Source: Terrabacter sp. Root85 (GTDB lineage Bacteria > Actinomycetota > Actinomycetes > Actinomycetales > Dermatophilaceae). From it: a DNA stretch of 64,000 nt. Below the pieces are notes generated by a model that was given only the letters and a program-made list of their open reading frames with translations, had not been told where the DNA came from and made no database searches. The DNA lies in the NCBI RefSeq assembly GCF_001429185.1, contig NZ_LMIW01000001.1:582439-646438 (forward strand). Reading direction: 5' to 3'. Both the position numbers and the translations under genes were made by a program. Of the stretch, positions 1 through 64,000 are shown one piece after another (the stretch's first letter is position 1; every line of letters starts with the position of its first letter).

Positions 1-57
1 GCGTCCCGAGGGACGGCCAGAGTCTATCGGGCGCCGTGCGGGCCACCGGACAGCGTC

Positions 58-711
58 TCAGCGCGACTGCAGGGCGTCGAGCGCGACGGCCATCGCCATG
101 CCGACGCGCCAGTCGATGGGCTTGCCGTCGGCGAGCGCCGGGAGGGTCACGTGGTAGACGTCCTTGACGCCGACCTTCTTCGTCGAGCTGAGCGCGACCG
201 ACCCGTCCTGGGCGGCGAAGTCGAAGTGGAAGAGGAAGGGCACGGGGATGTCGCCGACGACGGGGACGATGTCCCAGAGCCTGCGCACGACGGCGACCTT
301 GGCGTTGCGCTCCTTGCCGACGAACTCGCGTCCGTCGGGGAGGCCGAGCGTCCACGTCGAGTTCACGAGCGAGGCCTTGAACTGCTTCTTGAACCAGCCG
401 ATCGGCTGGCCCTGGCTGTCGGTGACGTCGTATCCGGAGCTCAGGTCGATGCGCTTGCGGGCCTTGAACCCGAAGAGCGGGTGGGTCTTGGCCGAGTCGG
501 TGTAGAAGGTCACCTGCTCCTTGGCGGCCATCCGCTTCTGCTCGGCGAAGCACAGCAGACCGAGCTCCTTGCCGAACTCGTCCTGACGGACGATCTCGTA
601 GCGGTTGACCATCATGGTCAGCTTCTGGCGGAGGAGGTAGCGCTCGGCAGGGGCGTCGGACGTGGCGTCGGCGACGGGCTCGGTCATGAGCCCAGCGTCC
701 CACAGCGGCAC
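58..711 (-). CDS. LURP-one-related / scramblase-like (tubby-fold) family protein
   Basis: 217-aa ORF with no internal stops. Sequence character resembles bacterial LOR/YxjI-like family members (MMVNRYEIVRQDEFGKELGLL..., FKARKRIDLSSGYDVTDSQGQPIGWFKK...). Assignment made from memory of the family, not from a search. Confidence 0.4.
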   Translation of the reverse strand: MPLWDAGLMTEPVADATSDAPAERYLLRQKLTMMVNRYEIVRQDEFGKELGLLCFAEQKRMAAKEQVTFYTDSAKTHPLFGFKARKRIDLSSGYDVTDSQGQPIGWFKKQFKASLVNSTWTLGLPDGREFVGKERNAKVAVVRRLWDIVPVVGDIPVPFLFHFDFAAQDGSVALSSTKKVGVKDVYHVTLPALADGKPIDWRVGMAMAVALDALQSR

Positions 712-816
712 CGCGCGACAGCGTGCGTATGCCGCCGGGCTCGGGAGGTGCCGACGCTCGCCGGGTGCCGGAAACGCATACGACAGCGGCCCTCCCGGCT
801 GGGTGGGACGGACGGC

Positions 817-1386
817 TCAGACGGGCGCGAGCCGGGCGTGGAGGTGCATGTCGTGCCATCCGTCGGGGTGGAGCAGGGCTGACCGGCGGGTGCCCTCGAG
901 ATCGAAGCCGTTCCTGACCGCCACACGACACGACGGCTCGTTGAGGACCGAGTGCATGAGCTCGACGCGGTGGAGCCCGAGCTCGAAGAGCCAGTCGGTC
1001 ATGGCGGTGAGCGCACGTCCGGCCACGCTGCGACCGCGACCCTCGGGCAGCACCCAGTAGCCGACCTCGGCGACACCTTCGTCCAGGTGCAGGACCGGGA
1101 GACCGACCCTGCCGACGACGACACCTGCTTCGACGACGGCCCACTCGGCCCCGGTCTCAGCCTGCCAGCGGTGCCACGCCCGCCCGCGGACCCACTCGAG
1201 GGCCTCCTCACGCGTCAAGGTGCGACGGTGCCAGCGCTCGATGGCCGGGTCGGCATACGCCCGGACGAGCACCTCGGCGTCGGCCTCGACGAACGGTCGC
1301 AGGCTGAGCCCCGCGCCTGCGTCGATGACCGGCTGGGGCTGACCACTGACCGCGCCGGCAGGGACGGCCACAGGAAGCGACGACAT
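817..1386 (-). CDS. GNAT family N-acetyltransferase (RimJ/RimL-like)
   Basis: ORF 817..1446. The internal Met (MSSLPVA...) gives about 190 aa. GNAT core-like pattern (VGRVGL..., GYWVLPEGRGRSVAGRAL). Start chosen at the ATG at 1386. Confidence 0.6.
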   Translation of the reverse strand: MSSLPVAVPAGAVSGQPQPVIDAGAGLSLRPFVEADAEVLVRAYADPAIERWHRRTLTREEALEWVRGRAWHRWQAETGAEWAVVEAGVVVGRVGLPVLHLDEGVAEVGYWVLPEGRGRSVAGRALTAMTDWLFELGLHRVELMHSVLNEPSCRVAVRNGFDLEGTRRSALLHPDGWHDMHLHARLAPV

Positions 1387-1497
1387 GCGCCCATCCTCGC
1401 AGGCGGCACCGACAGAGGCACCGAGGCGGGAGAAGCATTGGAGCACAAGTCAATTCGATGTGGACAAGCATTGTCGGTCGCACGATCTCCATCTAGA

Positions 1498-3267
1498 ATG
1501 GAACACATGTTCGGACGTGCGACGGATGCAGACGTGTGGAGAGCCGACCCGCTCGGCGACTCCGTCGACACGTCCGCCGCCACGTCCGCCCTGCTGCGAG
1601 AGGTGGCAGGCCTCGACGGTCGTGACCTCGACGACGCCGACCTCATCTCGGCCATCGACGCCCTCGAGCGGGCCAAGGCCGCGTGCGCGGCGGCCCAGGC
1701 ACGGTTGACGACGCGCTTCGTCGAGTCGCAGGCACGCACCGCGACGCGTCTCCGGGCGGAGGCGCAGGCGTGCTCCGACGCCGGCGACTTCGACGGCTGG
1801 GTGGCGGCACGCGACCGGGCGCGCACCCTCGAGCTCGAGCGGGTGCCGTTCGAGACGCCGGGCCGTCGACCTGGTCCGTCGCGGTCCGATCGCCGGACGA
1901 CGCTGTCGCGCACCGGGGTGTCGGCGCAGGTCGGCCTCGCGCGTCGGGAGTCACCGTCCCGGGGCGCTCGACTGGCGAACGCGTCGGTCGCCCTCGTGCA
2001 GCACCTGCACCACACGCTGGAGGCGCTGGGCGCCGGCGTCCTCAACGAGCGTCGCGCCGAGATCGTCGTGCGCTGCACGAGCCACCTCGACCCCGAGCTC
2101 AGGACGAAGGTCGACAGCGAGGTCATCGGGGCGCACCTCGACCTGTCCGACCCCACTGCCCCGTGCGGGGTCGGCTCCTGGGGTGACCGCGAGCTCGAGC
2201 GTCGCCTTCGCGCGTGCGCCGACCGCCTCGACGCGGCGGCCGCGGTCGAGCGGTGCCGCATCGCCGAGGGCGAGCGGCGGGTCACGATCCGACCGGTCCC
2301 CGACGCCATGGCTCTGGTCACTGCCCTGCTCCCCGTGGCCCAGGCCGTCGCGGTGCATGCCGCCCTGACGCGGGCCGCCCTGTCCGGCAAGGCAGCAGGC
2401 GACGAGCGCGGCAAGGGCCAGCTGATGGCCGACGCGCTCGTCGAGCTCGTCACCGGACAGTCCGTGGCCGACGACGTCCCGGTCGAGGTGCAGGTCGTCA
2501 TCACCGACCGGGCGATGCTCGCCGGAGACGAGACCCCCGCCCACGTGCCCGGCTACGGCCCGGTCCCGGCCGGCTGGGTCCGCGAGCTCCTCACCCGGCA
2601 TTCCGAGACGGAGACGGACGACCGTGCGGACCCCGCCACGACCGCGCTTCGCGCCGGAAAGTCGCGCCCCGGACAGTCGCGCCCCGGACAGGCCGACGCC
2701 CCGTCGGGCGTCCCGCCTGACTGCCGCGGCTCCAACGACTCGGAACCACGCCATTCCCCGAACGAGCACACCGCCAAGATCTGGGTGCGTCGACTCTTCA
2801 CCCACCCGTCCAGCGGGACCCTTGTGGCGATGGACAGCGCCCGGAGACTCTTCCCGGCAGCCCTCCGCCGCTTCGTCGTCGCGCGTGACGGCACGTGCCG
2901 CACGCCCTGGTGCGACGCGCCCATCGCGCACGCCGACCACGTCGAGCCGCACGCCGACGGCGGTCCGACGAGCGCGGCCAACGGCCAAGGCCTCTGTGTC
3001 CGCTGCAACCTCGTCAAGGAGGAGCCGGGCTGGTTCTCGGAGGTGCTGCACGACGGACTCGGTCCCACCGACGCTCGCCCGCACACCCTGCGCACCACGA
3101 CGCCGACCGGGCACCGCTACGGCTCGACTGCTCCCCCGCTGCTCCCGATGCCGCCACCTGCCGCTACACGGCCACGAGCGGACCGGCGGGCGCGCGACGG
3201 GCAGGCCGAGGTCATCCGGCTCGAGCTCTACCGGCGCGCCGACCTCGCGGTCGAGCTCACCGGTTGA
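1498..3267 (+). CDS. DUF222 (13E12-repeat) family protein with C-terminal HNH endonuclease motif
   Basis: ATG at 1498 (MEHMFGRATDADVW...). The N-terminal region has the typical DUF222 layout. The C-terminus carries HNH-like Cys/His spacing (DGTCRTPWCDAPIAHADHVEPHADGGPTSAANGQGLCVRCNLVKEE). The listed ORF 952..3267 has a 5' extension antisense to the GNAT gene and is probably not translated. Confidence 0.7.
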   Translation: MEHMFGRATDADVWRADPLGDSVDTSAATSALLREVAGLDGRDLDDADLISAIDALERAKAACAAAQARLTTRFVESQARTATRLRAEAQACSDAGDFDGWVAARDRARTLELERVPFETPGRRPGPSRSDRRTTLSRTGVSAQVGLARRESPSRGARLANASVALVQHLHHTLEALGAGVLNERRAEIVVRCTSHLDPELRTKVDSEVIGAHLDLSDPTAPCGVGSWGDRELERRLRACADRLDAAAAVERCRIAEGERRVTIRPVPDAMALVTALLPVAQAVAVHAALTRAALSGKAAGDERGKGQLMADALVELVTGQSVADDVPVEVQVVITDRAMLAGDETPAHVPGYGPVPAGWVRELLTRHSETETDDRADPATTALRAGKSRPGQSRPGQADAPSGVPPDCRGSNDSEPRHSPNEHTAKIWVRRLFTHPSSGTLVAMDSARRLFPAALRRFVVARDGTCRTPWCDAPIAHADHVEPHADGGPTSAANGQGLCVRCNLVKEEPGWFSEVLHDGLGPTDARPHTLRTTTPTGHRYGSTAPPLLPMPPPAATRPRADRRARDGQAEVIRLELYRRADLAVELTG

Positions 3268-3270
3268 CCG

Positions 3271-3738
3271 TCAGAGCACGAGCTTCATCCTCGGCGCACT
3301 CGTCAGGACAAAGCCGAGCCGTTCGTAGAGCCGTCGCCCGTCGGGAGTCGCGCTGAGATCCACGCGGTCCGCATCGATCGATCGGGCCCACTCGACCACG
3401 TCGCCGACGAGGAGGGTGCCGATCCCGTGCCCGCGATGCTCCGGCACGGTGATGACGTTGGCGAGCCGCACCGTGCGGCCGCGAGCGCAGTGCGGGTTGG
3501 GAACCCCGAGCTCGAGCGTGCCGACCGCCGTCGCGACGATGACGCCGTCCACCTCTACGACCGGGAACCGAGCCGTGGCACCGTCATCGACGACGCGGAC
3601 GAACCAGTCCCGCGCCGATTGCGCCCAGCCCTCACCCAAACCGCCCTCGTCGCCGCCCTCGTCGCCGTCGTACACGAGAGCCCACAGCGAGAGCAGGCGC
3701 GCGAGATCGGACTCGGTGGCCGGACGGAGACGTCCCAC
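3271..3738 (-). CDS. GNAT family N-acetyltransferase
   Basis: C-terminal GNAT motif (RLANVITVPEHRGHGIGTLLVGDVVEWAR...LYERLGF). Start placed at the GTG (VGRLRPATESDLARL) so that it does not overlap purC. The exact start is uncertain. Confidence 0.55.
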   Translation of the reverse strand: MGRLRPATESDLARLLSLWALVYDGDEGGDEGGLGEGWAQSARDWFVRVVDDGATARFPVVEVDGVIVATAVGTLELGVPNPHCARGRTVRLANVITVPEHRGHGIGTLLVGDVVEWARSIDADRVDLSATPDGRRLYERLGFVLTSAPRMKLVL

Positions 3739-3761
3739 CGACGCGCCGGCCCGGTTGCCGG

Positions 3762-4727
3762 TCAGAAGGTCTCTCCTGTCAGGCGCTCGTAGGCCTCGAC
3801 GTACTTCGCCCGCGTCTGGTCGACGACGTGCTGGGGCAGCTCGGGCGGAGGCCCACCCGCCTTGCGGTCCCAGCCCGACTCGGGCGAGGTCAGCCAGTCG
3901 CGGACGAACTGCTTGTCGTAGGACGGCTGCGGGTGTCCGGGCTCCCACCGCTCAGCCGGCCAGAAGCGCGACGAGTCCGGGGTCAGCACCTCGTCGGCGA
4001 GCACGAGCCCGCCCGTGCCGTCGGACGACAGGCCGAACTCGACCTTCGTGTCGGCGATGAGGATGCCGCGCTCGGCGGCGATCTCGTTGCCCCGCGCGAG
4101 GATCGCGCGCGTCAGGCGCGACACCTCGGCCGCGACCTCGGCACCGAGCTCCGCCTCGACCTCGTCGGGCGCCATCGGCAGGTCGTGCTCTCCCACGGGC
4201 GCCTTGGTCGTGGGCGTGAAGACCGGGTCGGGCAGCCGCGAGCCGTCGACGAGCCCGTCGGGCAGCACGACCCCGGAGACGGATCCCTTCTCGCGGTACT
4301 CCTCGAGCCCCCCGCCGGTCAGGTAGGCCCGCGCGATGGCCTCCACCTTGAGCATGTCGAGCCGGCGCACGAGCACCGCACGTCCTGCGACGGCGTCGGG
4401 GACCTCGGTCGAGATGACATGGTTGGGCACGAGGTCGGCGAGCTGGTCGAACCACCACAGCGACAGCCGGGTCAGCACGGCGCCCTTGTCGGGGATCTCC
4501 GGGGACATCATCCAGTCGTAGGCCGAGAGCCGGTTCGAGGCGACGAGCAGCAGCTGGTCCTCGACCACCTGGCCGTCGTCACCGACCGGCGCGTAGAGGT
4601 CACGCACCTTGCCGGAGTAGATGTGCTCGTAGCCAGGGAGGTCGATCGGTAGGTCGGTCACGCGCACAGCCTGCCACCTGCCCAACTGATCGGGCAGGGT
4701 GCGCTCGGGGGGAACGGGCAGGTTCAC
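3762..4727 (-). CDS. purC: phosphoribosylaminoimidazole-succinocarboxamide synthase (SAICAR synthetase)
   Basis: Strong PurC similarity throughout (IYSGKVRDLY, LVASNRLSAYD, ADTKVEFG). GTG start at 4727, preceded by GGAGG at a 7-nt spacing. This start overlaps the stop of the upstream sigma-factor gene in a GTGA arrangement. Confidence 0.85.
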   Translation of the reverse strand: MNLPVPPERTLPDQLGRWQAVRVTDLPIDLPGYEHIYSGKVRDLYAPVGDDGQVVEDQLLLVASNRLSAYDWMMSPEIPDKGAVLTRLSLWWFDQLADLVPNHVISTEVPDAVAGRAVLVRRLDMLKVEAIARAYLTGGGLEEYREKGSVSGVVLPDGLVDGSRLPDPVFTPTTKAPVGEHDLPMAPDEVEAELGAEVAAEVSRLTRAILARGNEIAAERGILIADTKVEFGLSSDGTGGLVLADEVLTPDSSRFWPAERWEPGHPQPSYDKQFVRDWLTSPESGWDRKAGGPPPELPQHVVDQTRAKYVEAYERLTGETF

Positions 4728-5359
4728 GACAGTGCCTCCTTGAGGGCATCGATCTCGATCACGGTGGACAGGCTCTGACGGGCCCGGTGGAGACGGGACT
4801 TCACGGTCCCCTCGGAGACACCGAGCGCGCCGGCCGCCTCGGCGATGGAGCAGTGCGACCAGACGACCAGCTCGATCGCCTCGCGCTGGACCTGCGGAAT
4901 GAGCCTCAGGGCTCGGCGCACCTCGCTCATCTGCAGCTCGTCGTCGACCCGCTCCGCCGTCGATCCGGCGTGGTCGGGCGAGACGGCACCACCGGAGTCG
5001 GCCTCGATGCGCCCGTGCAGCAGTCGCTGCCGCCGCGCCGTACGTGCGACGTTGGCGCACTCCTGCCCCGCCATGACGAGCAGCACGGCCCGCGCCGTCT
5101 CGGACCGCAGCGCGTCCACGGTGCCGGCACGAGCCCGTCGCCAGACGGCGGTGAAGGTCGCCTGCACCACGTCCTCGGCGGCCGCCCAGGACGCCGTGCG
5201 CCGGAACGCGAAGTTGTAGACGGCGTCGCAGTGTCGCCGGTACAGCTCGGTCAGCGCCGCATCGTCGGCTCCCGCCAGCCGCGACCACAGCACGCGGTCG
5301 TCCGCCACCATGGCGGCAGCGGACCTCGGCTCTCCTCGGCTCGTGGTCGTGGTGCTCAT
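4724..5359 (-). CDS. ECF (sigma-70 family) RNA polymerase sigma factor
   Basis: Region-2-like (DAVYNFAFRRT...AEDVVQATF) and region-4 HTH (REAIELVVWSHCSIAEAAGALGVSEGTVKSRLHRAR) are both present. The stop overlaps the purC start. Confidence 0.75.
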   Translation of the reverse strand: MSTTTTSRGEPRSAAAMVADDRVLWSRLAGADDAALTELYRRHCDAVYNFAFRRTASWAAAEDVVQATFTAVWRRARAGTVDALRSETARAVLLVMAGQECANVARTARRQRLLHGRIEADSGGAVSPDHAGSTAERVDDELQMSEVRRALRLIPQVQREAIELVVWSHCSIAEAAGALGVSEGTVKSRLHRARQSLSTVIEIDALKEALS

Positions 5360-5395
5360 GCCCAGGAGAGTCCGGCTCGGCCGGAACGGTTCGCC

Positions 5396-6682
5396 TCAGC
5401 CGACCGTGATCTCGCCGCGCTCGGCGCGGAGCGCGATGTCGGAGCGGTGGTGCGACCCCTCGAGCTCGATGACCGCGACGGCGTCGTATGCCGCCTGGCG
5501 CGCCTTCGACAGGGACGGCGCCACCGCGACGACGTCGAGCACACGCCCGCCTGCCGAGACGAGCGCACCCGACCCGTCGAGCGCCGTGCCTGCGTGGAGG
5601 ACGACGGTGCCGGGCACCTCGGCCGCGGCGTCGAGCCCGGTGATGAGGTCGCCGGTGCGGGGTGACGCGGGGTAGTCCGAGGCGGCGATGACGACGACGA
5701 CCGCGTGGTCCGACGACCAGCGCAGCCGGCCGAACTGGCCGAGCCCGCCCGTGGCCGCGGCGAGGAGCAGCTGCGCGAAGGGCGTCTCGAGGCGGGCGAG
5801 CGAGGCCTGCCCGTCGGGGTCGCCGAAGCGCGCGTTGAACTCGATGACCCGCGGCCCCCGCGACGTCAGGGCCAAGCCGACGTAGAGCACCCCGACGAAG
5901 GGCGCGCCACGGCGGCGCATCTCGTCGATGGTCGGCTGGGCCACGCGCCGCACGATGTCGTCGGCGAGACCGTCGGGCGCCCAGTCGAGGGGCGAGTAGG
6001 CGCCCATGCCACCGGTGTTGGGCCCGGCGTCGTCGTCGCCGACGCGCTTGAAGTCCTGGGCAGGCGCGAGCGCGACGACGGTCTCGCCGTCGCTGATGCA
6101 GAAGACCGACACCTCGGGCCCGTCGAGGAACTCCTCGACGACGAGCCGACCGTCGGGCTTGGCGAGGCAGGCTCGCGCGTGCTCGACGGCCACCTCACGC
6201 GAGTCGGTGACGACGACGCCCTTGCCGGCGGCGAGACCGTCGTCCTTGACGACGTGCGGTGCGCCGAGCGCGCCGAGGGCGGCCTCGACCTCGTCCATCG
6301 TCGTGCAGACGTGGGCCAGGGCGGTCGGCACGTCGGCCGCGGCCATGACCTCCTTGGCGAAGGACTTGCTGCCCTCGAGACGGGCGGCCTCCGCAGAGGG
6401 CCCGAAGACGGCGAACCCGGCCGCACGGCATACGTCGGCGACGCCCGCGACGAGCGGGGCCTCGGGTCCCACGACGACGAGGTCGACGTCGTGCTCACGG
6501 GCCAGCGCGGCGACGGCAGCGCCGTCGAGGATGTCGACGGGGACGCACAGCGCGGTCGCGTCGATGCCCGGGTTCCCCGGCGCGGCGATGACCGCGTCGA
6601 CCTCGGGGTCGGCAGCGACAGCCTTGACGAGAGCGTGTTCACGGGCGCCGGAGCCGAGGACGAGAACCTTCACGGCGCCCAC
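5396..6682 (-). CDS. purD: phosphoribosylamine--glycine ligase (GAR synthetase)
   Basis: Full-length PurD. N-terminus is VKVLVLGSGAREHAL. ATP-grasp motifs are present (GPNTGGMGAYSP). 428 aa. Confidence 0.9.
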   Translation of the reverse strand: MGAVKVLVLGSGAREHALVKAVAADPEVDAVIAAPGNPGIDATALCVPVDILDGAAVAALAREHDVDLVVVGPEAPLVAGVADVCRAAGFAVFGPSAEAARLEGSKSFAKEVMAAADVPTALAHVCTTMDEVEAALGALGAPHVVKDDGLAAGKGVVVTDSREVAVEHARACLAKPDGRLVVEEFLDGPEVSVFCISDGETVVALAPAQDFKRVGDDDAGPNTGGMGAYSPLDWAPDGLADDIVRRVAQPTIDEMRRRGAPFVGVLYVGLALTSRGPRVIEFNARFGDPDGQASLARLETPFAQLLLAAATGGLGQFGRLRWSSDHAVVVVIAASDYPASPRTGDLITGLDAAAEVPGTVVLHAGTALDGSGALVSAGGRVLDVVAVAPSLSKARQAAYDAVAVIELEGSHHRSDIALRAERGEITVG

Positions 6683-6683
6683 C

Positions 6684-7730
6684 CTATTGGCTCACCGGGC
6701 CGGCCCTGCCACGCTGTCTCGATGCCCGACACCCATCCGGCACCGGACCTCCTCGGACTCGTCCAGCACCTCGCCCACGTCGAGTTCGGATACCGACCTC
6801 TACCGCGCGGCCTGGCGGCACGGCGAGGGCACCATCGCCCTCGGTCTCGACACCAAGGGTCGCGTGCCGCACTGGCCGGAGGAGCGCGCCCATGTCGACG
6901 TCCGCTTCGTGCTCGGTCACCTCGTCGCCGAGACCGCACGGCACGCGGGGCACGCCGACATCCTGCGTGAGCAGCTCGACGGGGCGGTCGGACGCTTCCG
7001 CGACCGCGACAACATGCCCGGGGTCGACGCCGCCTGGTGGGCCGCCTACCTCACGCGCGTCCAGGCCGCCGCAGACGCGCACCGCTGAGGCCGCCCCTGA
7101 GCCGAGCCGCTCGAGCAGTCCGGCCCGCACCCGGGGCCACTCGTCGACGAGGATCGAGTGGACCGCCGAGTCGCGCCACGAGCCGTCGGCGCGCCTCACG
7201 TCGCGCCGCGTGATCCCCTCGAACGTCGCGCCGAGCTTGAGAATGGCGGCCCGCGAGCGCGCGTTGACGACGTCGGTCTGGATCTTGACCCGCCCGAAGC
7301 CGCACGTCTCGAACGCGTGCGCGAGCAGCAGGAACTTCGCCTCCGGGTTGACCTGCGTGCCCCACCAGCGCGAGCCGTACATCGTCCAGCCGAGGTGCAC
7401 GTGCTCGCGGTCGGTGTCTACGTCGCCGAGCGAGCTCGACCCGACGACGGTGCCCGCCGGGCCGAGGTCGCCGTCGGCGACGAGCCTGATCGTGTATGCC
7501 GTCCGGCCCGTCCCGTGGGCACCGCGCGCCGCGACGGCGGCCGCCACGAGGGCCTCGGTCTCGGCCACCGACGTGTGCGGTCGCATCATCACGAAGCCCT
7601 GCTCGGAGCACCGCGGGTCGGCGTAGACGGCGAACAGTCCGGGGGCGTCGTCGGGGGTCGTGACGTCGAGGCGGACGAAGCGGCCGACGAGCGGCGCGCC
7701 GGTGGGCGGGACACAGACCTCGATGGGCAT
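6684..7730 (-). CDS. GNAT family N-acetyltransferase with an unusual roughly 150-aa C-terminal extension
   Basis: ATG at 7730 (MPIEVCVPPTG...). RimJ/RimL-like GNAT domain of about 200 aa (GWTMYGSRWWGTQVNPEAKFLLLAHAFETCGFGRVKIQTDVVNARSRAAILKLGATFEG). The frame stays open to 6684, antisense to the DUF664 remnant. The 3' end is uncertain. Confidence 0.55.
   Translation of the reverse strand: MPIEVCVPPTGAPLVGRFVRLDVTTPDDAPGLFAVYADPRCSEQGFVMMRPHTSVAETEALVAAAVAARGAHGTGRTAYTIRLVADGDLGPAGTVVGSSSLGDVDTDREHVHLGWTMYGSRWWGTQVNPEAKFLLLAHAFETCGFGRVKIQTDVVNARSRAAILKLGATFEGITRRDVRRADGSWRDSAVHSILVDEWPRVRAGLLERLGSGAASAVRVCGGLDAREVGGPPGGVDPGHVVAVAEASDRPVELLTQDVGVPRVPCGLGDEVTEHEADVDMGALLRPVRHATLGVETEGDGALAVPPGRAVEVGIRTRRGRGAGRVRGGPVPDGCRASRQRGRAGPVSQ
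6722..7088 (+). pseudogene. DinB/DUF664 (mycothiol-dependent-enzyme-like) gene remnant, internally deleted and frameshifted
   Basis: One frame reads MPDTHPAPDLLGLVQHLAHVEFGY, matching the DUF664 motif LLGLVKHLAxVELGYF. Another frame reads LYRAAWRHGEGTIALGLDTKGRVPHWPEER...HLVAETARHAGHADILREQLDG, matching the DUF664 C-terminus. About 45-50 residues between the two blocks are missing and the frames differ. Confidence 0.5.
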
Positions 7731-7789
7731 GAACTGACAGTAGACTTGATGGTTCCCGCGCCACCCGGCGCGTCCCTCAGAGTCCTTGG

Positions 7790-10108
7790 ATGTCAGTGAG
7801 CACTTCGAACGCATCGTCCCAGCGGACCAGCGCGCCCGGATCGCGGGGCGCCTCGCCGGTGTCGACCAAGAGCATCCCCGACGAGCTCGCGCGCGAGATC
7901 GCGGTCGAGCAGGCCCACGTCGACCGCGTCCACGAGGAGCTGGAGAAGGCCGGCGTGCGCGCCGACAGCGTCCAGGCCGAGGGCCTGGCTCGCAGCCACT
8001 TCGGCCGTCAGGTCGAGGTCGGCGACGCCGAGGGCGCGGCCCTCTTCGAGCGCGACGCGCTGATGTTCCACGCCGCCAAGCGACGCACCGCCCTCGACAC
8101 GCAGTACGAAGGCCTCGTCTTCGGGCGCCTCGACATCGACCACGCGATGCTTCGTGCCGCAGCAGTCGAGTCCAACGGCAACGGCCACCGCCCCGCCGAC
8201 GGCAGCTCGGGCGGGGACCGCGAGATCCGCTACATCGGCCGCCTCGGCGTCCGCGACGACGACTACGAGCCGCTCGTCATCGACTGGCGCGCCCCGGCCG
8301 CCTCTGCCTTCTACCGCGCGACCCCGACGCAGCCGATGGGCGTCCTGCGCCGCCGCGTCCTACGCAGCCGCGGCACCGTCGTCATCGGCATCGAGGACGA
8401 CCTCATGGTCCCCGAGGCTCCCGACGACCTCGTCATCGTCGGTGACGGTGCACTCATGGCCGCCCTGACCCGCAGCCGCGGCGAGCGGATGCGCGACATC
8501 GTCGCCACGATCCAGGCCCACCAGGACGAGGCGATCCGGGCCAGCGCCCGCGGCATCACCGAGATCACGGGTGGCCCGGGCACCGGCAAGACCGTCGTCG
8601 CGCTGCACCGCGCGGCCTACCTGCTCTACTCCGACCGCCGCCGCTTCGAGTCCGGCGGCATCCTCGTCGTCGGCCCGTCCGGCGCCTACACCGCCTACAT
8701 CGAGCGTGTGCTCCCCTCGCTCGGCGAGGACAGCGTCATCCTGCGCGCCCTCGGCGACGTCCTCGACGTCGTGCACACCGAGCGGTTCGACCCGCCGGCC
8801 GTCGCGCGCACCAAGGGCTCGACCCGCATCCGGCCCCTGCTCGGCGCCGCCGCCCGTGGCCGCGTGCCGGGCACGCCGACCGAGTTCCGCGCCATGGTCG
8901 CGGGCCGCCCGGTCCGCCTCGAGATGCGCGAGCTCGACCGCGTGCGTGCCCGGGTGCTGCGCCAGCACCAGCGCAACACGGGCACGGCCGCCGCCCAGGA
9001 CGCCCTCGGCGAGGCCGCCTGGACCTCCCTCGGCATCACGGGCGACCGGGAGGCCAAGGAGGAGTTCCTCGACAAGTGGGAGGACCACCTCGACGTCGAG
9101 GCGTTCATGCAGGTCTGGTGGCCGCAGGTCGACCCCCGCGAGGTTCTCCTGTGGCTCGGCGACCCCGAGCTCGTGCGCCGGCACGCCCGCGGCACCCTGC
9201 GCGACGACGAGATCGAGCCCCTGGCTGCCTCGTTCCGGCTCGCGCTCGAGACCGGCACGTGGTCGGTGGCCGACGTCGCGCTCGTCGACGACATCGCCGC
9301 CCGCGTCGGCCCGGTCCAGGAGGCCCCCAAGGAGGAGCGCGGCTTCTACGAGATCGAGGAGCTCGAGGACCTCAGCCAGTACGGCGTCACCGAGGTGCAG
9401 CCCGTCGTCAGCGCGGCGCGCGACGCCGGTGCCCCGCGTGTGCTCACCGACCCGCGCGACAAGCTCCTCGCCGGCCGCATCGGCAAGCCCGACGAGTACG
9501 CCCACGTCCTCGTCGACGAGGCTCAGGACCTCTCGCCCATGCAGTGGCGGATGATCGGCCGTCGCGGTCGGTATGCGTCGTGGACCGTCGTCGGCGACGC
9601 CGCCCAGGCGTCGTGGCCCGACGCCGCCGAGGCCGCCGCCGCGCGCGAGGAGGCCTTCGGGTCGCAGGCGCGCCAGCAGTTCCACATGGACACCAACTAC
9701 CGCAACGCGCGCGAGATCTTCGACTACGCCGCCGAGGTCGTGCGCCGCGAGGTGCCGGACGCAGACATCCCCCAGGCCGTCCGCGAGACGGGCATCGACC
9801 CCGTGGAGGGCGTCCTCGGACCGGACGCCCTGGCCTCGGTCCGTGCCGCCGTCGAGTCGCTGCTCGAGCAGGTCGAGGGGGCCATCGCCGTCATCACCCC
9901 GGCCGTGCACGCCACCCTTCTCGAGCCGGTGGCCCAGCTCGGTGAGGGACGCGTCCAGGTCATCGACCCGATGTCGACGAAGGGCCTCGAGTACGACGCC
10001 ACCGTCGTCGTCGACCCCGACGAGATCACCCGCGAGTCGCCCGGCGGGATCCGGGTGCTCTACGTCGCCCTGACCCGTGCGGCGCACCGGATGACGATCC
10101 TGGCCTGA
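7790..10108 (+). CDS. helD: HelD/HelR-type UvrD-like helicase (RNA-polymerase-associated helicase IV family)
   Basis: 772 aa. Walker A (GGPGTGKT) and DExx (VLVDEAQD) are present. The C-terminus has the UvrD-like motif VLYVALTRAAHRMTI. The N-terminal domain is typical of the actinobacterial HelD/HelR family. Confidence 0.85.
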   Translation: MSVSTSNASSQRTSAPGSRGASPVSTKSIPDELAREIAVEQAHVDRVHEELEKAGVRADSVQAEGLARSHFGRQVEVGDAEGAALFERDALMFHAAKRRTALDTQYEGLVFGRLDIDHAMLRAAAVESNGNGHRPADGSSGGDREIRYIGRLGVRDDDYEPLVIDWRAPAASAFYRATPTQPMGVLRRRVLRSRGTVVIGIEDDLMVPEAPDDLVIVGDGALMAALTRSRGERMRDIVATIQAHQDEAIRASARGITEITGGPGTGKTVVALHRAAYLLYSDRRRFESGGILVVGPSGAYTAYIERVLPSLGEDSVILRALGDVLDVVHTERFDPPAVARTKGSTRIRPLLGAAARGRVPGTPTEFRAMVAGRPVRLEMRELDRVRARVLRQHQRNTGTAAAQDALGEAAWTSLGITGDREAKEEFLDKWEDHLDVEAFMQVWWPQVDPREVLLWLGDPELVRRHARGTLRDDEIEPLAASFRLALETGTWSVADVALVDDIAARVGPVQEAPKEERGFYEIEELEDLSQYGVTEVQPVVSAARDAGAPRVLTDPRDKLLAGRIGKPDEYAHVLVDEAQDLSPMQWRMIGRRGRYASWTVVGDAAQASWPDAAEAAAAREEAFGSQARQQFHMDTNYRNAREIFDYAAEVVRREVPDADIPQAVRETGIDPVEGVLGPDALASVRAAVESLLEQVEGAIAVITPAVHATLLEPVAQLGEGRVQVIDPMSTKGLEYDATVVVDPDEITRESPGGIRVLYVALTRAAHRMTILA

Positions 10109-10147
10109 CCCGCGCGGAGCGGTGGGGTCCTCGCCCTCCGGCCTCCC

Positions 10148-10174
10148 GGACGAACCGACGTGATCGGTTCGTCC
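10148..10174 (+). terminator. hairpin terminator candidate downstream of helD
   Basis: Perfect inverted repeat GGACGAACCGA-cgtga-TCGGTTCGTCC, beginning 40 bp after the helD stop. Confidence 0.45.
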
Positions 10175-10689
10175 TGATGTCGGGGCCGTTCGGCGCAGAC
10201 TTCGCCGTCTCGACGGTGCCCTGTCGTCCAATGTGGACCGGCAGCCTCGCCCGGGCGCAGGAAGGCTCGTTCCGGCCAGTTTTCTTTAGGTAAAGACTTG
10301 TTCAAGGATTCTGCGAACCGTCGACTGTGCCTCCACCCGGGGGGATGATTGCTACAACGTCAAGGCGCGCGAACCTACCCTCCCCGCCGCCTCCTCCCCC
10401 CTGAGGCCCTTGGCGTTCGGCGAAGTCCCGCCCCCAATGTGGACGACGCACCGGGCGAGGGACGAGATGCAACCCCCCTGCATCTCGCCCCTCGCCCGCT
10501 TCCATGCCCGGGGTCATCCCACCCGCTTCCTGAGAGAAGTCTGGGAACAGCCATCGGTCCGGTTCATTTCTTGTTCAAGCACCGGCAAACATTGACCCTG
10601 CCCTCTGGCGTCGCGCCCTCAAACCGACAAATGTGGCGGAACGGTCATCCGACCGCCCTCGGGGGCACCTCGGTAGCCAGGAGTACGCC

Positions 10690-12267
10690 TTGAAGAAGAG
10701 CTTCATCACGACGTCGGTCGCCACCGCAGCGATCGCCGCCACCGCCCTTGCGACGATCGCCACGAGCGGCGCGCAGGCAGCCACCCGGTCCGCCTCGGGA
10801 GCCGGCCTCGACCGGGCCGTCGCCGCGGCCAGGGCCCACGGTTCGGCCTTCGGCCTCGACCGGGACCAGGGCCTCACGTCCCGCAGCGTGGCCACCGACA
10901 AGGACGGCACCACGCACGTCCGCTTCGACCGCACGTTCAAGGGCCTGCCCGTCGTCGGTGGCGACCTCGTCGTCCACACCGACGAGGCGGGCGCCTGGAA
11001 GGGGGTCAACGCCGCGTCCACGTTGGTCCGGGTCGCGTCCACGACCCCCACCGTCGCCCCGGCCACGGCGGCCGCCACGGCTGCTCGCACCGTCGACTAC
11101 ACCGTGAGCGCATCGAAGCCGACCCTGGCCGTCTACGCGATGAGCGGCCCCGCCCGCCTCGTGTGGAAGACCCAGGTCGACGGTGTCGGCGCCCACGGTG
11201 AGCCAGCCGGCACGGTCGTCTTCGTCGACGCGCGCTCCGGCGCCGTCGTCGACCACTGGGCGACGGAGGTCAACGACGCCGGCACGGGCAACAGCCTCTA
11301 CCTCGGCACCGTGACACTCCAGACCACCGCGTCGGGCGGCCAGTGGCAGATGATCGACGCGACCCGCGGTGGGGCCCGCACCGAGGACGGCAACAACGGG
11401 TCGACGACCTCGACGACGGGCACCCTCTTCACCGACGCCGACAACGTCTGGGGCACCGCCGGATCCACCACGAACCGGCAGACCGCCGCCGTCGACGCGG
11501 ACTTCGGCGTCGGCGCGACGTGGGACTTCTACAAGAACACGTTCGGCCGCAACGGCATCAAGAACGACGGCAAGGGCGCCCGCAGCCTCGTCCACGTCGG
11601 CACGAACTGGGTCAACGCATCGTGGAGCGACACGTGCTTCTGCATGCGCTACGGCGACGGTGACGGCGCCAGCTACGGCCCGCTCGTCTCGCTCGACGTG
11701 GCCGGCCACGAGATGACGCACGGCGTCACCTCGGCGACGGCGGGGCTGACGTACGCTCGCGAGTCCGGCGGCCTCAACGAGTCGACCTCGGACGTCATGG
11801 GCACCATGGTCGAGTTCACCGCGAACACGAGCGGCGACCCGGGCGACTACCTCATCGGTGAGCGCTTCGCGAAGAACGGCGCGGGCCCGCTGCGCTACAT
11901 GGACAAGCCGAGCAAGGACGGCGCGTCCGCGGACTGCTGGAGCAAGCGGGTCGGCACCCTCGACGTGCACTACTCGTCGGGCGTCGGCAACCACCTGTTC
12001 TACCTGCTCTCCGAGGGCAGCGGCGCCAAGACGATCAACGGCGTCAGCTACAACAGCCCGACCTGCAACGGCGGCGCGGTGACCGGCATCGGTCACGACG
12101 CAGCGGCTGCGATCTGGTACCGCGCCCTGACGACGTACTGGACGTCGTCGACGAACTACGCCGGTGCCCGCGCCGGCATGCTCTCGGCCGCCACCGACCT
12201 CTACGGCGCCGGCAGCGCCCAGTACGCCGCCACTGCCACCGCCTGGTCGGCCGCCGGCGTCAACTGA
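10690..12267 (+). CDS. secreted M4 (thermolysin-like) zinc metalloprotease with propeptide
   Basis: HExxH zinc motif (VAGHEMTHGVT) and downstream Glu (GGLNESTSDVMG). N-terminal signal peptide (MKKSFITTSVATAAIAATALATIATSGAQAA). TTG start at 10690 with AGGAG 6 nt upstream. The listed ORF begins at 10633. Confidence 0.85.
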   Translation: MKKSFITTSVATAAIAATALATIATSGAQAATRSASGAGLDRAVAAARAHGSAFGLDRDQGLTSRSVATDKDGTTHVRFDRTFKGLPVVGGDLVVHTDEAGAWKGVNAASTLVRVASTTPTVAPATAAATAARTVDYTVSASKPTLAVYAMSGPARLVWKTQVDGVGAHGEPAGTVVFVDARSGAVVDHWATEVNDAGTGNSLYLGTVTLQTTASGGQWQMIDATRGGARTEDGNNGSTTSTTGTLFTDADNVWGTAGSTTNRQTAAVDADFGVGATWDFYKNTFGRNGIKNDGKGARSLVHVGTNWVNASWSDTCFCMRYGDGDGASYGPLVSLDVAGHEMTHGVTSATAGLTYARESGGLNESTSDVMGTMVEFTANTSGDPGDYLIGERFAKNGAGPLRYMDKPSKDGASADCWSKRVGTLDVHYSSGVGNHLFYLLSEGSGAKTINGVSYNSPTCNGGAVTGIGHDAAAAIWYRALTTYWTSSTNYAGARAGMLSAATDLYGAGSAQYAATATAWSAAGVN

Positions 12268-12288
12268 CGCGCACGCCTCTCTGAGTCG

Positions 12289-12325
12289 AAAGAGCAGCTC
12301 GCCCAGCTCGGGCGAGCTGCTCTTT
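12289..12325. terminator. bidirectional hairpin terminator between the convergent protease and lysS genes
   Basis: Perfect 16-bp stem: AAAGAGCAGCTCGCCC-agct-GGGCGAGCTGCTCTTT, flanked by T and A runs. Confidence 0.7.
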
Positions 12326-12332
12326 CGCTGCC

Positions 12333-14126
12333 TCAGTGGCCGACGAGGCTGCGGACCCGGTCGGCGCCCACGGCCAGCAGCAGCGTCGGCAGGCGGGGGC
12401 CGGTGTCCTTCGACACGAGCAGCCGGTAGACGAGCACGAAGAAGGCGCGCTGGGCGGCCGACAGCTCGGGGTCCTTGACCTTGGCCTCCGGGTCGATGCC
12501 GCGCTGGATCTTCGGCACGCCGTAGACGAGGTGGGTCAGGCCGTCGAGCGACCAGTGCCCGTCCAGTCCCTCGGCGAGCAGGCGCAGCGACTCCTGCTGC
12601 TGCTCGTCGAGGCTGCCGAGCAGCTCGGCGTCCGGCTCGGTGCGCACGATGGTGCGGTCCTCGGCGGGCACGTAGCCGAGCATCCAGCGCTCGGCGCAGT
12701 CGAGCCGGGGCCGCAGGTCGTCGGTGGAGGCCACGGGGTTGTCGGGCTCGAGCTCGCTGAGGATGCGGACGGCCTGCTCCTCGTCACCCTGCGTCACGTC
12801 GATGACCGACGCGATGGTGCGGAAGGACATCGGTCGCGGCGTCGAGGGCAGCGGACCCGCGGCCGTCGACGTGGCGCGCAGGTGCGCGGCGAGGTCGCCT
12901 GCCTGGGCCGAGCCGTCGGCGACCTTGCGGCCCAAGGCATCCCACTCGTCGTAGAGGCGCTGGAGCTCCGGACCGAAGGCGACGTCAAAGCTCTGGTTGG
13001 GCCGGCGCCGAGCGTAGAGCCAGCGCAGCACGGGCGCCTCCATGACCTCGAGCGCGTCGGTGGGGATCGGCACGCCGCCCTTGCTCGAGCTCATCTTGGC
13101 CATCCCGGCGATGCCGACGAAGGCGTACATCGGCCCGACGGGCCGCTCCCAGCCGAAGATCGGCGCGAGGTCCTTGCCGACGACGAAGCTGCTGCCCGGG
13201 CTCTGGTGGTCGACCCCCGACGGCTCGAACATCACGTGCTCGTGCCCCCAGCGCATCGGCCAGTCGACCTTCCACACGAGCTTGCCGTTCGTGAAGGTGT
13301 CGAGGTCGACGGTCTCGGTGTGCCCGCACTTCGTGCAGTCGTAGGTCAGCTCGTGGCTGTCGTCGTCGTAGGCCGTGACGGTCGTGAAGTCGGTGCCGCA
13401 CGAGGAGCAGAAGGGCTTGAAGGGGTAGTAGCCGGCCTTGCCCTCGCTGCCGTCGTCCTCGGACGCCGCGCCGGAGCCGCGCTCGGCCTCGGTCGCCGCG
13501 GCGGCCTGCTCCTCGGTGAGCTTCGCCGCCTTGCTGCCGCCACCACCGCCGCCGCCCCTGCCCTTGCCCTTGCCAGTGGACTTCTGGCGCGCCGCCTCGA
13601 CGGCCTCGAGCGTGCGGTACTGGTCGAGCACCTTGTCGATGGCGAAGCGCTCACGCATCGCGAGCAGCACCTGGTCGCGGTAGACGCCCGCGCGGTACTG
13701 CTCGGTCTGGCTGATCTGGCGCACCTCGATGCCCGTGGCCACCATGGCCTCGAGGAGTGGTGCCTTGAAGTGGTCGGCCCAGCTCGCGTGAGCGGAGCCC
13801 GCGGGCGCCGGCACCGAGGTCAGCGGCATACCGATGTACTGCTCCCACGAGTCGTCCACTCCCGCGAGGTTCTTCGGCACGCGGCGGAAGCGGTCGAAGT
13901 CGTCCCAGCTGAGGATGTGCTCGCAGTCGATCCCGCGCCGCTTGATCTCGTCGGCGACGAGGTGCGGCGTGATGAGCTCGCGGAAGTTGCCGAGGTGGAT
14001 CGGTCCGGACGGGCTGATGCCCGACGCGCAGACGATCGTCTCGCCGGGGTGGCGCTCCTGCGCCTCGGCGATCACGTCGTCGGCCAGACGCGTGACCCAG
14101 TCGAGCGGGGTGACCTCTTCAGTCAT
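12333..14126 (-). CDS. lysS: lysine--tRNA ligase, class I (archaeal-type)
   Basis: HIGH-type motif (PSGPIHLGNFRE) and KMSKS motif (KMSSSKG). Cys-rich zinc module (CSSCG...CTKCGH). 597 aa, including a Gly-rich insertion (KGKGRGGGGGGGSK). Confidence 0.9.
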   Translation of the reverse strand: MTEEVTPLDWVTRLADDVIAEAQERHPGETIVCASGISPSGPIHLGNFRELITPHLVADEIKRRGIDCEHILSWDDFDRFRRVPKNLAGVDDSWEQYIGMPLTSVPAPAGSAHASWADHFKAPLLEAMVATGIEVRQISQTEQYRAGVYRDQVLLAMRERFAIDKVLDQYRTLEAVEAARQKSTGKGKGRGGGGGGGSKAAKLTEEQAAAATEAERGSGAASEDDGSEGKAGYYPFKPFCSSCGTDFTTVTAYDDDSHELTYDCTKCGHTETVDLDTFTNGKLVWKVDWPMRWGHEHVMFEPSGVDHQSPGSSFVVGKDLAPIFGWERPVGPMYAFVGIAGMAKMSSSKGGVPIPTDALEVMEAPVLRWLYARRRPNQSFDVAFGPELQRLYDEWDALGRKVADGSAQAGDLAAHLRATSTAAGPLPSTPRPMSFRTIASVIDVTQGDEEQAVRILSELEPDNPVASTDDLRPRLDCAERWMLGYVPAEDRTIVRTEPDAELLGSLDEQQQESLRLLAEGLDGHWSLDGLTHLVYGVPKIQRGIDPEAKVKDPELSAAQRAFFVLVYRLLVSKDTGPRLPTLLLAVGADRVRSLVGH

Positions 14127-14185
14127 GGGTTTCCTTCAGTTACAGAGGCTTTCGTATGCCGTGTGCGTGCGACCGCGCGACCGCG

Positions 14186-15535
<1,350 letters not shown>

Positions 15536-15569
15536 TTATCGGTTCGAGACCCGTGCCCCGGACGCGGCT

Positions 15570-15712
15570 TCTCCGCCCCGGCCGAGTTGGGGTGGCGGAT
15601 CAGGCCCCCCGACCCCGATTCCTCCGCCCCGGCGGAGAAAGGTGAGGCGGATCGGGCCACCCGGCCCCGATTGCTCCGCCCCGGCGGAGTTGTGGCGGCG
15701 ACGATCGCCTCG
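15570..15712. repeat. three tandem copies of a roughly 51-bp unit, each carrying a CTCCGCC-CC-GGCGGAG palindrome, in the purA upstream intergenic region
   Basis: The units begin near 15571, 15622 and 15674 (tctccgccccggccgagttggggtggcgg / cctccgccccggcggagaaaggtgaggcgg / gctccgccccggcggagttgtggcggcg). Confidence 0.7.
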
Positions 15713-15767
15713 CCACCCAGCGTGCAGCGCGCAAGCGACGGGCCGATCCGGTCCAGCTGCGCACCGG

Positions 15768-16571
15768 TCAGTGCGAGGCGAGCCAGTCCTCCAGGTAGGC
15801 GGCGACGCCGTCCTCGCGGTGGTGGCCCGTGACGACCGTGGCCGCGTCGAGGGCCGGGTCGACGGCGTTGGCGACGGCGACCGCGGTGCCCGCCACGGCG
15901 AAGGCCGAGACGTCGTTGTGGTTGTCGCCGAAGAAGACCGTGTCGGAGACGTCGACGCCGAGCTCGTCGGCGAGGGCGCGCAGCCCGTCACCCTTGGAGC
16001 AGGCGGCGTTGGCGATCTCGAGGTAGGTCGCCTTGGAGCGGTAGGTCACGAGGCCGGCTCGACCCGTGAGCGCCGCCTCCAGCTCGTCGACGAGCGCCGG
16101 CTCGCCCATCGCCATGACCTTGTGCGGCGGCTGCACGTCGACGCGACCGCCCGACACGTAGTCGTGCGCCGACTCCGGGCTCGGGTCGACGGCGGTGATC
16201 GTCGCCTCGCGCTCGGTCCACTCGTCGGGACCCCAGGCGTACCAGTCGTCCCCGGCGAAGAAGCTCGCGTGGAGCGCGAGCCGCTCGCACACGGCATACG
16301 TGGCCCTCGCGTCGTCGGGCGTGATCGCGACGTCGGTGACGACCGAGCGGTCTGCACGCAGCACGAGCCCGCCGTTGTACGCGATGAGCGGGGTGGGCTC
16401 CACGCCGCAGAGACGCTCGAGACCCTCGAGGGACGCGGGCATGCGCGAGCTGCAGAGCACGAACGTGTGGCCGGCCTCCCGCACCGCCCGGATGGCGGCC
16501 ACGGTGCGGGAGGACAGCGTGCGTCGGTGGTCCAGCAGCGTGCCGTCGACGTCGGAGCAGAAGAGCGTCAT
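15768..16571 (-). CDS. Cof-type HAD-IIB family hydrolase (sugar-phosphate phosphatase-like)
   Basis: ATG at 16571 (MTLFCSDVDGTLLD, containing the DxDGT catalytic motif). C-terminal motif FGDNHND. The listed ORF has a 92-aa Arg/Pro-rich 5' extension that is unlikely to be real. Confidence 0.8.
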   Translation of the reverse strand: MTLFCSDVDGTLLDHRRTLSSRTVAAIRAVREAGHTFVLCSSRMPASLEGLERLCGVEPTPLIAYNGGLVLRADRSVVTDVAITPDDARATYAVCERLALHASFFAGDDWYAWGPDEWTEREATITAVDPSPESAHDYVSGGRVDVQPPHKVMAMGEPALVDELEAALTGRAGLVTYRSKATYLEIANAACSKGDGLRALADELGVDVSDTVFFGDNHNDVSAFAVAGTAVAVANAVDPALDAATVVTGHHREDGVAAYLEDWLASH

Positions 16572-16596
16572 GCGGTGCAGTGGCCGAGCAGGCCGG

Positions 16597-17004
16597 TCAG
16601 AGACCGAGCTCGCGCGCCGCCTCGGCCGAGCTGTCGCGCAGGAACTGCGTGCAGCGGGCCTCCTCGTCGCTCTCGCCGATGGCGCGCGCCGCCCGGGCGA
16701 GGGCCGCGAGCGCACGCAGGAAGCCGCGGTTGGGCTCGTGCGACCACGGCACCGGACCCTGGCCGCGCCAGCCGGACTTGCGCAGCGAGTCGAGCGCCCG
16801 GTGGTAGCCGGTGCGGGCGTACGCGTACGCCTCGACGTCGCGGTCACCGTCGGCGAGCGCGTCCTCGGCGAGGACGGCCCACGCGAGCGAGCTCGCGGGG
16901 TATGTCGCCGCCACCTGCACCGGGTCGACCCCGGCGTCGAGCTTCTCGGCGGCCGGGTCGACGGCGAGCCGGGTCTCGGGGATGCCGAGCAGGTTGTCGC
17001 TCAC
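16597..17004 (-). CDS. DUF3151 family protein
   Basis: 135 aa. Conserved synteny immediately downstream of class-II fba in actinobacteria, with a 4-bp overlap with the fba stop. Confidence 0.6.
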   Translation of the reverse strand: MSDNLLGIPETRLAVDPAAEKLDAGVDPVQVAATYPASSLAWAVLAEDALADGDRDVEAYAYARTGYHRALDSLRKSGWRGQGPVPWSHEPNRGFLRALAALARAARAIGESDEEARCTQFLRDSSAEAARELGL

Positions 17005-18029
17005 TGGTGCGTGCCCGCCGAGCGCAGCGCGTCACAGGCCTCGACGACGCGCTTGGCCATGGCCTCCTCGGCCGACTTGCCCCAGGCGCGGGGGTCGTAC
17101 TGCTTCTTGTTGCCGACCTCGCCGTCGATCTTGAGCACGCCGGCGTAGTTGCCGATCATCCAGCCGGCGATGTCGCGCGTGAAGGCGTACTGCGTGTCGG
17201 TGTCGACGTTCATCTTGATGACGCCGTTGTCGACGGCGGCCGAGATCTCCTCGGGCAGCGAGCCCGAGCCGCCGTGGAAGACGAGGTCGAAGGGGCGCGC
17301 ATCGTCCGTCAGGCCGAGCTCCGTGGCGGCGGCGTGCTGGGCCTGCAGGAGGATCTCGGGGCGCAGCTTGACGTTGCCCGGCTTGTAGACGCCGTGGACG
17401 TTGCCGAAGGTGAGGGCCGTCAGGTAGCGGCCGTTCTCGCCGGAGCCGAGGGCCTTGATCGTCGCGATGGCGTCCTCGGGGGTCGAGTAGAGCTTGTCGT
17501 CGATGGCTCCCTCGACGCCGTCCTCCTCGCCGCCGACGACGCCGACCTCGATCTCGAGGATGACGTTGGCGGCCTTGGCGAGGGCGAGCAGCTCCTGGGC
17601 GATCTGGAGGTTCTCGTCGAGCGGCACGGCCGAGCCGTCCCACATGTGCGACTGGAACCACGGCGTGCCGCCGGCCTGGACGCGCTCGGTGCTCGCCGCG
17701 AGGAGCGGGCGCACGAAGGAGTCGAGCTTGTCCTTGGGGCAGTGGTCGGTGTGCAGCGCGATGTTGACGGGGTAGTTCTTGGCCACCTCGTGCGCGTAGG
17801 CCGCGAAGGCCAGCGAGCCGCTCACCATGTTCTTGATGCTCGGGCCGGAGAGGTAGTCGGCCCCACCCGTCGAGACCTGGATGATGCCGTCGGAGCCGGC
17901 GTCGGCGAAGCCCTTGAGCGCGGCGTTCAGCGTCTGTGAGCTCGAGACGTTGATGGCGGGGTACGCGAAGGAGCCGGCCTTCGCGCGGTCGAGCATGTCG
18001 GCATACACCTCGGGGGTGGCGATGGGCAT
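17001..18029 (-). CDS. fba: fructose-bisphosphate aldolase, class II
   Basis: ATG at 18029 (MPIATPEVYADMLDRAKAG...), with AGGAG 6 nt upstream. Class II FBA motifs (HTDHC, GGEEDGV, FHGGSGS). Confidence 0.9.
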   Translation of the reverse strand: MPIATPEVYADMLDRAKAGSFAYPAINVSSSQTLNAALKGFADAGSDGIIQVSTGGADYLSGPSIKNMVSGSLAFAAYAHEVAKNYPVNIALHTDHCPKDKLDSFVRPLLAASTERVQAGGTPWFQSHMWDGSAVPLDENLQIAQELLALAKAANVILEIEVGVVGGEEDGVEGAIDDKLYSTPEDAIATIKALGSGENGRYLTALTFGNVHGVYKPGNVKLRPEILLQAQHAAATELGLTDDARPFDLVFHGGSGSLPEEISAAVDNGVIKMNVDTDTQYAFTRDIAGWMIGNYAGVLKIDGEVGNKKQYDPRAWGKSAEEAMAKRVVEACDALRSAGTHQ

Positions 18030-18131
18030 TGCTACTCCTGCTGTCTGGTGAGCGGGTTCACGATCCGCCGTGAATCCTGCCACGTATGCCGCCGCGTGCC
18101 CACGGGTGCCCACCCACCGGTGAGCGCCCGC

Positions 18132-18920
18132 TCAGAGAAGGCGCGCGACGAGCACTGCGAGGGCCCTCTGCTGCTCCCCCGGCTGCCACCCGCTGCCGTC
18201 GAGCGTGGCCCACACGAGGTGGGCTCCGCGGCGCAGCAGGACCACCTCGGCGGACCCGGCGCCGTACTCCGAGGGGACCGTCCCGATGCGGGCGCCGACC
18301 CCGGCCACCCGGCTCGGCGACGCCTTCGCGCAGGTCGTGAACGCGGCGTCGAGATAGGCGACGAGGCCTCCCGGGTCGCCTGCGGCGAGGTCGACGAGGC
18401 TGAAGGTGACGACCTTCGTGCCGGCCGAGCTCTCGGGCGGGGCCTGGTTGCCGGCCTGCTTGGGCATCGTCAGGAGGTAGCCCTCGACGACGCGTCGCGC
18501 CCGGCTCGCCGGGATGAACGCATCGTTGAGCAGGCCGGTCCACGGCACGAGGCCGTCGCACTGCGGTCGGGAGGGCAGCTCGCCGGGACACTGCGCCCGG
18601 TCGGCGGCGTCGGGACCCGGCACCGCCTCCTTGGGGGCGGAGAACGCGCTCGTCTCGGCGCCGGGGAAGACGGCGTCGAGGGGCACACGGCCCGTGCCGG
18701 TGAGCGGCCGCGTCGTGGTGCACCGCGGGGCGGCCTCGATGAAGGTCATCCCGGGATCGGGCTGGGCCGTCCCCGTCGTCGACGTGGCGCTGCGGACGGC
18801 GGGGTCGGCGCTCTCCGTGGTGCACGCGCCGAGGAGCGTGGTGGCCAGCGCCCCGACGGCCAGGGCGGCCAGGGCGGCCCGAGCGGCCGTGGCTGCGCGC
18901 CGCCGTGGCGCCCGCGTCAC
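18132..18920 (-). CDS. putative lipoprotein (sensor-domain-like, unknown function)
   Basis: Signal peptide and lipobox (RRRAATAARAALAALAVGALATTLLGAC). GTG start near 18920, chosen to avoid overlap with the upstream gene. The start is uncertain. Confidence 0.45.
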   Translation of the reverse strand: MTRAPRRRAATAARAALAALAVGALATTLLGACTTESADPAVRSATSTTGTAQPDPGMTFIEAAPRCTTTRPLTGTGRVPLDAVFPGAETSAFSAPKEAVPGPDAADRAQCPGELPSRPQCDGLVPWTGLLNDAFIPASRARRVVEGYLLTMPKQAGNQAPPESSAGTKVVTFSLVDLAAGDPGGLVAYLDAAFTTCAKASPSRVAGVGARIGTVPSEYGAGSAEVVLLRRGAHLVWATLDGSGWQPGEQQRALAVLVARLL

Positions 18921-18933
18921 CACCGTCGCCCCG

Positions 18934-19779
18934 TCAGGCCCTGGGATCGAAGACGTACGGGGTCGTCGTCGCGACGCGGTGCAGGCCGAGGCGACGGAGG
19001 ATCGGCTCGGAGTCGGGCGAGGCGTCGACGCGGACGTACTCCTTGCCGCGGTCGAGGCCGAGGCGGGCCCGGTGGAGCAGCGTGGCCCGGTAGAGCCCAC
19101 GGCCCCGCCACTCCGGCAGCGTCGAGCCACCCCAGAGGCCGGTGAACCCGCTCGCGTCGTACTCACCACGGGCCGCGCAGAGGACCGGCCCCTCGCGGGA
19201 CTCCTCGACGACGACGACGTCCATCGAGTCGGGCCGGGCGACCCACTCGGGATAGAGCGACTCGGTCACCCAGGCGTGGTCGTCGCCCCACACCGTCTCG
19301 GACATCGTGCGCATCCGGGCGAAGTCCTCGAAGCCGTCGGCAGCACGCACGACGACGCCCTCGGGCAGCGCGAGGTCCTGCGCCGCGAGTGGGCCGGCCT
19401 CGCCGAGGATCAGCGCCTCGTCGTCCTCGCGGACGAAGCCCGCAGCCTCGAGGCGCGCGCCGAGGTCGCTCGGCTCGTCGTAGTCGTAGGTCTTCCACTC
19501 GACCTTCTGGCCGCGCTGGGCGAAGAAGTCACGCACCCGGAGGACGAGACCGTCGGGGTCGTCACCGAGACCGTCCGGGCTCTCGACCATCGCGAAGTGG
19601 CCGGCCGGGTCGAGGTCGTAGTGCTTGCGCACCGGGCCGTCGAGCTCGAGCGGGCGCTCGGCCGTCCCGAGCGGGACGGGGGCGCGCGTCTGGTCGTGGA
19701 AGACCCGGAGCAGCTGCTCGGGCAGGGGCGCCGACGCCGGCGCGGCATCGCTCTGGAACGAACGGGGGTTCACAGGCAC
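18934..19779 (-). CDS. GNAT-fold acetyltransferase family protein
   Basis: C-terminal GNAT-like core (GLWGGSTLPEWRGRGLYRATLLHRARLGLDRGKEYVRVDASPDSEPILRRLG). GTG start at 19779. Confidence 0.45.
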   Translation of the reverse strand: MPVNPRSFQSDAAPASAPLPEQLLRVFHDQTRAPVPLGTAERPLELDGPVRKHYDLDPAGHFAMVESPDGLGDDPDGLVLRVRDFFAQRGQKVEWKTYDYDEPSDLGARLEAAGFVREDDEALILGEAGPLAAQDLALPEGVVVRAADGFEDFARMRTMSETVWGDDHAWVTESLYPEWVARPDSMDVVVVEESREGPVLCAARGEYDASGFTGLWGGSTLPEWRGRGLYRATLLHRARLGLDRGKEYVRVDASPDSEPILRRLGLHRVATTTPYVFDPRA

Positions 19780-19808
19780 CAGCCAAGCATGGTCTGATCC
19801 GTCTCGTC

Positions 19809-21221
19809 ATGCCTGTTTCCCCGCTCTCGCCCCGCGCCGCCACGGCTCTCGCCGACGCGCGCCCCGTCCCCTTCTGGACCGACCGTCCCGAGCGGCCCGA
19901 CCCGCGGGCGCCCCTGACGGGCGCAGCGCCCCGCACCGACCTGCTCGTCGTGGGCGGCGGGTTCACCGGGCTGTGGGCCGCGATCCAGGCCAAGGAGGCC
20001 GACCCGTCGCGCGACGTCGTCGTCGTCGAGGCCGGCCGGCTGGCCGACGGCGCGTCCGGGCGCAACGGCGGCTTCATGGCGCCCTCGCTGACCCACGGCC
20101 TCGCCCAGGGCGTCGGCTGCTGGCCCGACGAGATGGAGACCCTCGACCGGCTCGCGGCCGAGAACGTCGCGGGCATCGAGAGGACACTGACGGCCTACGG
20201 CATCGACGCCGACCACCACGTGCCCGGCGAGCTGACGCTGGCCCTCACCGAGCACCAGGTCCCTTCCGTCCGCGAGTCCTTCGAGCTGCACCGCGCCCAC
20301 GGCGTCCCGGTCGAGCTGCTCGACGCCGCGCAGGCGCGGGCCCGCGTCGACTCACCGCGCTACCTCGCCGGGATGTACGACCCCGAGGTCGCGCTCGTCG
20401 ACCCCGCGCGCCTGGTCTGGGGGCTGGCCCGCGCGGCCGAGTCGCTCGGCGTGCGGCTCCACGAGCACACGCGTGCAACGGGGTTCGACACCGAAGGCGA
20501 CGGCGTGAGGGTGACGCTCGACGAGGGCTCGATCCACGCGCGACGCGTCGTCATCGGGACGAACGCGTCGCAGGGCGTGCTCAAGCGCTTCAGCGCGTGG
20601 GTGCTGCCCGTCTACGACCACGTCCTCATGACCGAGCCCCTGACGCCGGCCCAGCTCGACGCCATCGGCTGGAAGGGGCGCGAGGGACTGACCGACGCGG
20701 GCAACCAGTTCCACTACTACCGAAGGACGCTCGACGACCGGGTGCTCTTCGGCGGCTACGACGCGAACTACCACTTCCCCGGACGCATCGACCCGGCGCT
20801 CGAGCAGTCGGATGCCTCGCACGGGCTGCTCGCCGACCACTTCCTCGACCTCTTCCCGCAGCTCGAGGGCATCCGTTTCACGCACCGCTGGGCCGGCGTC
20901 ATCGACACGACGTCCCGTTTCACGCCGGTCTTCGGCACGGCGCTCGGCGGGCGGATGGCGTATGCCGTCGGCTACACCGGGCTGGGCGTCGCCTCGACCC
21001 GCTTCGGCGCGGCCGTCGCCCTCGATCTCGTCGACGGCAAGGACACCGAGCTGACCCGCCTCGGGATGGTGCGGCGCAAGCCGATCCCCTTCCCGCCCGA
21101 GCCGATCCGGTATGCCGCCGTGCGGGCCACGCGGTCCTCGCTCGCCGCCGAGGACCGCACCGGCCGGCGCAACCTGTGGCTCCGCGCGCTCGACCGGATC
21201 GGCGTGGGCTTCGACTCCTGA
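19809..21221 (+). CDS. FAD-dependent oxidoreductase (DAO family)
   Basis: ATG at 19809 (MPVSPLSP...). Rossmann FAD motif (DLLVVGGGFTGLWAAIQA). About 470 aa. The listed ORF has a 5' extension. Confidence 0.75.
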   Translation: MPVSPLSPRAATALADARPVPFWTDRPERPDPRAPLTGAAPRTDLLVVGGGFTGLWAAIQAKEADPSRDVVVVEAGRLADGASGRNGGFMAPSLTHGLAQGVGCWPDEMETLDRLAAENVAGIERTLTAYGIDADHHVPGELTLALTEHQVPSVRESFELHRAHGVPVELLDAAQARARVDSPRYLAGMYDPEVALVDPARLVWGLARAAESLGVRLHEHTRATGFDTEGDGVRVTLDEGSIHARRVVIGTNASQGVLKRFSAWVLPVYDHVLMTEPLTPAQLDAIGWKGREGLTDAGNQFHYYRRTLDDRVLFGGYDANYHFPGRIDPALEQSDASHGLLADHFLDLFPQLEGIRFTHRWAGVIDTTSRFTPVFGTALGGRMAYAVGYTGLGVASTRFGAAVALDLVDGKDTELTRLGMVRRKPIPFPPEPIRYAAVRATRSSLAAEDRTGRRNLWLRALDRIGVGFDS

Positions 21222-21236
21222 CCTGCTCCGGGCTCG

Positions 21237-22364
21237 TCAGAGGACGACGAGGTCGGTGGGTCTCGTGTTGAAGCGCTCGACACCGTCGTCGGTCACCGCG
21301 ACGATGTCCTCGATGCGTGCGCCCCAGCGGCCCGCGAGGTAGACGCCCGGCTCGATGCTGAAGGTCATGCCCGGCTCGACCGGGAGGTCGTTGCCGGCGA
21401 CGATGTAGGGCTCCTCGTGGCCGTCGAGCCCGATGCCGTGGCCGGTGCGGTGGATGAAGTGCTCCGCGAGACCGGCCGCCGCGAGCACCTCGCGGGCGGC
21501 GCGGTCGATGGCCTCGCACGTCACGCCGGGACGCACGGACTCGACGGACGCCTGCTGCGCCGCCTGCAGCGCGGCATACGCCTCGGCCACGTCGGGCTCG
21601 CGGGGCGACCCGACGGCATACGTGCGCGTGCTGTCGGAGCCGTAGCCCGAGGGCAGCGGGCCGCCGATGTCGACGACGACGACGTCGCCGTCCTCGATGA
21701 CACGGTCGCTGACGGAGTGGTGCGGACTCGCGCCATTGGGTCCCGACCCGACGATGACGAATTCGGCTGTGGCGTGGCCCTCCTCGACGATCGCAGCGGC
21801 GATGTCGGCCGCCACGTCGGCCTCGGTGCGGCCCGCGCGCAGCCACTCCCCGACCCGGGCGTGCACGCGGTCGATGGCGGCGCCGGCCGCGCGCAGCTCC
21901 GCGAGCTCGGCCGCGTCCTTGCGCATCCGCAGCTCGCGGAGGACCGGGCCGGCGAGCTGCTGGTCCGCCGCCCCGGCGTCACGCAGCCGCAGCAGGTGCA
22001 GGGCCGGTGTCATGTCGGACACCGCGACGCGACCGGTCGGCACTCCGCCGAGCGCCAGGGCGTAGGGGTCCTCGCCGTCGACCCACGTGCGCACCTCGAC
22101 GCCGAGCTCGCCGAGCGGCACGTGACCGAGACCGGCGTACTCGAGCGCAGGAGAGACGAAGACGGGGGCGACCGCGGCGTCGCTCGGCACGACGAGCGCC
22201 GTGAGCCGCTCGAACGACGAGCCCGCGATGCCGGTGAGGTAGCGCAGGTCGGAGCCGGGTGACACGACGGTCGCCGCGACGCCTGCATCTGCCGCGTGGT
22301 GTCGCAGCCGGTCGAGCCGGGAGCGCATCGTCGGGACGTCGAGGACGGAGGAGGTGACACCCAT
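21237..22364 (-). CDS. M24 family metallopeptidase (Xaa-Pro dipeptidase/aminopeptidase P-like)
   Basis: M24 metal-binding motifs (DIGGPLPSGYGSDSTRT, HRTGHGIGLDGHEEP, FSIEPGVY). Start at 22364. Start uncertain. Confidence 0.8.
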   Translation of the reverse strand: MGVTSSVLDVPTMRSRLDRLRHHAADAGVAATVVSPGSDLRYLTGIAGSSFERLTALVVPSDAAVAPVFVSPALEYAGLGHVPLGELGVEVRTWVDGEDPYALALGGVPTGRVAVSDMTPALHLLRLRDAGAADQQLAGPVLRELRMRKDAAELAELRAAGAAIDRVHARVGEWLRAGRTEADVAADIAAAIVEEGHATAEFVIVGSGPNGASPHHSVSDRVIEDGDVVVVDIGGPLPSGYGSDSTRTYAVGSPREPDVAEAYAALQAAQQASVESVRPGVTCEAIDRAAREVLAAAGLAEHFIHRTGHGIGLDGHEEPYIVAGNDLPVEPGMTFSIEPGVYLAGRWGARIEDIVAVTDDGVERFNTRPTDLVVL

Positions 22365-22443
22365 GCGCCCGAACCTACCGCCGCCAGGCCCTCCACCTCG
22401 AGGGGGAACCGGCACGGGCACCGGTCTGCCTAGGCTGGCCCCC

Positions 22444-23832
22444 ATGGACGGCCGGTGGACTGCCCTCGTGGCGCGGGTGAGGGCCTACTTCGGTGTCGAC
22501 ACCGACTGGGAGCGGGTCCCCGACGACTCGCCGCGCCAGCGGCGTGCCGACCTCTGGGTCGCCCTCGGCTTCCTCGTCGCGGGGTCGCTCGGCGTCGAGC
22601 TGCTGCGCAGCATCGACTCACTCGGCGCGCAGCAGGACTCGTGGGTCTGGCCGCACGTCGCCGTGGCCCTCGGCACGCTCCCGCTCATCTGGCGTCACCG
22701 GTGGCCCCTGCTCGTCGCGGCCGGGCTGTCGCTGCACCTCTTCGTCTTCGGCCTGCTCATGCCGGCGGTCGCGGTGTCGATGCCGATGCAGGTCGTCTAC
22801 TTCCTCGCCCTCTTCACCGGCGTCGCCTGGGCACGTGACCGGCAGGCGATGCTCGGCGTCGTCGCCGGTGTCGTGCTGCTGATGTTCGGCTGGCTCGCCT
22901 GGCAGCTCGCGGTGGGCAGCGGCGTCGAGGAGGCGATGAGCCGCGGCGACGAGCCCCTCGTCCACCAGGGCCTCTTCAGCCCGGCCGGCGCCTACGTCGT
23001 CTACACCCTGCTCATCAACGTCTTCTACTTCGGCGGCGCCATCATCGGCGGCCAGGCCGCCTGGCGCGCCGCGCTCCAGCGCGACCGCCTCGCCGCCCAG
23101 GCCCGCACCATCGACGCCCAGGCCACGAGCCTCCAGAGGCAGGCCGTCGTCGAGGAGCGGCTGCGGATCGCCCGTGAGCTCCACGACGTCGTCGCCCACC
23201 ACGTCTCGGTCATCGGGATCCAGGCCGCCGCGGCCCGTCGCGTGCTGCGACGCGACGCGGATGCCGCCGAGGGTGCTCTGCGCTCGGTCGAGACGTCGTC
23301 GCGCGACGCCGTGGCCCAGATGCGAGGGCTGCTCGGCACGCTGCGCGCCGACGACCACGAGGGGACGTCGGACGGGTCTGGACCGGGGGGCCGCACCCGG
23401 GCGCCCGAGCCCGGGCTCGCGGACGTGACGACCCTGGCCCGTGAGGCCTCGACCCACGGCCTCGAGGTCGAGTGCCACGTCGTCGAGGACGTGCCCGGCG
23501 CGGCCGCCTCCGTCCCGGCACCACTCGGGCTCTCGCTCTACCGCACCGCGCAGGAGGCGCTCGCCAACGTGCGGCGGCACTCGACGGCCTCGTCCGCGAC
23601 GGTCTTCGTCCGCGTCGACCGGCGACCCGAGCACGGCTTCGCGCACGGCTACGCCGAGGTCGAGGTGCTCGACGGCGGGCGACCGCGGTCGGGCACGTCG
23701 GGGACCGGCCTGGGTCTCCTCGGCGTCCGCGAGCGCCTGTCGACGCACGGCGGCGTGAGCGAGATCGGGCCCCGGGTCACCGGCGGCTACCGGGTCCGCG
23801 TGCGCATGCCGCTGCCCGAGCAGGCCTCGTGA
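22444..23832 (+). CDS. sensor histidine kinase (HisKA_3/DesK-LiaS type) with multiple N-terminal TM helices
   Basis: ATG at 22444. H-box (ERLRIARELHDVVAHHVSVIGIQ). HATPase_c (VEVLDGGRPRSGTSGTGLGLLGVRERL). Confidence 0.85.
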   Translation: MDGRWTALVARVRAYFGVDTDWERVPDDSPRQRRADLWVALGFLVAGSLGVELLRSIDSLGAQQDSWVWPHVAVALGTLPLIWRHRWPLLVAAGLSLHLFVFGLLMPAVAVSMPMQVVYFLALFTGVAWARDRQAMLGVVAGVVLLMFGWLAWQLAVGSGVEEAMSRGDEPLVHQGLFSPAGAYVVYTLLINVFYFGGAIIGGQAAWRAALQRDRLAAQARTIDAQATSLQRQAVVEERLRIARELHDVVAHHVSVIGIQAAAARRVLRRDADAAEGALRSVETSSRDAVAQMRGLLGTLRADDHEGTSDGSGPGGRTRAPEPGLADVTTLAREASTHGLEVECHVVEDVPGAAASVPAPLGLSLYRTAQEALANVRRHSTASSATVFVRVDRRPEHGFAHGYAEVEVLDGGRPRSGTSGTGLGLLGVRERLSTHGGVSEIGPRVTGGYRVRVRMPLPEQAS

Positions 23833-24533
23833 GGGCACCCGTCCGCGTGCTGCTCGTCGACGACCAGCTGCTCGTCCGGTCCGGCTTCTCGCTCATCCTC
23901 TCGGTGGAGGACGACATCGAGGTCATCGGGCAGGCGAGCGACGGCGAGGAGGCCGTGCGGCTCACCCGCGAGCTGCGACCCGACGTCGTGCTCATGGACG
24001 TGCAGATGCCGGTCATGGACGGCATCGAGGCGACCCGGCGCATCGTCGCCGACGACCTGGCCAGGGTCGTCATCCTCACGACCTTCGACCGGGACGACTA
24101 CGTCTTCGCCGGCCTCACCGCCGGAGCGAGCGGCTTCCTGCTCAAGAACGCCGACGCCGACCACCTCATCGAGGCGGTGCGGGCCGTCTCGGGTGGCCAC
24201 GCCCTGCTCGCTCCGGAGGTGACGCGGCGCGTCATCGAGCAGATGACGAACGGGCCGGTCGTCGACGCCCAGGCCGCCCCACGGCGGGACGACCGCGACC
24301 CGCGGCTCGACGACCTGACGCCGCGAGAGCTCGAGGTGCTCGGTCTCGTCGGTCGAGGCCTCTCCAACGCCGAGATCGCCGGACGGCTCTTCGTCGGTGA
24401 GGCGACGGTCAAGACGCACCTGTCCAACGTCTTCGCCAAGCTGCACCTGCGCGACCGCGTCCAGGCGGTCGTGCTGGCCTACGAGGCAGGTCTCATCCTC
24501 CGGGGGGACCCCGAGGATCAGCCGAACGGCTGA
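23829..24533 (+). CDS. NarL/LuxR-family response regulator
   Basis: GTG start overlapping the kinase stop (GTGA). Receiver domain (VLLVDDQLLVR...VVLMDVQMPVMDG). LuxR HTH (LTPRELEVLGLVGRGLSNAEIAGRLFVGEATVKTHLSNVFAKL). Confidence 0.85.
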   Translation: MRAPVRVLLVDDQLLVRSGFSLILSVEDDIEVIGQASDGEEAVRLTRELRPDVVLMDVQMPVMDGIEATRRIVADDLARVVILTTFDRDDYVFAGLTAGASGFLLKNADADHLIEAVRAVSGGHALLAPEVTRRVIEQMTNGPVVDAQAAPRRDDRDPRLDDLTPRELEVLGLVGRGLSNAEIAGRLFVGEATVKTHLSNVFAKLHLRDRVQAVVLAYEAGLILRGDPEDQPNG

Positions 24534-24559
24534 TCCTGTGCACCCCCGCGCGGCCTAGC

Positions 24560-25495
24560 GTGGGTGGCATGAGCGAACACGGGGACCGCCTGACCAGACC
24601 ACGCGCCACGGCCGACATCGAGCTGCGGCACCTGACCCGCACCTTCGGCGAGATCCGGGCCGTCGACGACATCAGCTTCACGGTCGGGGCCGGCCGGCTG
24701 ACCGGCTTCGTCGGCGGCAACGGCGCCGGCAAGACCACGACGATGCGCATGGTCATGGGGGTCCTGTCGCCCAGCGGCGGCGAGGTGCTCTGGGACGGTC
24801 GCCCGATCACCGCCCTCGACCGGCGGCAGTTCGGCTACATGCCCGAGGAGCGCGGGCTCTATCCCAAGCAGGCGGTGGTCGACCAGCTCGTCTACCTCGG
24901 ACGGCTCCGCGGCCTGAGCGCCTCGGCGGCCAAGGCCTCGGTGACGACCCACCTCGAGCGCCTCGGTCTCGCCGAGCGCGCCAAGGACCACGTCGAGAAG
25001 CTCTCGCTCGGCAACCAGCAGCGGGTCCAGATCATCGCCGCGCTCATGGGCCGGCCGCGGGCGCTCGTGCTCGACGAGCCGTTCAGCGGCCTCGACCCCG
25101 CCGCCGTCGACAACATGGCCGACCTCTTGCGCGAGCACACCGCACGCGGAGTTCCGGTCCTCTTCTCCTCCCACCAGCTCGACCTCGTCGAGCGGCTCTG
25201 CGAGCGCCTCGTCGTGCTCGCCAAGGGTCGGGTCGTCGCGTCGGGCAGCCCGGACGAGCTGCGCGCGACCTCCGTCTCGCGGCACCGGCTCGTCCTCTCG
25301 GTCGATGCCGGGTGGGTGCGCGGTGTCGGTGGCGTGCACGCCGTCGACGTCGAGGGACACACGGCCCTGCTCGAGATCGTCGAGCACGGCGCCGAACGGG
25401 CTCTCCTCGAGGAGGCCCTGAGACGCGGCGAGGTGCACGAGTTCTCGCCGCAGCGACCCACCCTGGCCCAGATCTACCGTGAGGTGACGGCATGA
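24560..25495 (+). CDS. ABC transporter ATP-binding protein
   Basis: Walker A (GGNGAGKTT), ABC signature (LSLGNQQR) and Walker B (LVLDEPFSGLD). Confidence 0.9.
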   Translation: MGGMSEHGDRLTRPRATADIELRHLTRTFGEIRAVDDISFTVGAGRLTGFVGGNGAGKTTTMRMVMGVLSPSGGEVLWDGRPITALDRRQFGYMPEERGLYPKQAVVDQLVYLGRLRGLSASAAKASVTTHLERLGLAERAKDHVEKLSLGNQQRVQIIAALMGRPRALVLDEPFSGLDPAAVDNMADLLREHTARGVPVLFSSHQLDLVERLCERLVVLAKGRVVASGSPDELRATSVSRHRLVLSVDAGWVRGVGGVHAVDVEGHTALLEIVEHGAERALLEEALRRGEVHEFSPQRPTLAQIYREVTA

Positions 25496-26742
25496 CCACC
25501 CTCCAGCACCGACCGGACCCCGACACCGCCGGCGCCGGCGAGGCCTCCGGGCCCGCCGACGAGCAGACGTCCGGGGGCGGGCGTCCGTGGCTCATCGTGG
25601 CCGTGCGCGAGGTCGTCGTCCGCGTCACGAACCGCACGTTCCTCTTCTCCACGCTCTTCACGCTCGTCTTCATCGCCGGTTTCGCGGCCTTCTCGGCGTG
25701 GCAGGCGGGGAAGACGACGACCTACACCGTCGCCGTGTCGTCGGCCGAGGGCACACGCCTCGTCGAGCAGGCCGCGTCGACCGCGCGCTCGACGAGCGAC
25801 ACCGTCGTCATCACCCCGAGCACGGTCCCGGGCGAGGACGCGGCGCGCGCCGCCGTCGACCGGGGCGACGTCGACGCGTGGCTGCACGAGACGTCGGCCG
25901 GCTGGACGCTGACGTCCGGCGACGACGTGGAGGCGTCGCTGCGGACACCCCTCGAGGGAGCCGTGCGCGACGCCGCGCTCGACCGCAACGCGGCTGCGGC
26001 CGGCACGACGGTCGAGGCCCTCGAGCGCGGGGCGACCCTGGGCGCCGACCGCTTCGACGGGCAGACGACGAACCGCGGCTTCGTGCAGGCCGCCACCTTC
26101 GCCTTCGCGCTGCTCTTCTTCATGGGCGCCCTGATGTTCGGGCAGCAGATCGCCGCGAGCGTCGTCGAGGAGAAGCAGTCGCGGCTCGTCGAGATCATCG
26201 CGACGGCGATCCCGCTGCGCGCCCTGCTCGCGGGCAAGGTCGTCGGGAACTCCGTCATCGCGATGGGCCAGGTGGTGCTCTTCGCCGGGGTCGGGCTCGT
26301 GGCGGTGTCGTTCACCGAGTGGTCGTCGCTGCTGCCCGCGCTCTCGACGGCGGTCGTGTGGTTCGTCCTCTTCTTCGCGGTCGGCTTCTTCGCCCTGGCC
26401 TGTCTCTTCGCCGTCGCGGGCGCGCTGGCCTCGCGCACCGAGGACCTCCAGTCGACGACCTCGCCCCTGACGACCCTGCTCATGCTCGTCTACTTCGCAA
26501 GCTTCGCCCTGAGCGGCACGGCCCTCAAGGTCGCCTCTTTCGTGCCGATCGTGTCCGTCGTGGCGATGCCGGGGCGGATCATCGCGGGCGACGCCGCCTG
26601 GTGGGAGCCCGTCGTGTCCCTCCTGCTCATGGCGGCCTTCTCCGCGGTGGCCGTCGTCATCGGCGAGAAGGTCTACCGACGGTCGCTCATGCAGACCCGG
26701 GGCCGGATGTCGTGGAAGCAGGCCCTGCGCACGGCGGACTGA
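25492..26742 (+). CDS. ABC-2 family transporter permease
   Basis: N-terminal TM helix, large extracytoplasmic loop, then about 5 TM helices. 4-bp overlap with the ATPase gene. Confidence 0.75.
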   Translation: MTTLQHRPDPDTAGAGEASGPADEQTSGGGRPWLIVAVREVVVRVTNRTFLFSTLFTLVFIAGFAAFSAWQAGKTTTYTVAVSSAEGTRLVEQAASTARSTSDTVVITPSTVPGEDAARAAVDRGDVDAWLHETSAGWTLTSGDDVEASLRTPLEGAVRDAALDRNAAAAGTTVEALERGATLGADRFDGQTTNRGFVQAATFAFALLFFMGALMFGQQIAASVVEEKQSRLVEIIATAIPLRALLAGKVVGNSVIAMGQVVLFAGVGLVAVSFTEWSSLLPALSTAVVWFVLFFAVGFFALACLFAVAGALASRTEDLQSTTSPLTTLLMLVYFASFALSGTALKVASFVPIVSVVAMPGRIIAGDAAWWEPVVSLLLMAAFSAVAVVIGEKVYRRSLMQTRGRMSWKQALRTAD

Positions 26743-26744
26743 CC

Positions 26745-28013
26745 TCAGGCGCGGCCCTGCGCCCGGCGCTGCACCGGGCGCTCACCCGGCGCCGTCACGT
26801 GGCGGTACGGCGAGCTCCAGAGCAGCAGGGCTGCGACCGCGAGCCCGACCACCCCGATGGCGATGGCGACCCGGTTGCCCCACGTCGCGGCGACGAGGCC
26901 CCCGAGGGGAGCCGCGACGGCGATCGAGCCCCAGTTGAGCGACCGGATCGTCGCGTTCATCCGTCCGCGCAGCCGGTCGGGTGTCACGAGGTTGCGGTAG
27001 CTCATGTCGAGCGGGTCGCGCAGCCCCATCGCCAGGCCGAAGAGCGCGTTCGCGACGAGCGGCCACACGATGGCATACGGCCCGGCCTGCGCGAGCAGCA
27101 GGAGGGCGTATGCCGCCGGGCTCAGCCACTCCGTCGTCGTGATCACCCGGCCGGTGCCGAAGCGCACGCCGAGTCGCGGGGACAGGCCCGCTCCGAGGAC
27201 GCCGGTCACGCCGGTCGCCGCGAGGACGAGCCCGACCGCGAGCGGGTCGAGGTGCAGCTCGGTCGTGGCGAAGTAGACGAGGACCGTCGTGACCATGGCG
27301 TTGGCGAAGAACCAGAGGTGCAGCGAGATGGCGTACGGGCGCAGCACCCTGTGCCGGTAGACCCAGCCGGCGCCCTCGCGCAGCTCGCGCCACACGTGCC
27401 GCTCGGGGGTGCGCTCGGGAGCCCGCTCCTCGACGCGGACCGTCATGAGCACGACGGCCGACACGGCATACGACACGGCGTCGACGAGCACCGCGACGGG
27501 CGCGGACAGCAGCCGCACCAGCGCACCGCCGACGAGCGGACCGAGCGACTGCGTCGCGGCGTAGGTCTGGGCGAGCCGGGCGTTCGCCGAGGCGAGGCGC
27601 GTCTCCGGCACGACCGTCGGCAGGAACGACAGGTGGGCGGCGCTGAAGAACATAGAGGCGGAGCCGGCACAGAAGACGAGGACGGCGACGAGCGGCACCG
27701 TCAGGTGGCCGGTCAGGGCGAGCACCCCGATCGTGCCGACGAGCAGGGCGCACAGCAGGTCGGCCGCGACGAGCAGCGGCCGGCGCCGCACCCGGTCGAC
27801 GACGACGCCGGCGAGCATGCCGAAGAGGAGGTAGGGCAGCCACGTCGCCGCCCGGACGATCCCCAGCTCGGTCTGGTCGGCGTGGAGGGTCTCGATGAGG
27901 AGCAGCTGGAGGGCGAGCGCCGAGACGAAGGTGCCCAGGTTGGAGACGGCGTCGGCGACCCAGAACCGGACGAATGCCGCATTACCGGGCGATTCGACCG
28001 ACGTTCGTGACAC
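26745..28013 (-). CDS. MFS transporter (EntS/YbdA-like)
   Basis: 12 predicted TM helices. GTG start at 28013 (VSRTSVESPGNAAFVRFWVADAVSNLG). The listed ORF has a 5' extension. Confidence 0.75.
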   Translation of the reverse strand: MSRTSVESPGNAAFVRFWVADAVSNLGTFVSALALQLLLIETLHADQTELGIVRAATWLPYLLFGMLAGVVVDRVRRRPLLVAADLLCALLVGTIGVLALTGHLTVPLVAVLVFCAGSASMFFSAAHLSFLPTVVPETRLASANARLAQTYAATQSLGPLVGGALVRLLSAPVAVLVDAVSYAVSAVVLMTVRVEERAPERTPERHVWRELREGAGWVYRHRVLRPYAISLHLWFFANAMVTTVLVYFATTELHLDPLAVGLVLAATGVTGVLGAGLSPRLGVRFGTGRVITTTEWLSPAAYALLLLAQAGPYAIVWPLVANALFGLAMGLRDPLDMSYRNLVTPDRLRGRMNATIRSLNWGSIAVAAPLGGLVAATWGNRVAIAIGVVGLAVAALLLWSSPYRHVTAPGERPVQRRAQGRA

Positions 28014-28176
28014 CCCGAGCCCCCTCCTTACGCGATGCCTACCCTTCCTTGACACCACCTTGTCGAGTCCTGACCTGAACGTCGACCCGAGACTCCGATT
28101 CTGTCCTACCGTGGACGTGACGTTCGGAGGGCTCCGGGCGACCACCAGCGACCGGATGCTCCCCCGGTCGCGCCGA

Positions 28177-28210
28177 GCAGGCCCCGGCAACCGGATGCGT
28201 CGGGGCCTGC
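28177..28210 (-). terminator. hairpin terminator candidate downstream of the citrate synthase gene
   Basis: GCAGGCCCCG-N14-CGGGGCCTGC perfect 10-bp stem, 18 bp after the stop. A second 7-bp hairpin CGACCGG-N8-CCGGTCG lies at 28151-28172. Confidence 0.5.
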
Positions 28211-28227
28211 TCGATGCCCTCCCCCGG

Positions 28228-29400
28228 TCAGGCCGGTTGCGGGGCGCGCGTGCCGGTGGGCACCGGCTGGGGCGGCGGCGGCCCGACGTAGCGTGCGGCC
28301 GGCCGGATGATCTTCGGGTCGCGGCTCTGCTCGAGGACGTTGGACGTCCAGCCGACGACGCGCGCGACGCAGAAGGTCGGCGTGAACATCGACGGGTCGA
28401 GCCCCGCGAGCTTCATGACGACGCCGGCGTAGAACTCGACGTTGGCGTGCAGCTCGCGCCCCGGCTTCAGCTCGGCCAGCGCACGCTCGATGGCGTCCTC
28501 GACCCCGACCGCGAGGTCGACGAGCGGGTCGTCCCAGCCGCGGGCGATCTGTTTGAGCATCTCCGAGCGCGGGTCGCGCGTGCGGTAGACGGCGTGGCCG
28601 AAACCCATGATCCGGTCGCCGGACCCGATGCGGTCGCGCACCCAGCCGTCGGCCCGGTCCAGGGTGCCGATCTCGTCGAGGGCCTCGAGCGCCCGGCTCG
28701 GCGCGCCGCCGTGCTTCGGGCCCGAGAACGAGCCGATGGCCCCGACGAGGCAGGCCGCGAGGTCGGCGCCGGTGCTCGCGATGACCCGCGCGGTGAAGGT
28801 CGAGGCGTTGAAGCCGTGGTCCATCGTCGCGACGAGGTACTGCTCGACGGCGCGGGCGTCTCGCGCCGAGGGCAGCCGCCCCGTCACCATCCGCAGGTAG
28901 TCCTCGGCGTGGCCGAGGGTCGGGTCTGCCGGCACCGGCTCGAGCCCGTGGTGGAGACGGTGCGCGGCCGCGAGGATCGTCGGCGTGACGGCGACGGCCG
29001 CCAGGGCGGCCGCGGCCTTCTCGTCCTCGTCGCAGTCGTAGAGCGGACGCAGGCCGGCGATGCCGCCCCACGCCGACAGCGTCGTGCGCAGCACCTGGAG
29101 CGAGTCGGTGGTCGTCGCGCAGATGGCGGGGAGCAGGTCGGCGAGGCCGGGCGGCAGGACGCGTAGTCGCCCCACCTCTGCGGTGAAGGCCGCCAGCTCC
29201 GCGTCGTCGGGCAGGTGGCCGCGCTCGAGCAGGTGCCAGGCCTGCTCGAAACCGACCTGCTCGGCGAGCTCGACGGCGGAGTACTGCCGGTAGTGGAAGA
29301 AGCCCTCGTCGCCGCGGACGTCGCCGAGCTCGGTGTCGGTGACGACGACCTTGGCGAGACCCTTCGGGACCGTGATGAATCCGGTGGGAGTGGTGGACAT
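28228..29400 (-). CDS. citA: citrate synthase (citrate synthase 2 / CitA-like)
   Basis: 390 aa. Citrate-synthase signature (GFGHAVYRTRDPR). Strong RBS (AAAGGAGGA). Confidence 0.85.
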   Translation of the reverse strand: MSTTPTGFITVPKGLAKVVVTDTELGDVRGDEGFFHYRQYSAVELAEQVGFEQAWHLLERGHLPDDAELAAFTAEVGRLRVLPPGLADLLPAICATTTDSLQVLRTTLSAWGGIAGLRPLYDCDEDEKAAAALAAVAVTPTILAAAHRLHHGLEPVPADPTLGHAEDYLRMVTGRLPSARDARAVEQYLVATMDHGFNASTFTARVIASTGADLAACLVGAIGSFSGPKHGGAPSRALEALDEIGTLDRADGWVRDRIGSGDRIMGFGHAVYRTRDPRSEMLKQIARGWDDPLVDLAVGVEDAIERALAELKPGRELHANVEFYAGVVMKLAGLDPSMFTPTFCVARVVGWTSNVLEQSRDPKIIRPAARYVGPPPPQPVPTGTRAPQPA

Positions 29401-29436
29401 GGGGTCCTCCTTTCAGGTTCACTCGTCACTCTCAGC

Positions 29437-29491
29437 GATGTTGATCAACATCGTCAATGTTGATCTCGTCAACGGTTGACCCGATCAACCC
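29437..29491. promoter_or_regulatory. palindromic operator array in the divergent citA / HTH-citrate-synthase intergenic region
   Basis: Perfect 16-bp palindrome GATGTTGATCAACATC (29437-29452). Repeated half-site ATGTTGATC at 29456-29464. Palindrome GTCAAC-G-GTTGAC at 29468-29480. A further GATCAAC at 29484-29490. Confidence 0.7.
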
Positions 29492-29518
29492 CATCGACCA
29501 GACCCGCCCGGAGGCGAC

Positions 29519-30697
29519 GTGACGACCGCACGAGGCACGTGGATCACGACGACGGAGGCCGCCCAGCGACTCGGCGTCAAACGGGCGACCCTCTACGCGT
29601 ACGTCAGCCGCGGGCTGCTGCGGAGCGAGCGCCGGCCGGGCCAGCAGGAGAGCCTCTTCGACCGGGCGCAGATCGACGCCATGGCCTCGGCGACCCGTCC
29701 CCCGGGCGGACCGCAGCCGGTCCTGCGCTTCCGGAGCATCGCCACCGCCGTGAGCCGACAGGCAGAAGGGGAGCTCTTCTACCGCGGCCGCGCGTTGAGC
29801 GACGTCGTCGCCCTGCGGTCGCTCGAGGAGGCAGCGGGGGTCGTGCTGGGGACGACGGTGCCGCAAGGCTTCTCGGGGTTGCCGGAGACGGCCGTCATCG
29901 ACCTGACGAGTCTGCCGCTCGAGCGGCGGATGCCCGTGGCCGTGCAGCTGCTCGCGGCGGCCGACCCCTTCTCCTCGGACACGGACCCCGAGCGGGTCCG
30001 GCACGCGGCGCTGCCCGCGGTCCGGGCCGCGGTCGCCCTGGCGGGGGCCTCGTCGCTCGGTCAGGCGGCCCGCGCCCGGTCCGGCGACCTCACGGCCCTG
30101 ACGCTGACCGCCCTCGGCGGCGACCCGACGGCCGGCGGCGACGTCGCCGTGCTCCGGGTGCTGCTCGTGGCCCTCCTCGACCACGGCCTCACCGCCTCGA
30201 CCGTCGCCGCGCGCGTCGCGGCCTCGACACGCGCCGGGCTCCACGACTGCCTGTCGGCCGCGTACGCCGCGATGGCCGGCCCGCTCCACGGCGCGGCCCC
30301 GGTGGCCGCCCACGCGCTGCTCGCCGAGGGCGTCGACCCCGCCGTGCTCGTGGCGCGGTCGCTGCGCGAGCGGAGCGTGGTGGCCGGCTTCGGACACTTC
30401 CTCTACCCCGAAGGCGACCCGCGCGCCGACGTCGTGCTCGAGGCCCTGTGGCGTCGGCCCGGCACCACCCGGCTGCGGCGGCGCGTCGACGCGCTCGCGG
30501 CGCTCGTCGCCGAGCGCACGGGAGCGCTGCCCAACATCGACCTCGCGAGCGCCGCCGTGCTCCACGCCCTCGGCCTGCCCGCCGAGTCGGGCGAGGTGGT
30601 CTTCCAGGTCGCGAGGTCGGTCGGCGTCGCCGCCCACGTCGTCGAGGAGTATGCCGAGGAGCCCTTGCGCTGGCGCGGTCGCGACCCGCAGGGCTGA
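29519..30697 (+). CDS. helix-turn-helix (MerR/excisionase-type) domain fused to a citrate-synthase-like domain; putative transcriptional regulator
   Basis: GTG start with GGAGG upstream. N-terminus is WITTTEAAQRLGVKRATLYAYVSRGLL (HTH_17-like). The remainder has citrate-synthase fold features (GFGHFLYPEGDPR). Confidence 0.7.
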   Translation: MTTARGTWITTTEAAQRLGVKRATLYAYVSRGLLRSERRPGQQESLFDRAQIDAMASATRPPGGPQPVLRFRSIATAVSRQAEGELFYRGRALSDVVALRSLEEAAGVVLGTTVPQGFSGLPETAVIDLTSLPLERRMPVAVQLLAAADPFSSDTDPERVRHAALPAVRAAVALAGASSLGQAARARSGDLTALTLTALGGDPTAGGDVAVLRVLLVALLDHGLTASTVAARVAASTRAGLHDCLSAAYAAMAGPLHGAAPVAAHALLAEGVDPAVLVARSLRERSVVAGFGHFLYPEGDPRADVVLEALWRRPGTTRLRRRVDALAALVAERTGALPNIDLASAAVLHALGLPAESGEVVFQVARSVGVAAHVVEEYAEEPLRWRGRDPQG

Positions 30698-30698
30698 G

Positions 30699-31367
30699 CT
30701 ACACCCGCTGGTCGAAGACGTGCCGGCGCACCCAGGCGTGCATCGCGATGGCCGCGGCCGCGCCGGCGTTGATCGAGCGGGTCGAGCCGAACTGCTCGAT
30801 GTGGAGCACGGCCGTGCACTCGGCCCGCATCGGCTCGGACAGCCCGGGGCCCTCCTGGCCGAAGACGAGGACGCACCGGCGCGGCAGGTCGAACGTCTCG
30901 ATGGGCACCGAGCCGGGCAGGTTGTCGACACCGACGAGGGCAAGCCCCTCGCCCCGCGCCCACGCGGCGAGCGCGGCGGCGTCCGGGTGGTGGTGCTCGT
31001 GCTGGTAGCGGTCGGTGACCATGGCCCCGCGTCGGTTCCACCGCCGCTTGCCGACGATGTGGAACGCGCGGGCGCCCATGGCGTTCGCCGTGCGGATGAC
31101 CGACCCGATGTTGAAGTCGTGGCCCCAGTTCTCGACGGCGACGTGGAAGTCGTGGCGTCGGGCGTCGAGGTCGGCGACGATCGCGTCGTGGCGCCAGTAC
31201 CGGTAGGCGTCGACGACGTTGCGCCGGTCGCCGTGCTCGAGCAGCTCGGGGTCCCAGTGGTCGCCGGACGGGCGCGGGCCCTGCCACGGGCCGACCCCGA
31301 CCGCGACGGTCGGGCCGTTCGGTGCGTCCGGCCCGTTCGGGGTCTCACCCCCTTCAGGCGATGCCAC
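30699..31367 (-). CDS. TrmH/SpoU family RNA 2'-O-methyltransferase
   Basis: SpoU motifs (NIGSVIRTANAMGA, LVFGQEGPGLS, IEQFGSTRSINAGAAAAIAMH). Start uncertain. Confidence 0.75.
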   Translation of the reverse strand: MASPEGGETPNGPDAPNGPTVAVGVGPWQGPRPSGDHWDPELLEHGDRRNVVDAYRYWRHDAIVADLDARRHDFHVAVENWGHDFNIGSVIRTANAMGARAFHIVGKRRWNRRGAMVTDRYQHEHHHPDAAALAAWARGEGLALVGVDNLPGSVPIETFDLPRRCVLVFGQEGPGLSEPMRAECTAVLHIEQFGSTRSINAGAAAAIAMHAWVRRHVFDQRV

Positions 31368-31543
31368 GGGTCCCCTTCCGGTTCAGTCTGGAGTCACATC
31401 GGATGCCCGGAAGACTAACGACCGGGCGAACGGCCGGACGACCCACCGGGGCGGTCCGGTGGCGACAGGAGACCTGCCATGCGTTCCACGACCCCGGCGA
31501 CCGGCTCGGTCACCACGCTCGCCGCGACCGGCCGGAGCCGGTC

Positions 31544-32458
31544 ATGAGCACCGCCGCCACCGTGATCCTCGTCGTGCTCCTCGTGCCGATCCTCGCGATC
31601 TTCGCGTGGATGGTGGTCACGGCCTCGATGATCAAGGTGCCGGCCGGCGCCCTCGGCCTCGTGCTCAAGAACGGCCGGGCGACCGACCACTCCCTGACGC
31701 CCGGCCGGCACTGGGTGCCGCTCCTGCGCAAGACGATGGTCGTCGAGTACCCGTCGGTGGAGATGGCCTACCGCGCCGGCGAGGACGCGTCGTCGGCGGT
31801 GTCGCAGCTCGACCGCACCGGCCCCAGCCTCAGCTGCGCCCTCGGTGACCGGGCCCTGGCCGACGTCGCGTACACGGTGCGCTACGCGATCATCCCCGAG
31901 CGGCTGCGCACGGTCCACGAGCGGTTCGGGCCCGAGGGCGTCCACGGACTGGTCCGGGACGAGAGCGGCCGGGCGATCAGCCGGGCCCTGAGCGACCCCG
32001 CCGTCACGGTCGAGACCCTCTTCGGGCGCGCCCGCTCCGACACCGAGACCCGGCTCGCGGAGGCCGTCACCGCCGCGCTGGAGGAGCACGGCCTCCGCGT
32101 CACCGGCTTCGTGCTCGGGCCGGTCGACCTGGGCCGGACGGGGGAGGTCATCCAGGCCACGGTGCGCGCCACGTTCGAGCTCGCTCTCGAGGAGGCCGAG
32201 GCCGCCACGCGGATCGCCCAGGCCCAGAACGACGGCCGGCTCGAGCAGGAGATCACGACCGCACGCGAAGACGCCTGGCGCTACCGCGAGACCGACCTGT
32301 GGCGCGACCTCGTGCAGCGTTCGGACGGCGTTCAGGTGGGCCGTCGCCGTCCCGGCTACGGTCCCGGCCGGATGGGGCTCACGGTCCGCGAGGACCCTGC
32401 CGCTGGCCAGGGCGCCGCCGCGGCGGCCGACCAGCCTCCGGGCACTGAGCAGCAATGA
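31544..32458 (+). CDS. SPFH/band-7 (stomatin/prohibitin-like) domain membrane protein
   Basis: ATG at 31544. N-terminal TM helix (ATVILVVLLVPILAIFAWMVV), then a band-7 domain and a C-terminal coiled-coil. The listed ORF has a 74-aa 5' extension. Confidence 0.7.
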   Translation: MSTAATVILVVLLVPILAIFAWMVVTASMIKVPAGALGLVLKNGRATDHSLTPGRHWVPLLRKTMVVEYPSVEMAYRAGEDASSAVSQLDRTGPSLSCALGDRALADVAYTVRYAIIPERLRTVHERFGPEGVHGLVRDESGRAISRALSDPAVTVETLFGRARSDTETRLAEAVTAALEEHGLRVTGFVLGPVDLGRTGEVIQATVRATFELALEEAEAATRIAQAQNDGRLEQEITTAREDAWRYRETDLWRDLVQRSDGVQVGRRRPGYGPGRMGLTVREDPAAGQGAAAAADQPPGTEQQ

Positions 32459-33081
32459 ACCGCGAGGGCTCCTTCGTCGATCGTCTCATCGAGATGGTCA
32501 CGGTGCTCGTCCTCGGGCTCGCGACGGTCGGGACGGCCTGGTGCGGCTACCAGGCGTCCCAGTGGAGCGGGGCGCAGAGCACCGCGACGAGCACCTCGAC
32601 CGACCAGCGCGTCGAGGCCAGCCGGCTGTTCGGCGTCGCGACCCAGAAGGTCAGCTACGACAGCAGCATGATCGCGCAGTACGCGCAGGCGGTGCAGGCG
32701 AAGAACACCCAGCTCGTGGCGTTCTACCGCGCGACCCTGATCCGCGAGGAGCTGCTCCCGGTCATCGACCGGTGGGAGGCCGAGATCCGGGCCGGCGGCA
32801 CCCCGACGAGGCTCGTCGACGACACGAGCTACATGGACGACCAGCTCGGGCCCTACCAGGCGGCCACCGCGAAGGCGGACGCCTCGGGCAAGCAGGCGCT
32901 CCAGGCCGGGGAAACGGCGCACGACTACGTCATCAACACCATCCTGCTCGCGGTCGCACTCTTCTTCTCCGGCGTCCTGTCGAGCTTCCGCTACCGGCCG
33001 GCGCGCCTGCTGCTCGTCGTGGCCGCCATCGCGACCGTGGCCGTGGCCGCCGTGAACCTCGCGGACCTGCCCATCGCCTGA
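32455..33081 (+). CDS. membrane protein (DUF4337-like), coupled to the SPFH gene
   Basis: ATGA overlap with the SPFH stop. N- and C-terminal TM helices flank a soluble helical domain. Family assignment is tentative. Confidence 0.5.
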   Translation: MNREGSFVDRLIEMVTVLVLGLATVGTAWCGYQASQWSGAQSTATSTSTDQRVEASRLFGVATQKVSYDSSMIAQYAQAVQAKNTQLVAFYRATLIREELLPVIDRWEAEIRAGGTPTRLVDDTSYMDDQLGPYQAATAKADASGKQALQAGETAHDYVINTILLAVALFFSGVLSSFRYRPARLLLVVAAIATVAVAAVNLADLPIA

Positions 33082-33339
33082 CGACGCGACCGCACGCGCA
33101 ACGGGATCAGGAGGAGGACGGCACGCGCGCCGTCGTGGGCGCCGCAGCGTCCTCGACCCCGAGTGTCCGGCAGGTGCCGCCACTCCTCCTTCGCTCCCGC
33201 GTCCATCGTGAACCGGGTCCGCGCGCCGACGGAAGGGACGTCGTCCCATCGATATCCCTTCGAGACCCGCTCGAGACCCCACAGCGCGCTGACAGCGCGG
33301 ATTCAGGCGCTCCCGGGCACACGGCATACCCTGTCACCC

Positions 33340-34068
33340 ATGCACGCACTCGCCTCCGTCCTGCCGGCCATCGCGCCGGCCCTCGGCCCCAAGTGGATGG
33401 ACCCCACCTACCTGCTCCAGCAGTACGGCGAGGCCTTCTTCTGGATCGCCGTCGCCATCGTCTTCATCGAGTGCGGACTCCTCTTCCCGATCCTGCCCGG
33501 CGACTCCCTCCTCTTCGCGGTGGGTCTGTTCATCGCCACCGGCCAGGTGCACGTCAACCTCGGCGTGGCGATCGTGATCCTGTGCGCGTCGGCCTTCCTC
33601 GGCAACGTCGTCGGCTACGAGATCGGTCGGGCCCTCGGCACACCGCTCTATGCACGCGACGGCAAGGTGCTCAAGAAGAAGTACTTCGACCAGACGACGG
33701 ACTTCTTCGACCGGCACGGCAACAAGGCCCTCGTCATCGGGCGGTTCGTCCCGATCGTGCGCACCTACATCACCGTCGTCGCCGGCGTCAGCCGGATGGA
33801 GCGCCGCCGCTTCTTCACGTGGAGCGCCGTCGGCGCCGTCCTGTGGGCGGCTGGCATCACCCTGCTCGGCTACTTCCTCGGCCAGGCCTTCCCGTGGCTC
33901 ACCGACAAGCTCGAGGTCGCGATCCTGCTCGTCGTCGCCGTGTCGCTGCTGCCGATGGTCTACGAGTTCGTCAAGCACCGCCGCCGGGCCAAGGCCCTCG
34001 CCGCCGAGACCGCCGACGCCGCGGGCGACATCGCGGGCCACGCGACGGGCAGCGATCGCGCCTCCTGA
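33340..34068 (+). CDS. DedA/VTT (SNARE-associated) family membrane protein
   Basis: ATG at 33340. DedA signature region (FFWIAVAIVFIECGLLFPILPGDSLLFAVG...GRFVPIVRTYITVVAG). Confidence 0.8.
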   Translation: MHALASVLPAIAPALGPKWMDPTYLLQQYGEAFFWIAVAIVFIECGLLFPILPGDSLLFAVGLFIATGQVHVNLGVAIVILCASAFLGNVVGYEIGRALGTPLYARDGKVLKKKYFDQTTDFFDRHGNKALVIGRFVPIVRTYITVVAGVSRMERRRFFTWSAVGAVLWAAGITLLGYFLGQAFPWLTDKLEVAILLVVAVSLLPMVYEFVKHRRRAKALAAETADAAGDIAGHATGSDRAS

Positions 34069-34159
34069 CCGCGCCTCCTGACCGCGTCTTGACGTGATGT
34101 CCTGACGCGCCTCCCGAGCCCGGGGCACACTGGTGCTGCAGGGGTGATGGGAGGACGTC

Positions 34160-35110
34160 ATGGAGGCAACGACCGAGACCCCGCACACCGGGTCCGACCT
34201 CGGCGGCGCGTACCGCCGCAGCGTGCAGTGGTGGTCGCAGCAGGTCGCCTCGGTGGCCGACGACCAGTGGGGCCTGCCGACGCCGTGCAGCGAGTGGACG
34301 GTGCGGGACCTCGTCAACCACGTGACGGGCGAGGACCTCTGGACCTCGCCGCTGATGCGCGGCCGCACCATCGCCGACGTCGGCAGCCGCCTCGACGGCG
34401 ACCTCCTCGGTGAGGACGCCCGGGACGCCGCGGCGTCGGCCGCGACCGAGGCCCTCGGCACCGTCGCCGAGAGGCTCCCCTCGCACGGCACCGTGCAGCT
34501 GTCCTACGGCGAGGAGTCGATGGACGAGTACGTCCGCCAGCTCGTGGCCGACCACCTCGTGCACGGCTGGGACCTCGCCGCGGCGATCGGGCAGGACCGC
34601 GCGCTCGATCCGGGGCTCGTGGCCGACGTGGCGACGTGGTTCGACCGCATGGAGGAGGCCTACCGCTCCGGCGGGGCCGTCGGACCGCGTATGCCGTCCG
34701 GCGGCGACGCGCAGACCGACCTCCTCGCGCGCTTCGGACGGGATGCCACGTGGGGTCCGAACCATGCGGGTTTCACCGCCTTCGTCGCGGCGTTCGGACG
34801 GGGCGACGTCGACGCGATCATGTCGCTCATGACCGACGACTGCGTCTTCGAGGCCACCGGACCGGCGCCGGACGGTCTACGCCATGAGGGCGCGACCGAC
34901 GTGCGCTCGGTGTGGGAGTCGCTCTTCACCGAGACGGGCAGCCCGCTCTTCACGGCCGAGGAGTCCTTCGTCGCCGGCGACCGCGGGGTGCTGCGCTGGC
35001 GCTTCTCCTGGGTCGCCCCGGACGGCTCGCCCGGCCACGTGCGCGGCATCGACGTCGTGCGCCTGCGCGACGGCAAGGTCTGCGAGAAGCTCTCGTACGT
35101 CAAGGGCTGA
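34160..35110 (+). CDS. fusion protein: mycothiol-dependent-enzyme (DinB/MDMPI_N, TIGR03086-like) N-domain plus SnoaL/NTF2-like C-domain
   Basis: N-terminus has WGLPTPCSEWTVRDLVNHVTGED (TIGR03086-like). C-terminal half is NTF2-like. Confidence 0.6.
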   Translation: MEATTETPHTGSDLGGAYRRSVQWWSQQVASVADDQWGLPTPCSEWTVRDLVNHVTGEDLWTSPLMRGRTIADVGSRLDGDLLGEDARDAAASAATEALGTVAERLPSHGTVQLSYGEESMDEYVRQLVADHLVHGWDLAAAIGQDRALDPGLVADVATWFDRMEEAYRSGGAVGPRMPSGGDAQTDLLARFGRDATWGPNHAGFTAFVAAFGRGDVDAIMSLMTDDCVFEATGPAPDGLRHEGATDVRSVWESLFTETGSPLFTAEESFVAGDRGVLRWRFSWVAPDGSPGHVRGIDVVRLRDGKVCEKLSYVKG

Positions 35111-35129
35111 CGCCCCGAACACCCTCCGG

Positions 35130-35879
35130 TCAGGCGCCGGACGTGCCCGGGCCGGCAGAGTCGGCCGAGTCGGACGTCGGGTCGGGCTGGGTGGCACCGG
35201 GGGCCTGGGCCTGCGGCAGCGCGCCGGGCGCGCCACCCGGCTGGGTCGACGAGCCGCCGACGGCACCGGGCTGGGTGGACGCCGAGACGGCCGGGGTGCC
35301 GGAGCCCCCGACGGCGCTGTCGCCCCCGAAGGAGACGCTCGGGGCGACGGCCTCGGTCGCGGGGGTCTCGAAGTACTCGGCGCGCTTGACGCCCGCCAGG
35401 TTGGCGACGATGTTCGAGGGGACGGACTCGACCTTGGTGTTGAGCTCGCGCACGAGGGCGTTGTAGTAGCGGCGCGAGCTCGCGATGCGGTCCTCGGTGC
35501 TCGTCAGCTCCTGCTGGAGGGCGAGGAAGTTCTGGTTGGCCTTGAGGTCGGGGTAGGCCTCGGCGACGGCCATGAGGCGACCGAGCGCCTGGCTCAGCTG
35601 GCCCTCGGCCTGCGCCGCCGCGGCGGGGGTCGACGCGCCCGACATCGCGGCGGACCGGGCCTGCATGACCTCCTCGAGCGTGCCGCGCTCGTGCGACGCG
35701 TAGCCCTTGACCGTCTCGACGAGGTTGGGGATGAGGTCGTGGCGACGCTTCAGCTCGACGTCGATCTGGCGCCAGCCCTCCTCGACCTTGTTGCGCAGGC
35801 CGATGAGGCCGTTGTACATGACGACGCCGACGACGGCGAGGAGCACGACGAGGCCGAGCAGGATCCAGACGATGATCAT
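35130..35879 (-). CDS. LemA family protein
   Basis: N-terminal TM helix followed by the LemA signature (YNGLIGLRNKVEEGWRQIDVELKRRHDLIPNLVETVKGYASHE...AYPDLKANQNF). Pro/Gly/Ala-rich C-terminal tail. Confidence 0.85.
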   Translation of the reverse strand: MIIVWILLGLVVLLAVVGVVMYNGLIGLRNKVEEGWRQIDVELKRRHDLIPNLVETVKGYASHERGTLEEVMQARSAAMSGASTPAAAAQAEGQLSQALGRLMAVAEAYPDLKANQNFLALQQELTSTEDRIASSRRYYNALVRELNTKVESVPSNIVANLAGVKRAEYFETPATEAVAPSVSFGGDSAVGGSGTPAVSASTQPGAVGGSSTQPGGAPGALPQAQAPGATQPDPTSDSADSAGPGTSGA

Positions 35880-36022
35880 GGGTTCTCCCGATAGAGGGCG
35901 GCGGGTCGGTGTGCCGATCGAGCCGATCCTAGTGCTGGGCGCACGCGTGCGGACCGGGTCGCGGGTGCGACGCAGGCGCTGCTCGCCCGGTTCCTGTCGG
36001 TGCCGGGCTCTAGCGTGGACGC

Positions 36023-36316
36023 ATGACGACGCTCCGGTTCACGGCCGACCTGTGGCGCTGGGAGGCGCAGACGGGATGGTTCTTCGTGACGGTCGGCGAC
36101 GACGCGTCGGCACGCATCCGCGAGGTCCCGCGGCCGCCGCGGGGCTTCGGCTCGGTGCGCGTCCGGGCGACCGTCGGAGCCACGTCGTGGACGACGTCCG
36201 TCTTCCCGGACGCGAGCCGGGGCGCCTACGTGCTGCCGGTCAAGAAGGCGGTCCGCCACGCCGAGGGTCTCGGCGAGGGCGACCCCGCCGACGTCGTCCT
36301 CGAGGTCCTCGAGTGA
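36023..36316 (+). CDS. DUF1905 domain-containing protein
   Basis: 97 aa (WFFVTVGDDASARIRE...WTTSVFPDASRGAYVLPVKKAVRHAEGL), typical of DUF1905. Confidence 0.65.
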   Translation: MTTLRFTADLWRWEAQTGWFFVTVGDDASARIREVPRPPRGFGSVRVRATVGATSWTTSVFPDASRGAYVLPVKKAVRHAEGLGEGDPADVVLEVLE

Positions 36317-36993
36317 GCGGCCTCGACGCACCGGCCCGCAACCGGGTCGACCCCTTCGGCGACGTCGTCGCCGCCCCAGGGCGCGGCGACCTCATGGGCA
36401 ACCGGGGCCGCCTCCACGACGGCGCCGGCACGCGCGACGTCCGCCGGCACCACGTCGGACGCGCGTGGATCACGTGCCTGCTCGAGTTCCGCGACCGCCG
36501 CGTGCGGCAGTGGGACCCCAGCCACTACACGCCGCTCTTCTTCCTCGACGAGGCGCTCGCCCTCGCGGCCGGGCATCGTCCGTGCGCCGAGTGCCGTCGC
36601 GCCGACTTCAGCCGGTTCCGCGACCTCGTCGCGGCGAGCCACCGCACGACCCACCTGCCGGCGCCCGGTCTCGACCGGCTGCTCCACGACGAGCGCTGGG
36701 ACCCGCGGCGGCGCACCCGCCGGCTGCATGCCTACGCCTGGGGTGACGTGCCCGACGGCACCTACGTGCTGCTGGGTTCGGGTCCTGCCGTCGTCACCAG
36801 CGGCGGCCTGCTGCCGTGGCTGCCCGACAACACGTATGCCGCCACGCCCGTCGAGCGCCCGCGCGCCGGCGTCGCGACGGTGATCACGCCACCGTCGTCC
36901 GTCGAGGCGCTGCGGGCGGGGTTCGAGGTGCGCGTCGGGCGGCGCCCGGGAGGCCCTCAGGCGAGCCCGAGCTCCTCGAGCGAGAAGGCGTAG
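36313..36993 (+). CDS. hypothetical protein (Cys-x2-Cys containing)
   Basis: GTG overlapping the DUF1905 stop (GTGA). 226 aa. Contains HRPCAECRR. No family recognised. Confidence 0.4.
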   Translation: MSGLDAPARNRVDPFGDVVAAPGRGDLMGNRGRLHDGAGTRDVRRHHVGRAWITCLLEFRDRRVRQWDPSHYTPLFFLDEALALAAGHRPCAECRRADFSRFRDLVAASHRTTHLPAPGLDRLLHDERWDPRRRTRRLHAYAWGDVPDGTYVLLGSGPAVVTSGGLLPWLPDNTYAATPVERPRAGVATVITPPSSVEALRAGFEVRVGRRPGGPQASPSSSSEKA

Positions 36994-37520
36994 CGGTACT
37001 CCACGCCGGCCTCGGCGGTGATCCGGTCGCCGGCGCCGGTGGCGCGGTCGGCGATGGTGGCGACGGCGACGACCTCGGCGCCGTCCTCACGGGCTGCCTC
37101 GACGGCGGCGAGCGGCGACGCACCGGTCGTCGTCGTGTCCTCGACGACGAGCACCCGTCGACCCGTGATCGACGGCCCCTCGATGCGCTGCTGGAGGCCG
37201 TGCGCCTTGCCGGCCTTGCGCACGACGAAGGCGTCGAGGCGCTCACCGGCGGCCGCGGCCGCGTGCAGCATCGAGGTCGCGACGGGGTCGGCGCCGAGCG
37301 TCAGGCCACCGACGGCGGCATACGTGAGGTCCTTGGTCAGCTCGCGCATGACGATCCCGACGAGGGGCGCGGCCTCCCCGTCGAGGGAGATGCGGCGCAG
37401 GTCGACGTAGTAGTCGGCCTCCTTGCCGGAGCTGAGGGTCACGCGACCGTGGACGATCGCCTTCTCTCGGATGATCTCGAGCAGGCGGGCACGGGCAGCG
37501 GCGGTGTCAGTGACGGTCAC
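36957..37520 (-). CDS. pyrE: orotate phosphoribosyltransferase
   Basis: 187 aa. PRTase motif (VLVVEDTTTTGASP). N-terminal region typical of PyrE. Confidence 0.9.
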   Translation of the reverse strand: MTVTDTAAARARLLEIIREKAIVHGRVTLSSGKEADYYVDLRRISLDGEAAPLVGIVMRELTKDLTYAAVGGLTLGADPVATSMLHAAAAAGERLDAFVVRKAGKAHGLQQRIEGPSITGRRVLVVEDTTTTGASPLAAVEAAREDGAEVVAVATIADRATGAGDRITAEAGVEYRYAFSLEELGLA

Positions 37521-37601
37521 GAGGCTCCATCGTAGGGCCCCACGTCAGTCGGACCGGAAAAGCGCTGTCGGGCGGCCGCGCCCGGGTGGTAGACATCCGG
37601 C

Positions 37602-38375
37602 GTGACGAGCGAGCTCGAGTTCCCCGACCTGCTGCGCCTCATCGACGAGCGGTCGCGGGCCTTCCGCTCGGCCGTCTCGACGGCGGCCAGCCTCGACGTG
37701 CCGGTCCCGACCTGTCCCGAGTGGACGCTGCTCGACCTGGTGCACCACCTGGGCGAGGGCCGTCGGTCGTGGGCCGCCACGGTCGCGGCCGGCCCTGCCG
37801 CCACCTCCCGGGTCCGGCCACCGTCGGACGGCGACGCGGCGGCGCCGAGCGAGCCCGACGCGCTGGACGGCTGGCTGGCGGCGTCCACCGGACAGCTCCT
37901 CGACGCGCTGCGCGAGGCCGGGCCGGAGCGCGGCTGCTGGACGTGGTGGGGCGACTCGCAGTCGCCCGGGACGTGCGGCGCGGTCGCGCGGCACCAGCTC
38001 CAGGAGATCGCGGTGCACACGTACGACGCCCAGCTCACGGTCGGTACGCCTCAGCCGCTCCCCGACGCCGTGGCCCTCGACGGTGTCGAGGAGTTCCTCT
38101 CCACGTGCTGCGCGACGACGAGCCCGTGGCCGCACGAGCCCGCCGTCGTCGACTACGCGGCGACCGAAGGACGCTCGTGGCGGCTCTGGGTCTCCGCCGA
38201 CGGCGCACGCACCGCCCCCCGGCCCGAGACCGCCGGGCCGGTCGATGCCCGCGTCACCGGCACGGCGAGCGAGATCGTCCTCGCCGCGTTCTACGGCCGC
38301 CGTCCGCTGGAGGCACTGACGATCGAGGGCGACCGAGAGGTCATCGACCGGCTCATCGCCTGGGAGCCCGAGTAG
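37602..38375 (+). CDS. maleylpyruvate-isomerase-family mycothiol-dependent enzyme (TIGR03083-like)
   Basis: GTG start. N-terminus has CPEWTLLDLVHHLG, matching MDMPI_N. Confidence 0.65.
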   Translation: MTSELEFPDLLRLIDERSRAFRSAVSTAASLDVPVPTCPEWTLLDLVHHLGEGRRSWAATVAAGPAATSRVRPPSDGDAAAPSEPDALDGWLAASTGQLLDALREAGPERGCWTWWGDSQSPGTCGAVARHQLQEIAVHTYDAQLTVGTPQPLPDAVALDGVEEFLSTCCATTSPWPHEPAVVDYAATEGRSWRLWVSADGARTAPRPETAGPVDARVTGTASEIVLAAFYGRRPLEALTIEGDREVIDRLIAWEPE

Positions 38376-38497
38376 CCCGACCGGGCGCGCCCTCGTGCAA
38401 TGGGCGTATGCCGTCCTCCCACTTTCGGTGGGGGTGATCGTGCGGGCCGGTCGACAAACTGGAGGATCAGGCAGCCGCAGGATGGGAAGGACGAGTC

Positions 38498-39958
38498 ATG
38501 GCCCCCCCGCACACCCCCGCTCGACGAGCCGTCCTCGCCCTCAGCACCCTCGTGGCCGGCCTGGGCCTCGCGGTCAGCTCCGTCGGGGCCGCGGCAGGCG
38601 CCGCCGCCTACCTCTACGTGGGCGGCGGCGGCTGCTCGGACACCGGTGCAGGCACGGCCGCGGTGCCGTTCTGCACCATCGCCAAGGCCGCGAAGGTCGC
38701 CGTCGCGGGGCAGACGGTGCTCGTGTCCTCGGGGACGTACACCGACGAGGTGTTCCCCTGGCACTCCGGCACCGCCGGCTCCCCCATCATCTTCCAGCCG
38801 GCCGCGGGCGCGGTCGTCACCATCGCGGGGGCCAAGCACGGTTTCACGATCTCCAACCAGAGCTGGATCACCGTGTCGGGCTTCACCGTCCGGGACACCA
38901 CGAGCAACGCGTTCTACGTCTTCAACGCGACCGGCGTCCGGCTGTCGAACAACACGGCGCGGGGGTCGGGTAGCCCCGTGGCGGGCGCCACGGCATACGG
39001 CATGTACCTCAACTCGATGACCGGCTCGGTCGTCACCGGCAACCTCGTCACGGACAACTCGGCCTCCGGCATCTACCTGACGAACGGCTCGACCGGCAAC
39101 CAGATCACGGGCAACGAGAGCTCGTGGAACGCGTACGGCTACGTGCGCAACGCGGTCGGGATCGACCTGCGGGCGCCCGGCAACCTCGTGAGCGGGAACC
39201 GCGTCCACGACAACGAGGACTCCGGCATCCAGTCCTACCCGGGCGGCGACCGCAACACGATCGTCGACAACGTCAGCTACCACAACAAGGGGTTCACGAC
39301 CGCGGCCCTGACGAACTGCAGCGCCCCGCCGACCGGCAACACGGCCGGGTGCATCACCGGCGACCACGGCATCGACGACTTCGGCGTCACCGGCAGCTCG
39401 GTCGTCGGCAACACCGTCTACGACAACGTGGCGGCCGGCATCAACCTCGAAGGCGTGGCGTCGGGCACCCCGAGCGGGTTCACGTTCGCCGACAACATCT
39501 CGGTCGACAACGCCGCCTCGTGCCCCGACGGCGCGGGCGGCACGGTGAAGTGTCCCCGGACGAGAGGTGACATCCGCGTCGACGCGACGTCGCAGCTCGG
39601 CACGAGACTCGACTACGACCTCGTCAACCTCAGTGTCAGCGGCACGATGATGGTCTGGGGATCGACGTCCTACACGTCCTTGGCGGCGTTCCAGGCGGCG
39701 AGCGGACAGGAGTCGCACGCACGGCAGGCCGACCCTCGCTGGAACGGACCGGCGCAGGCCGACTTCAGCCTCCGCGCAGGGTCGCCGGCGATCGACTCGG
39801 CCGACTCGGGCGCGCCCGGCCAGCCGGCGCTCGATGCCGCCGGCCGTCCTCGGGTCGACGACCCGAGCACCCCGAACAGCGGGATCGGCGTGCGCTCCTA
39901 CGACGACCGCGGCGCCTTCGAGTACCAACCTCCGACCACGAGAGGGGCGACATCATGA
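38498..39958 (+). CDS. secreted right-handed parallel beta-helix repeat protein (pectin-lyase-fold / NosD-like)
   Basis: Signal peptide (MAPPHTPARRAVLALSTLVAGLGLAVSSVGAAAG). Multiple beta-helix repeats of the form xNxxxGNxxxxN (NNTARGS, VTGNLVTDN, ITGNESSWN, VSGNRVHDN, IVDNVSYHN, VVGNTVYDN, FADNISVDN). Confidence 0.7.
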   Translation: MAPPHTPARRAVLALSTLVAGLGLAVSSVGAAAGAAAYLYVGGGGCSDTGAGTAAVPFCTIAKAAKVAVAGQTVLVSSGTYTDEVFPWHSGTAGSPIIFQPAAGAVVTIAGAKHGFTISNQSWITVSGFTVRDTTSNAFYVFNATGVRLSNNTARGSGSPVAGATAYGMYLNSMTGSVVTGNLVTDNSASGIYLTNGSTGNQITGNESSWNAYGYVRNAVGIDLRAPGNLVSGNRVHDNEDSGIQSYPGGDRNTIVDNVSYHNKGFTTAALTNCSAPPTGNTAGCITGDHGIDDFGVTGSSVVGNTVYDNVAAGINLEGVASGTPSGFTFADNISVDNAASCPDGAGGTVKCPRTRGDIRVDATSQLGTRLDYDLVNLSVSGTMMVWGSTSYTSLAAFQAASGQESHARQADPRWNGPAQADFSLRAGSPAIDSADSGAPGQPALDAAGRPRVDDPSTPNSGIGVRSYDDRGAFEYQPPTTRGATS

Positions 39959-40413
39959 GCGCGTCGACGACCTCCACCCACCGCTGGCAGCTCCTGCTCG
40001 GCGTCGCTCTGACGATTGTCGTCGCGCTCGGGTCAGCCTTCGTCCTCACCGGCGCCACACGCGGGGCCGCCCCTGCCGCGCAGAGCGCCGCAGCCCAGCC
40101 GCTCGGCGGTGACTGCCCCGACATCGGGTCGCTCGTCGCGGCCGCCTCGACGACGACCGCGTCGACGACCGCGACGACGCACGGCGCGTCCGCGGCGGCC
40201 GTCCGTGCCGGGCTCGACACCGTTCTCTCCCGGGCCAGGGGCCTCGCGAGGACGACGGCCTCCGACGACGCCCGCGAGTCCGTGCAGAACCTCGCCGACG
40301 ACCTGGCCGCCTACCGGCTCAGTATGACCCGACCGGCCACCGACCGCCACGCCGACATCGCCGCGACCGTCCGCGCCGACCTGACCGCCCTGCGTCGGCT
40401 CTGCGGACACTGA
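39955..40413 (+). CDS. hypothetical membrane-anchored protein
   Basis: ATGA overlap with the beta-helix gene. N-terminal TM helix (WQLLLGVALTIVVALGSAFVL). 152 aa. Confidence 0.5.
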   Translation: MSASTTSTHRWQLLLGVALTIVVALGSAFVLTGATRGAAPAAQSAAAQPLGGDCPDIGSLVAAASTTTASTTATTHGASAAAVRAGLDTVLSRARGLARTTASDDARESVQNLADDLAAYRLSMTRPATDRHADIAATVRADLTALRRLCGH

Positions 40414-40490
40414 GGCTCCGTCAAACGACGTAGACGCGGGTCAGGCCCACGCGGGTGTCCAGCGGACGCGCGGCAGCGGATCGTCGAGGC

Positions 40491-42080
40491 ATGAACGGAC
40501 CACTCGTCACCTCCCTCGGCCACGCCGGTCTGCGCATCGACGCGCCCGGCATGCGGATGCTGTGCGACCCGTGGATGTCGCCACGCGGCGCGTTCCTCGG
40601 GTCCTGGTTCCCGTTCCCCGACAACGCGCACGTGCGGACACCGCAAATGCTCGATGCCGACTGGGTCGCCATCTCGCACGAGCACCTCGACCACTTGGAT
40701 CTGCCGCTGCTGCAGGGCCTTTCGCCATCGACGCGTCTCGTCATACCGCGCTACCCCTCGAGGGAGATGCGCAACCGCATCGCGGGTGCGGGCATCTGCA
40801 ACGTCGTCATCGAGCTCGACGCGTGGGAGCGGCTGGCCCTGAACGACCGCGGCGACTGGGTCACCGTCATCCCCGAGCTGAGCCCGATGTGCCACGACGC
40901 CGCGATCCTCGTCCACGTCGACGGGCACGCCGTGCTGCACACCAACGACGCGCGTCTCAGCGTCAGCCAGCTCCGCCGGGCCGCCGAGGAGTGCGGGCGT
41001 CCCCTCGACGTCATGGGGGTGCAGATGTCCGGGGCCTCGTGGCACCCCATCTGCTACGACTACCCGCGCGAGGTCGTCGAGCGGATCAGCTCCGAGAAGC
41101 GCTTGGGCAAGTTCCGCGCGGTGACCCGCCTGCTGCGGTCGGCGCCGCCGAAGATCGTCATGCCCTATGCCGGCCCGCCCGCCTTCCTCGACCCCGCCCT
41201 CGCGCACCACAACGCCGCGGTGCAGGCCCCCGGCATCTTCCCCGACCAGGCCCAGGCGCTGGCGTTCCTGCGCGACCGGCTCCCGGGCCAGACCTCGCTC
41301 TACCTGCTGCCCGGCGACCGCCTCCACGTCGGGCCCGGTGACGTCGAGCGCGACCCGAGGTGGGCCGACTTCTCCTTCGACGACACCTCCGAGTACCTCA
41401 GGGCGTATGCCGCCCGGCGCGCCGACGAGATCGCCGCGGTGTACGCAGAGCTGCCGGACCCCCCTCCGGAGAGCCGGATGGGCGAGCGCTTCCGCGACCA
41501 CTTCCTCGCGCTCGGAGCCCTGTCCGGCTACTTCCTGCAGAGGATCGGCATGACGGTGCGGTTCGAGGTCGTCGGCCGAGCGGGCGGCACGTGGGACGTG
41601 CGGCTGGGGCCCGAGACGACGGAGGTGGACCTGTCCCCCGTCGGTGGGACGCCCGGCTACCACCTGACGGTCGAGGCCCGCTGGCTCGACGCGGTGCTCA
41701 CGGGTCGCATCCGGTGGGAGGACCTCTTCCTCTCGCTGCGCATCCGCGCCAGCCGGGATCCCGACGTCTACAACGACTACCTCGTCGGCCTGCTCAAGCA
41801 CGCGGACCGGGACGCCCTCGAGGCCGTCGAGGGGTACGAGACGAGCCGCGACCCGGCCGAGACGGTCGTGCTCTCCGACGGCCGGACGGACTACGTCGTG
41901 AGCCGCTACTGCCCCCACGCCGGCGAGGACCTCCAGTACGGCGGCGTCGTCCGCGACGGGAGACTCCGGTGCCTCGGGCACAACTTCGAGTTCGACCTCG
42001 AGACCGGGACCTGCCTCAACGCCAGGTGCGACCCGCTCCAGGTGACCCGGGCGCCGGCGCCGCTGCCGGCCGGTCGCTGA
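40491..42080 (+). CDS. MBL-fold metallo-hydrolase domain fused to C-terminal Rieske [2Fe-2S] domain
   Basis: ATG at 40491. MBL HxHxDH motif (ISHEHLDHLD). C-terminal Rieske CxH...CxxH (CPHAGEDL...17 aa...CLGHNFEFD). Confidence 0.7.
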   Translation: MNGPLVTSLGHAGLRIDAPGMRMLCDPWMSPRGAFLGSWFPFPDNAHVRTPQMLDADWVAISHEHLDHLDLPLLQGLSPSTRLVIPRYPSREMRNRIAGAGICNVVIELDAWERLALNDRGDWVTVIPELSPMCHDAAILVHVDGHAVLHTNDARLSVSQLRRAAEECGRPLDVMGVQMSGASWHPICYDYPREVVERISSEKRLGKFRAVTRLLRSAPPKIVMPYAGPPAFLDPALAHHNAAVQAPGIFPDQAQALAFLRDRLPGQTSLYLLPGDRLHVGPGDVERDPRWADFSFDDTSEYLRAYAARRADEIAAVYAELPDPPPESRMGERFRDHFLALGALSGYFLQRIGMTVRFEVVGRAGGTWDVRLGPETTEVDLSPVGGTPGYHLTVEARWLDAVLTGRIRWEDLFLSLRIRASRDPDVYNDYLVGLLKHADRDALEAVEGYETSRDPAETVVLSDGRTDYVVSRYCPHAGEDLQYGGVVRDGRLRCLGHNFEFDLETGTCLNARCDPLQVTRAPAPLPAGR

Positions 42081-42123
42081 GGCAGGGACCGGAGGGGCGG
42101 GTCGTCGCGTCGTCGGCGGCGGT

Positions 42124-42768
42124 TCACTGGGGGTGGAGCAGGTAGACCGCGGTCTCGAGCAGCAAGGCCACGGTGCGCGACAGCGACGGAGCGCAGAGGT
42201 AGCCGGCATCGAGGTCCACCCGGCGCGGGACGACGTGCTCCAGGTACCACGTCTCGGGGTCCGGGGCGGGCGCGGAGGAGACCGCGGCGAGCGGTGGCTC
42301 GAGCACCCGTGAGTCGCGCATCCTGATCTGCGCCGGTCCAGTCAGTCCCGGTGTGGCCTCGAGCACCCAGCGGCACCCGGACGGGTAGCGGCGCGCCAAC
42401 GCGACCGTCTCGGGCCTGGGGCCGACGAGGGTCATCTCGCCGCGAAGGACGTTGAGCAGCTGCGGCAGCTCGTCGAGCGAGGTGCGCCGGAGCAGGGCCC
42501 CGACCCTCGTGACGCGAGGGTCGCGCCCCATCGTGATGTCGAGACCCTCGCCACCCGAGGTCATGGTGCGCAGCTTGAGGATGGTGAAGGGGCGTCCGCC
42601 CGCGCCGACCCGCTCCTGGCGGAACAGCACGGGCCCCGGGCTCGTCGTGCGGATCGCGACCGCCGCCGCCACGACGACCGGCGCGCTCAGCACGAGGGCC
42701 ACCGCGGCGACCACGACGTCAAGTGCCCGACGAGCGCGGCTGACCCGAGTGGATTCCGTCGTGCTCAG
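42124..42768 (-). CDS. sugar transferase (Bac_transf / polyprenyl-phosphate hexose-1-phosphate transferase, small type)
   Basis: Bac_transf signature (RALDVVVAAVALVLSAPVVVAAAVAIRTTSPGPVLFRQERVGAGGRPFTILKLRTM...DELPQLLNVLRGEMTLVGPRP). Start ambiguous: CTG overlapping the upstream stop, or a GTG 18 codons in. The 566-aa listed ORF is a two-gene read-through artefact. Confidence 0.65.
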   Translation of the reverse strand: MSTTESTRVSRARRALDVVVAAVALVLSAPVVVAAAVAIRTTSPGPVLFRQERVGAGGRPFTILKLRTMTSGGEGLDITMGRDPRVTRVGALLRRTSLDELPQLLNVLRGEMTLVGPRPETVALARRYPSGCRWVLEATPGLTGPAQIRMRDSRVLEPPLAAVSSAPAPDPETWYLEHVVPRRVDLDAGYLCAPSLSRTVALLLETAVYLLHPQ

Positions 42769-43775
42769 CCGGTCCCGGCCGCGACGAAGACGACGTCGAA
42801 CTGGCTCGTCACCGCGCGGACGTCGTGTCCCCGGTCCACCACGTAGGCCGACGGCGTCATGTGTGTCCACAGCCGCGCTCCCTTCTTCCGCCTCTGCTCC
42901 AGCGCCCTGGTCAGCGCGTTCGGGACGTCCCCCGGGTCGACGAGGGTGACGAGCTGGCCGCGGTAGTGCTGCGCCCAGGTCCAGATGTCGACCGCTCTCG
43001 CCCCCTCGGCGAGGGGGATGTCCACGTAGGTGTGCACGTCGGCCTCGGCGCGCGCGACGTCGCCGGGATACGCCCCGGGGTGAGCCAGTGCCTTGCGCGC
43101 CTGGAGGGTCACCCGGGTGCCCCACCGGCGTACGGCCTCGCGCCAGCTCTGCTGCATCGCGTCGTCGCGGGAGCTGCCCTGGGAGGCGTACCAGGCATCG
43201 TCCTGCAGACCCGGGCTGAGGTCGATGACGTCCACCCCGGAGGCGGCGTAGCCGTCGACCGCGGCGAGGCTCGCTCCGGGGCTCGTGCTCGCGGAGCCGG
43301 CACCGCACATGCGCATGACCGCCGTGGACGAGGCGGTCCACGACAGGCAGCCCAGCTCGGGGACGACCACGTCGATGAGCACCTTCGTGCCGGGCGAGGA
43401 GGCGTGGATGTCGGCGACGGTGCGCCTCAGCATGTCCGCCGCCTGTTCCGGGGTCGTGCCGTCGTGGTAGCCGAGCTCGTCGGCGACCTTGATGCCGGCC
43501 ACCCCTCGGCGGCGCGCGAGAGCGAGGGCGGTGCCGAGAACCTGGCGGTAACGGGTCGGTCCTGCGAGGTAGGCCTTGACGACGTCGGACTCGACCCAGA
43601 CGCCGGTCCCCGTCGCGCTGAGGTCGTCGACGAGCTCGGCGTACCGTCCGTCCGTCGGCGTCTGGGTGCCGAGGACGCTCGCCGCCCGTGGGGTCGCGCT
43701 CGGGGCCGGCGCACCGCAGCCGCCGGCGAGAAGGGCCGACGCCGCGACGACCGAGGCCAGCACGCGCCTGGTCAT
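42765..43775 (-). CDS. lipoprotein of unknown function (possible polysaccharide-processing protein)
   Basis: ATG at 43775 (MTRRVLASVVAASALLAGGCG, signal peptide plus lipobox). 336 aa. ATGA overlap with the flippase stop. Confidence 0.55.
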   Translation of the reverse strand: MTRRVLASVVAASALLAGGCGAPAPSATPRAASVLGTQTPTDGRYAELVDDLSATGTGVWVESDVVKAYLAGPTRYRQVLGTALALARRRGVAGIKVADELGYHDGTTPEQAADMLRRTVADIHASSPGTKVLIDVVVPELGCLSWTASSTAVMRMCGAGSASTSPGASLAAVDGYAASGVDVIDLSPGLQDDAWYASQGSSRDDAMQQSWREAVRRWGTRVTLQARKALAHPGAYPGDVARAEADVHTYVDIPLAEGARAVDIWTWAQHYRGQLVTLVDPGDVPNALTRALEQRRKKGARLWTHMTPSAYVVDRGHDVRAVTSQFDVVFVAAGTG

Positions 43776-45058
43776 CGCGGGGTGCCTGCCGTGAGCCGTC
43801 GCACGACGAGCACGGTGCTGACATCGGTGACGAGGTAGGCGACGGCGCTGGCCACGGCTGCCCCGGTCACCCCGAACGACGGGATGAGGGCGAGGTCGAG
43901 TCCGAGTGTCGCGAGCAGGCCGACGGCCTGCAGCACCGAACCGGTGCCGGGACGCCGGGTCCCCAGCAGGTAGCCGCCGGCCAGGCCCCCCGCGGGTGAG
44001 GCGCAGAGGCCGACGGCGATGATGGCGGCCGGCACGACGGACGCGACGAACTCCTGACCGTAGAGGGCCGGCAGCAGGGGTCCCGCGGCGAGCGCCAGCA
44101 CGACGGCACCGACGATGCCCACGCCACCGAGCCACGGCAGCTGTCGACGCACGACCGTCGCGGAGGCCTCCGGCCCGAGGCGGGCGATCCGCGGATAGCT
44201 GACCCAGGTCACCGCGAGCGACGGCAGCCTGACGAGCTCGGCGAACTTCGAGGCCACGGCATACACGCCCAGCGGTGCCGGACCGGCGATGGAGCCCAGG
44301 ACGAGGAAGTCCAGGCGCAGGTTGAGCAGGTTGACCAGGCCGCCGACCTGACCGAGCAGGCCGAACGACACGATGCTGCGGCCGAGCGGGCGGTCGGGAC
44401 GCCCGGTCATCCGCATCCCCCGGCCGTGCACCTGGCGCACGAGACGGGCCCACCCCGCCCCGGCGACGACGACGTCGGCGACGATGAGCACGACGACGAG
44501 CAGCAGGGGCCCGCGCAGTCCGAGCAGCCAGGCGACACCGAAGGCGGGGAGGAAGGCTGCTTCCTCCCCGGCAGTGACCGCGTTGGACCCCTTCCGGTCG
44601 TCGAGCCCCTGGAGGCTCGACTTGGCGACGGCGAGCGGCAGCTGGGTCGCGACACTGACGCCGGCGAGGAGCATGACCAGCGGGCTCGCCGTCGGGAGCA
44701 GGACCGCATGGATGACGGGAACGAGCAGCAGCCACACCGCGGTGCCGATCCCCATGCCGGCGCCGAGCAGCACGAGGATCGTGGGCCACAGCCGCGGGTG
44801 CCCGGCGTGGGGGCCGGCGAGGAAGTAGCCCATCGCACCCGGCAGACCACAGGCGGCGAGGACGCCGACCAGACCCGGCAGGACGCGCAGCAGGGCGAGG
44901 ACCCCGACGTCCTCGGCGCCTCCGACCCGCGCGACGAGGATCGTGCCGATCCCGAGCGCGACCACGGCGACGAGCCGGGCGCCGAGGTTGTCGAGGACGG
45001 CCCGCCCCGGGATGCGGAGGCGACGGGAGGCGTGGCTCGGGTTGAGACGCACCGACAC
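43772..45058 (-). CDS. Wzx-like polysaccharide/oligosaccharide flippase (MOP superfamily)
   Basis: GTG at 45058 with GGGGAGG 7 nt upstream. About 12-14 TM helices, of the 'polysaccharide biosynthesis protein' type. Confidence 0.6.
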   Translation of the reverse strand: MSVRLNPSHASRRLRIPGRAVLDNLGARLVAVVALGIGTILVARVGGAEDVGVLALLRVLPGLVGVLAACGLPGAMGYFLAGPHAGHPRLWPTILVLLGAGMGIGTAVWLLLVPVIHAVLLPTASPLVMLLAGVSVATQLPLAVAKSSLQGLDDRKGSNAVTAGEEAAFLPAFGVAWLLGLRGPLLLVVVLIVADVVVAGAGWARLVRQVHGRGMRMTGRPDRPLGRSIVSFGLLGQVGGLVNLLNLRLDFLVLGSIAGPAPLGVYAVASKFAELVRLPSLAVTWVSYPRIARLGPEASATVVRRQLPWLGGVGIVGAVVLALAAGPLLPALYGQEFVASVVPAAIIAVGLCASPAGGLAGGYLLGTRRPGTGSVLQAVGLLATLGLDLALIPSFGVTGAAVASAVAYLVTDVSTVLVVRRLTAGTPR

Positions 45059-45059
45059 G

Positions 45060-46451
45060 TCATCGCCTCCCCGGAACGGAGGCGGGCAGGACCTCCGGAG
45101 CCGGTCGCCGCGACACGGCCACATCGGCGAGGATCAGGTCGAGACCGGCGACGAGGCCCAGGACCGCCCACAGGTGCCGGAAGTGCAGCACCTCGTAGAA
45201 GAGGCCCGACATGAGGAACGCCGCGCCGAGGGCGGCGAGGAAGTGCGGCGACGGGACGAGCCGCGTCACCGGCCCCGGGTCGCCGCTGCGTCCCCGACCT
45301 CCCTCGGCCACGCCACGTCCCCGGCGTCCCGCGACGCGCGCCAGCCGTGCCGCCACGGACGCGAGCAGGACGACGAGGCCGACGCCTCCGATGAGGCCGA
45401 GCTCGACGAGCGTCGCCACGTAGTCGTTGTGCGCCTCCTTGACGTAGGGAGCAGGGATCGACGCCAGGGCCTCCTTCGTCCGCCCGGGACCGACACCGAC
45501 CAGGGTCCCGTCCCAGAAGAGCCGGACGCCTTCGGAGAAGAGGACCTGCCGGTCCTGGCTCGACGAGTCCCCCCGACCGAACGAGTCGTGCAGGACCGGA
45601 CCACCGGCGGCGGCGCTCGCCTGCACCGACCCCCAGTCGACCGAGGTGACGACCAACCCGGCGGCCGCCGCCAGGACGCACGCGAGCCCGGTCGCGGCGA
45701 TGGCACCATGCGACCGCCATGACCCGACGACGACCCCGACGCCGAGGCCCACCAGCATGCCGAGCATGGCGCCGTTCGACCCGGTGAGGACGGTCGCGAC
45801 GACGAGGAGGAGCACGGTCGCAGCGCGCGCGAGGCGGCGGCGCGGGTGTCGCGAGGCGAGGACGACGAACAGGCAGGCGACGAAGTAGTTGCCGGCGAGG
45901 TTGGGGTCGCCGAAGGTCAGGGCGGACCGCGAGCCGTCCCGGGTGGTCTGGCCGGCGAGCCACGGGATCCCGGCGAGGCGACCGGCCACCAGCAGGCCGG
46001 CGCTGACGATCCCGCTCCAGCACCACGTGACGCACACGAGTCGGACGAGGGAGTGGTCGGCACGCACGGCGTTGGCGATGGTGGCGGCCCAGAGCAGGAG
46101 GAACAGGTCCTGTCCGAGGACCGTCGTCGAGAGGAGGTCCCGGCTGGCGAGCGCGGCGACGGCACCGGCCAGGACCAGGAGCCACATGCCTGCGGCGTAC
46201 GGCACGTGGAGGCGTACGCCGTTGCTCGACAGCCAGAGGAGCACCCCACCCATCGCGAGGAGGATGGGCAGGTCCGCAGGTGAGGTGTTGCCGGGACCGG
46301 TGGGCGTGAGGACCGGCATGCACGCGATGGCTGCGGCGATGAGGAGGCGCACGGACCGTGACGCCGGCACCACGGTCCGGCGCGCCGGCAGCGGTGCGGA
46401 CGCAGCGGCCCGTCCTGTCGTCGTGGGCGCAGCGGCCGCCGTCGTCGTCAC
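45060..46451 (-). CDS. O-antigen ligase / Wzy-like polymerase family membrane protein
   Basis: Wzy_C-type signature (EAHNDYVATLVELGLIGGVGLVVLL) within a polytopic membrane protein. GTG at 46451 with GGAGG upstream, in a GTGA overlap with the upstream stop. Confidence 0.65.
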   Translation of the reverse strand: MTTTAAAAPTTTGRAAASAPLPARRTVVPASRSVRLLIAAAIACMPVLTPTGPGNTSPADLPILLAMGGVLLWLSSNGVRLHVPYAAGMWLLVLAGAVAALASRDLLSTTVLGQDLFLLLWAATIANAVRADHSLVRLVCVTWCWSGIVSAGLLVAGRLAGIPWLAGQTTRDGSRSALTFGDPNLAGNYFVACLFVVLASRHPRRRLARAATVLLLVVATVLTGSNGAMLGMLVGLGVGVVVGSWRSHGAIAATGLACVLAAAAGLVVTSVDWGSVQASAAAGGPVLHDSFGRGDSSSQDRQVLFSEGVRLFWDGTLVGVGPGRTKEALASIPAPYVKEAHNDYVATLVELGLIGGVGLVVLLASVAARLARVAGRRGRGVAEGGRGRSGDPGPVTRLVPSPHFLAALGAAFLMSGLFYEVLHFRHLWAVLGLVAGLDLILADVAVSRRPAPEVLPASVPGRR

Positions 46452-47449
46452 GACCCCACCTCCGCGAGGAGGGACGCGTGGGCGCGGGCGAACGGCGGTG
46501 AGTCGCTCGTCGTCGCCACCTCGCCGAGACCCACGAGCACGGCGTCCCGCCAGGCCGTGGTGCTCGGGTCGCGCCCGAGCGCGGGCGCGATGAAGTCGGC
46601 CACACCGGCGGCATACCACCCCTCGCCCCTCAGCAGATGCCGCACGGGGTCACCCCATGCACCCGCGCGGAGGCCCGCGTGCCCGTGGACCCGGGCACCG
46701 CTCGGGGTGTGCCGGTCGAGGTAGAGCGTGTAGGCGAGGGCGAAACGCACGCGGTCCCACAGTGGGGATCCACCGAAGCGAGCGTGCTCCCAGTCGACGA
46801 CGCCGGTGACCCGACGACCCGTCCGCAGGAGGTTGCCGCACCAGAAGTCGCCGTGGGTGACGTGACCCGTGTCGAGGTCGCCCACCCGAGCCCTGGCGCG
46901 CCGGCACGCCTGCGCCGCCGCCATCCCGGCCTCGTCCGGCCAGCGGCTCTCGAGCGCAGCGGCGCCGTCGACCTCCGGCTGCGGCGGGACCGTGAGGCCG
47001 TGCAGCTGGGAGAGCCACCCGGCCGCCGCGTCGAAGTCGGCCCGCACGTCACGGCGACGGCCCGTGTGGTGCCAGCGGTGGTAGTCGACCGAGAACGGAC
47101 GACCCGACGAGACCGTCGTGACGAGGAACGTGCCGGCCACGGTCTCGTGCAGGGCGAGCAGGCGGGGGACCGTCCCGCCGACGAGACCGGGGTCGAGCTG
47201 CCCCAGCTGATCGAGTGCGGCGGCCTCGGCACGGACCGACCGGGCGGCCCCACCGGTCAGGGCCACCTTCACCGCGAGGACCGGCGTCGTCGCACCGGAG
47301 GGTGTCGCCATGACGACCGCCTTGGGATGGTCGTCCCGCGACATGGCCACGACCGCGAGCCGGACCGTCCGGTCGTCCAGGTGCCGCCGCAGGACGTCCT
47401 CGACGGCCCCGAGGTCGGGGAACGCCGTCTGCCTCGTCGACGTGGTCAT
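46448..47449 (-). CDS. phosphotransferase enzyme family protein (APH/choline-kinase-like kinase fold)
   Basis: ATG at 47449 (MTTSTRQTAFPDL...). Catalytic motif HGDFWCGNLL...VVDWEHARFG (HGDxxxxN...D). ATGA overlap with the upstream stop. Confidence 0.65.
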   Translation of the reverse strand: MTTSTRQTAFPDLGAVEDVLRRHLDDRTVRLAVVAMSRDDHPKAVVMATPSGATTPVLAVKVALTGGAARSVRAEAAALDQLGQLDPGLVGGTVPRLLALHETVAGTFLVTTVSSGRPFSVDYHRWHHTGRRRDVRADFDAAAGWLSQLHGLTVPPQPEVDGAAALESRWPDEAGMAAAQACRRARARVGDLDTGHVTHGDFWCGNLLRTGRRVTGVVDWEHARFGGSPLWDRVRFALAYTLYLDRHTPSGARVHGHAGLRAGAWGDPVRHLLRGEGWYAAGVADFIAPALGRDPSTTAWRDAVLVGLGEVATTSDSPPFARAHASLLAEVGS

Positions 47450-47868
47450 GGTCGGTGGACGATGACCATGCGCCCGGCCACGAGCGGACCGACCCAGCGG
47501 ACGAGGTGGCGGTTCCGGCCGAGGCACGTCGTGGCCGTGATGAGCAGGGATCCGCGGGACCGCCCCGGGGGGACGGTCGCGAAGGCGTTCCAGAACCACG
47601 TCAGGCTCTCGACCGAGTCCTCGACGACGAAGGCTGCCGTCCTCAGGCCCGGCAGCACGACGAGCTCACGGTCGACGACGAGGCCGGCGTCCCGTGCGAG
47701 ACGTGTCAGGCGCCTGGCGCTGAGCCGCCGCCCGTCGAGGAGGACGAGCCGCTTCGCCGACGACACTCCCGCGATCGCCGCCGCCGAGCCCCGTCGGGAG
47801 CCGCGGACCTCGACCACCGGCGTGCCACCCGGCACGAGCAGGGCCAGCGCGGCCTCGAGGGCGCTCAC
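47446..47868 (-). CDS. hypothetical protein (140 aa)
   Basis: GTG at 47868 with GGGGAGGG upstream, in a GTGA overlap with the GT4 stop. No recognisable family. The listed ORF 47446..48681 has a long antisense-like extension. Confidence 0.4.
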   Translation of the reverse strand: MSALEAALALLVPGGTPVVEVRGSRRGSAAAIAGVSSAKRLVLLDGRRLSARRLTRLARDAGLVVDRELVVLPGLRTAAFVVEDSVESLTWFWNAFATVPPGRSRGSLLITATTCLGRNRHLVRWVGPLVAGRMVIVHRP

Positions 47869-49040
47869 GACGCCCTCCCCCACCCGGGCACCGACGTCAG
47901 CAGCGGCCGGCGGACCTCGGGGTCGCCGGTGTAGACCTCCTGCAGGGTCGCGCCCAGGGTGCTCGCGTCGTAGCGGGTGCCGAGCTGGGCCCTGGCCCGC
48001 TCCGCCCAGGCAGCGGCCTGTCTCGGGTGGGTGAGTGCGTGGTCGAGCGCCCGGGCCAGCTGGTCCGGGTCCTGGGGCGCCACGAGCAGACCGGTCACTC
48101 CGGGGACCACGACGTCGGAGACCGCGTTCACCGACGTCGCGACCACGGGTATGCCGCACGCCTGGGCTTCGACGATGGCGCACGGCAAGCCCTCGTAGCG
48201 GCTCGACATGGCGAAGACGTCGAACGCCGGCAGCAGCTCGGCCACGTCCGTGCGGTGACCGAGCAGCAGCACGCGACGTTCGAGGCCCGACGCCTGCGCT
48301 CGACGGGCGGTCTCCTCCAGGAGGGGACCGCCACCGACCCAGACGAGCACGGCCGGCGTCGCCATCCGGGCCAACGCCTCGAGCATGACCTCCGGCGCCT
48401 TCTGGAAGTCCATCCGTCCGACCGTGCCGACGACCGTCGCGTCGGCGGGCAGCCCGAGCAGCGCCCGCGCGCGCAAGCGTGACGCCGGCGACGCGGTGAC
48501 CGACGCGGGCTCGACCGCCGGACCGATCGTGACGAGCTGCTCGGGGCGGACCACCTTCCGCCGCAGCGCCTCGACCGCGACGCCGGTGCCGATGGCGAGA
48601 TAGGCGTCCGTGACGTGCGAGAGCTCGCGCTCGGTACGGATGTAGGCGTGCCGCACGGCAGCGGACTGGAAGTCGTGCCAAGGGAATCCGTGCAAGGTGT
48701 GCACGATGCGGGGCACGCCTGCTCTCGAGGCCGCCACGCGTCCCAGGACGCCCGCCTTGGCGCTGTGGGTGTGCACGACGTCGAAGCCCTCGGCCCTGAG
48801 CAGCCGCGAGATCGACCGGAAGGCCCTGGCGTCCTGGGCCGGGTTGATCGGTGAGACGAGCTCCGGCACGACGACCACGTCGACGCCGCTCGAGCGGGCG
48901 ACGTCGAGGAGAGCGTCACCCGAGCCGACGACGAGAGTGCTCGCGTACAGCTCTCGGGGCAGGCTCACCGCCCCGCGCACGGCGACCCCGCCGGCCCCGG
49001 CGACGCACCGGGTGATGATGTGCGCGACACGCTGCGTCAT
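47865..49040 (-). CDS. glycosyltransferase family 4 (GT-B fold)
   Basis: ATG at 49040 (MTQRVAHIITR...). C-terminal GT4 motif (EGLPCAIVEAQACGIPVVATSVNAVSDVV). ATGA overlap with the upstream stop. Confidence 0.8.
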   Translation of the reverse strand: MTQRVAHIITRCVAGAGGVAVRGAVSLPRELYASTLVVGSGDALLDVARSSGVDVVVVPELVSPINPAQDARAFRSISRLLRAEGFDVVHTHSAKAGVLGRVAASRAGVPRIVHTLHGFPWHDFQSAAVRHAYIRTERELSHVTDAYLAIGTGVAVEALRRKVVRPEQLVTIGPAVEPASVTASPASRLRARALLGLPADATVVGTVGRMDFQKAPEVMLEALARMATPAVLVWVGGGPLLEETARRAQASGLERRVLLLGHRTDVAELLPAFDVFAMSSRYEGLPCAIVEAQACGIPVVATSVNAVSDVVVPGVTGLLVAPQDPDQLARALDHALTHPRQAAAWAERARAQLGTRYDASTLGATLQEVYTGDPEVRRPLLTSVPGWGRAS

Positions 49041-50095
49041 GCCCGCGCTCCTGTCATCCCCGGGTTCGTCGCTCGCCCGGCTCGCGCGGCCTGCTCGGCG
49101 CGGTCGACGAGCTCGACGAGGGACGTCCCCGGACGTGCCGGGAGGACGACCTCGACGCAGTGGAGGGACCGGGCGAGGCGCTCCGACTCGCCCACGATCG
49201 ACGGATGCGCCGGGCCGAGGCCGGTGCCCAGTGCCAGCGTCGCGGCGAAGGCCCAGTACCGGCGCAGCTCGCCCGCGGCGTACGTGCCCGTGGCGAGGGC
49301 TCTCGCGGCGACCACCGGCGGGACCGGCCTCACCGAGGGTCGCGCCCCGGAGCCACGTCGGAGCACGAGGAGCAGGGACGGCGTCATGGCGGGCAGCGTG
49401 CCGTCCCACGGCTGCTCCACCCGGCCGTGGGGCATCGACCGACGGCCGGCCCGGACCGGGCCCGCGTCGACGCGTCGGGGCTCACGCAGCCCGTAGATCA
49501 TCGCCCCGTCGTAGGTGCAGAGGTTGTCGCTGACCGACGCGCCCTGGTCCGGCCCGAGGCCGGCGACGAGCGTCGACTTGCCCACGCCCCCCGGCCCGGC
49601 GAGGAGCACGCCCAGACCTGCGACCTGCGCCGCCGAGACGTGCAGCGGAACGGCTCCCCCGACACCGGCCCACCACAGGGTCGGGTACTGCAGGAGCGCG
49701 GCACGCCAGAGCAGCTCGGTGCGCCCGGGAGCCACGAGGCGCAGGGCGCGGTGGGAGGGCCCCGGGCGGGAGCGTGCCGTCACCGAGACTGCCCTCGGCG
49801 ACGGCTCGACGAGCAGGTCCAGACCGCTCGCGCAGGCGTCGGTGAGCACGACGCGACGGCCGTCTGCGAAGGCACCGCGGGTGAGCGGCGTCAGGCCGTG
49901 CACCTCGAACGGCTCGCGAGAGGACTCCAGCTGCACGACGACATCGGCGTCCCGGCCCGGCTGCGGCACCTCGGCCCGGTGCGGCGCCTCCGCTCGAGGA
50001 GGGTCGCCGAGGGCGCGGTCGATGACCTGCGACCAGCCGCGTGGCACCGACCGGACCTCCAGGGTCAGGCCGCAGGACTTGGCGCGCCGGCTCAC
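49037..50095 (-). CDS. HprK-like / P-loop (Walker A) putative kinase
   Basis: GTG at 50095 with GGAGG 5 nt upstream, overlapping the Wzz-like stop (GTGA). Walker A LLAGPGGVGKSTLVAGL embedded in an HPr-kinase-C-domain-like context. Family assignment tentative. Confidence 0.5.
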   Translation of the reverse strand: MSRRAKSCGLTLEVRSVPRGWSQVIDRALGDPPRAEAPHRAEVPQPGRDADVVVQLESSREPFEVHGLTPLTRGAFADGRRVVLTDACASGLDLLVEPSPRAVSVTARSRPGPSHRALRLVAPGRTELLWRAALLQYPTLWWAGVGGAVPLHVSAAQVAGLGVLLAGPGGVGKSTLVAGLGPDQGASVSDNLCTYDGAMIYGLREPRRVDAGPVRAGRRSMPHGRVEQPWDGTLPAMTPSLLLVLRRGSGARPSVRPVPPVVAARALATGTYAAGELRRYWAFAATLALGTGLGPAHPSIVGESERLARSLHCVEVVLPARPGTSLVELVDRAEQAARAGRATNPGMTGARA

Positions 50096-51444
50096 GGCAT
50101 CCTCCACATCTTGTGGCTGCTCAGGGCCCCGTGGTCGACGCGACGTGGCTCGGGGACGCCGTCGGCCGGATCCACCGGGATCTCGGGGGTGACCTCCGTG
50201 AGGGGGGTGATGGGGGGACGGTGGACCCGGCCACCCTCCGCGAGCGTCTGCCGGTCGATGAGCCACCGGCGCCGGAAGGTGAGCACGCCGACGACGGGCC
50301 AGTCCATCACCGCGGCGGTGCGGGCCAGCTCCTCGAGGCGGCGCTGCGCCTCGACGGTCGGGCTGAGCACGATCACGACGGGGTCGGCAGGGCGACCGAC
50401 GTCCTCGGCCGGCCGCGCGACCGTCGCGTCGGGGGCGTGGTCGACATGCAGGCCGGTGAGCGCCTCGAGCTCGGCGCAGACGCGCGCAGCCCACCGGTCG
50501 TGCTTCCTCTCGACCGGGAGCAGCAGCAACGGCCGCCCGGTGAACCGGGCGGCGAGCACGGCTGCAGCACCGCCGAACTCACGCAGGGCGCGGGCACCCC
50601 GTGGTCCCCCGAGGTCGAGCGTGGGCAGGTGCCCGAGGAGCGGGGCGTGCAGCTCGGCCGCCACCCACCGACGGCCCCGGACCCGGGGGTGGAGTGCCTC
50701 GAGGATCGCCACGAGGCCCAGCGCGAGGATCAGCGCGGCCAGACCCGCCAGAGCCACGAGCTGGCCGACCTTTGGGCCGACCGGATCAGAGGACGCCGTC
50801 GCGGGATCGAGCAAGCCGATGCTCGATCGCTCCGACGCCGCCAGGACGAGGTCGGAGCGCTGCCGCAGCAGGTCCGTGAGGGTCGGCGCGTCCGCCGCGA
50901 TCCGCGCCTGCAGCTCGAGTACCGCGCCCGGGGCAGCCGCCGCCAGCTGGTGGATCAGGCCGTCTCGCTCCTTCGTGAAGCGGCTGATCTGGTGGTCGAG
51001 AGCGGTCATCTTCACGGCGTCGCTCTGGTGAGCGGTGTTGGCGTACTTGAGAGCCTGCTGGACGAGCGAGTTCGCGACGATGACCGAACGGTCCGCGTTG
51101 CCCGTGGTGACGAGGACGTCGTTGACCGTGGAGACGCCCACTCGGTTCACGACGATCGAGTGGGTGGCGAAGGGAGTCGGGTCGCCCTCGAGCCCAGCTG
51201 CAGCCATGGCGTGACGCACCGTGTTGGGGGTCGTGATCACACCCTGGAGCCACTGTGTCGCAGCGTCCGCCTGGACATTGGTGCTGGCGAGACCACCGGA
51301 CATCTGGACCCGCGCCGAGGCCTGGTACTGCAGGTCCTGGTTGGTGGCGTAGACGCCCGCCGCCAATGACGCCACCAGGACCAGCAACCCGATCAGCCAC
51401 CAGTAACCACCGATCATGCGGCGGAAGGCTTCATCGATGCGCAT
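50092..51444 (-). CDS. Wzz-like polysaccharide co-polymerase (chain-length determinant family) with a non-kinase C-terminal domain
   Basis: N-terminal TM helix (WWLIGLLVLVASLAAGVYA), a periplasmic helical region, a second TM helix (LVALAGLAALILALGLVAILEAL), then a 170-aa cytoplasmic domain with no Walker A. Confidence 0.6.
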   Translation of the reverse strand: MRIDEAFRRMIGGYWWLIGLLVLVASLAAGVYATNQDLQYQASARVQMSGGLASTNVQADAATQWLQGVITTPNTVRHAMAAAGLEGDPTPFATHSIVVNRVGVSTVNDVLVTTGNADRSVIVANSLVQQALKYANTAHQSDAVKMTALDHQISRFTKERDGLIHQLAAAAPGAVLELQARIAADAPTLTDLLRQRSDLVLAASERSSIGLLDPATASSDPVGPKVGQLVALAGLAALILALGLVAILEALHPRVRGRRWVAAELHAPLLGHLPTLDLGGPRGARALREFGGAAAVLAARFTGRPLLLLPVERKHDRWAARVCAELEALTGLHVDHAPDATVARPAEDVGRPADPVVIVLSPTVEAQRRLEELARTAAVMDWPVVGVLTFRRRWLIDRQTLAEGGRVHRPPITPLTEVTPEIPVDPADGVPEPRRVDHGALSSHKMWRMP

Positions 51445-51472
51445 GTCTTCTCTCTCTCAAGACGTCCGGGAA

Positions 51473-52936
51473 TCAGTGCAGGACGGCGAACGGCCGCATC
51501 CGCGCCACCGGGCGGATGATCCGGTGCGAGGACAGGACCGACATCGCCGCGTTGACGCCGGCGTCGTCGAGGTGCGCCGTCTCGCTCGGAGCGGTGTCGT
51601 CGTAGCGGAACCGGAGCGTGGAGCGCCCCGCGGGATCGGGCTGGGAGGCCCCGCTCGTCGCGAACTGGTCGATGACGGTGCCCGCCCCGTGGCAGGCGGA
51701 GTGGAGGCTCTGGCCGCTGGACGGGCCGGCGACCGCGAGGTACGACGACGTCCGGTGCGTCCCGGGCAGCAGGACCGCCTGACCCGTCTGCGCGAAGGTG
51801 GTCCCGGGCACCATGAGGTGCGCCGGGTAGGCGCGGCACGAGTTGTGGCGGTGCACGACGGCACGTTCGCCGGCGACGTCCTCCTCGTAGATCGAGTTGT
51901 GGGGCGAGTCGACGACGAGCCTGCCCGGGGCGCCGCCGAAGGCGTCCGCCGCCAGCTGCCGGAGTGCCTGGTAGGTCGCCATGCGGAAGGCGAAGCCGTA
52001 GTTCATCGCCGCCGCGTTGGCGAGCATGAGCCGCTTCCCCTCGTCCGAGTCGAGACCGACCGGCGGGCACGCCGAGCTGAAGAAGAGGCGCATCCGCTCG
52101 CGGACCTGCTGGGTGGATCGCGCCGTGGCGAGGTGGAACAACGGCTTCTGGACCGCCATCGCCGCCCTCATGACGCGGGCGGTGTCACGCCGGCGGGCGA
52201 ACAGGTGACCGATCTCGCCCGTCAGCACGCCGCCGCCGGCGTGGTACTGCAGCGTCACCTGGCCCTCGTGGACGCCGAGCTGCCGGGCGGCGACCGGGTC
52301 GAGGATCTCCTCGACCACCTGCAGCTCGACGAAGTGGTTCGTCGGACCCACGGTGCCGAAGCGGAGCCGGGCCAGCTGCCACGTGAGCGCGGGGACCTCG
52401 GCGACGAGACGCTCGCTGCCGCCCCACGCCGCGAGGTCGATCCGGCCGCTCTCCTCCACCCGCTCGAGCTCGGCGGGGTCGACCCCGTTCCGCTCGACGG
52501 CGAAGCCGGCGCCCTCGGTGGCGGCGGCGACCACGTCCCGATACGACAGGTCGCGCCGGTTGGTCGTGGGATAGGGGTAGCGCTCGCGCACCCGGCGGTA
52601 GAAGTCGCTGACGGCGGCATCGCTCGGTCGGTCGCAGCCCAGGGCGATGAGCGCCATGCCGCAGTTGACCGAGGAGCTCGTCAGCGTCGGTCGGATCGTC
52701 CCTGCCGTCGCCACGGCGATGCTCGAGGGCATCTCCATGGCCGACTTGTGGTGGAAGTCGGGAAGCACGACCGGTGGCGCCACGAGGTCCATCCCGAGCG
52801 TGGCGGAGTTCAGCGACGCGACGAGGTCTCGGTCCGCCGGGACGCGGTCGCTGTCGAACACGCGTGCCTCGTGGTGGCCTGCCGGCCGGACCGACGTCGG
52901 CTCCGCGGCGCGACCGGCGATGACGGTGATCTTCAT
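51473..52936 (-). CDS. RtcB-family (RNA-splicing ligase-like) protein
   Basis: RtcB hallmark motifs are present: SVNCGMALI (metal-binding Cys), GPTNHFVELQ (the GxxNHFxE motif), VVHRHNSCRA (cf. HRKGA) and ACHGAGTV (cf. the HGAGR nucleotidyl-His motif). 487 aa. Confidence 0.6.
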   Translation of the reverse strand: MKITVIAGRAAEPTSVRPAGHHEARVFDSDRVPADRDLVASLNSATLGMDLVAPPVVLPDFHHKSAMEMPSSIAVATAGTIRPTLTSSSVNCGMALIALGCDRPSDAAVSDFYRRVRERYPYPTTNRRDLSYRDVVAAATEGAGFAVERNGVDPAELERVEESGRIDLAAWGGSERLVAEVPALTWQLARLRFGTVGPTNHFVELQVVEEILDPVAARQLGVHEGQVTLQYHAGGGVLTGEIGHLFARRRDTARVMRAAMAVQKPLFHLATARSTQQVRERMRLFFSSACPPVGLDSDEGKRLMLANAAAMNYGFAFRMATYQALRQLAADAFGGAPGRLVVDSPHNSIYEEDVAGERAVVHRHNSCRAYPAHLMVPGTTFAQTGQAVLLPGTHRTSSYLAVAGPSSGQSLHSACHGAGTVIDQFATSGASQPDPAGRSTLRFRYDDTAPSETAHLDDAGVNAAMSVLSSHRIIRPVARMRPFAVLH

Positions 52937-52970
52937 GGGGCGAACCTGTCCTCGTGGGGTGCGGGCTGCA

Positions 52971-54464
52971 TCAGTAGTCGTCCGGGTACGGGGCGGACGT
53001 CTGGAGGGCGAACACGTCGCCGGGTTCGGGGCGGTAGACCGGCAGCACCGCAGCGAGGGCGCGGCGCACGTCGTCCGCCGCGTTCCGCCGGGCGGCGTCG
53101 TAGAGCGCGAGCATCAGGGCGTCGAAGTGCTCGTGCACGGGGACGGCCTGCGCGCCGAAGATGCGTGGATGACTCGTGGGGAGGCATTCCTCGTCGTCGC
53201 TGAACAGCGACTCGTGGAGCTTCTCCCCGGGACGGAGCCCGGTGAACCGGATGTGGACGTCGCGGACGCCGAGCTGCCGTGCGAAGTTGGCCACGAGGTC
53301 GACGATCCGGACGGGTGAGCCCATGTCGAGCACGAACGTCTCCGAGCCGGTCGTCAGGTGCGCGGCCTCGAGCACGAGCCCGACCGCCTCCTCGATCGTC
53401 ATGAAGTACCTCGTGACGTCCGGATGCGTCACGGTCACGTCCCGTCCGGCCGCCATCTGGGCCACGAGCACGGGAAGGAGCGAGCCGCGGCTGCCGAGCA
53501 CGTTGCCGAAGCGTACGGCCGAGACCACGGTGCGGCCCCCCGCGTGCTTCTTGACCACCTGCTCGGCCAGGGCCTTGGTCGCTCCCAGGACGGAGGTCGG
53601 GTCAGCGGCCTTGTCGGTGGAGATGGCGACGAAGCGCTCGACTCCCGCCTCGACCGCGGCGACCAGCACGTTCTCGGTGCCCTGGACGTTCGACTTCACG
53701 CCCTCGCACGGATGCTCCTCGAGCATCGGCAGGTGCTTGAGCGCCGCCGCGTGGAAGACGACCTGCGGCTTGTACTGCCCCATGACCTGCCGCATGCGTT
53801 CGGCGTCGCGGATGTCGGCCACGACGGTGTCGTGCGACTCGAGGAACGCCTCTCCCCGCAGCTCGAGCTGGAGGCGGTGGAGGTTGGACTCGTCGTGGTC
53901 GAGCATGACGAGGCGGTGGGGCACGAAGCCGTTGACCTGGCGGCACAGCTCGCTGCCGATCGAGCCACCGGCCCCGGTCACGAGCACCGTTCTGCCCGTG
54001 ATGATCTCGGCAACCTCCGGTGACGCGACGTGGAGCTCGCAGCGGCCGATCAGGTTGGCGACGTCGAGCGAGCACATGTCCGTGCCCACGACGTCGCGTC
54101 GCAGCAGGGCCACGAAGGACGGCAGCCTGCGGACACTCGCCCCGACGCGGGCGGCGGCGGTGGCCAGCCTCGTCACCTCGGCCTCGGGAAGCCCCGGGAT
54201 CGCGAGGACGACGACGTCGATCCGCTCGGCCGTCGCGACCCGCAGGACGTCGGCCAGCCGGCCGAGCACGGGGAGGTGGCGAACCCGGCGCTTGTCGGGG
54301 TCGTCGTCGAGGAAGCCCACGGGACACAGCCCGAAGTCGTCGACTCGCTGCAGGTCCCGCGCGAGAGCCTTGCCTGCTGCCCCGGCTCCGACGATGAGGG
54401 TCCGGAGGCTGAGTCCCGGACCGGCGCTGCCGAGCCCCGGCAGGGTGACCAGCTGTGACGTCAT
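52971..54464 (-). CDS. polysaccharide biosynthesis protein CapD/PglF-like (membrane-associated NDP-sugar 4,6-dehydratase)
   Basis: N-terminal CoA-binding-like domain. SDR core VLVTGAGGSIGSELCRQ...FHAAALKHLPMLEEHP. 497 aa. Confidence 0.85.
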   Translation of the reverse strand: MTSQLVTLPGLGSAGPGLSLRTLIVGAGAAGKALARDLQRVDDFGLCPVGFLDDDPDKRRVRHLPVLGRLADVLRVATAERIDVVVLAIPGLPEAEVTRLATAAARVGASVRRLPSFVALLRRDVVGTDMCSLDVANLIGRCELHVASPEVAEIITGRTVLVTGAGGSIGSELCRQVNGFVPHRLVMLDHDESNLHRLQLELRGEAFLESHDTVVADIRDAERMRQVMGQYKPQVVFHAAALKHLPMLEEHPCEGVKSNVQGTENVLVAAVEAGVERFVAISTDKAADPTSVLGATKALAEQVVKKHAGGRTVVSAVRFGNVLGSRGSLLPVLVAQMAAGRDVTVTHPDVTRYFMTIEEAVGLVLEAAHLTTGSETFVLDMGSPVRIVDLVANFARQLGVRDVHIRFTGLRPGEKLHESLFSDDEECLPTSHPRIFGAQAVPVHEHFDALMLALYDAARRNAADDVRRALAAVLPVYRPEPGDVFALQTSAPYPDDY

Positions 54465-55648
54465 CGCGTGCCCCCGATCCGCCAGAGCGCCGCACAGACC
54501 TCGTCGACGTCGTCATCGGTGAGGTTCTGGTCGAAGGGCAGCGACAGGGTGGTGGCGAAGACGGCGTCGGCGCCGGGAAGCCCGCCGGCAGGCACGACGC
54601 AGTGCTCGACGTGCCACGTCAGCCGGTGCAGGGGGATGAAGTGCACCGAGGTCCCGATGCCCTGGTCGTTGAGCCGGTCGATGAGCTCGTCGCGGGCGAC
54701 CGGGAAGCCTGAGTGGACCCGCACCGCGTAGAGGTGCCAGGCGTGTCGGCCCTCGACCGGGCGCGGCGGCAGGCTGACCCAGGGGAGGCTGCTGAGCTGC
54801 GCGTCGTAGCGCGCCGCCACCTCGCGACGGCGTGCCTGGTCGGTGTCGAACCGGCGCAGCTGCGCACGACCGATCGCTGCCTGGACGTCCGTGAGGTTCG
54901 CCTTGAGGCCGTCGTCGGCCACGTCGTAGCGCCAGCTCGCCCCGGGCGAGTAGCGGCGCCAGGCGTCGCGGGACATCCCGTGCAGCCGGGTGCGGGCCAT
55001 GACCTCGGCGAAGTCCTCGTCGAGGGTCGTCACCATGCCGCCCTCCCCGATCGCCAGGTTCTTCGTGGCGTAGAAGCTGAAGCAGGTCGCGCGGGAGATC
55101 GACCCGACCGGTCGCGTCCCGACGCACGTGCCGAGCGCGTGCGCGGCGTCCTCGATGACGTGGTCGAGTCCGATCCCGGCTGCCGCGGCGGCGGCCTCCA
55201 CGTCGACCGGGTTGCCGCCGAGGTGCATGACGACCATGGCCGACACGCCACCGACGTCGCGCACGGCAGCGCGGATGTGCTCCTCGGCCGGGACGGCCGT
55301 CCAGGGGTCGACATCGACGAGGACCGGCACGAGGCCGGCATGGGTGATGGCTCCGGCTGCGCCGCAGAACGTGTTCGTCGACATCAGCACGCGCGACCCA
55401 CGGGCCAGACCCAGGCCCCGCAGAGCGAGCTCCAGTCCCGCGGTGCATGAGCTGACCGCGACGCCCCGGGCGGCACCGACGTGGTCGGCGAACTCTCGCT
55501 CGAAGTCGGCGACCTGCTGCCCCGTCGTCACCCACCCCGACTCGAGGACCTGGGCGACGGCGGAGCGGGCATCGGGACCGATCACCGTGCGCGCGAAGGG
55601 AATCGAGCGAGCCGCGGCCACTCGTGGTGCGGATGTGTGGACCGTCAT
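54461..55648 (-). CDS. DegT/DnrJ/EryC1/StrS family aminotransferase (sugar aminotransferase)
   Basis: ATG at 55648. PLP-Lys region (SFYATKNLAIGEGGM). 395 aa. ATGA overlap with the CapD start. Confidence 0.85.
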   Translation of the reverse strand: MTVHTSAPRVAAARSIPFARTVIGPDARSAVAQVLESGWVTTGQQVADFEREFADHVGAARGVAVSSCTAGLELALRGLGLARGSRVLMSTNTFCGAAGAITHAGLVPVLVDVDPWTAVPAEEHIRAAVRDVGGVSAMVVMHLGGNPVDVEAAAAAAGIGLDHVIEDAAHALGTCVGTRPVGSISRATCFSFYATKNLAIGEGGMVTTLDEDFAEVMARTRLHGMSRDAWRRYSPGASWRYDVADDGLKANLTDVQAAIGRAQLRRFDTDQARRREVAARYDAQLSSLPWVSLPPRPVEGRHAWHLYAVRVHSGFPVARDELIDRLNDQGIGTSVHFIPLHRLTWHVEHCVVPAGGLPGADAVFATTLSLPFDQNLTDDDVDEVCAALWRIGGTR

Positions 55649-55740
55649 GGCTACCCCTGGACGTGAAGAGACTGCGAACGTGGGCGCGGGTGGTGCCCGC
55701 TCCCTCGACGGTAGGAACAGGGCGGCAGCCCCACACCCGC

Positions 55741-56454
55741 TCAGCGCCCGAGTCCGCCTACGCCATTCGCGGTAGACGCTCCCTCGGCACTCCGACCGAG
55801 GAGCCCACCGCGGCGGGCCTCCGCCACGGCCGCGAGCGTCGAGTGGACCTGGAGCCGCCGCAGGATGGCTCCCACGTGCGTGCGGACGGTGTTGGGCGAC
55901 ATGTCGAGCAGCCGTCCCGTCTCGTCCCGCGAGCACCCGTCCATGAGGCAGCGCAGGACGTCCTGCTGACGCGGAGTCAGGCGCAGGAGAAGGCGGTTCG
56001 ACGCGTCCGACGTCGTCGGGACGCTCTGTGGGGCCAGCACGGCGGTCATCCGGGACACCGGCATGAACACCTCGTGCGCCCCGACCTCGCGAACGGCGGC
56101 CACGAGTCGGTCGAGCGACTCGTCGCTGCACACCCATCCACGGATGCCGGACTCGAGGGCGTCACGCACGAGGTCGGCCGCGCCCGCCTCGGTCAGGAGC
56201 ACGATCCCCAGGTCGTGATCGCGTGCGAGTGCAGTGCGCACGAGGTCGGACGACAGCTCCTGGCGCGTGACCGCGTGCAGGACGAGCACGTCCACCCGGC
56301 CCGAGCCGAGGAGCTGGGGCAGACCCGCCGACGTGCTCGTGCGGCCCACCACCCGCATGCCGGGTCGCGTCTCGAGGGCCTCCGCCAACGCCTCCAGTAC
56401 CAGCTGCTGTCGGGCGAAGACCGCAACCCGAACAGGTTGGGGCGCCATCGACAC
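55741..56454 (-). CDS. LuxR-family regulator with atypical (probably non-phosphorylatable) receiver domain
   Basis: C-terminal LuxR HTH (LTPRQQDVLRCLMDGCSRDETGRLLDMSPNTVRTHVGAILRRL). Receiver-like N-domain with the acidic pocket replaced (VAVFARQQ..., DVLVLHAVT). Confidence 0.6.
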   Translation of the reverse strand: MSMAPQPVRVAVFARQQLVLEALAEALETRPGMRVVGRTSTSAGLPQLLGSGRVDVLVLHAVTRQELSSDLVRTALARDHDLGIVLLTEAGAADLVRDALESGIRGWVCSDESLDRLVAAVREVGAHEVFMPVSRMTAVLAPQSVPTTSDASNRLLLRLTPRQQDVLRCLMDGCSRDETGRLLDMSPNTVRTHVGAILRRLQVHSTLAAVAEARRGGLLGRSAEGASTANGVGGLGR

Positions 56455-56533
56455 AGCATCGTTCGGGACGGTGCCTCGCGCACCCGCCGTCTGGACGACC
56501 TCCGGCTACGTCACATGGCCGACCGTGTCGTCC

Positions 56534-57184
56534 TCAGGCGCGCAGTCGCGCCGGCCAGATCGCCGCGCTCCCGTGGTCGGCGAGCAGCGCTGCAGCCTCG
56601 AGCCGGGAGTGGACCCCGAGCTTGGTGAGCAGGTTCTGCACGTGCGTGCGCGCCGTGCTGTTCTGTACGCCGAGCCGGTGGGCGATCTGCTGCGTCGCCA
56701 GTCCCCTCGTGATGCACCACAGCACGTCCCACTCCCGGTCGGTCAGGAAGCGGAGGGCCCAGAGCGGGTCGTGGGCGGACGGAGGCAGGAAGGCGCGCTG
56801 CAGCAGCGTCGCCTCCACGGCGACCTGCCCCTCGACGGCCCGGTCGAGCATGAGGCAGATCGCATCGAGGGACATCGCCTTGCAGAGGAAGCCGGCAGCA
56901 CCGACGGAGAGGGCCCCGACGACCGCCTGGGGGTCGGCCGTCGCCGAGAGGACGACGACCTTGGTGCCCGGATGGCGTGCCGTCAGGACGCGCACCGCCT
57001 CGAGGCTCGTCCCGTCCGGGAAGTGCAGGTCGATGAGGCACACGTCGGGTGCGTACTCGGCGACCGCGGCGACGGCGGCGTCGGGCGCCAGGGTCAGCGC
57101 CACGACGTCGTGGCCGCGGGCCTCGAGGGAGGCGCCGAGAGCCTCGAGCAGGAGGCGATGGTCGTCGCAGACCACGATCCTCAT
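56534..57184 (-). CDS. NarL/LuxR-family response regulator
   Basis: ATG at 57184 (MRIVVCDDHRLLLEAL...CLIDLHFPDG). LuxR HTH (LTDREWDVLWCITRGLATQQIAHRLGVQNSTARTHVQNLLTKL). ATGA overlap with the kinase stop. Confidence 0.8.
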   Translation of the reverse strand: MRIVVCDDHRLLLEALGASLEARGHDVVALTLAPDAAVAAVAEYAPDVCLIDLHFPDGTSLEAVRVLTARHPGTKVVVLSATADPQAVVGALSVGAAGFLCKAMSLDAICLMLDRAVEGQVAVEATLLQRAFLPPSAHDPLWALRFLTDREWDVLWCITRGLATQQIAHRLGVQNSTARTHVQNLLTKLGVHSRLEAAALLADHGSAAIWPARLRA

Positions 57185-57861
57185 CGCGCCTCGGCCCACG
57201 GCAGGAGTGGCAGCTCGACCGTCGCGACAGCGCCCCCGTGGACACCGTTCTCGAGCCGGAGCCGTCCACGACACTCCTCGAGGACAGCTGCCACCGTCAC
57301 GAGACCGATGGAGTGCTGGGGCACGAGGCGCCCCAGCCCCGGCCCGTCGTCGACGACGGTCAGCACGGCCCACGGGGCGTTCGCACCGACGGCGACCGCC
57401 ACGTGCCCGTCCGTTCCTGCGGCCCGAGCAGCGTTGTCCAGCAAGCAGATCAACGCGCGGACGAGCGAGATGCGCGACGCGAGCACGGGCACGGGCCCCT
57501 CCGCCTCGATCGTGACCGTGGACGACGTGACGAGGGCACAGCACGACACCGCGTACGTCGCGACGTCCCTCAGGTCGAGCAGTCCCGGGTCGTCTCCGGG
57601 TGCGTCCCCCAGGACGGATCCCACGAGCTCGGTGAGCCAGGCGACCTCGTGCTGGATCCGGCTCAGGCGCTCCTTGCTGTCGAGGACCTGCGGGTCGGCG
57701 AGCAGGCTGATCGTGGCCAACGGCTGGATGAGGTCGTGGCACAGCGCGCGCATCGCGTCATCGCCACCCGGACGACGCGGCGCCCGGTGACCACCCTCGA
57801 TGAGTACGTCGCGACGAGGCTGCGCCTCACGACGGATGTAGTCCGACTTTCGGTTCGACAT
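57181..57861 (-). CDS. cytoplasmic (sensor-less) histidine kinase
   Basis: H-box (MRALCHDLIQPLATI). HATPase_c (LLDNAARAAGTDGHVAVAV...VVDDGPGLG...GLVTVAAVLEECRGRLRLE). No TM helices and no sensor domain. 226 aa. Confidence 0.7.
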   Translation of the reverse strand: MSNRKSDYIRREAQPRRDVLIEGGHRAPRRPGGDDAMRALCHDLIQPLATISLLADPQVLDSKERLSRIQHEVAWLTELVGSVLGDAPGDDPGLLDLRDVATYAVSCCALVTSSTVTIEAEGPVPVLASRISLVRALICLLDNAARAAGTDGHVAVAVGANAPWAVLTVVDDGPGLGRLVPQHSIGLVTVAAVLEECRGRLRLENGVHGGAVATVELPLLPWAEAR

Positions 57862-58306
57862 GCGGTCCCCCCGGACTTGTCTTGTGTACTCAGGCCGAGA
57901 ACCCCGCTCGGCCCGGGTCAGGCGGTGACACGGCAGAGCACCGTCGCGTCCGGCGACGGATCATCACCCATCCCAACGGGTGACGTGACGGGATCTGACC
58001 GACGCGGCGGCAGCCGCCGGGCGCCCCAGCACCCGACGCACATCCGACCCCCCAGGTCGGAAGGCTGCCGTCTCACTGTCATCACTCAGGTCCAGAACTG
58101 TAGGAGCCAAGGCCCACTCCCGGCCCTCCGCCGGTCGTGGACCTAGTGGTGAGGAGTCGGCGACCTCCTGCCGTTTCACGGTAACACCGGGTGACGGCGA
58201 CTGAGCACGATCGAGCGAGGATCGCCGAGTTCCCTTGCACGAACTGGACATCCGACACAACTCTCCCGTTCGCAGGCGCAAGAACGCCGACGAGGAGATC
58301 CTCGGC

Positions 58307-59083
58307 TCAGCGGCGGACGAGACGCGCCCGGCGGCGCACGACCGACCGAGGCACGACGCGGAGCAGCCCGACGATCGCCTTGTACTGCAGGCCAGGGACC
58401 GAGACGACCCGGCCCTTGTCGACGTCGTCGAGGCAGTCGGAGACGAGCCGCGTCGGGTCGAGCCACATGAAGTCGGGGCCCGGCTTGCTGATCCCCGCGC
58501 GCTGCTGGAACTCGGTGTTGGTGAAGCCGGGGCACAGGGCCGTCACCGTGACCCCCGAACCGGCGAGCTCGCTCGCGAGCCCCTCGCTGAAGGTCGTGAC
58601 CCACGCCTTGGCTGCGGAGTAGGACCCGGAGGCGATGAAGCCGGCCACCGACGAGACGTTGACGATGCGGCCCCGGCCGCGCTCGCGCATCGCGACACCG
58701 GCCGCGTGCGAGAGGACGAGCACCGCCCGCGTCAGCACGTCGAAGGCGGCCTCCTCGACGGCGACGTCGTTGCGCAGGAAGCTGCGGCGCTGGCCGTAGC
58801 CGGCATTGTTGACGAGCACGTCGACGGGACGCTCGGGGTCGGCGACGCGGTCGGCGACCGTCTGCAGGGCCGACCGGTCCGAGAGGTCGGCGACGAGCAC
58901 CTCGGCCGTGACGGCGTACCTGCTCGTCAGCTCGGCGGCGACGGCGTCGAGGCGCTCACGGTCGCGCGCGACGAGGACCAGGTCGTGCTGGCGGGCGGCG
59001 AGCTGCCGCGCGAACTCGTGTCCGATGCCGGCGCTCGCGCCGGTGACGAGGGCCGTGGGTCGCGTCGTGCGCGGTGCAGTCAT
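58307..59083 (-). CDS. SDR family oxidoreductase (short-chain dehydrogenase)
   Basis: ATG at 59083. Cofactor motif TGASAGIG, NNAG, and the catalytic tetrad region (S...YSAAK). Confidence 0.85.
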   Translation of the reverse strand: MTAPRTTRPTALVTGASAGIGHEFARQLAARQHDLVLVARDRERLDAVAAELTSRYAVTAEVLVADLSDRSALQTVADRVADPERPVDVLVNNAGYGQRRSFLRNDVAVEEAAFDVLTRAVLVLSHAAGVAMRERGRGRIVNVSSVAGFIASGSYSAAKAWVTTFSEGLASELAGSGVTVTALCPGFTNTEFQQRAGISKPGPDFMWLDPTRLVSDCLDDVDKGRVVSVPGLQYKAIVGLLRVVPRSVVRRRARLVRR

Positions 59084-59135
59084 GTGGCTCACCCTAGGGA
59101 TCGGCCGTCGGCGCGGCGGTCTAGGGTGGCCGACT

Positions 59136-59960
59136 GTGCGCATCGCCACCTGGAACGTCAACTCCATCCGATCCCGCGTCGACCGCGTCGCCGCCTGGCT
59201 CGAGCGCAGCGACGTCGACGTGCTCGCGATCCAGGAGACCAAGGCGCGCGCCGACCAGTTCCCGCTCGAGCGGTTCGAGGCTCTCGGCTACGAGGTCGCC
59301 CACCACGGGCTGAGCCAGTGGAACGGCGTCGCCGTCGTCTCGCGCGTCGGTCTCGAGGACGTGCAGGTCGGGTTCGACGGGATGCCGGGCTGGGGCGACC
59401 CGGTCGCGCCCGAGGCGCGCGCCATCAGCGCGCTGTGCGACGGCGTACGCGTGTGGTCCCTCTACGTCCCGAACGGCCGCTCGCTCGACGACCCGCACCT
59501 CGCGTACAAGCTGGGCTGGCTCGAGGCGCTGGCGGCTGCCGGTCGCGGATGGCTGGCCGACGACCCCGGGGCGCAGATCGCCCTGCTCGGCGACTGGAAC
59601 ATCGCGCCGACCGACGCCGACGTGTGGAGCGTCCCGTACTACGAGGACAAGACCCACACCTCGCCCGGTGAGCGCGCCGCCTTCCAGGGCGTCGTCGACG
59701 CCGGCTTCAGCGACGTCGTGCGCCCGCACACGAGCGAGCCCGGCACCTTCACCTACTGGGACTACACGCAGCTGCGCTTCCAGAAGCGGCAGGGCATGCG
59801 CATCGACTTCGCGCTGTGCTCCCCCGCCCTCGCCGACCGCGTCGTCGGTGCCGCCATCGACCGCGAGGAGCGCAAGGGCAAGGGTGCCTCCGACCACGCG
59901 CCCGTCGTCTTCCAGGTCGGCAACGCCGAGCCCGTCGGGACGACGGGGTCCGACGCGTGA
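59136..59960 (+). CDS. xthA: exodeoxyribonuclease III
   Basis: GTG at 59136 (VRIATWNVNSIRSR...). ExoIII motifs (LAIQETK, LLGDWNIAPTDADVW, SDHAPV). Confidence 0.85.
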   Translation: MRIATWNVNSIRSRVDRVAAWLERSDVDVLAIQETKARADQFPLERFEALGYEVAHHGLSQWNGVAVVSRVGLEDVQVGFDGMPGWGDPVAPEARAISALCDGVRVWSLYVPNGRSLDDPHLAYKLGWLEALAAAGRGWLADDPGAQIALLGDWNIAPTDADVWSVPYYEDKTHTSPGERAAFQGVVDAGFSDVVRPHTSEPGTFTYWDYTQLRFQKRQGMRIDFALCSPALADRVVGAAIDREERKGKGASDHAPVVFQVGNAEPVGTTGSDA

Positions 59961-60847
59961 GGCGCCACGACCGCCGCGGCATCGTCACGCCGGACGGCGC
60001 CATCCTGTCGGTGCACACCCACGTCGACCCGGAGCTGCCGTCGGACGCGCCGACGCTCGTCCTTGCCCACGGGTGGGCCGTCGACCACGAGAACTGGATG
60101 CCGGTCGTCGAGCAGCTCGCCGACGAGCCGATCCGGGTCGTGCTGTGGGACCAGCGGGGGCACGGACGCTCGACGCTCGGGCTGCGTCGGGCCGAGATCG
60201 CGTCGATGTCGGTCGGGCACACGGGACGCGACCTCGAGGTCGTGCTGCGCAGTGTCGTGCCGCCCGCCTCCCCGGTGCTGCTCGCCGGACACTCGATGGG
60301 CGGCATGACCGTCATGGCGCTCGCCGAGCAGCGGCCCGACCTCTTCGGCACACGCGTGCGGGCGGCGCTCCTCGTCGCGACCGCGGCCTCCCACGTCGCC
60401 CTCGGCGAACGCACCGGTGAGGCGGCCGTCATGCGGCTGGCCGCCCGCGGCCTGCCCCTTCCCCCCGGCGGCAACGCCAGGATCCGCGCCCTCGTGCGCG
60501 GCCTCTTCGGCGAGGACGCCGACCCGGCGGACGTGGAGACCGCCTGCGAGCAGGTGGCCGCCACGAAGCTGACGACGTTCGCCGCCTTCTACGGTGCGCT
60601 GCTCACCGTCGACCAGCGGGCCGGCTTCCCCGCCCTCGAACGCGTGCGTGTCGCCATCGTCGCCGGCCGCCTGGACCCGCTCATGCCGGTGACGCGGGCG
60701 CGCGCGCTGCGCGTCGCCCTGCCGCACGCGACGTTCGTCGACATCCCCCGCGCCGGCCACATGCTGCCGTGGGAGGCGACCGACGTCGTCGCCGACGAGG
60801 TACGCGGTCTGCTCGCCGAGCTGCGCGCCCGGCCCGCCACCGTCTGA
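59957..60847 (+). CDS. alpha/beta hydrolase
   Basis: GTG overlapping the xthA stop (GTGA). Nucleophile elbow (GHSMGG). C-terminal motif (RAGHMLPWE). Confidence 0.75.
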   Translation: MRRHDRRGIVTPDGAILSVHTHVDPELPSDAPTLVLAHGWAVDHENWMPVVEQLADEPIRVVLWDQRGHGRSTLGLRRAEIASMSVGHTGRDLEVVLRSVVPPASPVLLAGHSMGGMTVMALAEQRPDLFGTRVRAALLVATAASHVALGERTGEAAVMRLAARGLPLPPGGNARIRALVRGLFGEDADPADVETACEQVAATKLTTFAAFYGALLTVDQRAGFPALERVRVAIVAGRLDPLMPVTRARALRVALPHATFVDIPRAGHMLPWEATDVVADEVRGLLAELRARPATV

Positions 60848-60966
60848 GTCCCGGGCAGGACGTCCGAGCGGCGTCGCCTCAGAGGGCGACGAAGCGGGGC
60901 CCGCCACCGTCTGAGTCCCGGGCAGGACGTCCGAGCGGCGTCGCCTCAGAGGGCGACGAAGCGGGG
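60833..60966. repeat. perfect 67-bp tandem duplication spanning the convergent gene ends
   Basis: Bases 60833-60899 and 60900-60966 are identical (CCCGCCACCGTCTGAGTCCCGGGCAGGACGTCCGAGCGGCGTCGCCTCAGAGGGCGACGAAGCGGGG). Each copy contains the hairpin GTCGCC-tcagag-GGCGAC. Confidence 0.8.
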
Positions 60967-62697
60967 TGCGTCGGCGTCTGCAGGCTCGGCAGCGCTCGTC
61001 CGGCGGCCCACCCCCAGGGTGAACGCCACGCCGGCCCCGAGCAGGGCGGCGATCGCGCCCCCGAGGAAGACCGTCTGCACCTGCACGACGCCGGCCCCGA
61101 TGAGCGCGTCCGTGTCGAGCTGGTCCGGCAGCCGGCGCACCGCGTCGAAGTAGCGGTTGAGCCCGATCGACGTGAGGAGCGCGAGCCCGACGACCATGCC
61201 GACCATCCGGGCCACGACGACGAGCGAGCTCGCGACCCCGTGCGCGTCGGCCGGGGAGTCTGCGAGCGCCGCGTTGTTGACCGGTGCGAGCGCGAGGCCC
61301 ATGCCCAGGCCGACGACGACCAGGACGACGGTCGCCGGGACGGTGTCGCCGACCGACGCGAGCGTCCAGCGCGACATGACGACGAGGCCGACCCCGGCGA
61401 GGAGCAGCCCGGCGCCGGCGACGGCACCGTCACCGAGGCGGCGCAGCGACCAGCCGCCGACGAGGGCCCCGACGGGCACGGCGAGGAGGAAACGGACGAG
61501 GACGAGCGCCGCACCGGTCTCGTCGTAGGTGTCGGTGAGCCGCGCGAGGAGCGGCACGTCGACGACGACCGAGACGAGGGCCGCCCCGACGAGGAGGCTG
61601 ACGACGAGCGAGCGGCTGCCACGGGCCCCGACGACGCCACGAGGGATGAGCGGGTCGGCCGCGTGACGGTGCCACCACACGAGGGCGACGAGGGCGACGG
61701 CGCCGACGGGCAGCAGGCTGTAGCCGAGTGGGCCGACGACCTCCTTCTCCGGGTCGGAGGACGCGAAGGTCAGCACCAGGCTGCCGAGCGCGACGGCCAC
61801 GAGCAGTGCGCCCACGAGGTCGGCCCGCCGCAGGACGGCCCACCACCGGGGCGCCGTCAGCACCGCGACGACGACGAGCAGCGCGAGGCCGACGACACCG
61901 ACCGGGGTCAGCACGCGCGAGCTGCCGGCGAAGGGCACGAAGGGCGCGCCGAGGGTCACGTCGGTGACGAGCGCCTCAGGAGCCGCGAGCGCGAGCCCGG
62001 TCACGGCGAGACCGACGACGAGCAGCACGGCCGTGATCGCCGACAGGACGCGGCGGCTACCGGAGGGCGTGGGGCGCGGCACGTCAGCCGACCCCTGCGT
62101 GCCCGCGCGGGGACCGAGGAGGTGGATGACGGCATACAGCACGAGGGCAGCGGCGACGTTGAGCCAGAAGATCGCCCGCCATCCGGACCACGCCAGCACG
62201 ACCGCGCCGAGGACCGGCCCGAGCACCGAGCCGAGCTCCTGCACGGCGCCGACGACCCCGAGTGGCGTCCCACGACGGTGCGGCGGCCAGAGGTCCGCGA
62301 CAAGGGCGAGGGTGGCCGGGACGAGACCGCCGCCACCGATGCCCTGGAGCACCCGACCGGTCACGAGCACCGGCATCTCGACGGCGAGCGCCGTGACGGC
62401 CGAGCCGGCGACGAAGACGAGGAGGCACCCGAGCAGGATGCGCCGGCGGTCGAGCAGGTCGGAGAGCCGGCCGATGAGGGGCAGCACCGCGATGTAGCCG
62501 AGGAGGAAGCCGGAGATGATCGGTGTCGCCCGCTGGAGGGCGTCGATGCCGATGCCGACGCCGGCCATCATGTCGGTGAGCGCGAGGACGACGACGTACG
62601 TGTCGGCGGCGGCCAGCGCGACCGCGGCGGACGCGGCCGAGAGCAGCGCGAGGCGATGCGTGCCGGCAGCGGCCCCGGACGGGTGTGGTGTCGTCAC
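60946..62697 (-). CDS. MFS transporter, DHA2 (14-TMS) family
   Basis: 583 aa, about 14 TM helices. MFS motif (GRLSDLLDRRRILL). Located downstream of an LprG-like lipoprotein gene. Confidence 0.8.
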   Translation of the reverse strand: MTTPHPSGAAAGTHRLALLSAASAAVALAAADTYVVVLALTDMMAGVGIGIDALQRATPIISGFLLGYIAVLPLIGRLSDLLDRRRILLGCLLVFVAGSAVTALAVEMPVLVTGRVLQGIGGGGLVPATLALVADLWPPHRRGTPLGVVGAVQELGSVLGPVLGAVVLAWSGWRAIFWLNVAAALVLYAVIHLLGPRAGTQGSADVPRPTPSGSRRVLSAITAVLLVVGLAVTGLALAAPEALVTDVTLGAPFVPFAGSSRVLTPVGVVGLALLVVVAVLTAPRWWAVLRRADLVGALLVAVALGSLVLTFASSDPEKEVVGPLGYSLLPVGAVALVALVWWHRHAADPLIPRGVVGARGSRSLVVSLLVGAALVSVVVDVPLLARLTDTYDETGAALVLVRFLLAVPVGALVGGWSLRRLGDGAVAGAGLLLAGVGLVVMSRWTLASVGDTVPATVVLVVVGLGMGLALAPVNNAALADSPADAHGVASSLVVVARMVGMVVGLALLTSIGLNRYFDAVRRLPDQLDTDALIGAGVVQVQTVFLGGAIAALLGAGVAFTLGVGRRTSAAEPADADAPRFVAL

Positions 62698-62704
62698 CGG
62701 CGCG

Positions 62705-63415
62705 TCAGGGCTTGGTGATGGTGACGGGCTGGCCGTACTGGTCGAGCGTCAGGGTGTAGGTCGACGTCGTGCCGGCGCCGAAGAACGGGCCCGTGATGAC
62801 GACCTGGCGCAGCTCCTGGGAGTCCGTGAGGCCGTAGGTCGCCTGGAACGTGCCGTTGGGGTCGCCGATGAGGAAGAGGTCGGTGACGGCCTTGCCGGGC
62901 ACGGTGCCCTTGATCGTCGTCAGCACCTCGGAGCCCTGGCGCACCTTCTCGCCCGCGACCGGGGAGGTCGTCGCGGTGAGGAGCGTCGTCAGCCCCTTGT
63001 CGGGTGAGAAGAGGACGGCCGGGTCGGGAAGGCCGAAGGTCTTGGGGTCGATCTTGTTGGTGCCCGGGACGAGCGGCAGCTTGGCGTAGACTTCGCCGTC
63101 GAGCGAGGTGATCTCGGCGTCGGCCTGGATACCGTTGAGCGTCACCTTGAAGGTGCCCTTGAAGGCCGGTGGGTGCTTGCCCCAGCCGTCCGCCGACACG
63201 ACACCGCTCGCACCCTGCGGGACGTTGCTGCTCGCGAGCCCCAGGTGCACGGACGGTGCGGCGTCGACCGTGGCCTTGGCGGCCGCGAGCTGCTGGGCCG
63301 GCGAGAGCTGCGACGCGCTCGGCGTCGACCCGTCCGGGCTGCTCGAGCAGGAGGCCACCCCGACGACGCAGAGCGCCGAGAGGGCAGCGGCGGCGAGCGT
63401 TCCCGTGATGCGCAT
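62705..63415 (-). CDS. LppX/LprAFG family lipoprotein (LprG-like lipid-binding lipoprotein)
   Basis: Lipobox (ALCVVGVASCSSS). 236 aa. Sequence resembles LprG/LppX (TFKVTLNGIQADAEITSLDGEVYAKLPLVPG). Adjacent to the MFS gene, as in the mycobacterial lprG-p55 arrangement. Confidence 0.65.
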   Translation of the reverse strand: MRITGTLAAAALSALCVVGVASCSSSPDGSTPSASQLSPAQQLAAAKATVDAAPSVHLGLASSNVPQGASGVVSADGWGKHPPAFKGTFKVTLNGIQADAEITSLDGEVYAKLPLVPGTNKIDPKTFGLPDPAVLFSPDKGLTTLLTATTSPVAGEKVRQGSEVLTTIKGTVPGKAVTDLFLIGDPNGTFQATYGLTDSQELRQVVITGPFFGAGTTSTYTLTLDQYGQPVTITKP

Positions 63416-63535
63416 GGGGGTCAGGCTAACCGAGGAGGCTCCTCCCCTCGGTCCGCCACGGCAATGTGGGTATGGCTAGGGTCGGGGACGATCACGGCGG
63501 GACAACCCTGCCACCAGACGAAGGAGCACGAACCC

Positions 63536-64000
63536 ATGGCCCTGCTCGGAGTGATCCTGCTGCTCGTCGGCGCCGGAGTCGGCGTCGTCTCCTACCTGGC
63601 GACCCACGCCGCCGCCGGGACGGTCGCCGTCACGGCCTTCGGCTTCACGCGCAACGCGACGCCGCTCGAGCTCGTCGTCTACGGCGCCGCCGCGGTCCTG
63701 CTCTTCGCGCTCGGCTGGGCCATGGTCTCGGCCGCCGCCCGCCGCCGTGCCCGCCTGCGCCGCGAGGACAAGGAGGCGACCCACGTCACCGAGCTCGAGG
63801 AGAACGCCGAGGCCGCACGCCTCGACCACGAACGCCGCTTCGAGGAGGCCGGCCTGCGGGACGAGGACCTGCGCCGCCGCGAGAGCGAGCTGTCGGCCCG
63901 CCACGAGGGCCTCGACACCCGTGAGGCCGAGCTGTCGCGCCGCGAGGCGGAGTGGCGCGAGCGCGAGGGCCCGTCGGTCGCCGACGTCGTGACCGGCCGC
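63536..64000 (+). CDS. membrane protein with coiled-coil region (partial, continues beyond window)
   Basis: ATG at 63536 with GAAGGAG upstream. Two TM helices, then an Arg/Glu-rich coiled-coil. The ORF runs off the window end. Confidence 0.5.
   Translation, partial: MALLGVILLLVGAGVGVVSYLATHAAAGTVAVTAFGFTRNATPLELVVYGAAAVLLFALGWAMVSAAARRRARLRREDKEATHVTELEENAEAARLDHERRFEEAGLRDEDLRRRESELSARHEGLDTREAELSRREAEWREREGPSVADVVTGR

What the first reader, a model, noticed from the sequence alone, without database searches (positions are those of the whole stretch)
29401..30697. HTH-citrate-synthase fusion protein divergent from citA, with a dense palindromic operator array between them
The 118-bp divergent intergenic region contains a perfect 16-bp palindrome GATGTTGATCAACATC. 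It also holds at least two further ATGTTGATC / GATCAAC half-sites and a GTCAAC-G-GTTGAC palindrome. The adjacent gene encodes an excisionase/MerR-type HTH fused to a full citrate-synthase-like domain that retains GFGH. This looks like an enzyme-derived transcription factor that may sense oxaloacetate, acetyl-CoA or citrate and auto-regulate the citA pair.
Basis: partly seen in the sequence, partly recalled or inferred. Interest (0 to 1): 0.7.

Follow-up and report, generated by a model that had tools for sequence, protein, structure and literature searches.

The report
Citrate-synthase-fold regulator with conserved operator
A gene annotated as "citrate synthase" most likely encodes a DNA-binding regulator built on a citrate synthase fold; the same operator sequence lies beside it and a partner citrate synthase gene in several bacterial phyla, and no paper in the searched library describes it as a regulator.

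Summary
The 118-bp gap between a CitA-type citrate synthase gene (28228-29400, minus strand) and a 392-aa gene (29519-30697, plus strand) holds an 18-bp perfect palindrome and about seven TTGAY/RTCAA half-sites. The 392-aa protein is a MerR/excisionase-type winged HTH, a disordered linker, and a complete citrate synthase (CS) fold.

Palindrome length alone is not significant in this 73% G+C DNA. The comparative evidence is strong:
- At least 597 genomes encode this fusion. In 74 of 80 fetched loci, a CitA-type CS with Glu in place of the catalytic Asp lies divergently upstream.
- The core TCAAYNTTGA lies just upstream of the fusion gene in 66 of 80 loci, about 400-fold enriched over the rest of those loci.
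- Searching metagenomes with the motif alone recovered the fusion gene next to it in 57 of 74 high-G+C contigs.
- The motif stays with the fusion gene when the CS is absent, and with the CS when the two genes are convergent.

Best reading: a one-component regulator that binds this operator and controls citA and itself. Its CS-like domain keeps the oxaloacetate/citrate pocket, but the Arg324 CoA contact is variable. DNA binding, the ligand and the sign of regulation are inferred, not shown. No literature on it was found.

The parts
28228..29400 (-). CitA-type citrate synthase gene (390 aa), the probable regulated target
   Evidence: Full-length Pfam Citrate_synt, 342 bits. The best solved relative is B. 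subtilis CitA 2c6x at 266 bits; M. tuberculosis/M. bovis CitA scores 193 bits. It has HGGA, GFGHAVYR and NVEFY (Glu where other CS have the catalytic Asp). The same NVE signature is in 72 of 72 readable partner genes in other genomes.
29405..29411 (-). Ribosome-binding site AGGAGGA of citA, 4 nt before its ATG
   Evidence: Read from the sequence. Largely conserved among four Intrasporangiaceae-type relatives.
29401..29518 (.). 118-bp divergent intergenic region carrying the operator array (57% G+C against 73% for the window)
   Evidence: Aligned with relatives whose proteins are 68-79% identical, it keeps a 24-base invariant run, TTGATCAACATCGTCAATGTTGAT. The spacers between half-sites vary.
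29436..29453 (.). 18-bp perfect palindrome CGATGTTGATCAACATCG (core TTGATCAA)
   Evidence: The core is invariant in L001-L004. A TTGATCAA-type site recurs in Acidimicrobiia loci.
29453..29475 (+). Core operator unit conserved across phyla: GTCAATGTTGATCTCGTCAACGG (RTCAA-N2-TTGAY-N3-RTCAA)
   Evidence: Weight-matrix score 24.8 bits, the top hit in the window; the only other hit (12.3 bits, 29442, minus strand) overlaps it. Consensus of 67 sites: gTCAAtaTTGATt.aaTCAAyat. TCAAYNTTGA occurs at 3.36 per kb upstream of fusion genes and 0.008 per kb elsewhere. Preferred half-site spacings are 7 and 8 nt.
29459..29489 (.). 15+1+15 imperfect palindrome GTTGATCTCGTCAAC g GTTGACCCGATCAAC, containing four half-sites
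   Evidence: GTTGAC at 29475-29480 is invariant in close relatives, while the last half-site (29484-29489) varies at one position in each of L002 and L003.
29510..29514 (+). Ribosome-binding site GGAGG, 4 nt before the GTG start of the fusion gene
   Evidence: The start is supported by a 392-aa homologue at 99% identity.
29519..30697 (+). HTH-citrate-synthase fusion gene (392 aa), the probable regulator
   Evidence: AF2 model: pLDDT 88.9, pTM 0.82.
29540..29689 (+). MerR/excisionase-type winged helix-turn-helix (aa 8-57)
   Evidence: Pfam HTH_17 32.9 bits, MerR_1 29.3 bits. The model topology is strand-helix-helix-strand-strand-helix. The nearest solved sequence is SoxR, E=0.02. L18, Y26, Y28, R31 and G32 are invariant or nearly so in 141 family representatives.
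29690..29743 (+). Arg/Pro-rich flexible linker (aa 58-75)
   Evidence: pLDDT is below 50 at aa 65-72. Length and sequence vary across the family.
29744..30658 (+). Citrate-synthase-like domain (aa 76-380), the presumed ligand-sensing and dimerisation module
   Evidence: Pfam Citrate_synt 162.9 bits. Foldseek TM 0.6-0.75 to CS/PrpC/CitA structures. H222, H257, H293, R302, D341, R366 and R386 align with pig-CS H238, H274, H320, R329, D375, R401 and R421.

Best explanation
The 392-aa protein is a one-component transcription regulator, and the TTGAY/RTCAA array at 29436-29489 is its operator.

Proposed mechanism:
- The CS-like domain, like all citrate synthases, should form a dimer. That would present two N-terminal winged HTH domains on flexible linkers.
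- These domains bind the inverted half-sites. The conserved unit is RTCAA-N2-TTGAY-N3-RTCAA, and the extra copies here suggest several dimers or a higher oligomer.
- The array fills the space between the two divergent start codons. Occupancy should therefore control both citA and the regulator's own gene.
- The CS-like domain keeps the oxaloacetate/citrate-binding residues. Binding of oxaloacetate or citrate, with the open-to-closed domain movement known for CS, is the most likely signal that changes DNA affinity.

Shown here: the domain architecture, the fold, residue conservation, and cross-phylum linkage of the operator with the gene pair.

Inferred, not shown: that this protein is what binds the operator, dimerisation, the ligand, and whether it represses or activates.
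For: 1. Architecture: HTH plus linker plus full CS fold.
2. Family size: 308 clusters (50% identity) at E<=1e-30, with nearly all of the top 150 matching from the HTH onward. At least 597 genomic loci were found.
3. Synteny: a CitA-type CS lies on the opposite strand upstream in 74 of 80 loci from at least four phyla.
4. Operator: TCAAYNTTGA lies in the 270 bp upstream of the fusion gene in 66 of 80 loci, at 3.36 per kb against 0.008 per kb elsewhere. Most of the remaining loci carry variants. The 67-site consensus is gTCAAtaTTGATt.aaTCAAyat, with fixed 7- and 8-nt half-site spacing.
5. Footprint: among close relatives the half-sites are invariant and the spacers vary.
6. Reverse test: the motif alone, searched in metagenomes, finds the fusion gene within about 520 bp in 57 of 74 high-G+C contigs, and the fusion or a CitA-type CS in 60 of 74.
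7. The operator follows the fusion gene where no CS is present (L023, L067, L068, L075). It follows the CS alone where the genes are convergent (L119, L169).
8. The HTH is the only DNA-binding domain common to all these loci, and it is extremely conserved (Y26, Y28, G32 at 100%). That matches an operator conserved across phyla.
9. Ligand pocket in 141 representatives: H222 95%, H257 99%, R302 99%, D341 97%, R366 100%, R386 96%.
Against: - There is no experimental binding data.
- The promoter scan found no sigma-70-like promoter in the region, so the operator-promoter geometry is unknown here.
- The near-complete retention of the catalytic triad is more than a pure sensor usually needs. The protein may be an active enzyme as well.
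- In S. coelicolor another regulator, MtrA, binds the equivalent intergenic region, at a different sequence (PMC12323332).
- One locus (L006) has the fusion gene but no motif and no CS.
- Fourteen high-G+C metagenome matches have neither gene nearby.
Confidence: 0.72

Rival explanations
1. Bifunctional trigger enzyme. The protein is a catalytically active citrate or 2-methylcitrate synthase that also binds the operator. Catalytic turnover or substrate flux, rather than simple ligand occupancy, would then set its regulatory state.
For: The catalytic triad equivalents are retained in the window protein (H257, H293, D341). They are 99%, 89% and 97% conserved in 141 divergent family members, as are all the oxaloacetate-binding Arg/His residues. 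The full CS fold is predicted with high confidence.
Against: - The protein scores far below every NCBIfam CS or PrpC cut-off (112.6 against 332 bits).
- The equivalent of the CoA-phosphate contact Arg324 is Pro here and variable in the family (P 32%, R 26%), while 70 of the 72 readable partner CS show Arg there and 2 show Lys.
- Pig Asn242 is Ala in 86% of members.
- About 11% of members have lost the GFGH histidine (Q, S, E, T or D), which an obligate enzyme should not tolerate.
Confidence: 0.25
2. MerR-style activator rather than a simple repressor. The 18-bp palindrome lies inside the spacer of the citA promoter, and the ligand-bound protein would realign the -35 and -10 elements.
For: The HTH matches MerR_1/MerR, and its nearest solved sequence is SoxR. 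Read on the minus strand, TTGACG (29457-29452) and GAGAGT (29433-29428) are 18 nt apart, with the palindrome between them (my reading).
Against: - The promoter assignment is my own guess; the consensus scan found nothing.
- The MerR coiled-coil dimerisation helix is absent.
- In Streptomyces loci the operator lies upstream of a conserved TACGGT-N6-ATG, an apparently leaderless promoter, at roughly -37 to -15. That fits repression by occlusion as well as activation (inference).
Confidence: 0.2
3. The array is the operator of some other transcription factor (MtrA, GlnR or similar). The fusion protein would be just a minor citrate synthase with a vestigial or unrelated HTH.
For: MtrA binds the SCO5831/SCO5832 intergenic region in EMSA, and both genes are up-regulated late in a delta-mtrA strain (PMC12323332).
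Against: - The MtrA site (TTGACTTAACTGTCCA) is a different block from the GTCAATATTGAT core.
- The core motif is conserved next to the fusion gene in Proteobacteria, Deinococcus and Thermoanaerobaculia. The only DNA-binding domain seen at every one of these loci is the fusion's own HTH.
- The HTH is among the most conserved parts of the protein, so it is not vestigial.
Confidence: 0.05
4. The CS-like domain mainly serves to form mixed oligomers with the neighbouring CitA enzyme. The abundance or conformation of CitA, rather than a small molecule, would then control DNA binding.
For: There is very tight pairing with one specific CS clade, the NVE variant, in 72 of 72 readable partners. CS enzymes are obligate dimers with shared active sites (established knowledge).
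Against: - The fusion and its operator occur without any CS neighbour. The neighbour is an HMGL-like gene in Deinococcus, and 2-hydroxyacid dehydrogenase plus TctC in Cupriavidus.
- The fusion's CS domain is only about 30% identical to the partner over the C-terminal half.
- Multimer modelling was not possible with these tools.
Confidence: 0.05

Closest known systems
MocR/GabR/PdxR-type regulators (GntR HTH fused to a fold-type-I aminotransferase domain), and trigger enzymes such as PutA, BirA and NadR (from my own knowledge)
   Same: One polypeptide joins an N-terminal DNA-binding domain to a complete enzyme fold that dimerises and binds a metabolite. The operator lies next to the regulator's own gene and a divergent metabolic gene.
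   Different: The enzyme fold here is citrate synthase and the HTH is MerR/excisionase type. I found no characterised regulator with this combination, and no solved structure.
B. subtilis citR-citA divergent pair (LysR-type CitR represses the minor citrate synthase CitA; from my own knowledge, Jin and Sonenshein 1994)
   Same: The target enzyme is the same clade: the window's citA is closest to B. subtilis CitA (2c6x, 266 bits) and shares the NVEFY signature. The regulator is encoded divergently from it.
   Different: The regulator here is not LysR-type. It is itself a citrate synthase paralogue carrying an HTH.
S. coelicolor SCO5831 (citA3) / SCO5832 (citA4)
   Same: Probable orthologous pair, judged by synteny. 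Streptomyces loci show CS(-), fusion(+), Suc_Fer-like, sCache/SPOB_a histidine kinase, response regulator. This matches the published order SCO5832 to SCO5828 (PMC9739823). The divergent intergenic region carries the same core motif.
   Different: The literature treats both genes as 'putative citrate synthases', and only MtrA binding has been studied (PMC12323332). Streptomyces has one core unit plus a second conserved block, and some loci have an extra site upstream of the two-component system. The window has a denser array and no such system nearby.
MerR family (SoxR, MerR) and small MerR-like or excisionase HTH proteins (BldC, Xis)
   Same: Winged-HTH sequence and topology; the motif LYAYVSRGLL resembles SoxR LHFYESKGLI.
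   Different: There is no coiled-coil dimerisation helix and no MerR effector domain; dimerisation would come from the CS fold. There is no mobile-element context. Similarity to BldC was not detected by sequence.
Caulobacter CitA, a citrate synthase that controls the cell cycle independently of catalysis (PMC7083601)
   Same: A citrate synthase fold used for regulation.
   Different: From my own knowledge (I did not open the paper), Caulobacter CitA has no DNA-binding domain and no known operator. Its mechanism is indirect.

Membership tests
Citrate synthase (enzyme, PF00285) | Complete CS fold or Pfam domain | tested here: met
   Citrate_synt 162.9 bits, profile positions 10-350 of 357. AF2 model with Foldseek TM 0.6-0.75 to CS, PrpC and CitA structures.
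Citrate synthase (enzyme, PF00285) | Catalytic triad His274/His320/Asp375 (pig numbering, from my own knowledge) | tested here: met
   H257, H293 and D341 align to them. In 141 family members they are 99%, 89% and 97% conserved, so His320 is dispensable in about 11%.
Citrate synthase (enzyme, PF00285) | Oxaloacetate/citrate-binding His238, Arg329, Arg401, Arg421' | tested here: met
   H222 95%, R302 99%, R366 100%, R386 96%.
Citrate synthase (enzyme, PF00285) | Acetyl-CoA phosphate contact Arg324 (four residues after His320) | tested here: not met
   Pro297 in the window protein; the family shows P 32%, R 26% and others. 70 of the 72 readable partner CitA-type enzymes show Arg at this position (GFGHxxYR) and 2 show Lys.
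Citrate synthase (enzyme, PF00285) | Reaches a curated NCBIfam CS or 2-methylcitrate synthase cut-off | tested here: not met
   Best is NF009005 at 112.6 bits against a cut-off of 332. All equivalog models are far below threshold.
Citrate synthase (enzyme, PF00285) | Catalyses acetyl-CoA + oxaloacetate -> citrate + CoA | not testable with these tools
   Needs an enzyme assay.
MerR-family transcription activators | N-terminal MerR-type winged HTH | tested here: met
   MerR_1 29.3 bits (cut-off 21.6). MerR scores 27.2, just under its 28.2 cut-off. SoxR is the nearest solved sequence, E=0.02.
MerR-family transcription activators | Long antiparallel coiled-coil dimerisation helix after the HTH, plus a C-terminal effector site | tested here: not met
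   After helix 49-58 the model has a disordered linker (aa 59-76) and then the CS domain.
MerR-family transcription activators | Palindromic operator inside an over-long (19-20 bp) -35/-10 spacer | tested here: inconclusive
   A possible TTGACG-18 nt-GAGAGT on the minus strand encloses the palindrome (my reading), but the consensus scan found no promoter. No transcription start data.
Excisionase / recombination directionality factors (HTH_17, TIGR01764) | HTH_17 or excise domain | tested here: met
   HTH_17 32.9 bits against a cut-off of 27. TIGR01764 scores 28.5 against 28.8, marginally below.
Excisionase / recombination directionality factors (HTH_17, TIGR01764) | Small stand-alone protein encoded with an integrase in a mobile element | tested here: not met
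   The protein is 392 aa and fused to a CS domain. The neighbour is a citrate synthase in 74 of 80 loci across phyla.
Enzyme-fold one-component regulators (works-like class, not a homologous family) | DNA-binding domain plus enzyme-fold domain, with a conserved operator at its own or its target's promoter | tested here: met
Enzyme-fold one-component regulators (works-like class, not a homologous family) | Ligand-dependent sequence-specific DNA binding | not testable with these tools
   Needs EMSA or footprinting with candidate ligands.

The most novel reading that the evidence does not exclude
HTH-CS proteins form a large, cross-phylum family of transcription factors not described as such in the papers searched. 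They would use the citrate synthase fold, and probably its oxaloacetate- or citrate-driven open-to-closed movement, as the sensor controlling a dedicated CitA-type (Glu-variant) citrate synthase and, in some lineages, other organic-acid genes. Hundreds of database entries named 'citrate synthase', including S. coelicolor citA3/SCO5831, would then be regulators and not TCA-cycle enzymes.
Probability: 0.55. Interest if true: 0.75.

Novelty: new variant of a known kind. Interest (0 to 1): 0.68.

Why it matters
- **Annotation.** At least 597 loci in a one-genome-per-species collection, and 308 clusters (50% identity), are labelled "citrate synthase" or "citrate/2-methylcitrate synthase". Counting them as enzymes inflates TCA-cycle redundancy in metabolic models of Streptomyces and other actinomycetes.
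- **Biology.** The family would add citrate synthase to the short list of enzyme folds recruited as sensor domains of transcription factors. It would also link a central-metabolism node (oxaloacetate/citrate) directly to transcription of a second, poorly understood citrate synthase clade: CitA of B. subtilis and M. tuberculosis type, with Glu in place of the catalytic Asp.
- **Testability.** The operator is short, well defined and conserved from Actinomycetota to Proteobacteria. The hypothesis can be tested at once in a tractable host (S. coelicolor SCO5831/5832). The pair could also serve as a metabolite-responsive genetic switch.

Tried and rejected
- **Palindrome length as evidence: rejected.** Perfect palindromes of 16 bp or more are expected by chance in this 73% G+C window (7 seen, 5.3 expected).
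- **Consensus promoter and terminator scan of 29300-29620:** nothing found. The promoter positions I give are my own tentative readings.
- **More operator copies in the window (a regulon):** none. Exact, 1-mismatch and weight-matrix scans hit only 29436-29489.
- **Flanking genes as part of the module:** the MFS_3 transporter downstream of citA is conserved only in one Terrabacter locus, and the SpoU methylase only in L001-L004. Neither is part of the conserved module.
- **Literature:** nine full-text searches found no paper treating an HTH-CS protein as a regulator and none reporting the motif. The library does not cover all journals.
- **HTH alone against PDB sequences:** only a weak SoxR match (E=0.02). 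No BldC or Xis hit.
- **Apparent intervening gene between the CS and the fusion in L015, L027, L033, L048 and L072:** in L033, the one locus checked, it is an N-terminal extension of the CS itself whose sequence looks like a CBS pair; this was read by eye and not run against Pfam.
- **Exceptions left unexplained:** L006 has the fusion but neither motif nor CS. Fourteen high-G+C metagenome contigs carry the motif without either gene.
- **Low-G+C metagenome matches:** all 46 lack both genes. They are on A+T-rich contigs (25-51% G+C), where I take a match to this A+T-rich pattern to be chance.
Full report
**What is in the sequence**

The window is high-G+C actinobacterial DNA (73% G+C). The closest proteins are from Terrabacter and related Intrasporangiaceae.

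Two genes diverge from a 118-bp spacer (29401-29518):
- On the minus strand, a 390-aa citrate synthase (28228-29400).
- On the plus strand, a 392-aa protein (29519-30697, GTG start, GGAGG four bases upstream).

The spacer holds:
- an 18-bp perfect palindrome, CGATGTTGATCAACATCG (29436-29453);
- a second ATGTTGATC at 29457;
- a 15+1+15 imperfect palindrome, GTTGATCTCGTCAAC-g-GTTGACCCGATCAAC (29459-29489).

Read as half-sites, there are about seven TTGAY/RTCAA pentamers in 54 bp.

**Is it more than chance?**

Palindrome length is not evidence. The window has 7 perfect palindromes of 16 bp or more, and first-order Markov simulations give 5.3.

What is unusual is the cluster. Five of the 21 GTTGAYC heptamers in 64 kb lie in 50 bp here, with 7.9 expected in the entire window. 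The spacer is also locally A+T-rich (57% G+C). The real test is comparative and is described below.

**The two proteins**

The plus-strand protein has three parts:
- a MerR/excisionase-type winged HTH at aa 8-57 (HTH_17 32.9 bits, MerR_1 29.3 bits);
- a low-confidence Arg/Pro-rich linker;
- a full Citrate_synt domain at aa 76-380 (162.9 bits).

An AlphaFold2 model built on 35 diverse homologues is confident (pLDDT 88.9, pTM 0.82). It shows strand-helix-helix-strand-strand-helix, then disorder at aa 59-76, then the all-helical CS fold. Foldseek returns only ordinary CS, PrpC and CitA structures (TM 0.6-0.75). No HTH-CS fusion appeared among the top 50 structure matches, which were all plain CS, PrpC or CitA chains. 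The HTH's nearest solved sequence is SoxR, weakly (E=0.02).

The protein falls far below every curated NCBIfam citrate or 2-methylcitrate synthase threshold (112.6 against 332 bits).

The minus-strand gene is a full-length CS. It is closest to B. subtilis CitA (2c6x, 266 bits) and also similar to M. tuberculosis CitA. It carries NVEFY, meaning Glu where most CS have the catalytic Asp.

**The family**

An exhaustive profile search finds 308 clusters (50% identity) at E<=1e-30. Nearly all of the top 150 align from residue 9 or so, so they include the HTH.

The 80 I fetched include Streptomyces, Kribbella, Actinoplanes, Amycolatopsis, Gordonia, many Acidimicrobiia, Alphaproteobacteria (Tepidicaulis, Stappia, Mesorhizobium), Cupriavidus, Uliginosibacterium, Deinococcus and a Thermoanaerobaculia MAG.

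Conservation across 141 representatives:
- The HTH is almost invariant: L18, Y26, Y28, R31, G32.
- The equivalents of pig-CS residues are highly conserved: H238 95%, H274 99%, R329 99%, D375 97%, R401 100%, R421' 96%.
- The GFGH histidine (H320) is replaced in 11% of members.
- Asn242 is Ala in 86%.
- The CoA-phosphate contact Arg324 is Pro in the window protein and variable in the family.

The pig numbering and residue roles come from my own knowledge of the CS literature. The alignments are.

**Synteny**

In 74 of 80 loci, a CS lies on the opposite strand upstream of the fusion gene. All 72 readable partners have NVE, HGGA and GFGHxxYR/K (Arg in 70, Lys in 2), which is one specific CS clade. 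In one Acidimicrobiia locus checked (L033), and probably the four others with the same spacing, the partner CS carries an N-terminal extension that looks like a CBS pair; I did not run it against Pfam.

The Streptomyces gene order matches the published SCO5832 to SCO5828 order: CS, fusion, Suc_Fer-like, sCache/SPOB_a kinase, response regulator (PMC9739823). So SCO5831 ('citA3') is the probable orthologue.

**The operator**

The intergenic regions of these loci, although from different phyla, share one motif:
- Streptomyces: GTCAATATTGATTGAATCAATAT
- Kribbella and Actinoplanes: GTCAATGTTGATCCAGTCAACATG
- Alphaproteobacteria: ATCAATCTTGATT-N5-7-AATCAATGT
- Thermoanaerobaculia: GTCAACATTGATTGTAGAATCAAC
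- This window: GTCAATGTTGATCTCGTCAAC (29453-29473)

Quantitatively:
- The core TCAAYNTTGA lies in the 270 bp upstream of the fusion gene in 66 of 80 loci. That is 3.36 sites per kb, against 0.008 per kb in the rest of those loci.
- Most of the other loci carry variants such as ACATTGATCAATAT.
- The 67-site consensus is gTCAAtaTTGATt.aaTCAAyat.
- Half-site spacing is fixed: RTCAA to TTGAY at 7 nt (58 cases), TTGAY to RTCAA at 8 nt (56 cases). Same-orientation spacings of 19-21 and 40 nt also recur, suggesting binding along one face of the helix.

Among close relatives (68-79% protein identity), the run TTGATCAACATCGTCAATGTTGAT is invariant, while the spacers between half-sites vary. This is a classical footprint.

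A matrix built only from other genomes hits the window at 29453 (24.8 bits) and at the overlapping 29442 (12.3 bits), and nowhere else.

**Reverse test**

I searched the metagenome collection for GTCAATRTTGATNNNRTCAAYAT without reference to any gene. Of 120 returned stretches, 74 are on contigs with at least 55% G+C:
- 57 of these have an HTH-CS gene starting within about 520 bp.
- 60 have that gene or a CitA-type CS.

All 46 low-G+C matches have neither gene. They are on A+T-rich contigs, where I take them to be chance matches.

The motif is not a generic scattered repeat.

**Which gene does the motif follow?**

- Where the CS is absent, the motif stays upstream of the fusion gene. The divergent neighbour is then an HMGL-like Claisen-condensing enzyme (Deinococcus), a 2-hydroxyacid dehydrogenase plus a TctC tricarboxylate receptor (Cupriavidus), or DUF2252 plus a methyltransferase (Uliginosibacterium).
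- Where the CS and the fusion are convergent (L119, L169), the motif lies about 85 bp upstream of the CS and not upstream of the fusion.
- Two Streptomyces loci have an extra site just upstream of the CitA/DcuS-type sensor kinase.

So both genes are plausible direct targets, and there may be a small organic-acid regulon.

**Most likely mechanism**

The protein is a one-component regulator. The CS fold, an obligate dimer in all known CS, would present two winged HTHs on flexible linkers to the inverted half-sites. The multi-unit array in this window suggests several dimers or a higher oligomer covering the whole space between the two start codons. That would control citA and autoregulate.

The conserved oxaloacetate/citrate pocket, set against the degenerate Arg324 position, points to oxaloacetate or citrate rather than acetyl-CoA as the signal. 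The well-known open-to-closed CS domain movement is the obvious transducer.

All of this paragraph is inference. Nothing here shows binding, ligand or sign. I put 0.72 on 'specific DNA-binding regulator of this operator', and about 0.4-0.5 on oxaloacetate or citrate as the ligand.

**Rivals**

- A true bifunctional trigger enzyme (0.25). This overlaps the main model and is favoured by the retained catalytic triad.
- MerR-like activation from within a promoter spacer (0.2). It rests on my tentative reading of TTGACG-18 nt-GAGAGT on the minus strand; the consensus scan found no promoter.
- Another factor owns the operator (0.05). MtrA does bind the S. coelicolor intergenic region, but at a different sequence, TTGACTTAACTGTCCA (PMC12323332).
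- Control through hetero-oligomers with CitA (0.05). This is weakened by loci that lack a CS.

**Comparison with what is known, and novelty**

It works like MocR/GabR, PutA or BirA, in which an enzyme fold serves as the sensor of a transcription factor. Its genomic logic parallels B. subtilis citR-citA, but the regulator is unrelated to LysR.

It is not a canonical MerR protein (no coiled coil). It is not an excisionase (no mobile context). By curated thresholds it is not a bona fide CS.

Nine literature searches found no description of this architecture as a regulator, or of the motif. The orthologous SCO5831 is called a putative citrate synthase. I class it as a new variant of a known kind, with interest 0.68.

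Noticed in passing
window 26745-28190 (-): An MFS_1/MFS_3 transporter gene starts 37 bp downstream of citA on the same strand and may be co-transcribed. It is conserved only in the Terrabacter locus L001, so it is not part of the conserved module.
   Followed up: partly
window 30699-31367 (-): A SpoU-family RNA methylase gene converges on the fusion gene, with only one base (30698) between their ends (30697 and 30699). The arrangement is conserved in L001-L004 only.
   Followed up: partly
L076:6236 and L077:6294: A second operator-like site, GTCAAYRTTGATCAACA, lies just upstream of a sCache_3_2/SPOB_a (CitA/DcuS-type) histidine kinase and response regulator, after a Suc_Fer-like gene. This is the SCO5830 to SCO5828 region, a possible extra regulon member in Streptomyces.
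   Followed up: partly
L067 (Deinococcus) 2491-3840; L068 (Cupriavidus) 996-3868: Where no CitA-type CS is present, the fusion gene with its motif is divergent from an HMGL-like (homocitrate/citramalate/Re-citrate-synthase family) gene in Deinococcus. In Cupriavidus it is divergent from a 2-hydroxyacid dehydrogenase plus a TctC tricarboxylate receptor.
   Followed up: partly
L033:2406-3968 (also L015, L027, L048, L072): In these Acidimicrobiia-type loci about 380-470 bp separate the CS homology from the fusion gene. In L033, the one checked, this is an N-terminal extension of the CS ORF whose sequence looks like a CBS pair (read by eye, not run against Pfam).
   Followed up: partly
L007:3138-3986: In an Actinoplanes locus the operator plus RBS-like sequence (GTCAATRTTGATCCNRTCAACATGRGAGGATCC) is duplicated at both ends of an 847-bp spacer between the CS and the fusion gene.
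   Followed up: no
Streptomyces loci, e.g. L051:3949-3995: In most Streptomyces loci fetched, the motif is followed by a conserved GATACGGTG-N5-6-CATG. This looks like a -10 box (TACGGT) with a leaderless ATG start for the fusion gene, which would put the operator at about -37 to -15 (my reading).
   Followed up: no
L085, L090, L107, L162, L190 (high-G+C metagenome contigs): These carry multi-half-site arrays very like the operator but with no HTH-CS or CS nearby. In L107 the array lies between a JmjC/cupin gene and a DEAD/DSHCT helicase, and in L090 it is beside the same helicase type. They could be trans targets or an unrelated element.
   Followed up: partly
L089, L092, L100: A near-perfect palindrome, AATGTTGATGaCATCAACATT, is shared by L089, L092 and L100; in L092 (the one checked) it lies between an XRE-cupin regulator gene and a metallo-beta-lactamase-fold gene. 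It is probably the site of a different regulator that uses similar half-sites.
   Followed up: partly
L006 (Amycolatopsis bartoniae) 3600-5137: This fusion-family gene (41% identical) has no operator motif and no CS within 4 kb. It is an orphan paralogue that does not fit the pattern.
   Followed up: partly

Follow-up and report, generated by a model that had tools for sequence, protein, structure and literature searches.

To our knowledge, RtcB is known solely as an RNA ligase. All experimentally characterized members of the family act on nucleic acids (PMC10630183; PMC8051266), and roles have been assigned to their active-site residues (PMC9745838; PMC8051266). In PhoRtcB, the M1 site is formed by Cys98, His234, and His329, and the M2 site by Asp95, Cys98, and His203; in formal terms, the RNA(3')pp(5')G intermediate counts as an NDP-ester (PMC9745838). 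Arg238 (Arg189 in EcoRtcB) acts as a clamp on the 5'-OH polynucleotide strand, gripping its first two phosphodiesters, and Asn202 positions the attacking hydroxyl in the sealing step (PMC8051266). The guanine is contacted by Glu206 and Lys480, the latter touching O6. We found no literature linking RtcB with glycan assembly. LicA has the APH fold, anomeric hexosamine kinases belong to the APH family, and WaaL and PglL-type transferases are members of the Wzy_C family.

The window analyzed here, a 64,000-nucleotide stretch of DNA from Terrabacter sp. Root85, contains a variant RtcB within a glycan-assembly operon. Third-position GC frame plots and start-codon mapping placed 12 consecutive minus-strand genes between positions 42124 and 55648, in the order given by a preliminary description of the sequence. 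That description was right about these genes but drew the locus too tightly, as three same-strand regulators lie upstream (55741–57861) and two conserved convergent genes downstream (38438–42080). The features, in the direction of transcription of the operon, are as follows.

57181–57861, minus strand: short soluble histidine kinase, 226 aa (HATPase_c, 2.6e-08)
56534–57184, minus strand: NarL-family response regulator, 216 aa (Response_reg, 1.8e-18; GerE, 1.5e-15)
55741–56454, minus strand: 237-aa LuxR/GerE-type regulator whose receiver domain is degenerate, adjacent to the operon on its upstream side (GerE, 3.9e-12)
54461–55648, minus strand: DegT/PseC-like sugar C4-aminotransferase, 395 aa, with which the operon begins (PF01041, 1.9e-99)
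52971–54464, minus strand: PglF/CapD-like UDP-HexNAc 4,6-dehydratase, 497 aa, soluble, with an N-terminal CoA_binding_3 domain (PF02719, 1.7e-101; PF13727, 8e-10)
51473–52936, minus strand: variant RtcB-family protein, 487 aa (PF01139 over the full length, 4.2e-47; alignment with PhoRtcB)
50092–51444, minus strand: polysaccharide co-polymerase (PCP; Wzz/PslE/Wzc-like), 450 aa (weak GNVR/Wzz matches; ortholog profile)
49037–50095, minus strand: PEPCK/HprK-fold P-loop kinase of a ScmC-like family, 352 aa
47865–49040, minus strand: GT4 glycosyltransferase, 391 aa (PF00534 and PF13692, ~1e-34)
47446–47868, minus strand: 140-aa protein (U140), function unknown
46448–47449, minus strand: APH/choline-kinase-fold small-molecule kinase, 333 aa (PF01636, 2.5e-11)
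45060–46451, minus strand: 463-aa polytopic membrane protein with a Wzy_C domain, probably the repeat-unit polymerase (PF04932, 1.9e-15)
43772–45058, minus strand: MOP/Wzx-type flippase, 428 aa with a GTG start (PF01943, 8e-09; PF13440)
42765–43775, minus strand: uncharacterized conserved extracytoplasmic lipoprotein, 336 aa (signal peptide; lipobox ..LLAGGC)
42124–42870, minus strand: small PglC-type polyprenyl-phosphate phosphoglycosyl transferase, Bac_transf (PF02397, 2e-49; TIGR03025, 9e-59)
40434–42080, plus strand: MBL-fold/SCP2/Rieske protein, Rv3818-like, 548 aa, convergent neighbor (Pfam)
38438–39955, plus strand: right-handed beta-helix protein, 506 aa (Pfam Beta_helix/NosD/DUF1565)

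Seven of the 11 junctions within the operon were unambiguous in-frame 4-nt ATGA/GTGA overlaps, including the ATGA shared by the DegT and PglF-like dehydratase genes. At the junction of the Wzy_C and flippase genes, an ATGA is present with its ATG out of frame, and the flippase starts either at a GTG 1 nt past the stop or at ATG 45124, which gives a 65-nt overlap and a protein of 450 aa. The lipoprotein and Bac_transf genes share a CTGA overlap only if CTG 42768 is the start; otherwise, translation begins at GTG 42870 with a 106-nt overlap. Because these two junctions depend on start choice, the nine overlaps counted previously were slightly generous. Both junctions flanking the RtcB gene were spacers (34 and 28 nt), and no minus-strand terminator-like sites were found within the operon.

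Profile or structure evidence agreed with the functional assignments proposed earlier for all of the genes. The operon encodes a Wzx/Wzy-pathway set together, with Bac_transf, Polysacc_synt, and Wzy_C scoring above their Pfam cut-offs, accompanied by the PCP. The DegT, Polysacc_synt_2, and GT4 domains of the operon likewise exceeded their Pfam gathering scores. The ortholog profile of the PCP matched PslE (2e-8) and Wzc (4e-5), its Pfam Wzz and GNVR scores fell below the cut-offs, and TM scans placed two TM segments in it, with ~210 aa of cytoplasmic tail in which no Walker A motif occurs; the same scans gave ~10 TM-like segments for the Wzy_C protein, and the flippase had ~11. The nearest NCBIfam models of the DegT protein were PseC and ArnB, both under their equivalog cut-offs, and that of the GT4 protein was TIGR03088 (2.4e-44, below cut-off). 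The dehydratase had a PseB-like match (2e-57), and hydropathy scanning revealed no TM segment in it. Searches of Pfam, NCBIfam, and PDB gave no significant match for the lipoprotein, domain searches found no conventional sugar-1-phosphate nucleotidyltransferase in the cassette, and none of the seven unusual proteins matched PADLOC defense-system profiles.

In the flanks, the LuxR/GerE-type regulator scored 22 bits against Response_reg (cut-off 30.2) and was syntenic in 42 of 54 loci, and the histidine kinase gene, joined to the NarL-family gene by an ATGA overlap, was a conserved companion of the cassette in 40 of the 54. The MBL/SCP2/Rieske gene was syntenic in Dactylosporangium, Jatrophihabitans, and others, occurring within the 10-kb flank in 19 of 54 loci. 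In other genomes, beta-helix or beta-helix-PKD proteins homologous to that of the window adjoin the cassette or lie within it, and the protein is a candidate glycan-modifying or depolymerising enzyme. Neither Rfam families nor tRNA nor archease were detected in the window.

Next, we focused on the two kinases, whose catalytic motifs are both intact. The 352-aa protein has a PEPCK/HprK-like superfamily fold with a P-loop, an upstream His, and a downstream Asp, and its best fold match spans both PEPCK domains, beyond the HprK catalytic core. Profiles of HPr kinase/phosphorylase were not reached (TIGR00679, 16.1 bits vs 240; Hpr_kinase_C, at most 17 vs 33.3 among homologues). The APH-fold kinase exceeded the PF01636 cut-off (44.2 vs 23.2 bits), retained K61, H199-G200-D201, N206, and D219 as invariant residues (38 orthologues), and its profile matched viomycin, hygromycin, macrolide, and capreomycin kinases in PDB at 1e-6 to 1e-5. 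The 140-aa protein folds into a small alpha/beta domain similar to the C-terminal half of class I methyltransferases; its identity as an archease (PF01951) was rejected on finding neither the fold nor a profile match. A fusion of the U140 and APH genes occurs in one locus (L075), and the 140-aa protein is probably an accessory domain of the APH kinase.

Conservation was counted over species-level loci with full flanks (n = 54). RtcB co-occurred with the cassette in 53 of them, covering many actinobacterial families, which indicates clustering far beyond chance; one locus (L051) held a variant RtcB with the regulators and a beta-helix protein only. Beside RtcB, the HprK-like kinase was present in 53 loci, GT4 in 52, APH in 51, DegT and PglF in 50 each, and the 336-aa lipoprotein in 38. 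Relatives were detected in 184 species genomes, conservation of the cassette extends across actinobacterial orders, and the 12-gene set recurred in Intrasporangium, Dactylosporangium, and Jatrophihabitans with shuffled gene order. RtcB thus belongs integrally to the cassette and is its most conserved member, with a median identity of 66% compared with 29–60% for the rest. No candidate substrate peptide or protein gene was conserved in the cassette.

The RtcB protein matched PF01139 with 161.8 bits (cut-off 27), its residues 52–486 covering profile positions 12–424 of 426. His416 aligned with PhoRtcB His404, the residue that carries the covalent GMP, and the equivalents of D65, H67, N97, C98, N202, H203, E206, H234, H329, N330, and H404 were invariant in 81 of 81 orthologues. 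Five of the six metal-site residues were invariant: M1 is complete, and M2 keeps Cys98 and His203. The remaining M2 ligand, Asp95, was replaced by Ser (Ser89) in all 81 orthologues, leaving the canonical binuclear site incomplete. Arg238 was replaced by Gly (Gly236) next to a 4-aa insertion, likewise in 81 of 81, in a gapped part of the alignment read from sequence only, and Arg408 was replaced by Thr in 80 of 81. Glu206 was invariant, and the Lys480 position was occupied by His, Asn, or Thr, so the nucleotide may not be GTP. From these residues, the variant RtcB looks catalytically competent but re-tooled. The replacement of Asp95 by Ser could impair NTP-dependent self-nucleotidylylation, and the variant may then depart from canonical RtcB in donor or chemistry.

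The losses of Asp95, Arg238, and Arg408 co-varied and marked a wider class of RtcBs. We compared 10 variant and 11 canonical loci from metagenomes, with genes called by a simple ORF rule. Neighbors of variant RtcBs included GT4 (7), Wzx-type flippases (Polysacc_synt_3 in 4 ORFs and Polysacc_synt in 3), Wzy_C (4), epimerases, beta-helix proteins, and APH, with no archease in the 10 loci. In contrast, canonical RtcBs in the 11 loci were accompanied by archease (5 ORFs), RNase PH, and tRNA-binding domains, and no glycan-assembly family was among their top 25 neighbor families. APH was absent from most of the distant variant-RtcB loci. A Wzx flippase-RtcB fusion of 996 aa was found in a locus that also holds DegT, Bac_transf-PglF, Wzy_C, GT4, a PCP, and a beta-helix protein; two further proteins (P0298 and P0397) were HprK-like-RtcB fusions, and genes for an HprK-like protein, a methyltransferase, RtcB, and Wzx were adjacent in an organism with 44% GC. 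The gene directly after the variant RtcB encoded a CDP-alcohol phosphotransferase above the Pfam cut-off in L086, L095, and L107, and a sub-threshold match homologous to that of L086 (4e-21) in L089; no such gene stood beside canonical RtcBs.

These cross-order patterns, together with the active-site signature, fusions, and neighborhood control, support RtcB, HprK-like, and APH proteins as genuine non-standard members of a glycan operon, as had been claimed, and by the profile searches they are not mis-assigned glycosyltransferases. Cassette conservation, signature, and fusions, observed directly as were the gene content and class-specific neighborhoods, also support the earlier proposal of an undescribed phosphorylation, nucleotidylation, or ligation chemistry, in which all chemical steps, the molecule that is phosphorylated, and the nucleotide employed are predictions; we found no annotated or published cluster of such a kind.

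Our main reading, with a probability of about 0.45, is that the locus makes a Wzx/Wzy-dependent secreted or wall-associated heteropolysaccharide with the aid of a cytoplasmic kinase and RtcB phosphoester module. From the family assignments, we infer that the PglF-like dehydratase and DegT would produce a UDP-4-amino-4,6-dideoxy-HexNAc, whose sugar the small PglC-type transferase would load onto polyprenyl phosphate. GT4 would lengthen the unit, Wzx would flip it, and Wzy_C would polymerize it under control of the PslE/Wzc-like co-polymerase; the lipoprotein and beta-helix protein would work outside the membrane, and the histidine kinase and LuxR-type regulators would control expression. Either or both of the kinases, the HprK-fold one and the APH-fold one partnered by the 140-aa protein, may phosphorylate a hydroxyl of a small alcohol, a sugar, or the lipid-linked repeat unit itself to yield a phosphomonoester. 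Using GTP and His416, the variant RtcB would guanylylate this phosphomonoester to X-p-p-G, chemically equivalent to the ppG intermediate of RtcB and to an NDP-activated alcohol. Attack by a glycan hydroxyl before flipping would then equip the repeat unit with a phosphodiester, either holding a substituent or forming a linkage. In other lineages, the adjacent CDP-alcohol phosphotransferase-family protein probably performs this final step; the cassette of the window lacks one, so that the final transfer is assumed here, and its RtcB probably performs it itself because Asn202 is retained.

Three other explanations have to be weighed against this phosphodiester-forming module. APH could be an anomeric sugar 1-kinase comparable to NahK and AmgK, with RtcB carrying out its first two steps only to supply GDP-sugar to GT4 or the initiating transferase and no extra phosphodiester entering the polymer. 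Such nucleotide-sugar salvage, which we regard as unlikely, would fit the anomeric hexosamine kinases of the APH family, the missing conventional nucleotidyltransferase, the position of RtcB beside transferases that use NDP-activated substrates, and the loss of the 5'-OH strand clamp Arg238, which suits a non-sealing enzyme; the ppG intermediate is also formally an NDP-ester (PMC9745838). However, the sealing-step residue Asn202 is invariant, the CDP-alcohol phosphotransferase partner in other lineages yields phosphodiesters rather than glycosidic bonds, the kinase fused to RtcB has the HprK/PEPCK fold and not a sugar-kinase fold, and most of the distant variant loci lack APH.

An ordinary repair or splicing RtcB that is merely co-located or co-regulated, for example to mend RNA under envelope stress, appears highly improbable. 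The full-length PF01139 match, the nucleophilic His, most metal ligands, and the nucleic-acid substrates of all characterized RtcBs (PMC10630183; PMC8051266) would agree with it, but an in-operon position conserved across orders despite shuffling, the flippase and kinase fusions, the joint loss of Asp95, Arg238, and Arg408, and the glycan rather than archease/RNA neighborhoods argue against it, and archease, RtcA, tRNA, and structured RNA were not found nearby. We consider a protein-directed system marginally less probable still, in which Wzy_C acts as an O-oligosaccharyltransferase or ligase, the HprK-like protein is a Ser kinase like those acting on HPr and lasso peptides, and RtcB joins a phosphoprotein or peptide to a glycan or nucleotide, giving a novel glycoconjugate. 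The WaaL/PglL-type members of the Wzy_C family, the resemblance of DegT, PglF, and PglC to bacillosamine-based protein glycosylation loci, the protein and peptide serines targeted by known HprK-fold kinases, and the peptide-modification cassettes in which ScmC-family proteins occur speak for it; conversely, the conserved PslE/Wzc-like co-polymerase argues for polymerization, secreted beta-helix proteins accompany the locus as is typical of polysaccharide processing, the kinase's best fold match covers both PEPCK domains rather than the HprK core alone, and a conserved substrate gene is lacking.

For the widespread class lacking Asp95, Arg238, and Arg408, we consider the chances slightly better than even that its members do not act on nucleic acids but guanylylate a kinase-made phosphomonoester during cytoplasmic glycan assembly, the phosphodiester then being formed by RtcB itself or by an adjacent CDP-alcohol-type transferase. 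If true, the RtcB fold would gain its first function outside nucleic acids, and surface polysaccharides decorated or linked by phosphodiesters would have a new biosynthetic route. The operon, conserved in soil actinobacteria, with its variant RtcB and two kinases suggests a previously undescribed phosphate-linked modification of bacterial surface glycans.

Compared with known systems, the HprK-like kinase differs from HPr kinase/phosphorylase and from the ScmC/lasso-peptide kinases in failing the Hpr_kinase_C and TIGR00679 cut-offs and in lying in a locus without an HPr or precursor-peptide gene. Wzx/Wzy-dependent loci that begin with a 4-amino-4,6-dideoxy-HexNAc (the bacillosamine pgl loci of Campylobacter and Neisseria, and PSA with AATGal in Bacteroides fragilis) share the PglF-type, DegT, PglC-type, GT4, Wzx, and Wzy_C-family proteins, whereas the operon adds the PCP, RtcB, two kinases, the 140-aa protein, and the lipoprotein in a Gram-positive actinobacterial host; unlike pgl and PSA, it has no N-acetyltransferase, and the 4-amino group may therefore stay free. 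The physical or genetic coupling of a P-loop kinase to an end-joining enzyme in yeast and plant Trl1 and bacterial Pnkp/Hen1 is mirrored by the HprK-like-RtcB fusions, albeit with a PEPCK/HprK fold in place of a polynucleotide kinase fold and a glycan in place of an RNA context; classic ligases require a 5'-phosphate, whereas for RtcB it is the 'donor' end that must carry the phosphate. LicA/LicC/LicD (phosphocholine), TarD/TagF (glycerol phosphate), and IPCT/DIPPS follow the same logic of a kinase, nucleotidyl activation of a phosphomonoester, and a phosphodiester on the acceptor, and the four variant-RtcB loci with a CDP-alcohol phosphotransferase gene extend the likeness; the cassette has no homologues of LicC, TarD, or LicD, and the proposed activation proceeds through an RtcB-type histidinyl-GMP rather than a cytidylyltransferase. 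Canonical RtcBs (P. horikoshii, E. coli, and human RTCB) differ from the variant at Asp95 (Ser), Arg238 (Gly plus insertion), Arg408 (Thr), and the lost Lys480, and the variant lies in glycan loci without archease, is sometimes fused to a flippase or kinase, and presumably uses non-nucleic-acid substrates. Both share full-length PF01139, the His nucleophile, the M1 Cys/His/His and M2 Cys/His ligands, Asn202, Asn330, and Glu206, and the chemistry proposed for the variant would follow the same three steps.

The G+C content of the window was ~72–75%, so open reading frames (ORFs) alone were uninformative. A third-position GC frame plot showed uninterrupted minus-strand coding from ~42.1 to ~57.9 kb, and mapping of start codons placed twelve genes within 42124–55648 on this strand. 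Their order matched exactly that given in the preliminary description, which had also set the borders of the operon at 42124 and 55648; the twelve genes do lie there, but the unit reaches past both ends. Nine of the eleven junctions had been described as overlaps, a count that needs minor correction to seven clean in-frame ATGA/GTGA overlaps and two more that are arguable. Spacers of 34 and 28 nt lay on the two sides of the RtcB gene, and no terminator-like site was found on the minus strand within the twelve-gene run. Pfam matches above the gathering score were obtained for 9 of the 12 genes; the RtcB match was full length (E = 4.2e-47) and the APH match had an E-value of 2.5e-11.

Genes of the cassette (genes 1–12, within 42124–55648) and of its flanks
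Gene 1 of 12, minus strand, DegT aminotransferase
Gene 2 of 12, minus strand, PglF/CapD-like 4,6-dehydratase
Gene 3 of 12, minus strand, RtcB
Gene 4 of 12, minus strand, Wzz-like co-polymerase
Gene 5 of 12, minus strand, P-loop protein with the PEPCK/HprK kinase fold (HprKl)
Gene 6 of 12, minus strand, GT4 glycosyltransferase
Gene 7 of 12, minus strand, 140-aa protein (U140)
Gene 8 of 12, minus strand, APH-fold kinase
Gene 9 of 12, minus strand, Wzy_C protein
Gene 10 of 12, minus strand, MOP/Wzx flippase
Gene 11 of 12, minus strand, 336-aa lipoprotein (U336)
Gene 12 of 12, minus strand, small Bac_transf initiating transferase
55741–56454, minus strand, LuxR-type regulator whose receiver domain is degenerate, same strand as the operon, upstream
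Within 55741–57861, minus strand, NarL-type response regulator and short histidine kinase, upstream on the same strand
40434–42080, plus strand, MBL/SCP2/Rieske protein, downstream, convergent
38438–39955, plus strand, right-handed beta-helix protein, downstream, convergent

The LuxR-type regulator adjoined a canonical NarL-type regulator and a short soluble histidine kinase. Its receiver-like domain scored 22 bits against a Pfam cut-off of 30.2, which suggests an atypical response regulator, possibly phosphorylation-independent. Elsewhere in the window, two ORFs with high third-position GC overlapped on opposite strands, a short-chain dehydrogenase (58307–59287, minus) and an endonuclease/exonuclease/phosphatase-family protein (58800–59957, plus). 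Because the Pfam match of the latter starts only at residue 116, its translation probably begins further downstream, which would shrink the overlap.

The window RtcB shared 98% identity with its counterpart in Terracoccus sp. 273MFTsu3.1, which places the source among Intrasporangiaceae actinobacteria. With each species represented by a single genome, relatives turned up in 184 genomes. The best 80 of these 184 came from Intrasporangiaceae/Dermatophilaceae, Dactylosporangium, Jatrophihabitans, Pseudonocardiales, Streptosporangiaceae, Nocardioidaceae, Kribbella, Kineosporiaceae, Frankiales, and Mycobacteriales MAGs. The full twelve-gene set, together with the MBL-Rieske gene and the kinase/regulator pair, was present in Intrasporangium oryzae, Dactylosporangium fulvum, and a Jatrophihabitans MAG. 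Gene order was partly shuffled among the RtcB contexts, and a second arrangement placed RtcB between GT4 and U140. Full 10-kb flanks were available for 54 loci; of these, 53 encoded HprKl, 52 GT4, 51 APH, and 50 each DegT and PglF, and 53 had at least three of these five partners. The sole exception (L051) encoded RtcB, regulators, and a beta-helix protein with no cassette within 10 kb, and is possibly a split locus. RtcB was the most conserved member of the set, with a median identity of 66% versus 29–60% for the others.

We mapped the active-site positions by alignment to P. horikoshii RtcB and checked them across 81 distinct orthologues, taking residue roles from PMC9745838 and PMC8051266. 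The nucleophile His404, the M1 ligands Cys98, His234, and His329, the M2 ligands Cys98 and His203, the guanine-contacting Glu206, and Asn202, Asn330, Asp65, and His67 were invariant in all 81. The M2 ligand Asp95 was replaced by Ser in 81/81, Arg238 by Gly in 81/81, beside a 4-residue insertion in the sequence alignment, and Arg408 by Thr in 80/81; Lys480, which contacts guanine O6 (PMC9745838, PMC8051266), was not retained. Arg238 acts as a clamp on the first two phosphodiesters of the 5'-OH polynucleotide, and mutation of its E. coli counterpart slowed sealing 200-fold (PMC8051266). Judged from its sequence, this variant RtcB is intact but re-tooled: the strictly conserved residues speak for a working enzyme, and the missing polynucleotide clamp speaks against a nucleic acid strand as the substrate that carries the hydroxyl.

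A metagenome scan with a pattern common to all RtcBs yielded 80 loci, which split cleanly into canonical and variant RtcBs, the three substitutions co-varying. The leading Pfam families among neighbors of the variant (10 loci, 61 ORFs within 6 kb) were Glycos_transf_1 (7), Polysacc_synt_3 (4), Polysacc_synt (3), Wzy_C (4), Metallophos (4), Epimerase (3), Beta_helix (3), and APH (3), whereas those of canonical RtcBs (11 loci, 124 ORFs) were Archease (5), Radical_SAM (5), RNase_PH (3), and tRNA_anti-codon (2). Within the top 25 families, archease accounted for five canonical ORFs and no variant ORF, and glycan-assembly families were many in the variant set and absent from the canonical one. With local profiles (10 versus 11 loci), HprKl-like, APH, U140, U336, and CDP-alcohol-transferase-like neighbors were found in the variant set only. 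The contrast is stark, on small samples with crude gene calling. Some of the four Metallophos-domain neighbors also carried purple-acid-phosphatase, fn3, or CBM domains; they are suspected to correspond to very large ORFs (e.g., L092 1751–7741 and L097 3194–9034), and could be putative extracellular phosphoesterases acting on a phosphate-containing polymer.

An exhaustive search of representative proteins showed that RtcB relatives at 30–47% identity also lacked Asp95, and that the canonical G[YF]D-NCG, GSRG, and HGAGR motifs returned in more distant RtcBs. Several of these variants were fused to, or surrounded by, glycan-assembly functions. P0343 (996 aa; L086 10001–12991) joins a Polysacc_synt/Wzx flippase to a full RtcB domain in a locus of 68% GC with Poly_export, Wzz/GNVR, DegT, a Bac_transf-PglF fusion, Wzy_C, GT4, a CDP-alcohol phosphotransferase, a Pel9A-like beta-helix protein, and asparagine synthase. 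P0298 (885 aa) joins an HprK-like domain to a variant RtcB, flanked by GT4, epimerase, and GT2 genes on one side and a Wzx flippase on the other, and P0397 (755 aa) is a similar kinase–RtcB fusion. A 44% GC organism carried, in order, HprK-like, methyltransferase, RtcB, and Wzx genes, its HprK-like protein matching that of the window at E = 1e-19; another low-GC locus encoded GT2, an acetyltransferase, four GT4s, Wzy_C, RtcB, a CDP-alcohol phosphotransferase homologue, and two methyltransferases. In four loci a CDP-alcohol phosphotransferase gene lay directly 3' of the variant RtcB. It passed the Pfam cut-off in L086, L095, and L107; in L089 the score fell just short, but the protein is homologous. 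L095, a 41% GC metagenomic contig, contained tandem variant RtcB paralogues (10001–11365 and 12527–13942) before this gene.

Four further long RtcB fusions were discarded as probable frameshift or gene-calling chimeras, P0403 for low-complexity, out-of-frame-looking stretches and P0277, P0285, and P0280 for partial RtcB matches only; an HprKl-profile match in L091 came from the P-loop of an ABC transporter. Cys98 is otherwise an essential, metal-bridging residue. Its position was occupied by Asp (..SVNDGMG..) in the distant variants P0343, P0332, and P0393, which hints at a different metal preference in this sub-branch.

The Wzz-like protein has two transmembrane segments and a cytoplasmic tail of ~210 aa, and its ortholog profile matched PslE (2e-8) and Wzc (4e-5). 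The APH-fold protein retains the kinase catalytic residues; its nearest solved relatives are viomycin, hygromycin, macrolide, and capreomycin kinases. No sequence relative of known function was detected for U140. In a Kineosporiaceae MAG (L075 11537–12967) it shares a single 476-aa ORF with the APH kinase, either through natural fusion or through a frameshift in the assembly; this ORF ties the two proteins together functionally, and on its basis U140 is probably an accessory domain of the kinase. U140 was also considered as a cryptic archease, the RtcB cofactor, and rejected: no profile matched, and the fold search returned methyltransferase-like halves. In low-GC loci, variant RtcBs have full-length class I methyltransferase genes as neighbors (L088 2352–3200 and L089 12381–14196). 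Since U140 resembles one half of this fold, it may be the degenerate remainder of a methyltransferase partner present in an ancestor. U336 carries a lipoprotein signal; profile searches of Pfam, NCBIfam, and PDB gave nothing significant for it.

In the precomputed annotation, PF27840 bears the name ScmC, which in the literature searched appeared only as unrelated acronyms. On the low-GC contig L088, a radical SAM/SPASM protein and two small ORFs (9194–11101) lie 3' of the HprK-like, RtcB, and Wzx genes, recalling the SynChlorMet peptide-modification cassettes, where the ScmC family was originally named. The cassette is accompanied by a secreted right-handed beta-helix protein, probably an enzyme that processes the polymer. 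The window version has 506 aa and is encoded two genes downstream; several genomes have a secreted beta-helix/PKD protein of 1,400–1,500 aa inserted immediately after RtcB. Examples of beta-helix proteins are L020 11616–16112, L067 11431–15657, and L051 11666–14311. The MBL/SCP2/Rieske protein is Rv3818-like, with synteny kept in distant actinobacteria, and in L031 its gene lies inside the cassette between the RtcB and co-polymerase genes; a candidate MBL phosphodiesterase role would fit a phosphodiester-containing product.

The core pathway was derived from established family functions, and we infer every chemical step of the mechanism proposed here. The closest models of the dehydratase and aminotransferase were PseB and PseC, below equivalog cut-offs. 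A UDP-HexNAc 4,6-dehydratase and a C4 aminotransferase would yield UDP-4-amino-4,6-dideoxy-HexNAc, whose amine may be left free since the cassette encodes no N-acetyltransferase. A PglC-type enzyme would begin the lipid-linked unit, followed by GT4 extension, Wzx flipping, and Wzy_C polymerization under control of the co-polymerase. In the unusual module, a kinase would make a phosphomonoester, the variant RtcB would transfer GMP from His416, the window equivalent of His404, onto this phosphate to give an NDP-ester equivalent to RNA(3')pp(5')G, and hydroxyl attack on the NDP-ester would form a phosphodiester. Where no transferase is encoded, as in the window, RtcB itself, which keeps Asn202, would catalyze this attack; in other lineages the adjacent CDP-alcohol phosphotransferase would perform it. 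No cytidylyltransferase was visible beside these CDP-alcohol transferase neighbors, as expected if RtcB supplies the activated donor. The kinase–RtcB fusions parallel the kinase–ligase enzymes of RNA repair, and the flippase fusion would place RtcB at the cytoplasmic face, acting on the flippase substrate.

A GDP-sugar salvage role, in which RtcB would carry out only the first two of its three steps, appears unlikely. RtcB is treated as a nucleic-acid enzyme in PMC10630183, PMC9745838, and PMC8051266. The reading of a conventional RNA ligase that only happens to lie in the operon is very unlikely; neither an Rfam family nor a tRNA that could provide an RNA context was found in the window. A protein-directed glycoconjugation system is likewise very unlikely. 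A defense-system reading was rejected for want of PADLOC matches, and neither an NCBIfam equivalog nor a PADLOC model matched the arrangement. The locus itself is a recognizable Wzx/Wzy system; in its RtcB/kinase module, the RtcB fold may have taken on a function that is genuinely new. With minor corrections, these data confirm the earlier observation of a glycan operon with RtcB, HprK-like, and APH-fold members, and its interpretation as a new decoration chemistry or glycoconjugate is supported as far as computation allows.

If this assignment is true, a glycan-dedicated RtcB class would bring histidinyl-GMP "activate and seal" chemistry to carbohydrates or lipid-linked intermediates and add another enzymatic route to phosphate-containing surface polymers. 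It would also explain many "RtcB family protein" annotations in soil bacteria, which are then probably misleading. The product may be an uncharacterized actinobacterial exopolysaccharide with free amino and phosphate groups, which could be zwitterionic. With three soluble enzymes and several cultured cassette hosts, these hypotheses are directly testable. No paper in the literature searched joined RtcB with polysaccharide assembly, and the clusters in a 2026 study of Actinoplanes exopolysaccharides differ from the cassette.

Follow-up and report, generated by a model that had tools for sequence, protein, structure and literature searches.

A conserved, apparently uncharacterized Wzx/Wzy-type glycan cassette with APH-fold, HprK-like and RtcB-like genes in Terrabacter sp. 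Root85

In the 64,000-nucleotide stretch of Terrabacter sp. Root85 DNA analyzed here (the window), a run of minus-strand genes encoding an HprK-like P-loop protein, a GT4 glycosyltransferase, a 140-residue protein (u140) and an APH-fold phosphotransferase forms the variable core of a conserved, apparently uncharacterized Wzx/Wzy-type cell-surface glycan cassette. The cassette comprises 10-13 genes and is present in at least 80 species across phyla, and our literature search found no paper describing it. From gene context and protein folds, we tentatively favor, as a serious possibility rather than a probability, membrane-associated cytoplasmic phosphorylation of a lipid-linked repeat unit combined with nucleotidyl activation or ligation by an RtcB-like protein.

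Gene content and operon structure

The cassette genes are listed in their order in the window, from DegT to Bac_transf, followed by the remaining features.

54461-55621, minus strand: DegT/PglE-like aminotransferase (PF01041, 1.8e-99)
52971-54464, minus strand: CapD/PglF-like NDP-sugar 4,6-dehydratase (Polysacc_synt_2, 1.7e-101)
51473-52936, minus strand: divergent RtcB-like nucleotidyl-transferase/ligase, 487 aa (PF01139, 4.2e-47)
50092-51444, minus strand: Wzz-like chain-length protein (weak GNVR and Wzz matches)
49037-50095, minus strand: HprK/PEPCK-fold P-loop protein (ScmC-family relative), 352 aa; GTG start, GGAGG ribosome-binding site
47865-49040, minus strand: GT4 glycosyltransferase, 391 aa (Pfam Glyco_trans_1_4, 2.4e-34; Glycos_transf_1, 4.8e-34; Glyco_transf_4, 3.2e-15)
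47446-47868, minus strand: u140, 140 aa, truncated class-I methyltransferase-like alpha/beta module, APH-kinase partner
46448-47449, minus strand: APH-fold (protein-kinase-like) phosphotransferase, 333 aa (PF01636, 44.2 bits, cutoff 23.2)
45060-46451, minus strand: Wzy_C (O-antigen ligase/polymerase-like) membrane protein (PF04932, 1.6e-15)
43772-45073, minus strand: Wzx-type flippase (Polysacc_synt, 6.7e-9)
42765-43709, minus strand: lipoprotein with a signal/lipobox-like N-terminus and no recognizable family in a Pfam search; cassette member in some loci
42124-42900 (start codon approximate), minus strand: small phosphoglycosyl transferase (Bac_transf, PglC-like; PF02397, 2.3e-49)
40455-42080, plus strand: metallo-beta-lactamase-fold plus Rieske protein (Rieske, Lactamase_B_3, weak SCP2_Rv3818); cassette member in some loci
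55741-57795, minus strand: two LuxR-type response regulators and a histidine-kinase ATPase fragment, beside the cassette

The same regulators also border the cassette in loci L081, L083 and L084. All genes and features of the first-pass annotation are present at their coordinates, and the four consecutive genes from HprK-like to APH carry a clear coding signal (GC3 0.85-0.96 by codon-position GC). The 140-residue frame had been placed between the two kinase-like genes; more precisely, it lies between GT4 and APH and does not directly adjoin both. Four-nucleotide NTGA start/stop overlaps occur at all five junctions from Wzz to Wzy (Wzz/HprK, HprK/GT4, GT4/u140, u140/APH and APH/Wzy), the Wzy GTG start overlapping the APH stop codon, and the HprK-like, GT4, u140 and APH genes are translationally coupled. 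Since a simple hydropathy scan found no hydrophobic transmembrane stretches in the P-loop protein, the APH protein or u140, all three are probably cytoplasmic.

Conservation of the cassette in other genomes

Co-occurrence was counted in 58 loci with full flanks and adjacency in 80 related loci; because these 80 were the loci most closely related to the query, the co-occurrence counts do not extend to the wider ScmC family. The RtcB-like gene accompanies the HprK-like gene in 58/58 loci, with GT4 present in 57, Wzy in 55, Wzx in 54, APH in 51, the lipoprotein in 31 and the metallo-beta-lactamase/Rieske protein in 28. Two reverse look-ups from RtcB-like homologues reach the same cassette. GT4 adjoins the HprK-like gene in 71/80 loci, and the commonest local order is HprK-GT4-RtcB or GT4-HprK-RtcB. 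The u140 gene, found in 46/58 loci, never occurs without APH. In cassettes lacking APH the sole kinase-like candidate is the HprK-like protein, and in those checked (e.g., L034, L045, L047 and L062) its gene is directly followed by the RtcB-like gene.

Identity to Terracoccus sp. 273MFTsu3.1 is 94-96% in the flanks but 72-82% in the block made up of Wzx, Wzy, APH, u140, GT4, the HprK-like gene and the 3' half of Wzz. Therefore, the kinase-like genes vary together with the structure-specific genes.

The APH-fold kinase and its partner u140

The assignment of an APH-fold phosphotransferase is borne out by a Pfam score well above cutoff and by alignment, in which every catalytic residue is kept: of 61 sequences, 95% or more share K61, E75, H199-G-D201, N206 and D219. 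The catalytic loop HGDFWCGN (Brenner motif; 46832-46855, minus strand) is invariant in the family alignment (A3), and translation places the metal-binding Asp219 at 46793-46795. A PDB search with the family profile hit the macrolide, capreomycin, viomycin, hygromycin and APH(3') kinases as well as fructosamine kinase, and gave weak matches to choline kinase (E 0.03) and maltokinase. The protein is predicted to be a catalytically intact small-molecule/sugar-type kinase. It resembles known PF01636 kinases, such as macrolide 2'-phosphotransferase, the capreomycin, viomycin and hygromycin kinases and fructosamine-3-kinase (profile matches at E 1e-7 to 4e-4), in keeping the Lys, Glu, HGDxxxxN and Asp. 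Unlike them, it has an additional conserved region on its C-terminal side (YLDRH...GH...W), is obligatorily accompanied by or fused to a methyltransferase-like domain, sits in a Wzx/Wzy operon rather than an antibiotic-resistance setting, and is fused in places to membrane proteins of the operon.

That u140 lacks a recognizable family holds for Pfam and NCBIfam, but it is a genuine, conserved family (27 close homologues; 193 representative clusters), and its predicted model, of moderate confidence (pLDDT 72), has a partial class-I methyltransferase-like fold. Its sequence always lies ahead of the APH kinase, either as a separate gene or, in several homologues, as part of one fused protein, and u140 behaves as an N-terminal, methyltransferase-like accessory module of the kinase. 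In WbdD, too, the kinase is preceded by a methyltransferase domain on its N-terminal side, although u140 lacks the SAM-binding half. WaaP/WaaY, KdkA and WbdD are alike in concept, the cassette enzyme being protein-kinase-like, encoded beside GT4 and expected to phosphorylate a glycan intermediate, but they serve LPS core or ABC-transporter pathways rather than a Wzx/Wzy pathway, and these kinase families gave no sequence match in Pfam, NCBIfam or PDB searches.

Phosphorylation before transfer, compared in the first-pass annotation to LicA-type phosphocholine or Kdo-kinase-type decoration, is reasonable from context as a glycan-linked step, but neither comparison is supported. Kdo-kinase and WaaP families give no match. 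In a LicA-type route, choline or a similar small substituent would first be phosphorylated, then activated with a nucleotide and finally passed to the glycan, steps that call for a cytidylyltransferase and a LicD-type transferase. The intact APH/choline-kinase fold and the weak choline kinase match would suit it; however, a LicC-like cytidylyltransferase, a LicD-like transferase and a choline transporter are all missing from the cassette, and without LicC/LicD-type genes the reading is unsupported. In addition, the Pfam Choline_kinase family does not match the APH protein, which is structurally closest to antibiotic and sugar kinases, and fusions link the kinase to a phosphoglycosyl transferase. 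We consider this route very unlikely.

The HprK-like protein

The Walker A motif GPGGVGKST (residues 167-175; 49571-49597, minus strand, by translation check) and the HGDxxxxN...D motif of the APH protein were confirmed and are not chance matches, given the residue conservation in alignments of 81 and 61 sequences, respectively. By sequence alone, known families match the P-loop protein only at the P-loop region and always below threshold, as might be expected of a degenerate ABC/AAA ATPase fragment or of chance motifs in GC-rich sequence. We regard this as scarcely credible given the strong GC3 signal, more than 1100 homologues and about 45 positions, spread over the full length, that 95% or more of the sequences share; such full-length conservation refutes it.

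The protein has an HprK/PEPCK fold and is placed near the ScmC family. It scores below every sequence threshold for HprK/P (PF07475), of the PEP carboxykinase superfamily, yet its H152, K173, S174 and D190 are spaced identically to the His, Walker A Lys-Ser and next acidic motif of that family; its N-terminal domain aligns with PEPCK (233 residues), not HprK/P (about 150). Residues H152, G167, G170, G172, D190, N191, E205, R208 and R225 are invariant in 81 sequences, whereas position 173 holds Lys in 70 sequences, Arg in 10 and Thr in 1, with one clade having Arg or Thr there. D190-N191 (49523-49528, minus strand; 81/81 sequences) aligns without gaps to Asp178-Asp179 of HprK/P in the HMMER match to 1jb1, with the same spacing (His-to-Lys 21, Lys-to-Asp179 18). 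The protein therefore has an invariant Asn at the position of Asp179, the proton acceptor of HprK/P (PMC9399212). This Asn and the Arg/Thr clade argue against classical kinase catalysis, and the Asn, with Arg at the Walker Lys in one clade, makes kinase activity uncertain. The label of a kinase-like trio is only partly right: APH is intact in its catalytic residues, but u140 is methyltransferase-like rather than kinase-like, and the HprK-like protein shows on alignment the kind of catalytic-residue loss that the first-pass annotation named as grounds for refutation.

Close homologues are annotated as ScmC (SynChlorMet cassette protein C; PF27840), and TIGR04249 is the best NCBIfam match, although it scores only 19 bits where the cutoff is 125. 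The setting of HprK/P is sugar-transport regulation, that of the cassette protein a glycan operon; as in ScmC and the lasso-peptide HPr-kinase homologues, the fold is put to biosynthetic rather than regulatory use. Those homologues phosphorylate the C-terminal Ser of lasso-peptide precursors, and a nucleotidyltransferase then elaborates the phosphate installed on the hydroxyl, as in pseudomycoidin (PMC8498205). There the partner enzyme is of pol-beta type, whereas in the cassette it is RtcB-like. The annotation and this precedent could suggest a peptide or protein, e.g., a RiPP-like one or a glycoprotein, as substrate of the kinase-like proteins, and Wzy_C domains occur in O-oligosaccharyltransferases too. 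However, the cassette lacks radical-SAM/SPASM, PqqD, lasso and precursor-peptide genes and all conserved neighbors are glycan-assembly genes, so that we find this reading extremely unlikely.

The Wzz-like protein and gene fusions

The Wzz-like protein has two transmembrane segments (residues 10-35 and 224-253) and a cytoplasmic C-terminal domain of about 200 aa with no match in a PDB search. In L038, L046 and L049, Wzz-like and HprK-like sequences form one in-frame ORF, with the transmembrane segments upstream and the P-loop domain C-terminal. Further fusions join Wzx to Bac_transf (11 loci), Bac_transf to u140-APH, and NTP_transf_5 to u140-APH; some in-frame fusions stem from long-read MAGs, in which indel errors are possible.

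The main rival to our favored reading makes the HprK-like protein a cytoplasmic P-loop partner of the Wzz-like protein, a functional analogue of a BY-kinase or pseudokinase rather than a glycan kinase, that would regulate polymerization or export via protein phosphorylation or nucleotide-dependent conformational change, with only u140 and APH modifying the glycan. We rate it unlikely but deserving of weight. The single ORFs have the PCP-2a architecture, and fused and split versions across lineages recall PCP-2a/2b systems (Wzc; CapA/CapB), in which a two-transmembrane PCP precedes or is fused to a cytoplasmic P-loop protein. Moreover, the Wzz and HprK-like genes overlap in the window, Wzz lies directly upstream in 35/80 loci, the cassette has no BY-kinase gene, and the Asn at the catalytic-base site and the Lys-to-Arg clade resemble pseudokinase drift. 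To our knowledge, no characterized HprK-family substrate is a sugar. Those described are proteins or peptides (PMC9399212, PMC8498205), and a BY pseudokinase in EPS synthesis is reported (PMC12004946). On the other hand, the Wzc/CapB P-loop domain has the MinD/BY-kinase fold, no conserved Ser/Thr/Tyr cluster was identified, and no fold relative could be detected for the cytoplasmic domain of Wzz. Wzz adjacency is also not universal, the gene lying 4-5 kb off in the majority of the distant loci, whereas the constant neighbors are GT4 and the RtcB-like gene, whose 58/58 link this rival leaves unexplained.

The RtcB-like protein

The RtcB-like gene, the most informative neighbor, lies outside the span covered by the first-pass annotation (46448-50095). 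Its product matches PF01139 at 162 bits and P. horikoshii RtcB at 111 bits. Aligned to the latter, a 3'-phosphate/5'-OH RNA ligase, it keeps the nucleophile (His404, here H416), metal ligands C92, H201, H232 and H346, the M1 ligands and Cys bridge, and the equivalents of His203, Asn202, Asn330 and Glu206. Of the six metal ligands five are retained, as is the Glu that contacts guanine (residue roles, PMC9745838). However, the M2 ligand Asp95 is replaced by Ser or Ala in 70/70 cassette sequences, and motifs HRKGA and GAGR become HRHN and GAG(T/S). Because Asp95 is absent, even nucleotidylation is no more than putative. Unlike RtcB RNA ligase, the homologue always lies within a polysaccharide operon, and it showed no RtcA, archease or RNA-repair partners. 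We know of RtcB enzymes acting on nucleic-acid ends only.

One alternative is precursor activation, in which a kinase would make a sugar-1-phosphate, the RtcB-like protein would convert it by His-NMP transfer to an NDP-sugar, and the adjacent GT4 would use this donor. NMP transfer to a phosphate is the same chemistry as the known 3'-phosphate capping step of RtcB. The most frequent local order places the three genes together, the cassette lacks a conventional sugar-1-phosphate nucleotidyltransferase, and APH-fold anomeric sugar kinases exist, maltokinase being among the weak matches. Against it, we know of no precedent for RtcB on sugar phosphates, free-sugar salvage is unusual in surface-glycan loci, and a soluble pathway leaves the kinase-Bac_transf and HprK-Wzz fusions unexplained. 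The RNA 3'pp5'G intermediate of RtcB (PMC9745838) also speaks for precursor activation, which we nevertheless judge decidedly unlikely.

Proposed mechanism and implications

In the favored reading of lipid-linked phosphorylation, u140 and APH, working at the cytoplasmic membrane face, would phosphorylate a hydroxyl group on a sugar of the repeat unit while it is linked to undecaprenyl diphosphate. The HprK-like protein, in the same membrane-associated complex beside GT4 and the chain-length protein, would either perform a second phosphorylation or bind a phosphate or pyrophosphate group. The RtcB-like enzyme might then activate the resulting phosphomonoester by histidine-NMP chemistry and either link it to a hydroxyl, so that the decoration is attached through a phosphodiester, or leave an NDP-type linkage, after which Wzx would flip the completed unit, Wzy polymerize it and Wzz set its length.

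The intact APH catalytic set and profile matches to kinases acting on sugar hydroxyls are consistent with the first step, and the fusions Bac_transf-u140-APH, Wzz-HprK and Wzx-Bac_transf support a membrane, lipid-linked context. By analogy, the NTP_transf_5-u140-APH fusion and the lasso-peptide precedent (PMC8498205) may reflect a kinase-plus-nucleotidyltransferase logic. Co-inheritance, the five 4-nt overlaps, the RtcB-like His nucleophile, the APH-less cassettes and the Terracoccus divergence pattern lend further support. Counting against this reading are the invariant Asn and the Arg/Thr clade of the HprK-like protein, the protein or peptide nature of the HprK-family substrates known to us, and the restriction of known RtcB enzymes to nucleic-acid ends, together with the loss of Asp95. 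Overall, the cassette hints at an undescribed route for adding phosphate-linked groups to a glycan.

Gene Organization of the Locus

The four genes considered here lie in an unbroken minus-strand run, evident from position-specific GC content in a window of ~72–75% GC, and their starts were set from start-codon inspection together with the N-termini of homologues. A chance or non-coding origin was rejected on the basis of the GC3 signal and conservation. The coordinates and motifs in the first-pass annotation, which had described a kinase-like trio flanking a GT4 gene, were confirmed.

Features of the locus (window positions, strand, description)
38483-39958, plus: right-handed beta-helix (NosD/Pel9A-like) protein, beside the cassette
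40455-42080, plus: metallo-beta-lactamase-fold and Rieske [2Fe-2S] protein (MBL-Rieske), weak Rv3818-like SCP2 domain match, convergent with the operon
42765-43709, minus: lipoprotein, ~314 aa, lipobox-like LLAGGCG, no Pfam family
46448-47449, minus: APH-fold protein (APH), 333 aa
46832-46855, minus: HGDFWCGN of APH, with Asp219 at 46793-46795
47446-47868, minus: u140, 140 aa
47865-49040, minus: GT4 glycosyltransferase, 391 aa
49037-50095, minus: P-loop (HprK-like) protein, 352 aa, GTG start, GGAGG upstream
49571-49597, minus: Walker A GPGGVGKST of the HprK-like protein
50092-50700, minus: cytoplasmic domain (C-terminal ~200 aa) of the Wzz-like protein, no Pfam match
51473-52936, minus: RtcB homologue inside the polysaccharide operon, named RNA-splicing ligase in public records
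55741-57795, minus: two LuxR-type response regulators and a histidine-kinase ATPase domain, directly upstream of DegT

Five consecutive 4-nt NTGA start/stop overlaps connect the upstream Wzz-like gene, the four genes and the downstream Wzy gene, so that Wzz-like to Wzy forms one translationally coupled unit. According to family scans, the minus-strand order begins with a histidine kinase and two LuxR response regulators, a DegT aminotransferase, a CapD/PglF-like dehydratase and the RtcB homologue, and continues with Wzz-like, HprK-like, GT4, u140, APH, Wzy_C, Wzx, the family-less lipoprotein and Bac_transf; the MBL-Rieske gene is on the opposite strand. The same scans of the cassette genes identified no conventional nucleotidyltransferase besides the RtcB homologue.

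Several neighboring genes recur elsewhere. Comparable regulators lie beside the cassette in three loci of other genomes (L081, L083, L084), which suggests dedicated two-component control, and the lipoprotein is kept mostly in loci that also carry u140 and the MBL-Rieske gene. The beta-helix protein, which may degrade the polymer as a lyase or hydrolase, also adjoins the cassette in Dactylosporangium (L083:1495-2829). L083 additionally has an LCP (LytR_cpsA_psr) gene bordering the cassette, a hint of a wall-anchored polymer.

Distribution and Variation of the Cassette

One genome per species was scanned, and the best 80 of 200 loci with HprK-like relatives were compared by tblastn with all window proteins; the same cassette was found throughout these 80 loci. 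Its hosts include Intrasporangiaceae, Streptomyces, Amycolatopsis, Nonomuraea, Streptosporangiaceae and Acidimicrobiia, the soil Actinomycetota Dactylosporangium, Terrabacter and Terracoccus, and MAGs labelled Dormibacterota, Chloroflexota, Gemmatimonadota and others. Among the 58 of the 80 loci with at least 7 kb upstream and at least 9 kb downstream, the RtcB-like gene is present in all 58, followed by GT4 (57), CapD and Wzy (55 each), Wzx (54), DegT (53), APH (51), Wzz (49), u140 (46, and in none without APH), Bac_transf (44), the lipoprotein (31) and MBL-Rieske (28). GT4 adjoins the HprK-like gene in 71 of the 80. Two reverse look-ups, one begun with an RtcB-like homologue of Dactylosporangium fulvum and the other with one from a Nanopelagicales MAG, both reached the same cassette. 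Overall, its presence in many soil Actinomycetota and in MAGs of other phyla suggests that it probably makes a common, undescribed envelope polymer.

Compared with the locus of Terracoccus sp. 273MFTsu3.1 (L003), the flanks (MBL-Rieske, Bac_transf, RtcB-like, CapD, DegT and the regulators) show 94–96% DNA identity, while a ~7.7-kb block (window ~43100-50900) is only 72–82% identical. This block comprises the lipoprotein 3′ end, Wzx, Wzy, APH, u140, GT4, the HprK-like gene and the Wzz 3′ half. The mosaic has the form expected of a polysaccharide locus whose serotype-specific centre is swapped or diversifying, and it groups the kinase-like genes with the structure-specific components.

u140 and APH as a Two-Piece Kinase

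APH matches PF01636 at 44.2 bits, above the gathering threshold of 23.2. The first-pass annotation had allowed that the kinase fold might lack catalytic residues; however, the beta3 Lys, alphaC Glu, HxDxxxxN loop and metal-binding Asp are all present, and the set K61, E75, H199, D201, N206 and D219 is invariant in alignment A3 and conserved in at least 95% of 61 sequences. Family profile matches (E 1e-7 to 4e-4) are to macrolide 2′-phosphotransferase, capreomycin/viomycin kinases, hygromycin/APH(3′) kinases and fructosamine-3-kinase. APH appears competent to phosphorylate a hydroxyl group on a small molecule or sugar.

A LicA-type phosphocholine route and a Kdo-kinase-type decoration had been named for comparison at first pass. 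There is no Choline_kinase match, the PDB profile match to choline kinase is weak (E 0.03), and no LicC or LicD homologue occurs among the cassette genes; with these partner genes missing, the LicA-type pathway was rejected, and we regard it as very improbable. The Kdo-kinase comparison likewise fails, as Pfam, NCBIfam and PDB gave no Kdo or WaaP/WaaY match at E up to 1. Kinship with WbdD, WaaP or KdkA was also rejected, none of these being matched by the APH profile.

The 140-aa protein matches no Pfam or NCBIfam family, as was noted at first pass, but it does belong to a real family with 27 close homologues and, in an exhaustive profile search, 193 representative clusters. Its conserved motifs are VVDRELxVxP, FVVED and FATVPPG; within its 140 residues there is no GxGxG (SAM-binding motif I), no full seven-strand core and no methyltransferase Pfam match. 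A broadened profile detected u140 in 58 of the 80 loci, in every case immediately upstream of APH. It is fused to APH in four homologous proteins (P0184, P0229, P0241, P0274) and in ORFs of L041, L051, L055, L067 and L071, to Bac_transf and APH in P0280, and to NTP_transf_5 (PF14907) and APH in P0238, an 883-aa metagenomic representative whose APH part is 38% identical to the window APH (E 1e-51). This co-occurrence and these fusions reduce the trio to an HprK-fold protein and an APH kinase made of two pieces, u140 being one of them. Phosphoglycosylated lasso peptides provide a published precedent for pairing an HPr-kinase homologue with a nucleotidyltransferase (PMC8498205), and the P0238 triple fusion shows the same kinase/nucleotidyltransferase pairing for the APH kinase. 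In the lasso-peptide clusters, PF14907-type nucleotidyltransferases elaborate the phosphate put on by the HPr-kinase homologues.

The HprK-Like P-Loop Protein

The HprK-like protein has the PEPCK-like P-loop fold of the HprK/P C-terminal catalytic domain (HprK/PEPCK fold). It scores below threshold against PF07475 (15.4 bits, threshold 33.3), TIGR00679 (16.1 bits, threshold 240) and TIGR04249, or ScmC (19.4 bits, cutoff 125); other sub-threshold Pfam and NCBIfam matches near Walker A are to AAA, ABC and RsgA, and PDB sequence searches returned generic P-loop matches. PF27840 is precomputed on many homologues at 45–55% identity and on few of the closest. From sequence alone, the protein is unplaceable in a family.

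In HprK/P, His140, Lys161 and Ser162 are active-site residues and Asp179 is the proton acceptor/donor (PMC9399212). The Lactobacillus casei enzyme gives an ungapped HMMER match with the same His-to-Lys (21) and Lys-to-Asp179 (18) spacing, in which H152, K173, S174, D190 and N191 are equivalent to His140, Lys161, Ser162, Asp178 and Asp179. The His, Lys and Ser residues and their spacing are therefore shared with HprK/P, whereas Asp179 is replaced by Asn. Among 81 cassette homologues, H152, D190, N191, E205, R208 and R225 are invariant, so the proton-acceptor position is always Asn; the S174 equivalent is Ser in 80 of 81, and the Walker A Lys (K173) is Lys in 70, Arg in 10 and Thr in one. The Arg and Thr variants form a coherent clade from Streptomyces, Amycolatopsis, Streptacidiphilus and Pseudonocardiaceae (L031, L041, L043, L051, L052, L055, L059, L061, L067, L070, L071). 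In this clade GR(S/T) or GT(S) replaces GK(S/T) and the remaining protein is still conserved; the u140-APH fusions of L041, L051, L055, L067 and L071 fall in these same loci. Kinase activity of the HprK-like protein is possible on these residues but cannot be assumed. The reading as an artefact or ATPase fragment is already refuted, and we give it practically no weight.

A scan of the cassette genes found no ptsH-like gene. The SynChlorMet cassette in which ScmC occurs contains radical SAM/SPASM maturases, a PqqD-like protein and a precursor peptide; by contrast, none of these was found among the cassette genes, including those of L081-L084, and the SynChlorMet context is absent here. We hardly expect the kinase-like proteins to act on a peptide or protein substrate.

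Links to the Membrane Machinery

A simple hydropathy scan found no hydrophobic transmembrane stretch in the HprK-like, u140, APH or RtcB-like proteins, and NTP-dependent chemistry implies a cytoplasmic location for all four. In-frame fusions link the kinase-like proteins to membrane components, namely Bac_transf-u140-APH and Wzz-HprK. The latter is a single ORF of ~800 aa in L038:8582-10996, L046:8600-10999 and L049:8654-11005 (L046 and L049 being short-read MAGs), laid out as TM1, ectodomain, TM2, cytoplasmic domain, linker and HprK-like domain. A cytoplasmic P-loop protein thus follows the PCP with a 4-nt overlap in the window or is fused to it in these three loci, an architecture shared with Wzc-type PCP-kinase fusions but built on a different P-loop fold. 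The MinD-like fold of BY-kinases, with Walker A, A′ and B motifs and a C-terminal Tyr cluster, was not found in the HprK-like protein, which has no such Pfam matches.

The HprK-like protein may regulate the chain-length protein as a BY-kinase-like partner, a reading favored by the Wzz-HprK fusions, by the Asn and Arg substitutions and by the fact that HprK-family substrates are proteins and peptides. However, the constant linkage of its gene to GT4 and RtcB argues against this role, which we consider unlikely but by no means negligible.

Wzx and Bac_transf form one in-frame ORF in 11 loci (L032, L034, L035, L039, L044, L047, L057, L058, L062, L079, L080). Other joint ORFs are Wzy-Wzx (L003, L032, L073), APH-Wzy (L004, L065) and RtcB-u140 (L077), the last two types occurring only in long-read MAGs, where indel errors are possible, and calling for caution. 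The pattern of the Wzz-like cytoplasmic domain (APLLGHLP..., LLLLPVE..., VVIxLSP..., GWPxVGVLTFRR) made us suspect a Walker-less BY-kinase-like remnant, but a PDB profile search for a degenerate BY-kinase domain returned nothing meaningful.

The RtcB-Like Protein

To our knowledge, RtcB-type enzymes have so far been known only for joining nucleic-acid ends. The RtcB-like protein matches PF01139 at 161.8 bits (threshold 27), aligns end to end with Pyrococcus horikoshii RtcB, and is the most strongly conserved cassette protein. The roles of the RtcB residues are established for the His404 nucleophile, the M1 ligands, the bridging Cys, the M2 ligand Asp95 and the guanine-contacting Glu206 (PMC9745838). 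His404 (H416), M1 ligands (H232, H346), the bridging Cys (C92), His203 (H201), Asn202, Asn330 and Glu206 (E204) are kept, with H416, H232, H346 and C92 conserved in 68–70 of 70 sequences. The Asp95 position is Ser in 44 and Ala in 26 of the 70 cassette homologues, in which the motifs HRKGA and GAGR have become HRHN and GAG(T/S). This residue pattern, together with the conservation, suggests that the enzyme is functional and that its substrate site is altered; a role in RNA repair is unlikely for the RtcB gene of these genomes.

Proposed Pathway

In the pathway that we propose, CapD and DegT would make UDP-4-amino-4,6-dideoxy-HexNAc, Bac_transf would load this sugar onto undecaprenyl phosphate, and GT4 would attach a second sugar. 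Phosphorylation of a sugar hydroxyl at the cytoplasmic face would fall to the u140-APH kinase. The HprK-like protein would dock to GT4 and to the Wzz protein, and its task would be either to install or to bind a phosphate or pyrophosphate. Through its His-NMP, the RtcB-like enzyme would convert the phosphomonoester to an activated form and then ligate it to a hydroxyl, or leave it as an NDP-type linkage, before Wzx, Wzy and Wzz complete the polymer. Drawn from fold, conservation, gene order and fusions, the scheme as a whole is tentative, plausible but somewhat short of probable. The kinase, RtcB-like enzyme and GT4 might instead constitute a precursor-activation module yielding an NDP-sugar, which we judge decidedly improbable.

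The routes known so far for putting phosphate-linked groups on glycans draw on a phospholipid or on a donor activated with CDP or UDP. It is a rather doubtful proposition that an RtcB-type enzyme has been recruited, with an HprK/PEPCK-fold protein and an APH kinase, into a widespread Wzx/Wzy cassette that makes phosphate-based linkages (phosphodiester or NDP-type) on a surface glycan via NMP activation of an acceptor-borne phosphomonoester. Each protein can be assigned or likened to a fold family already known, and there is nothing unusual in Wzx/Wzy assembly; it is the combination that we did not find in the searchable literature, which yielded neither a link between RtcB and glycan clusters nor a description of the cassette, and nothing relevant for SynChlorMet/ScmC. 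An Actinoplanes EPS cluster with the kinase-like WpsI is different and sulfotransferase-containing, and RtcB is unmentioned there (PMC13390465).

Even under a conservative reading, the annotation is corrected, the 140-aa "unknown" being a module of the APH kinase. The mosaic divergence that close relatives show in the block with the kinase-like genes suggests that antigens or phage receptors vary from strain to strain. If true, the proposed pathway would represent the first non-nucleic-acid substrate class for RtcB-family enzymes, the first glycan-assembly role for an HprK/PEPCK-fold protein, and new chemistry for decorating glycans through phosphate linkages.
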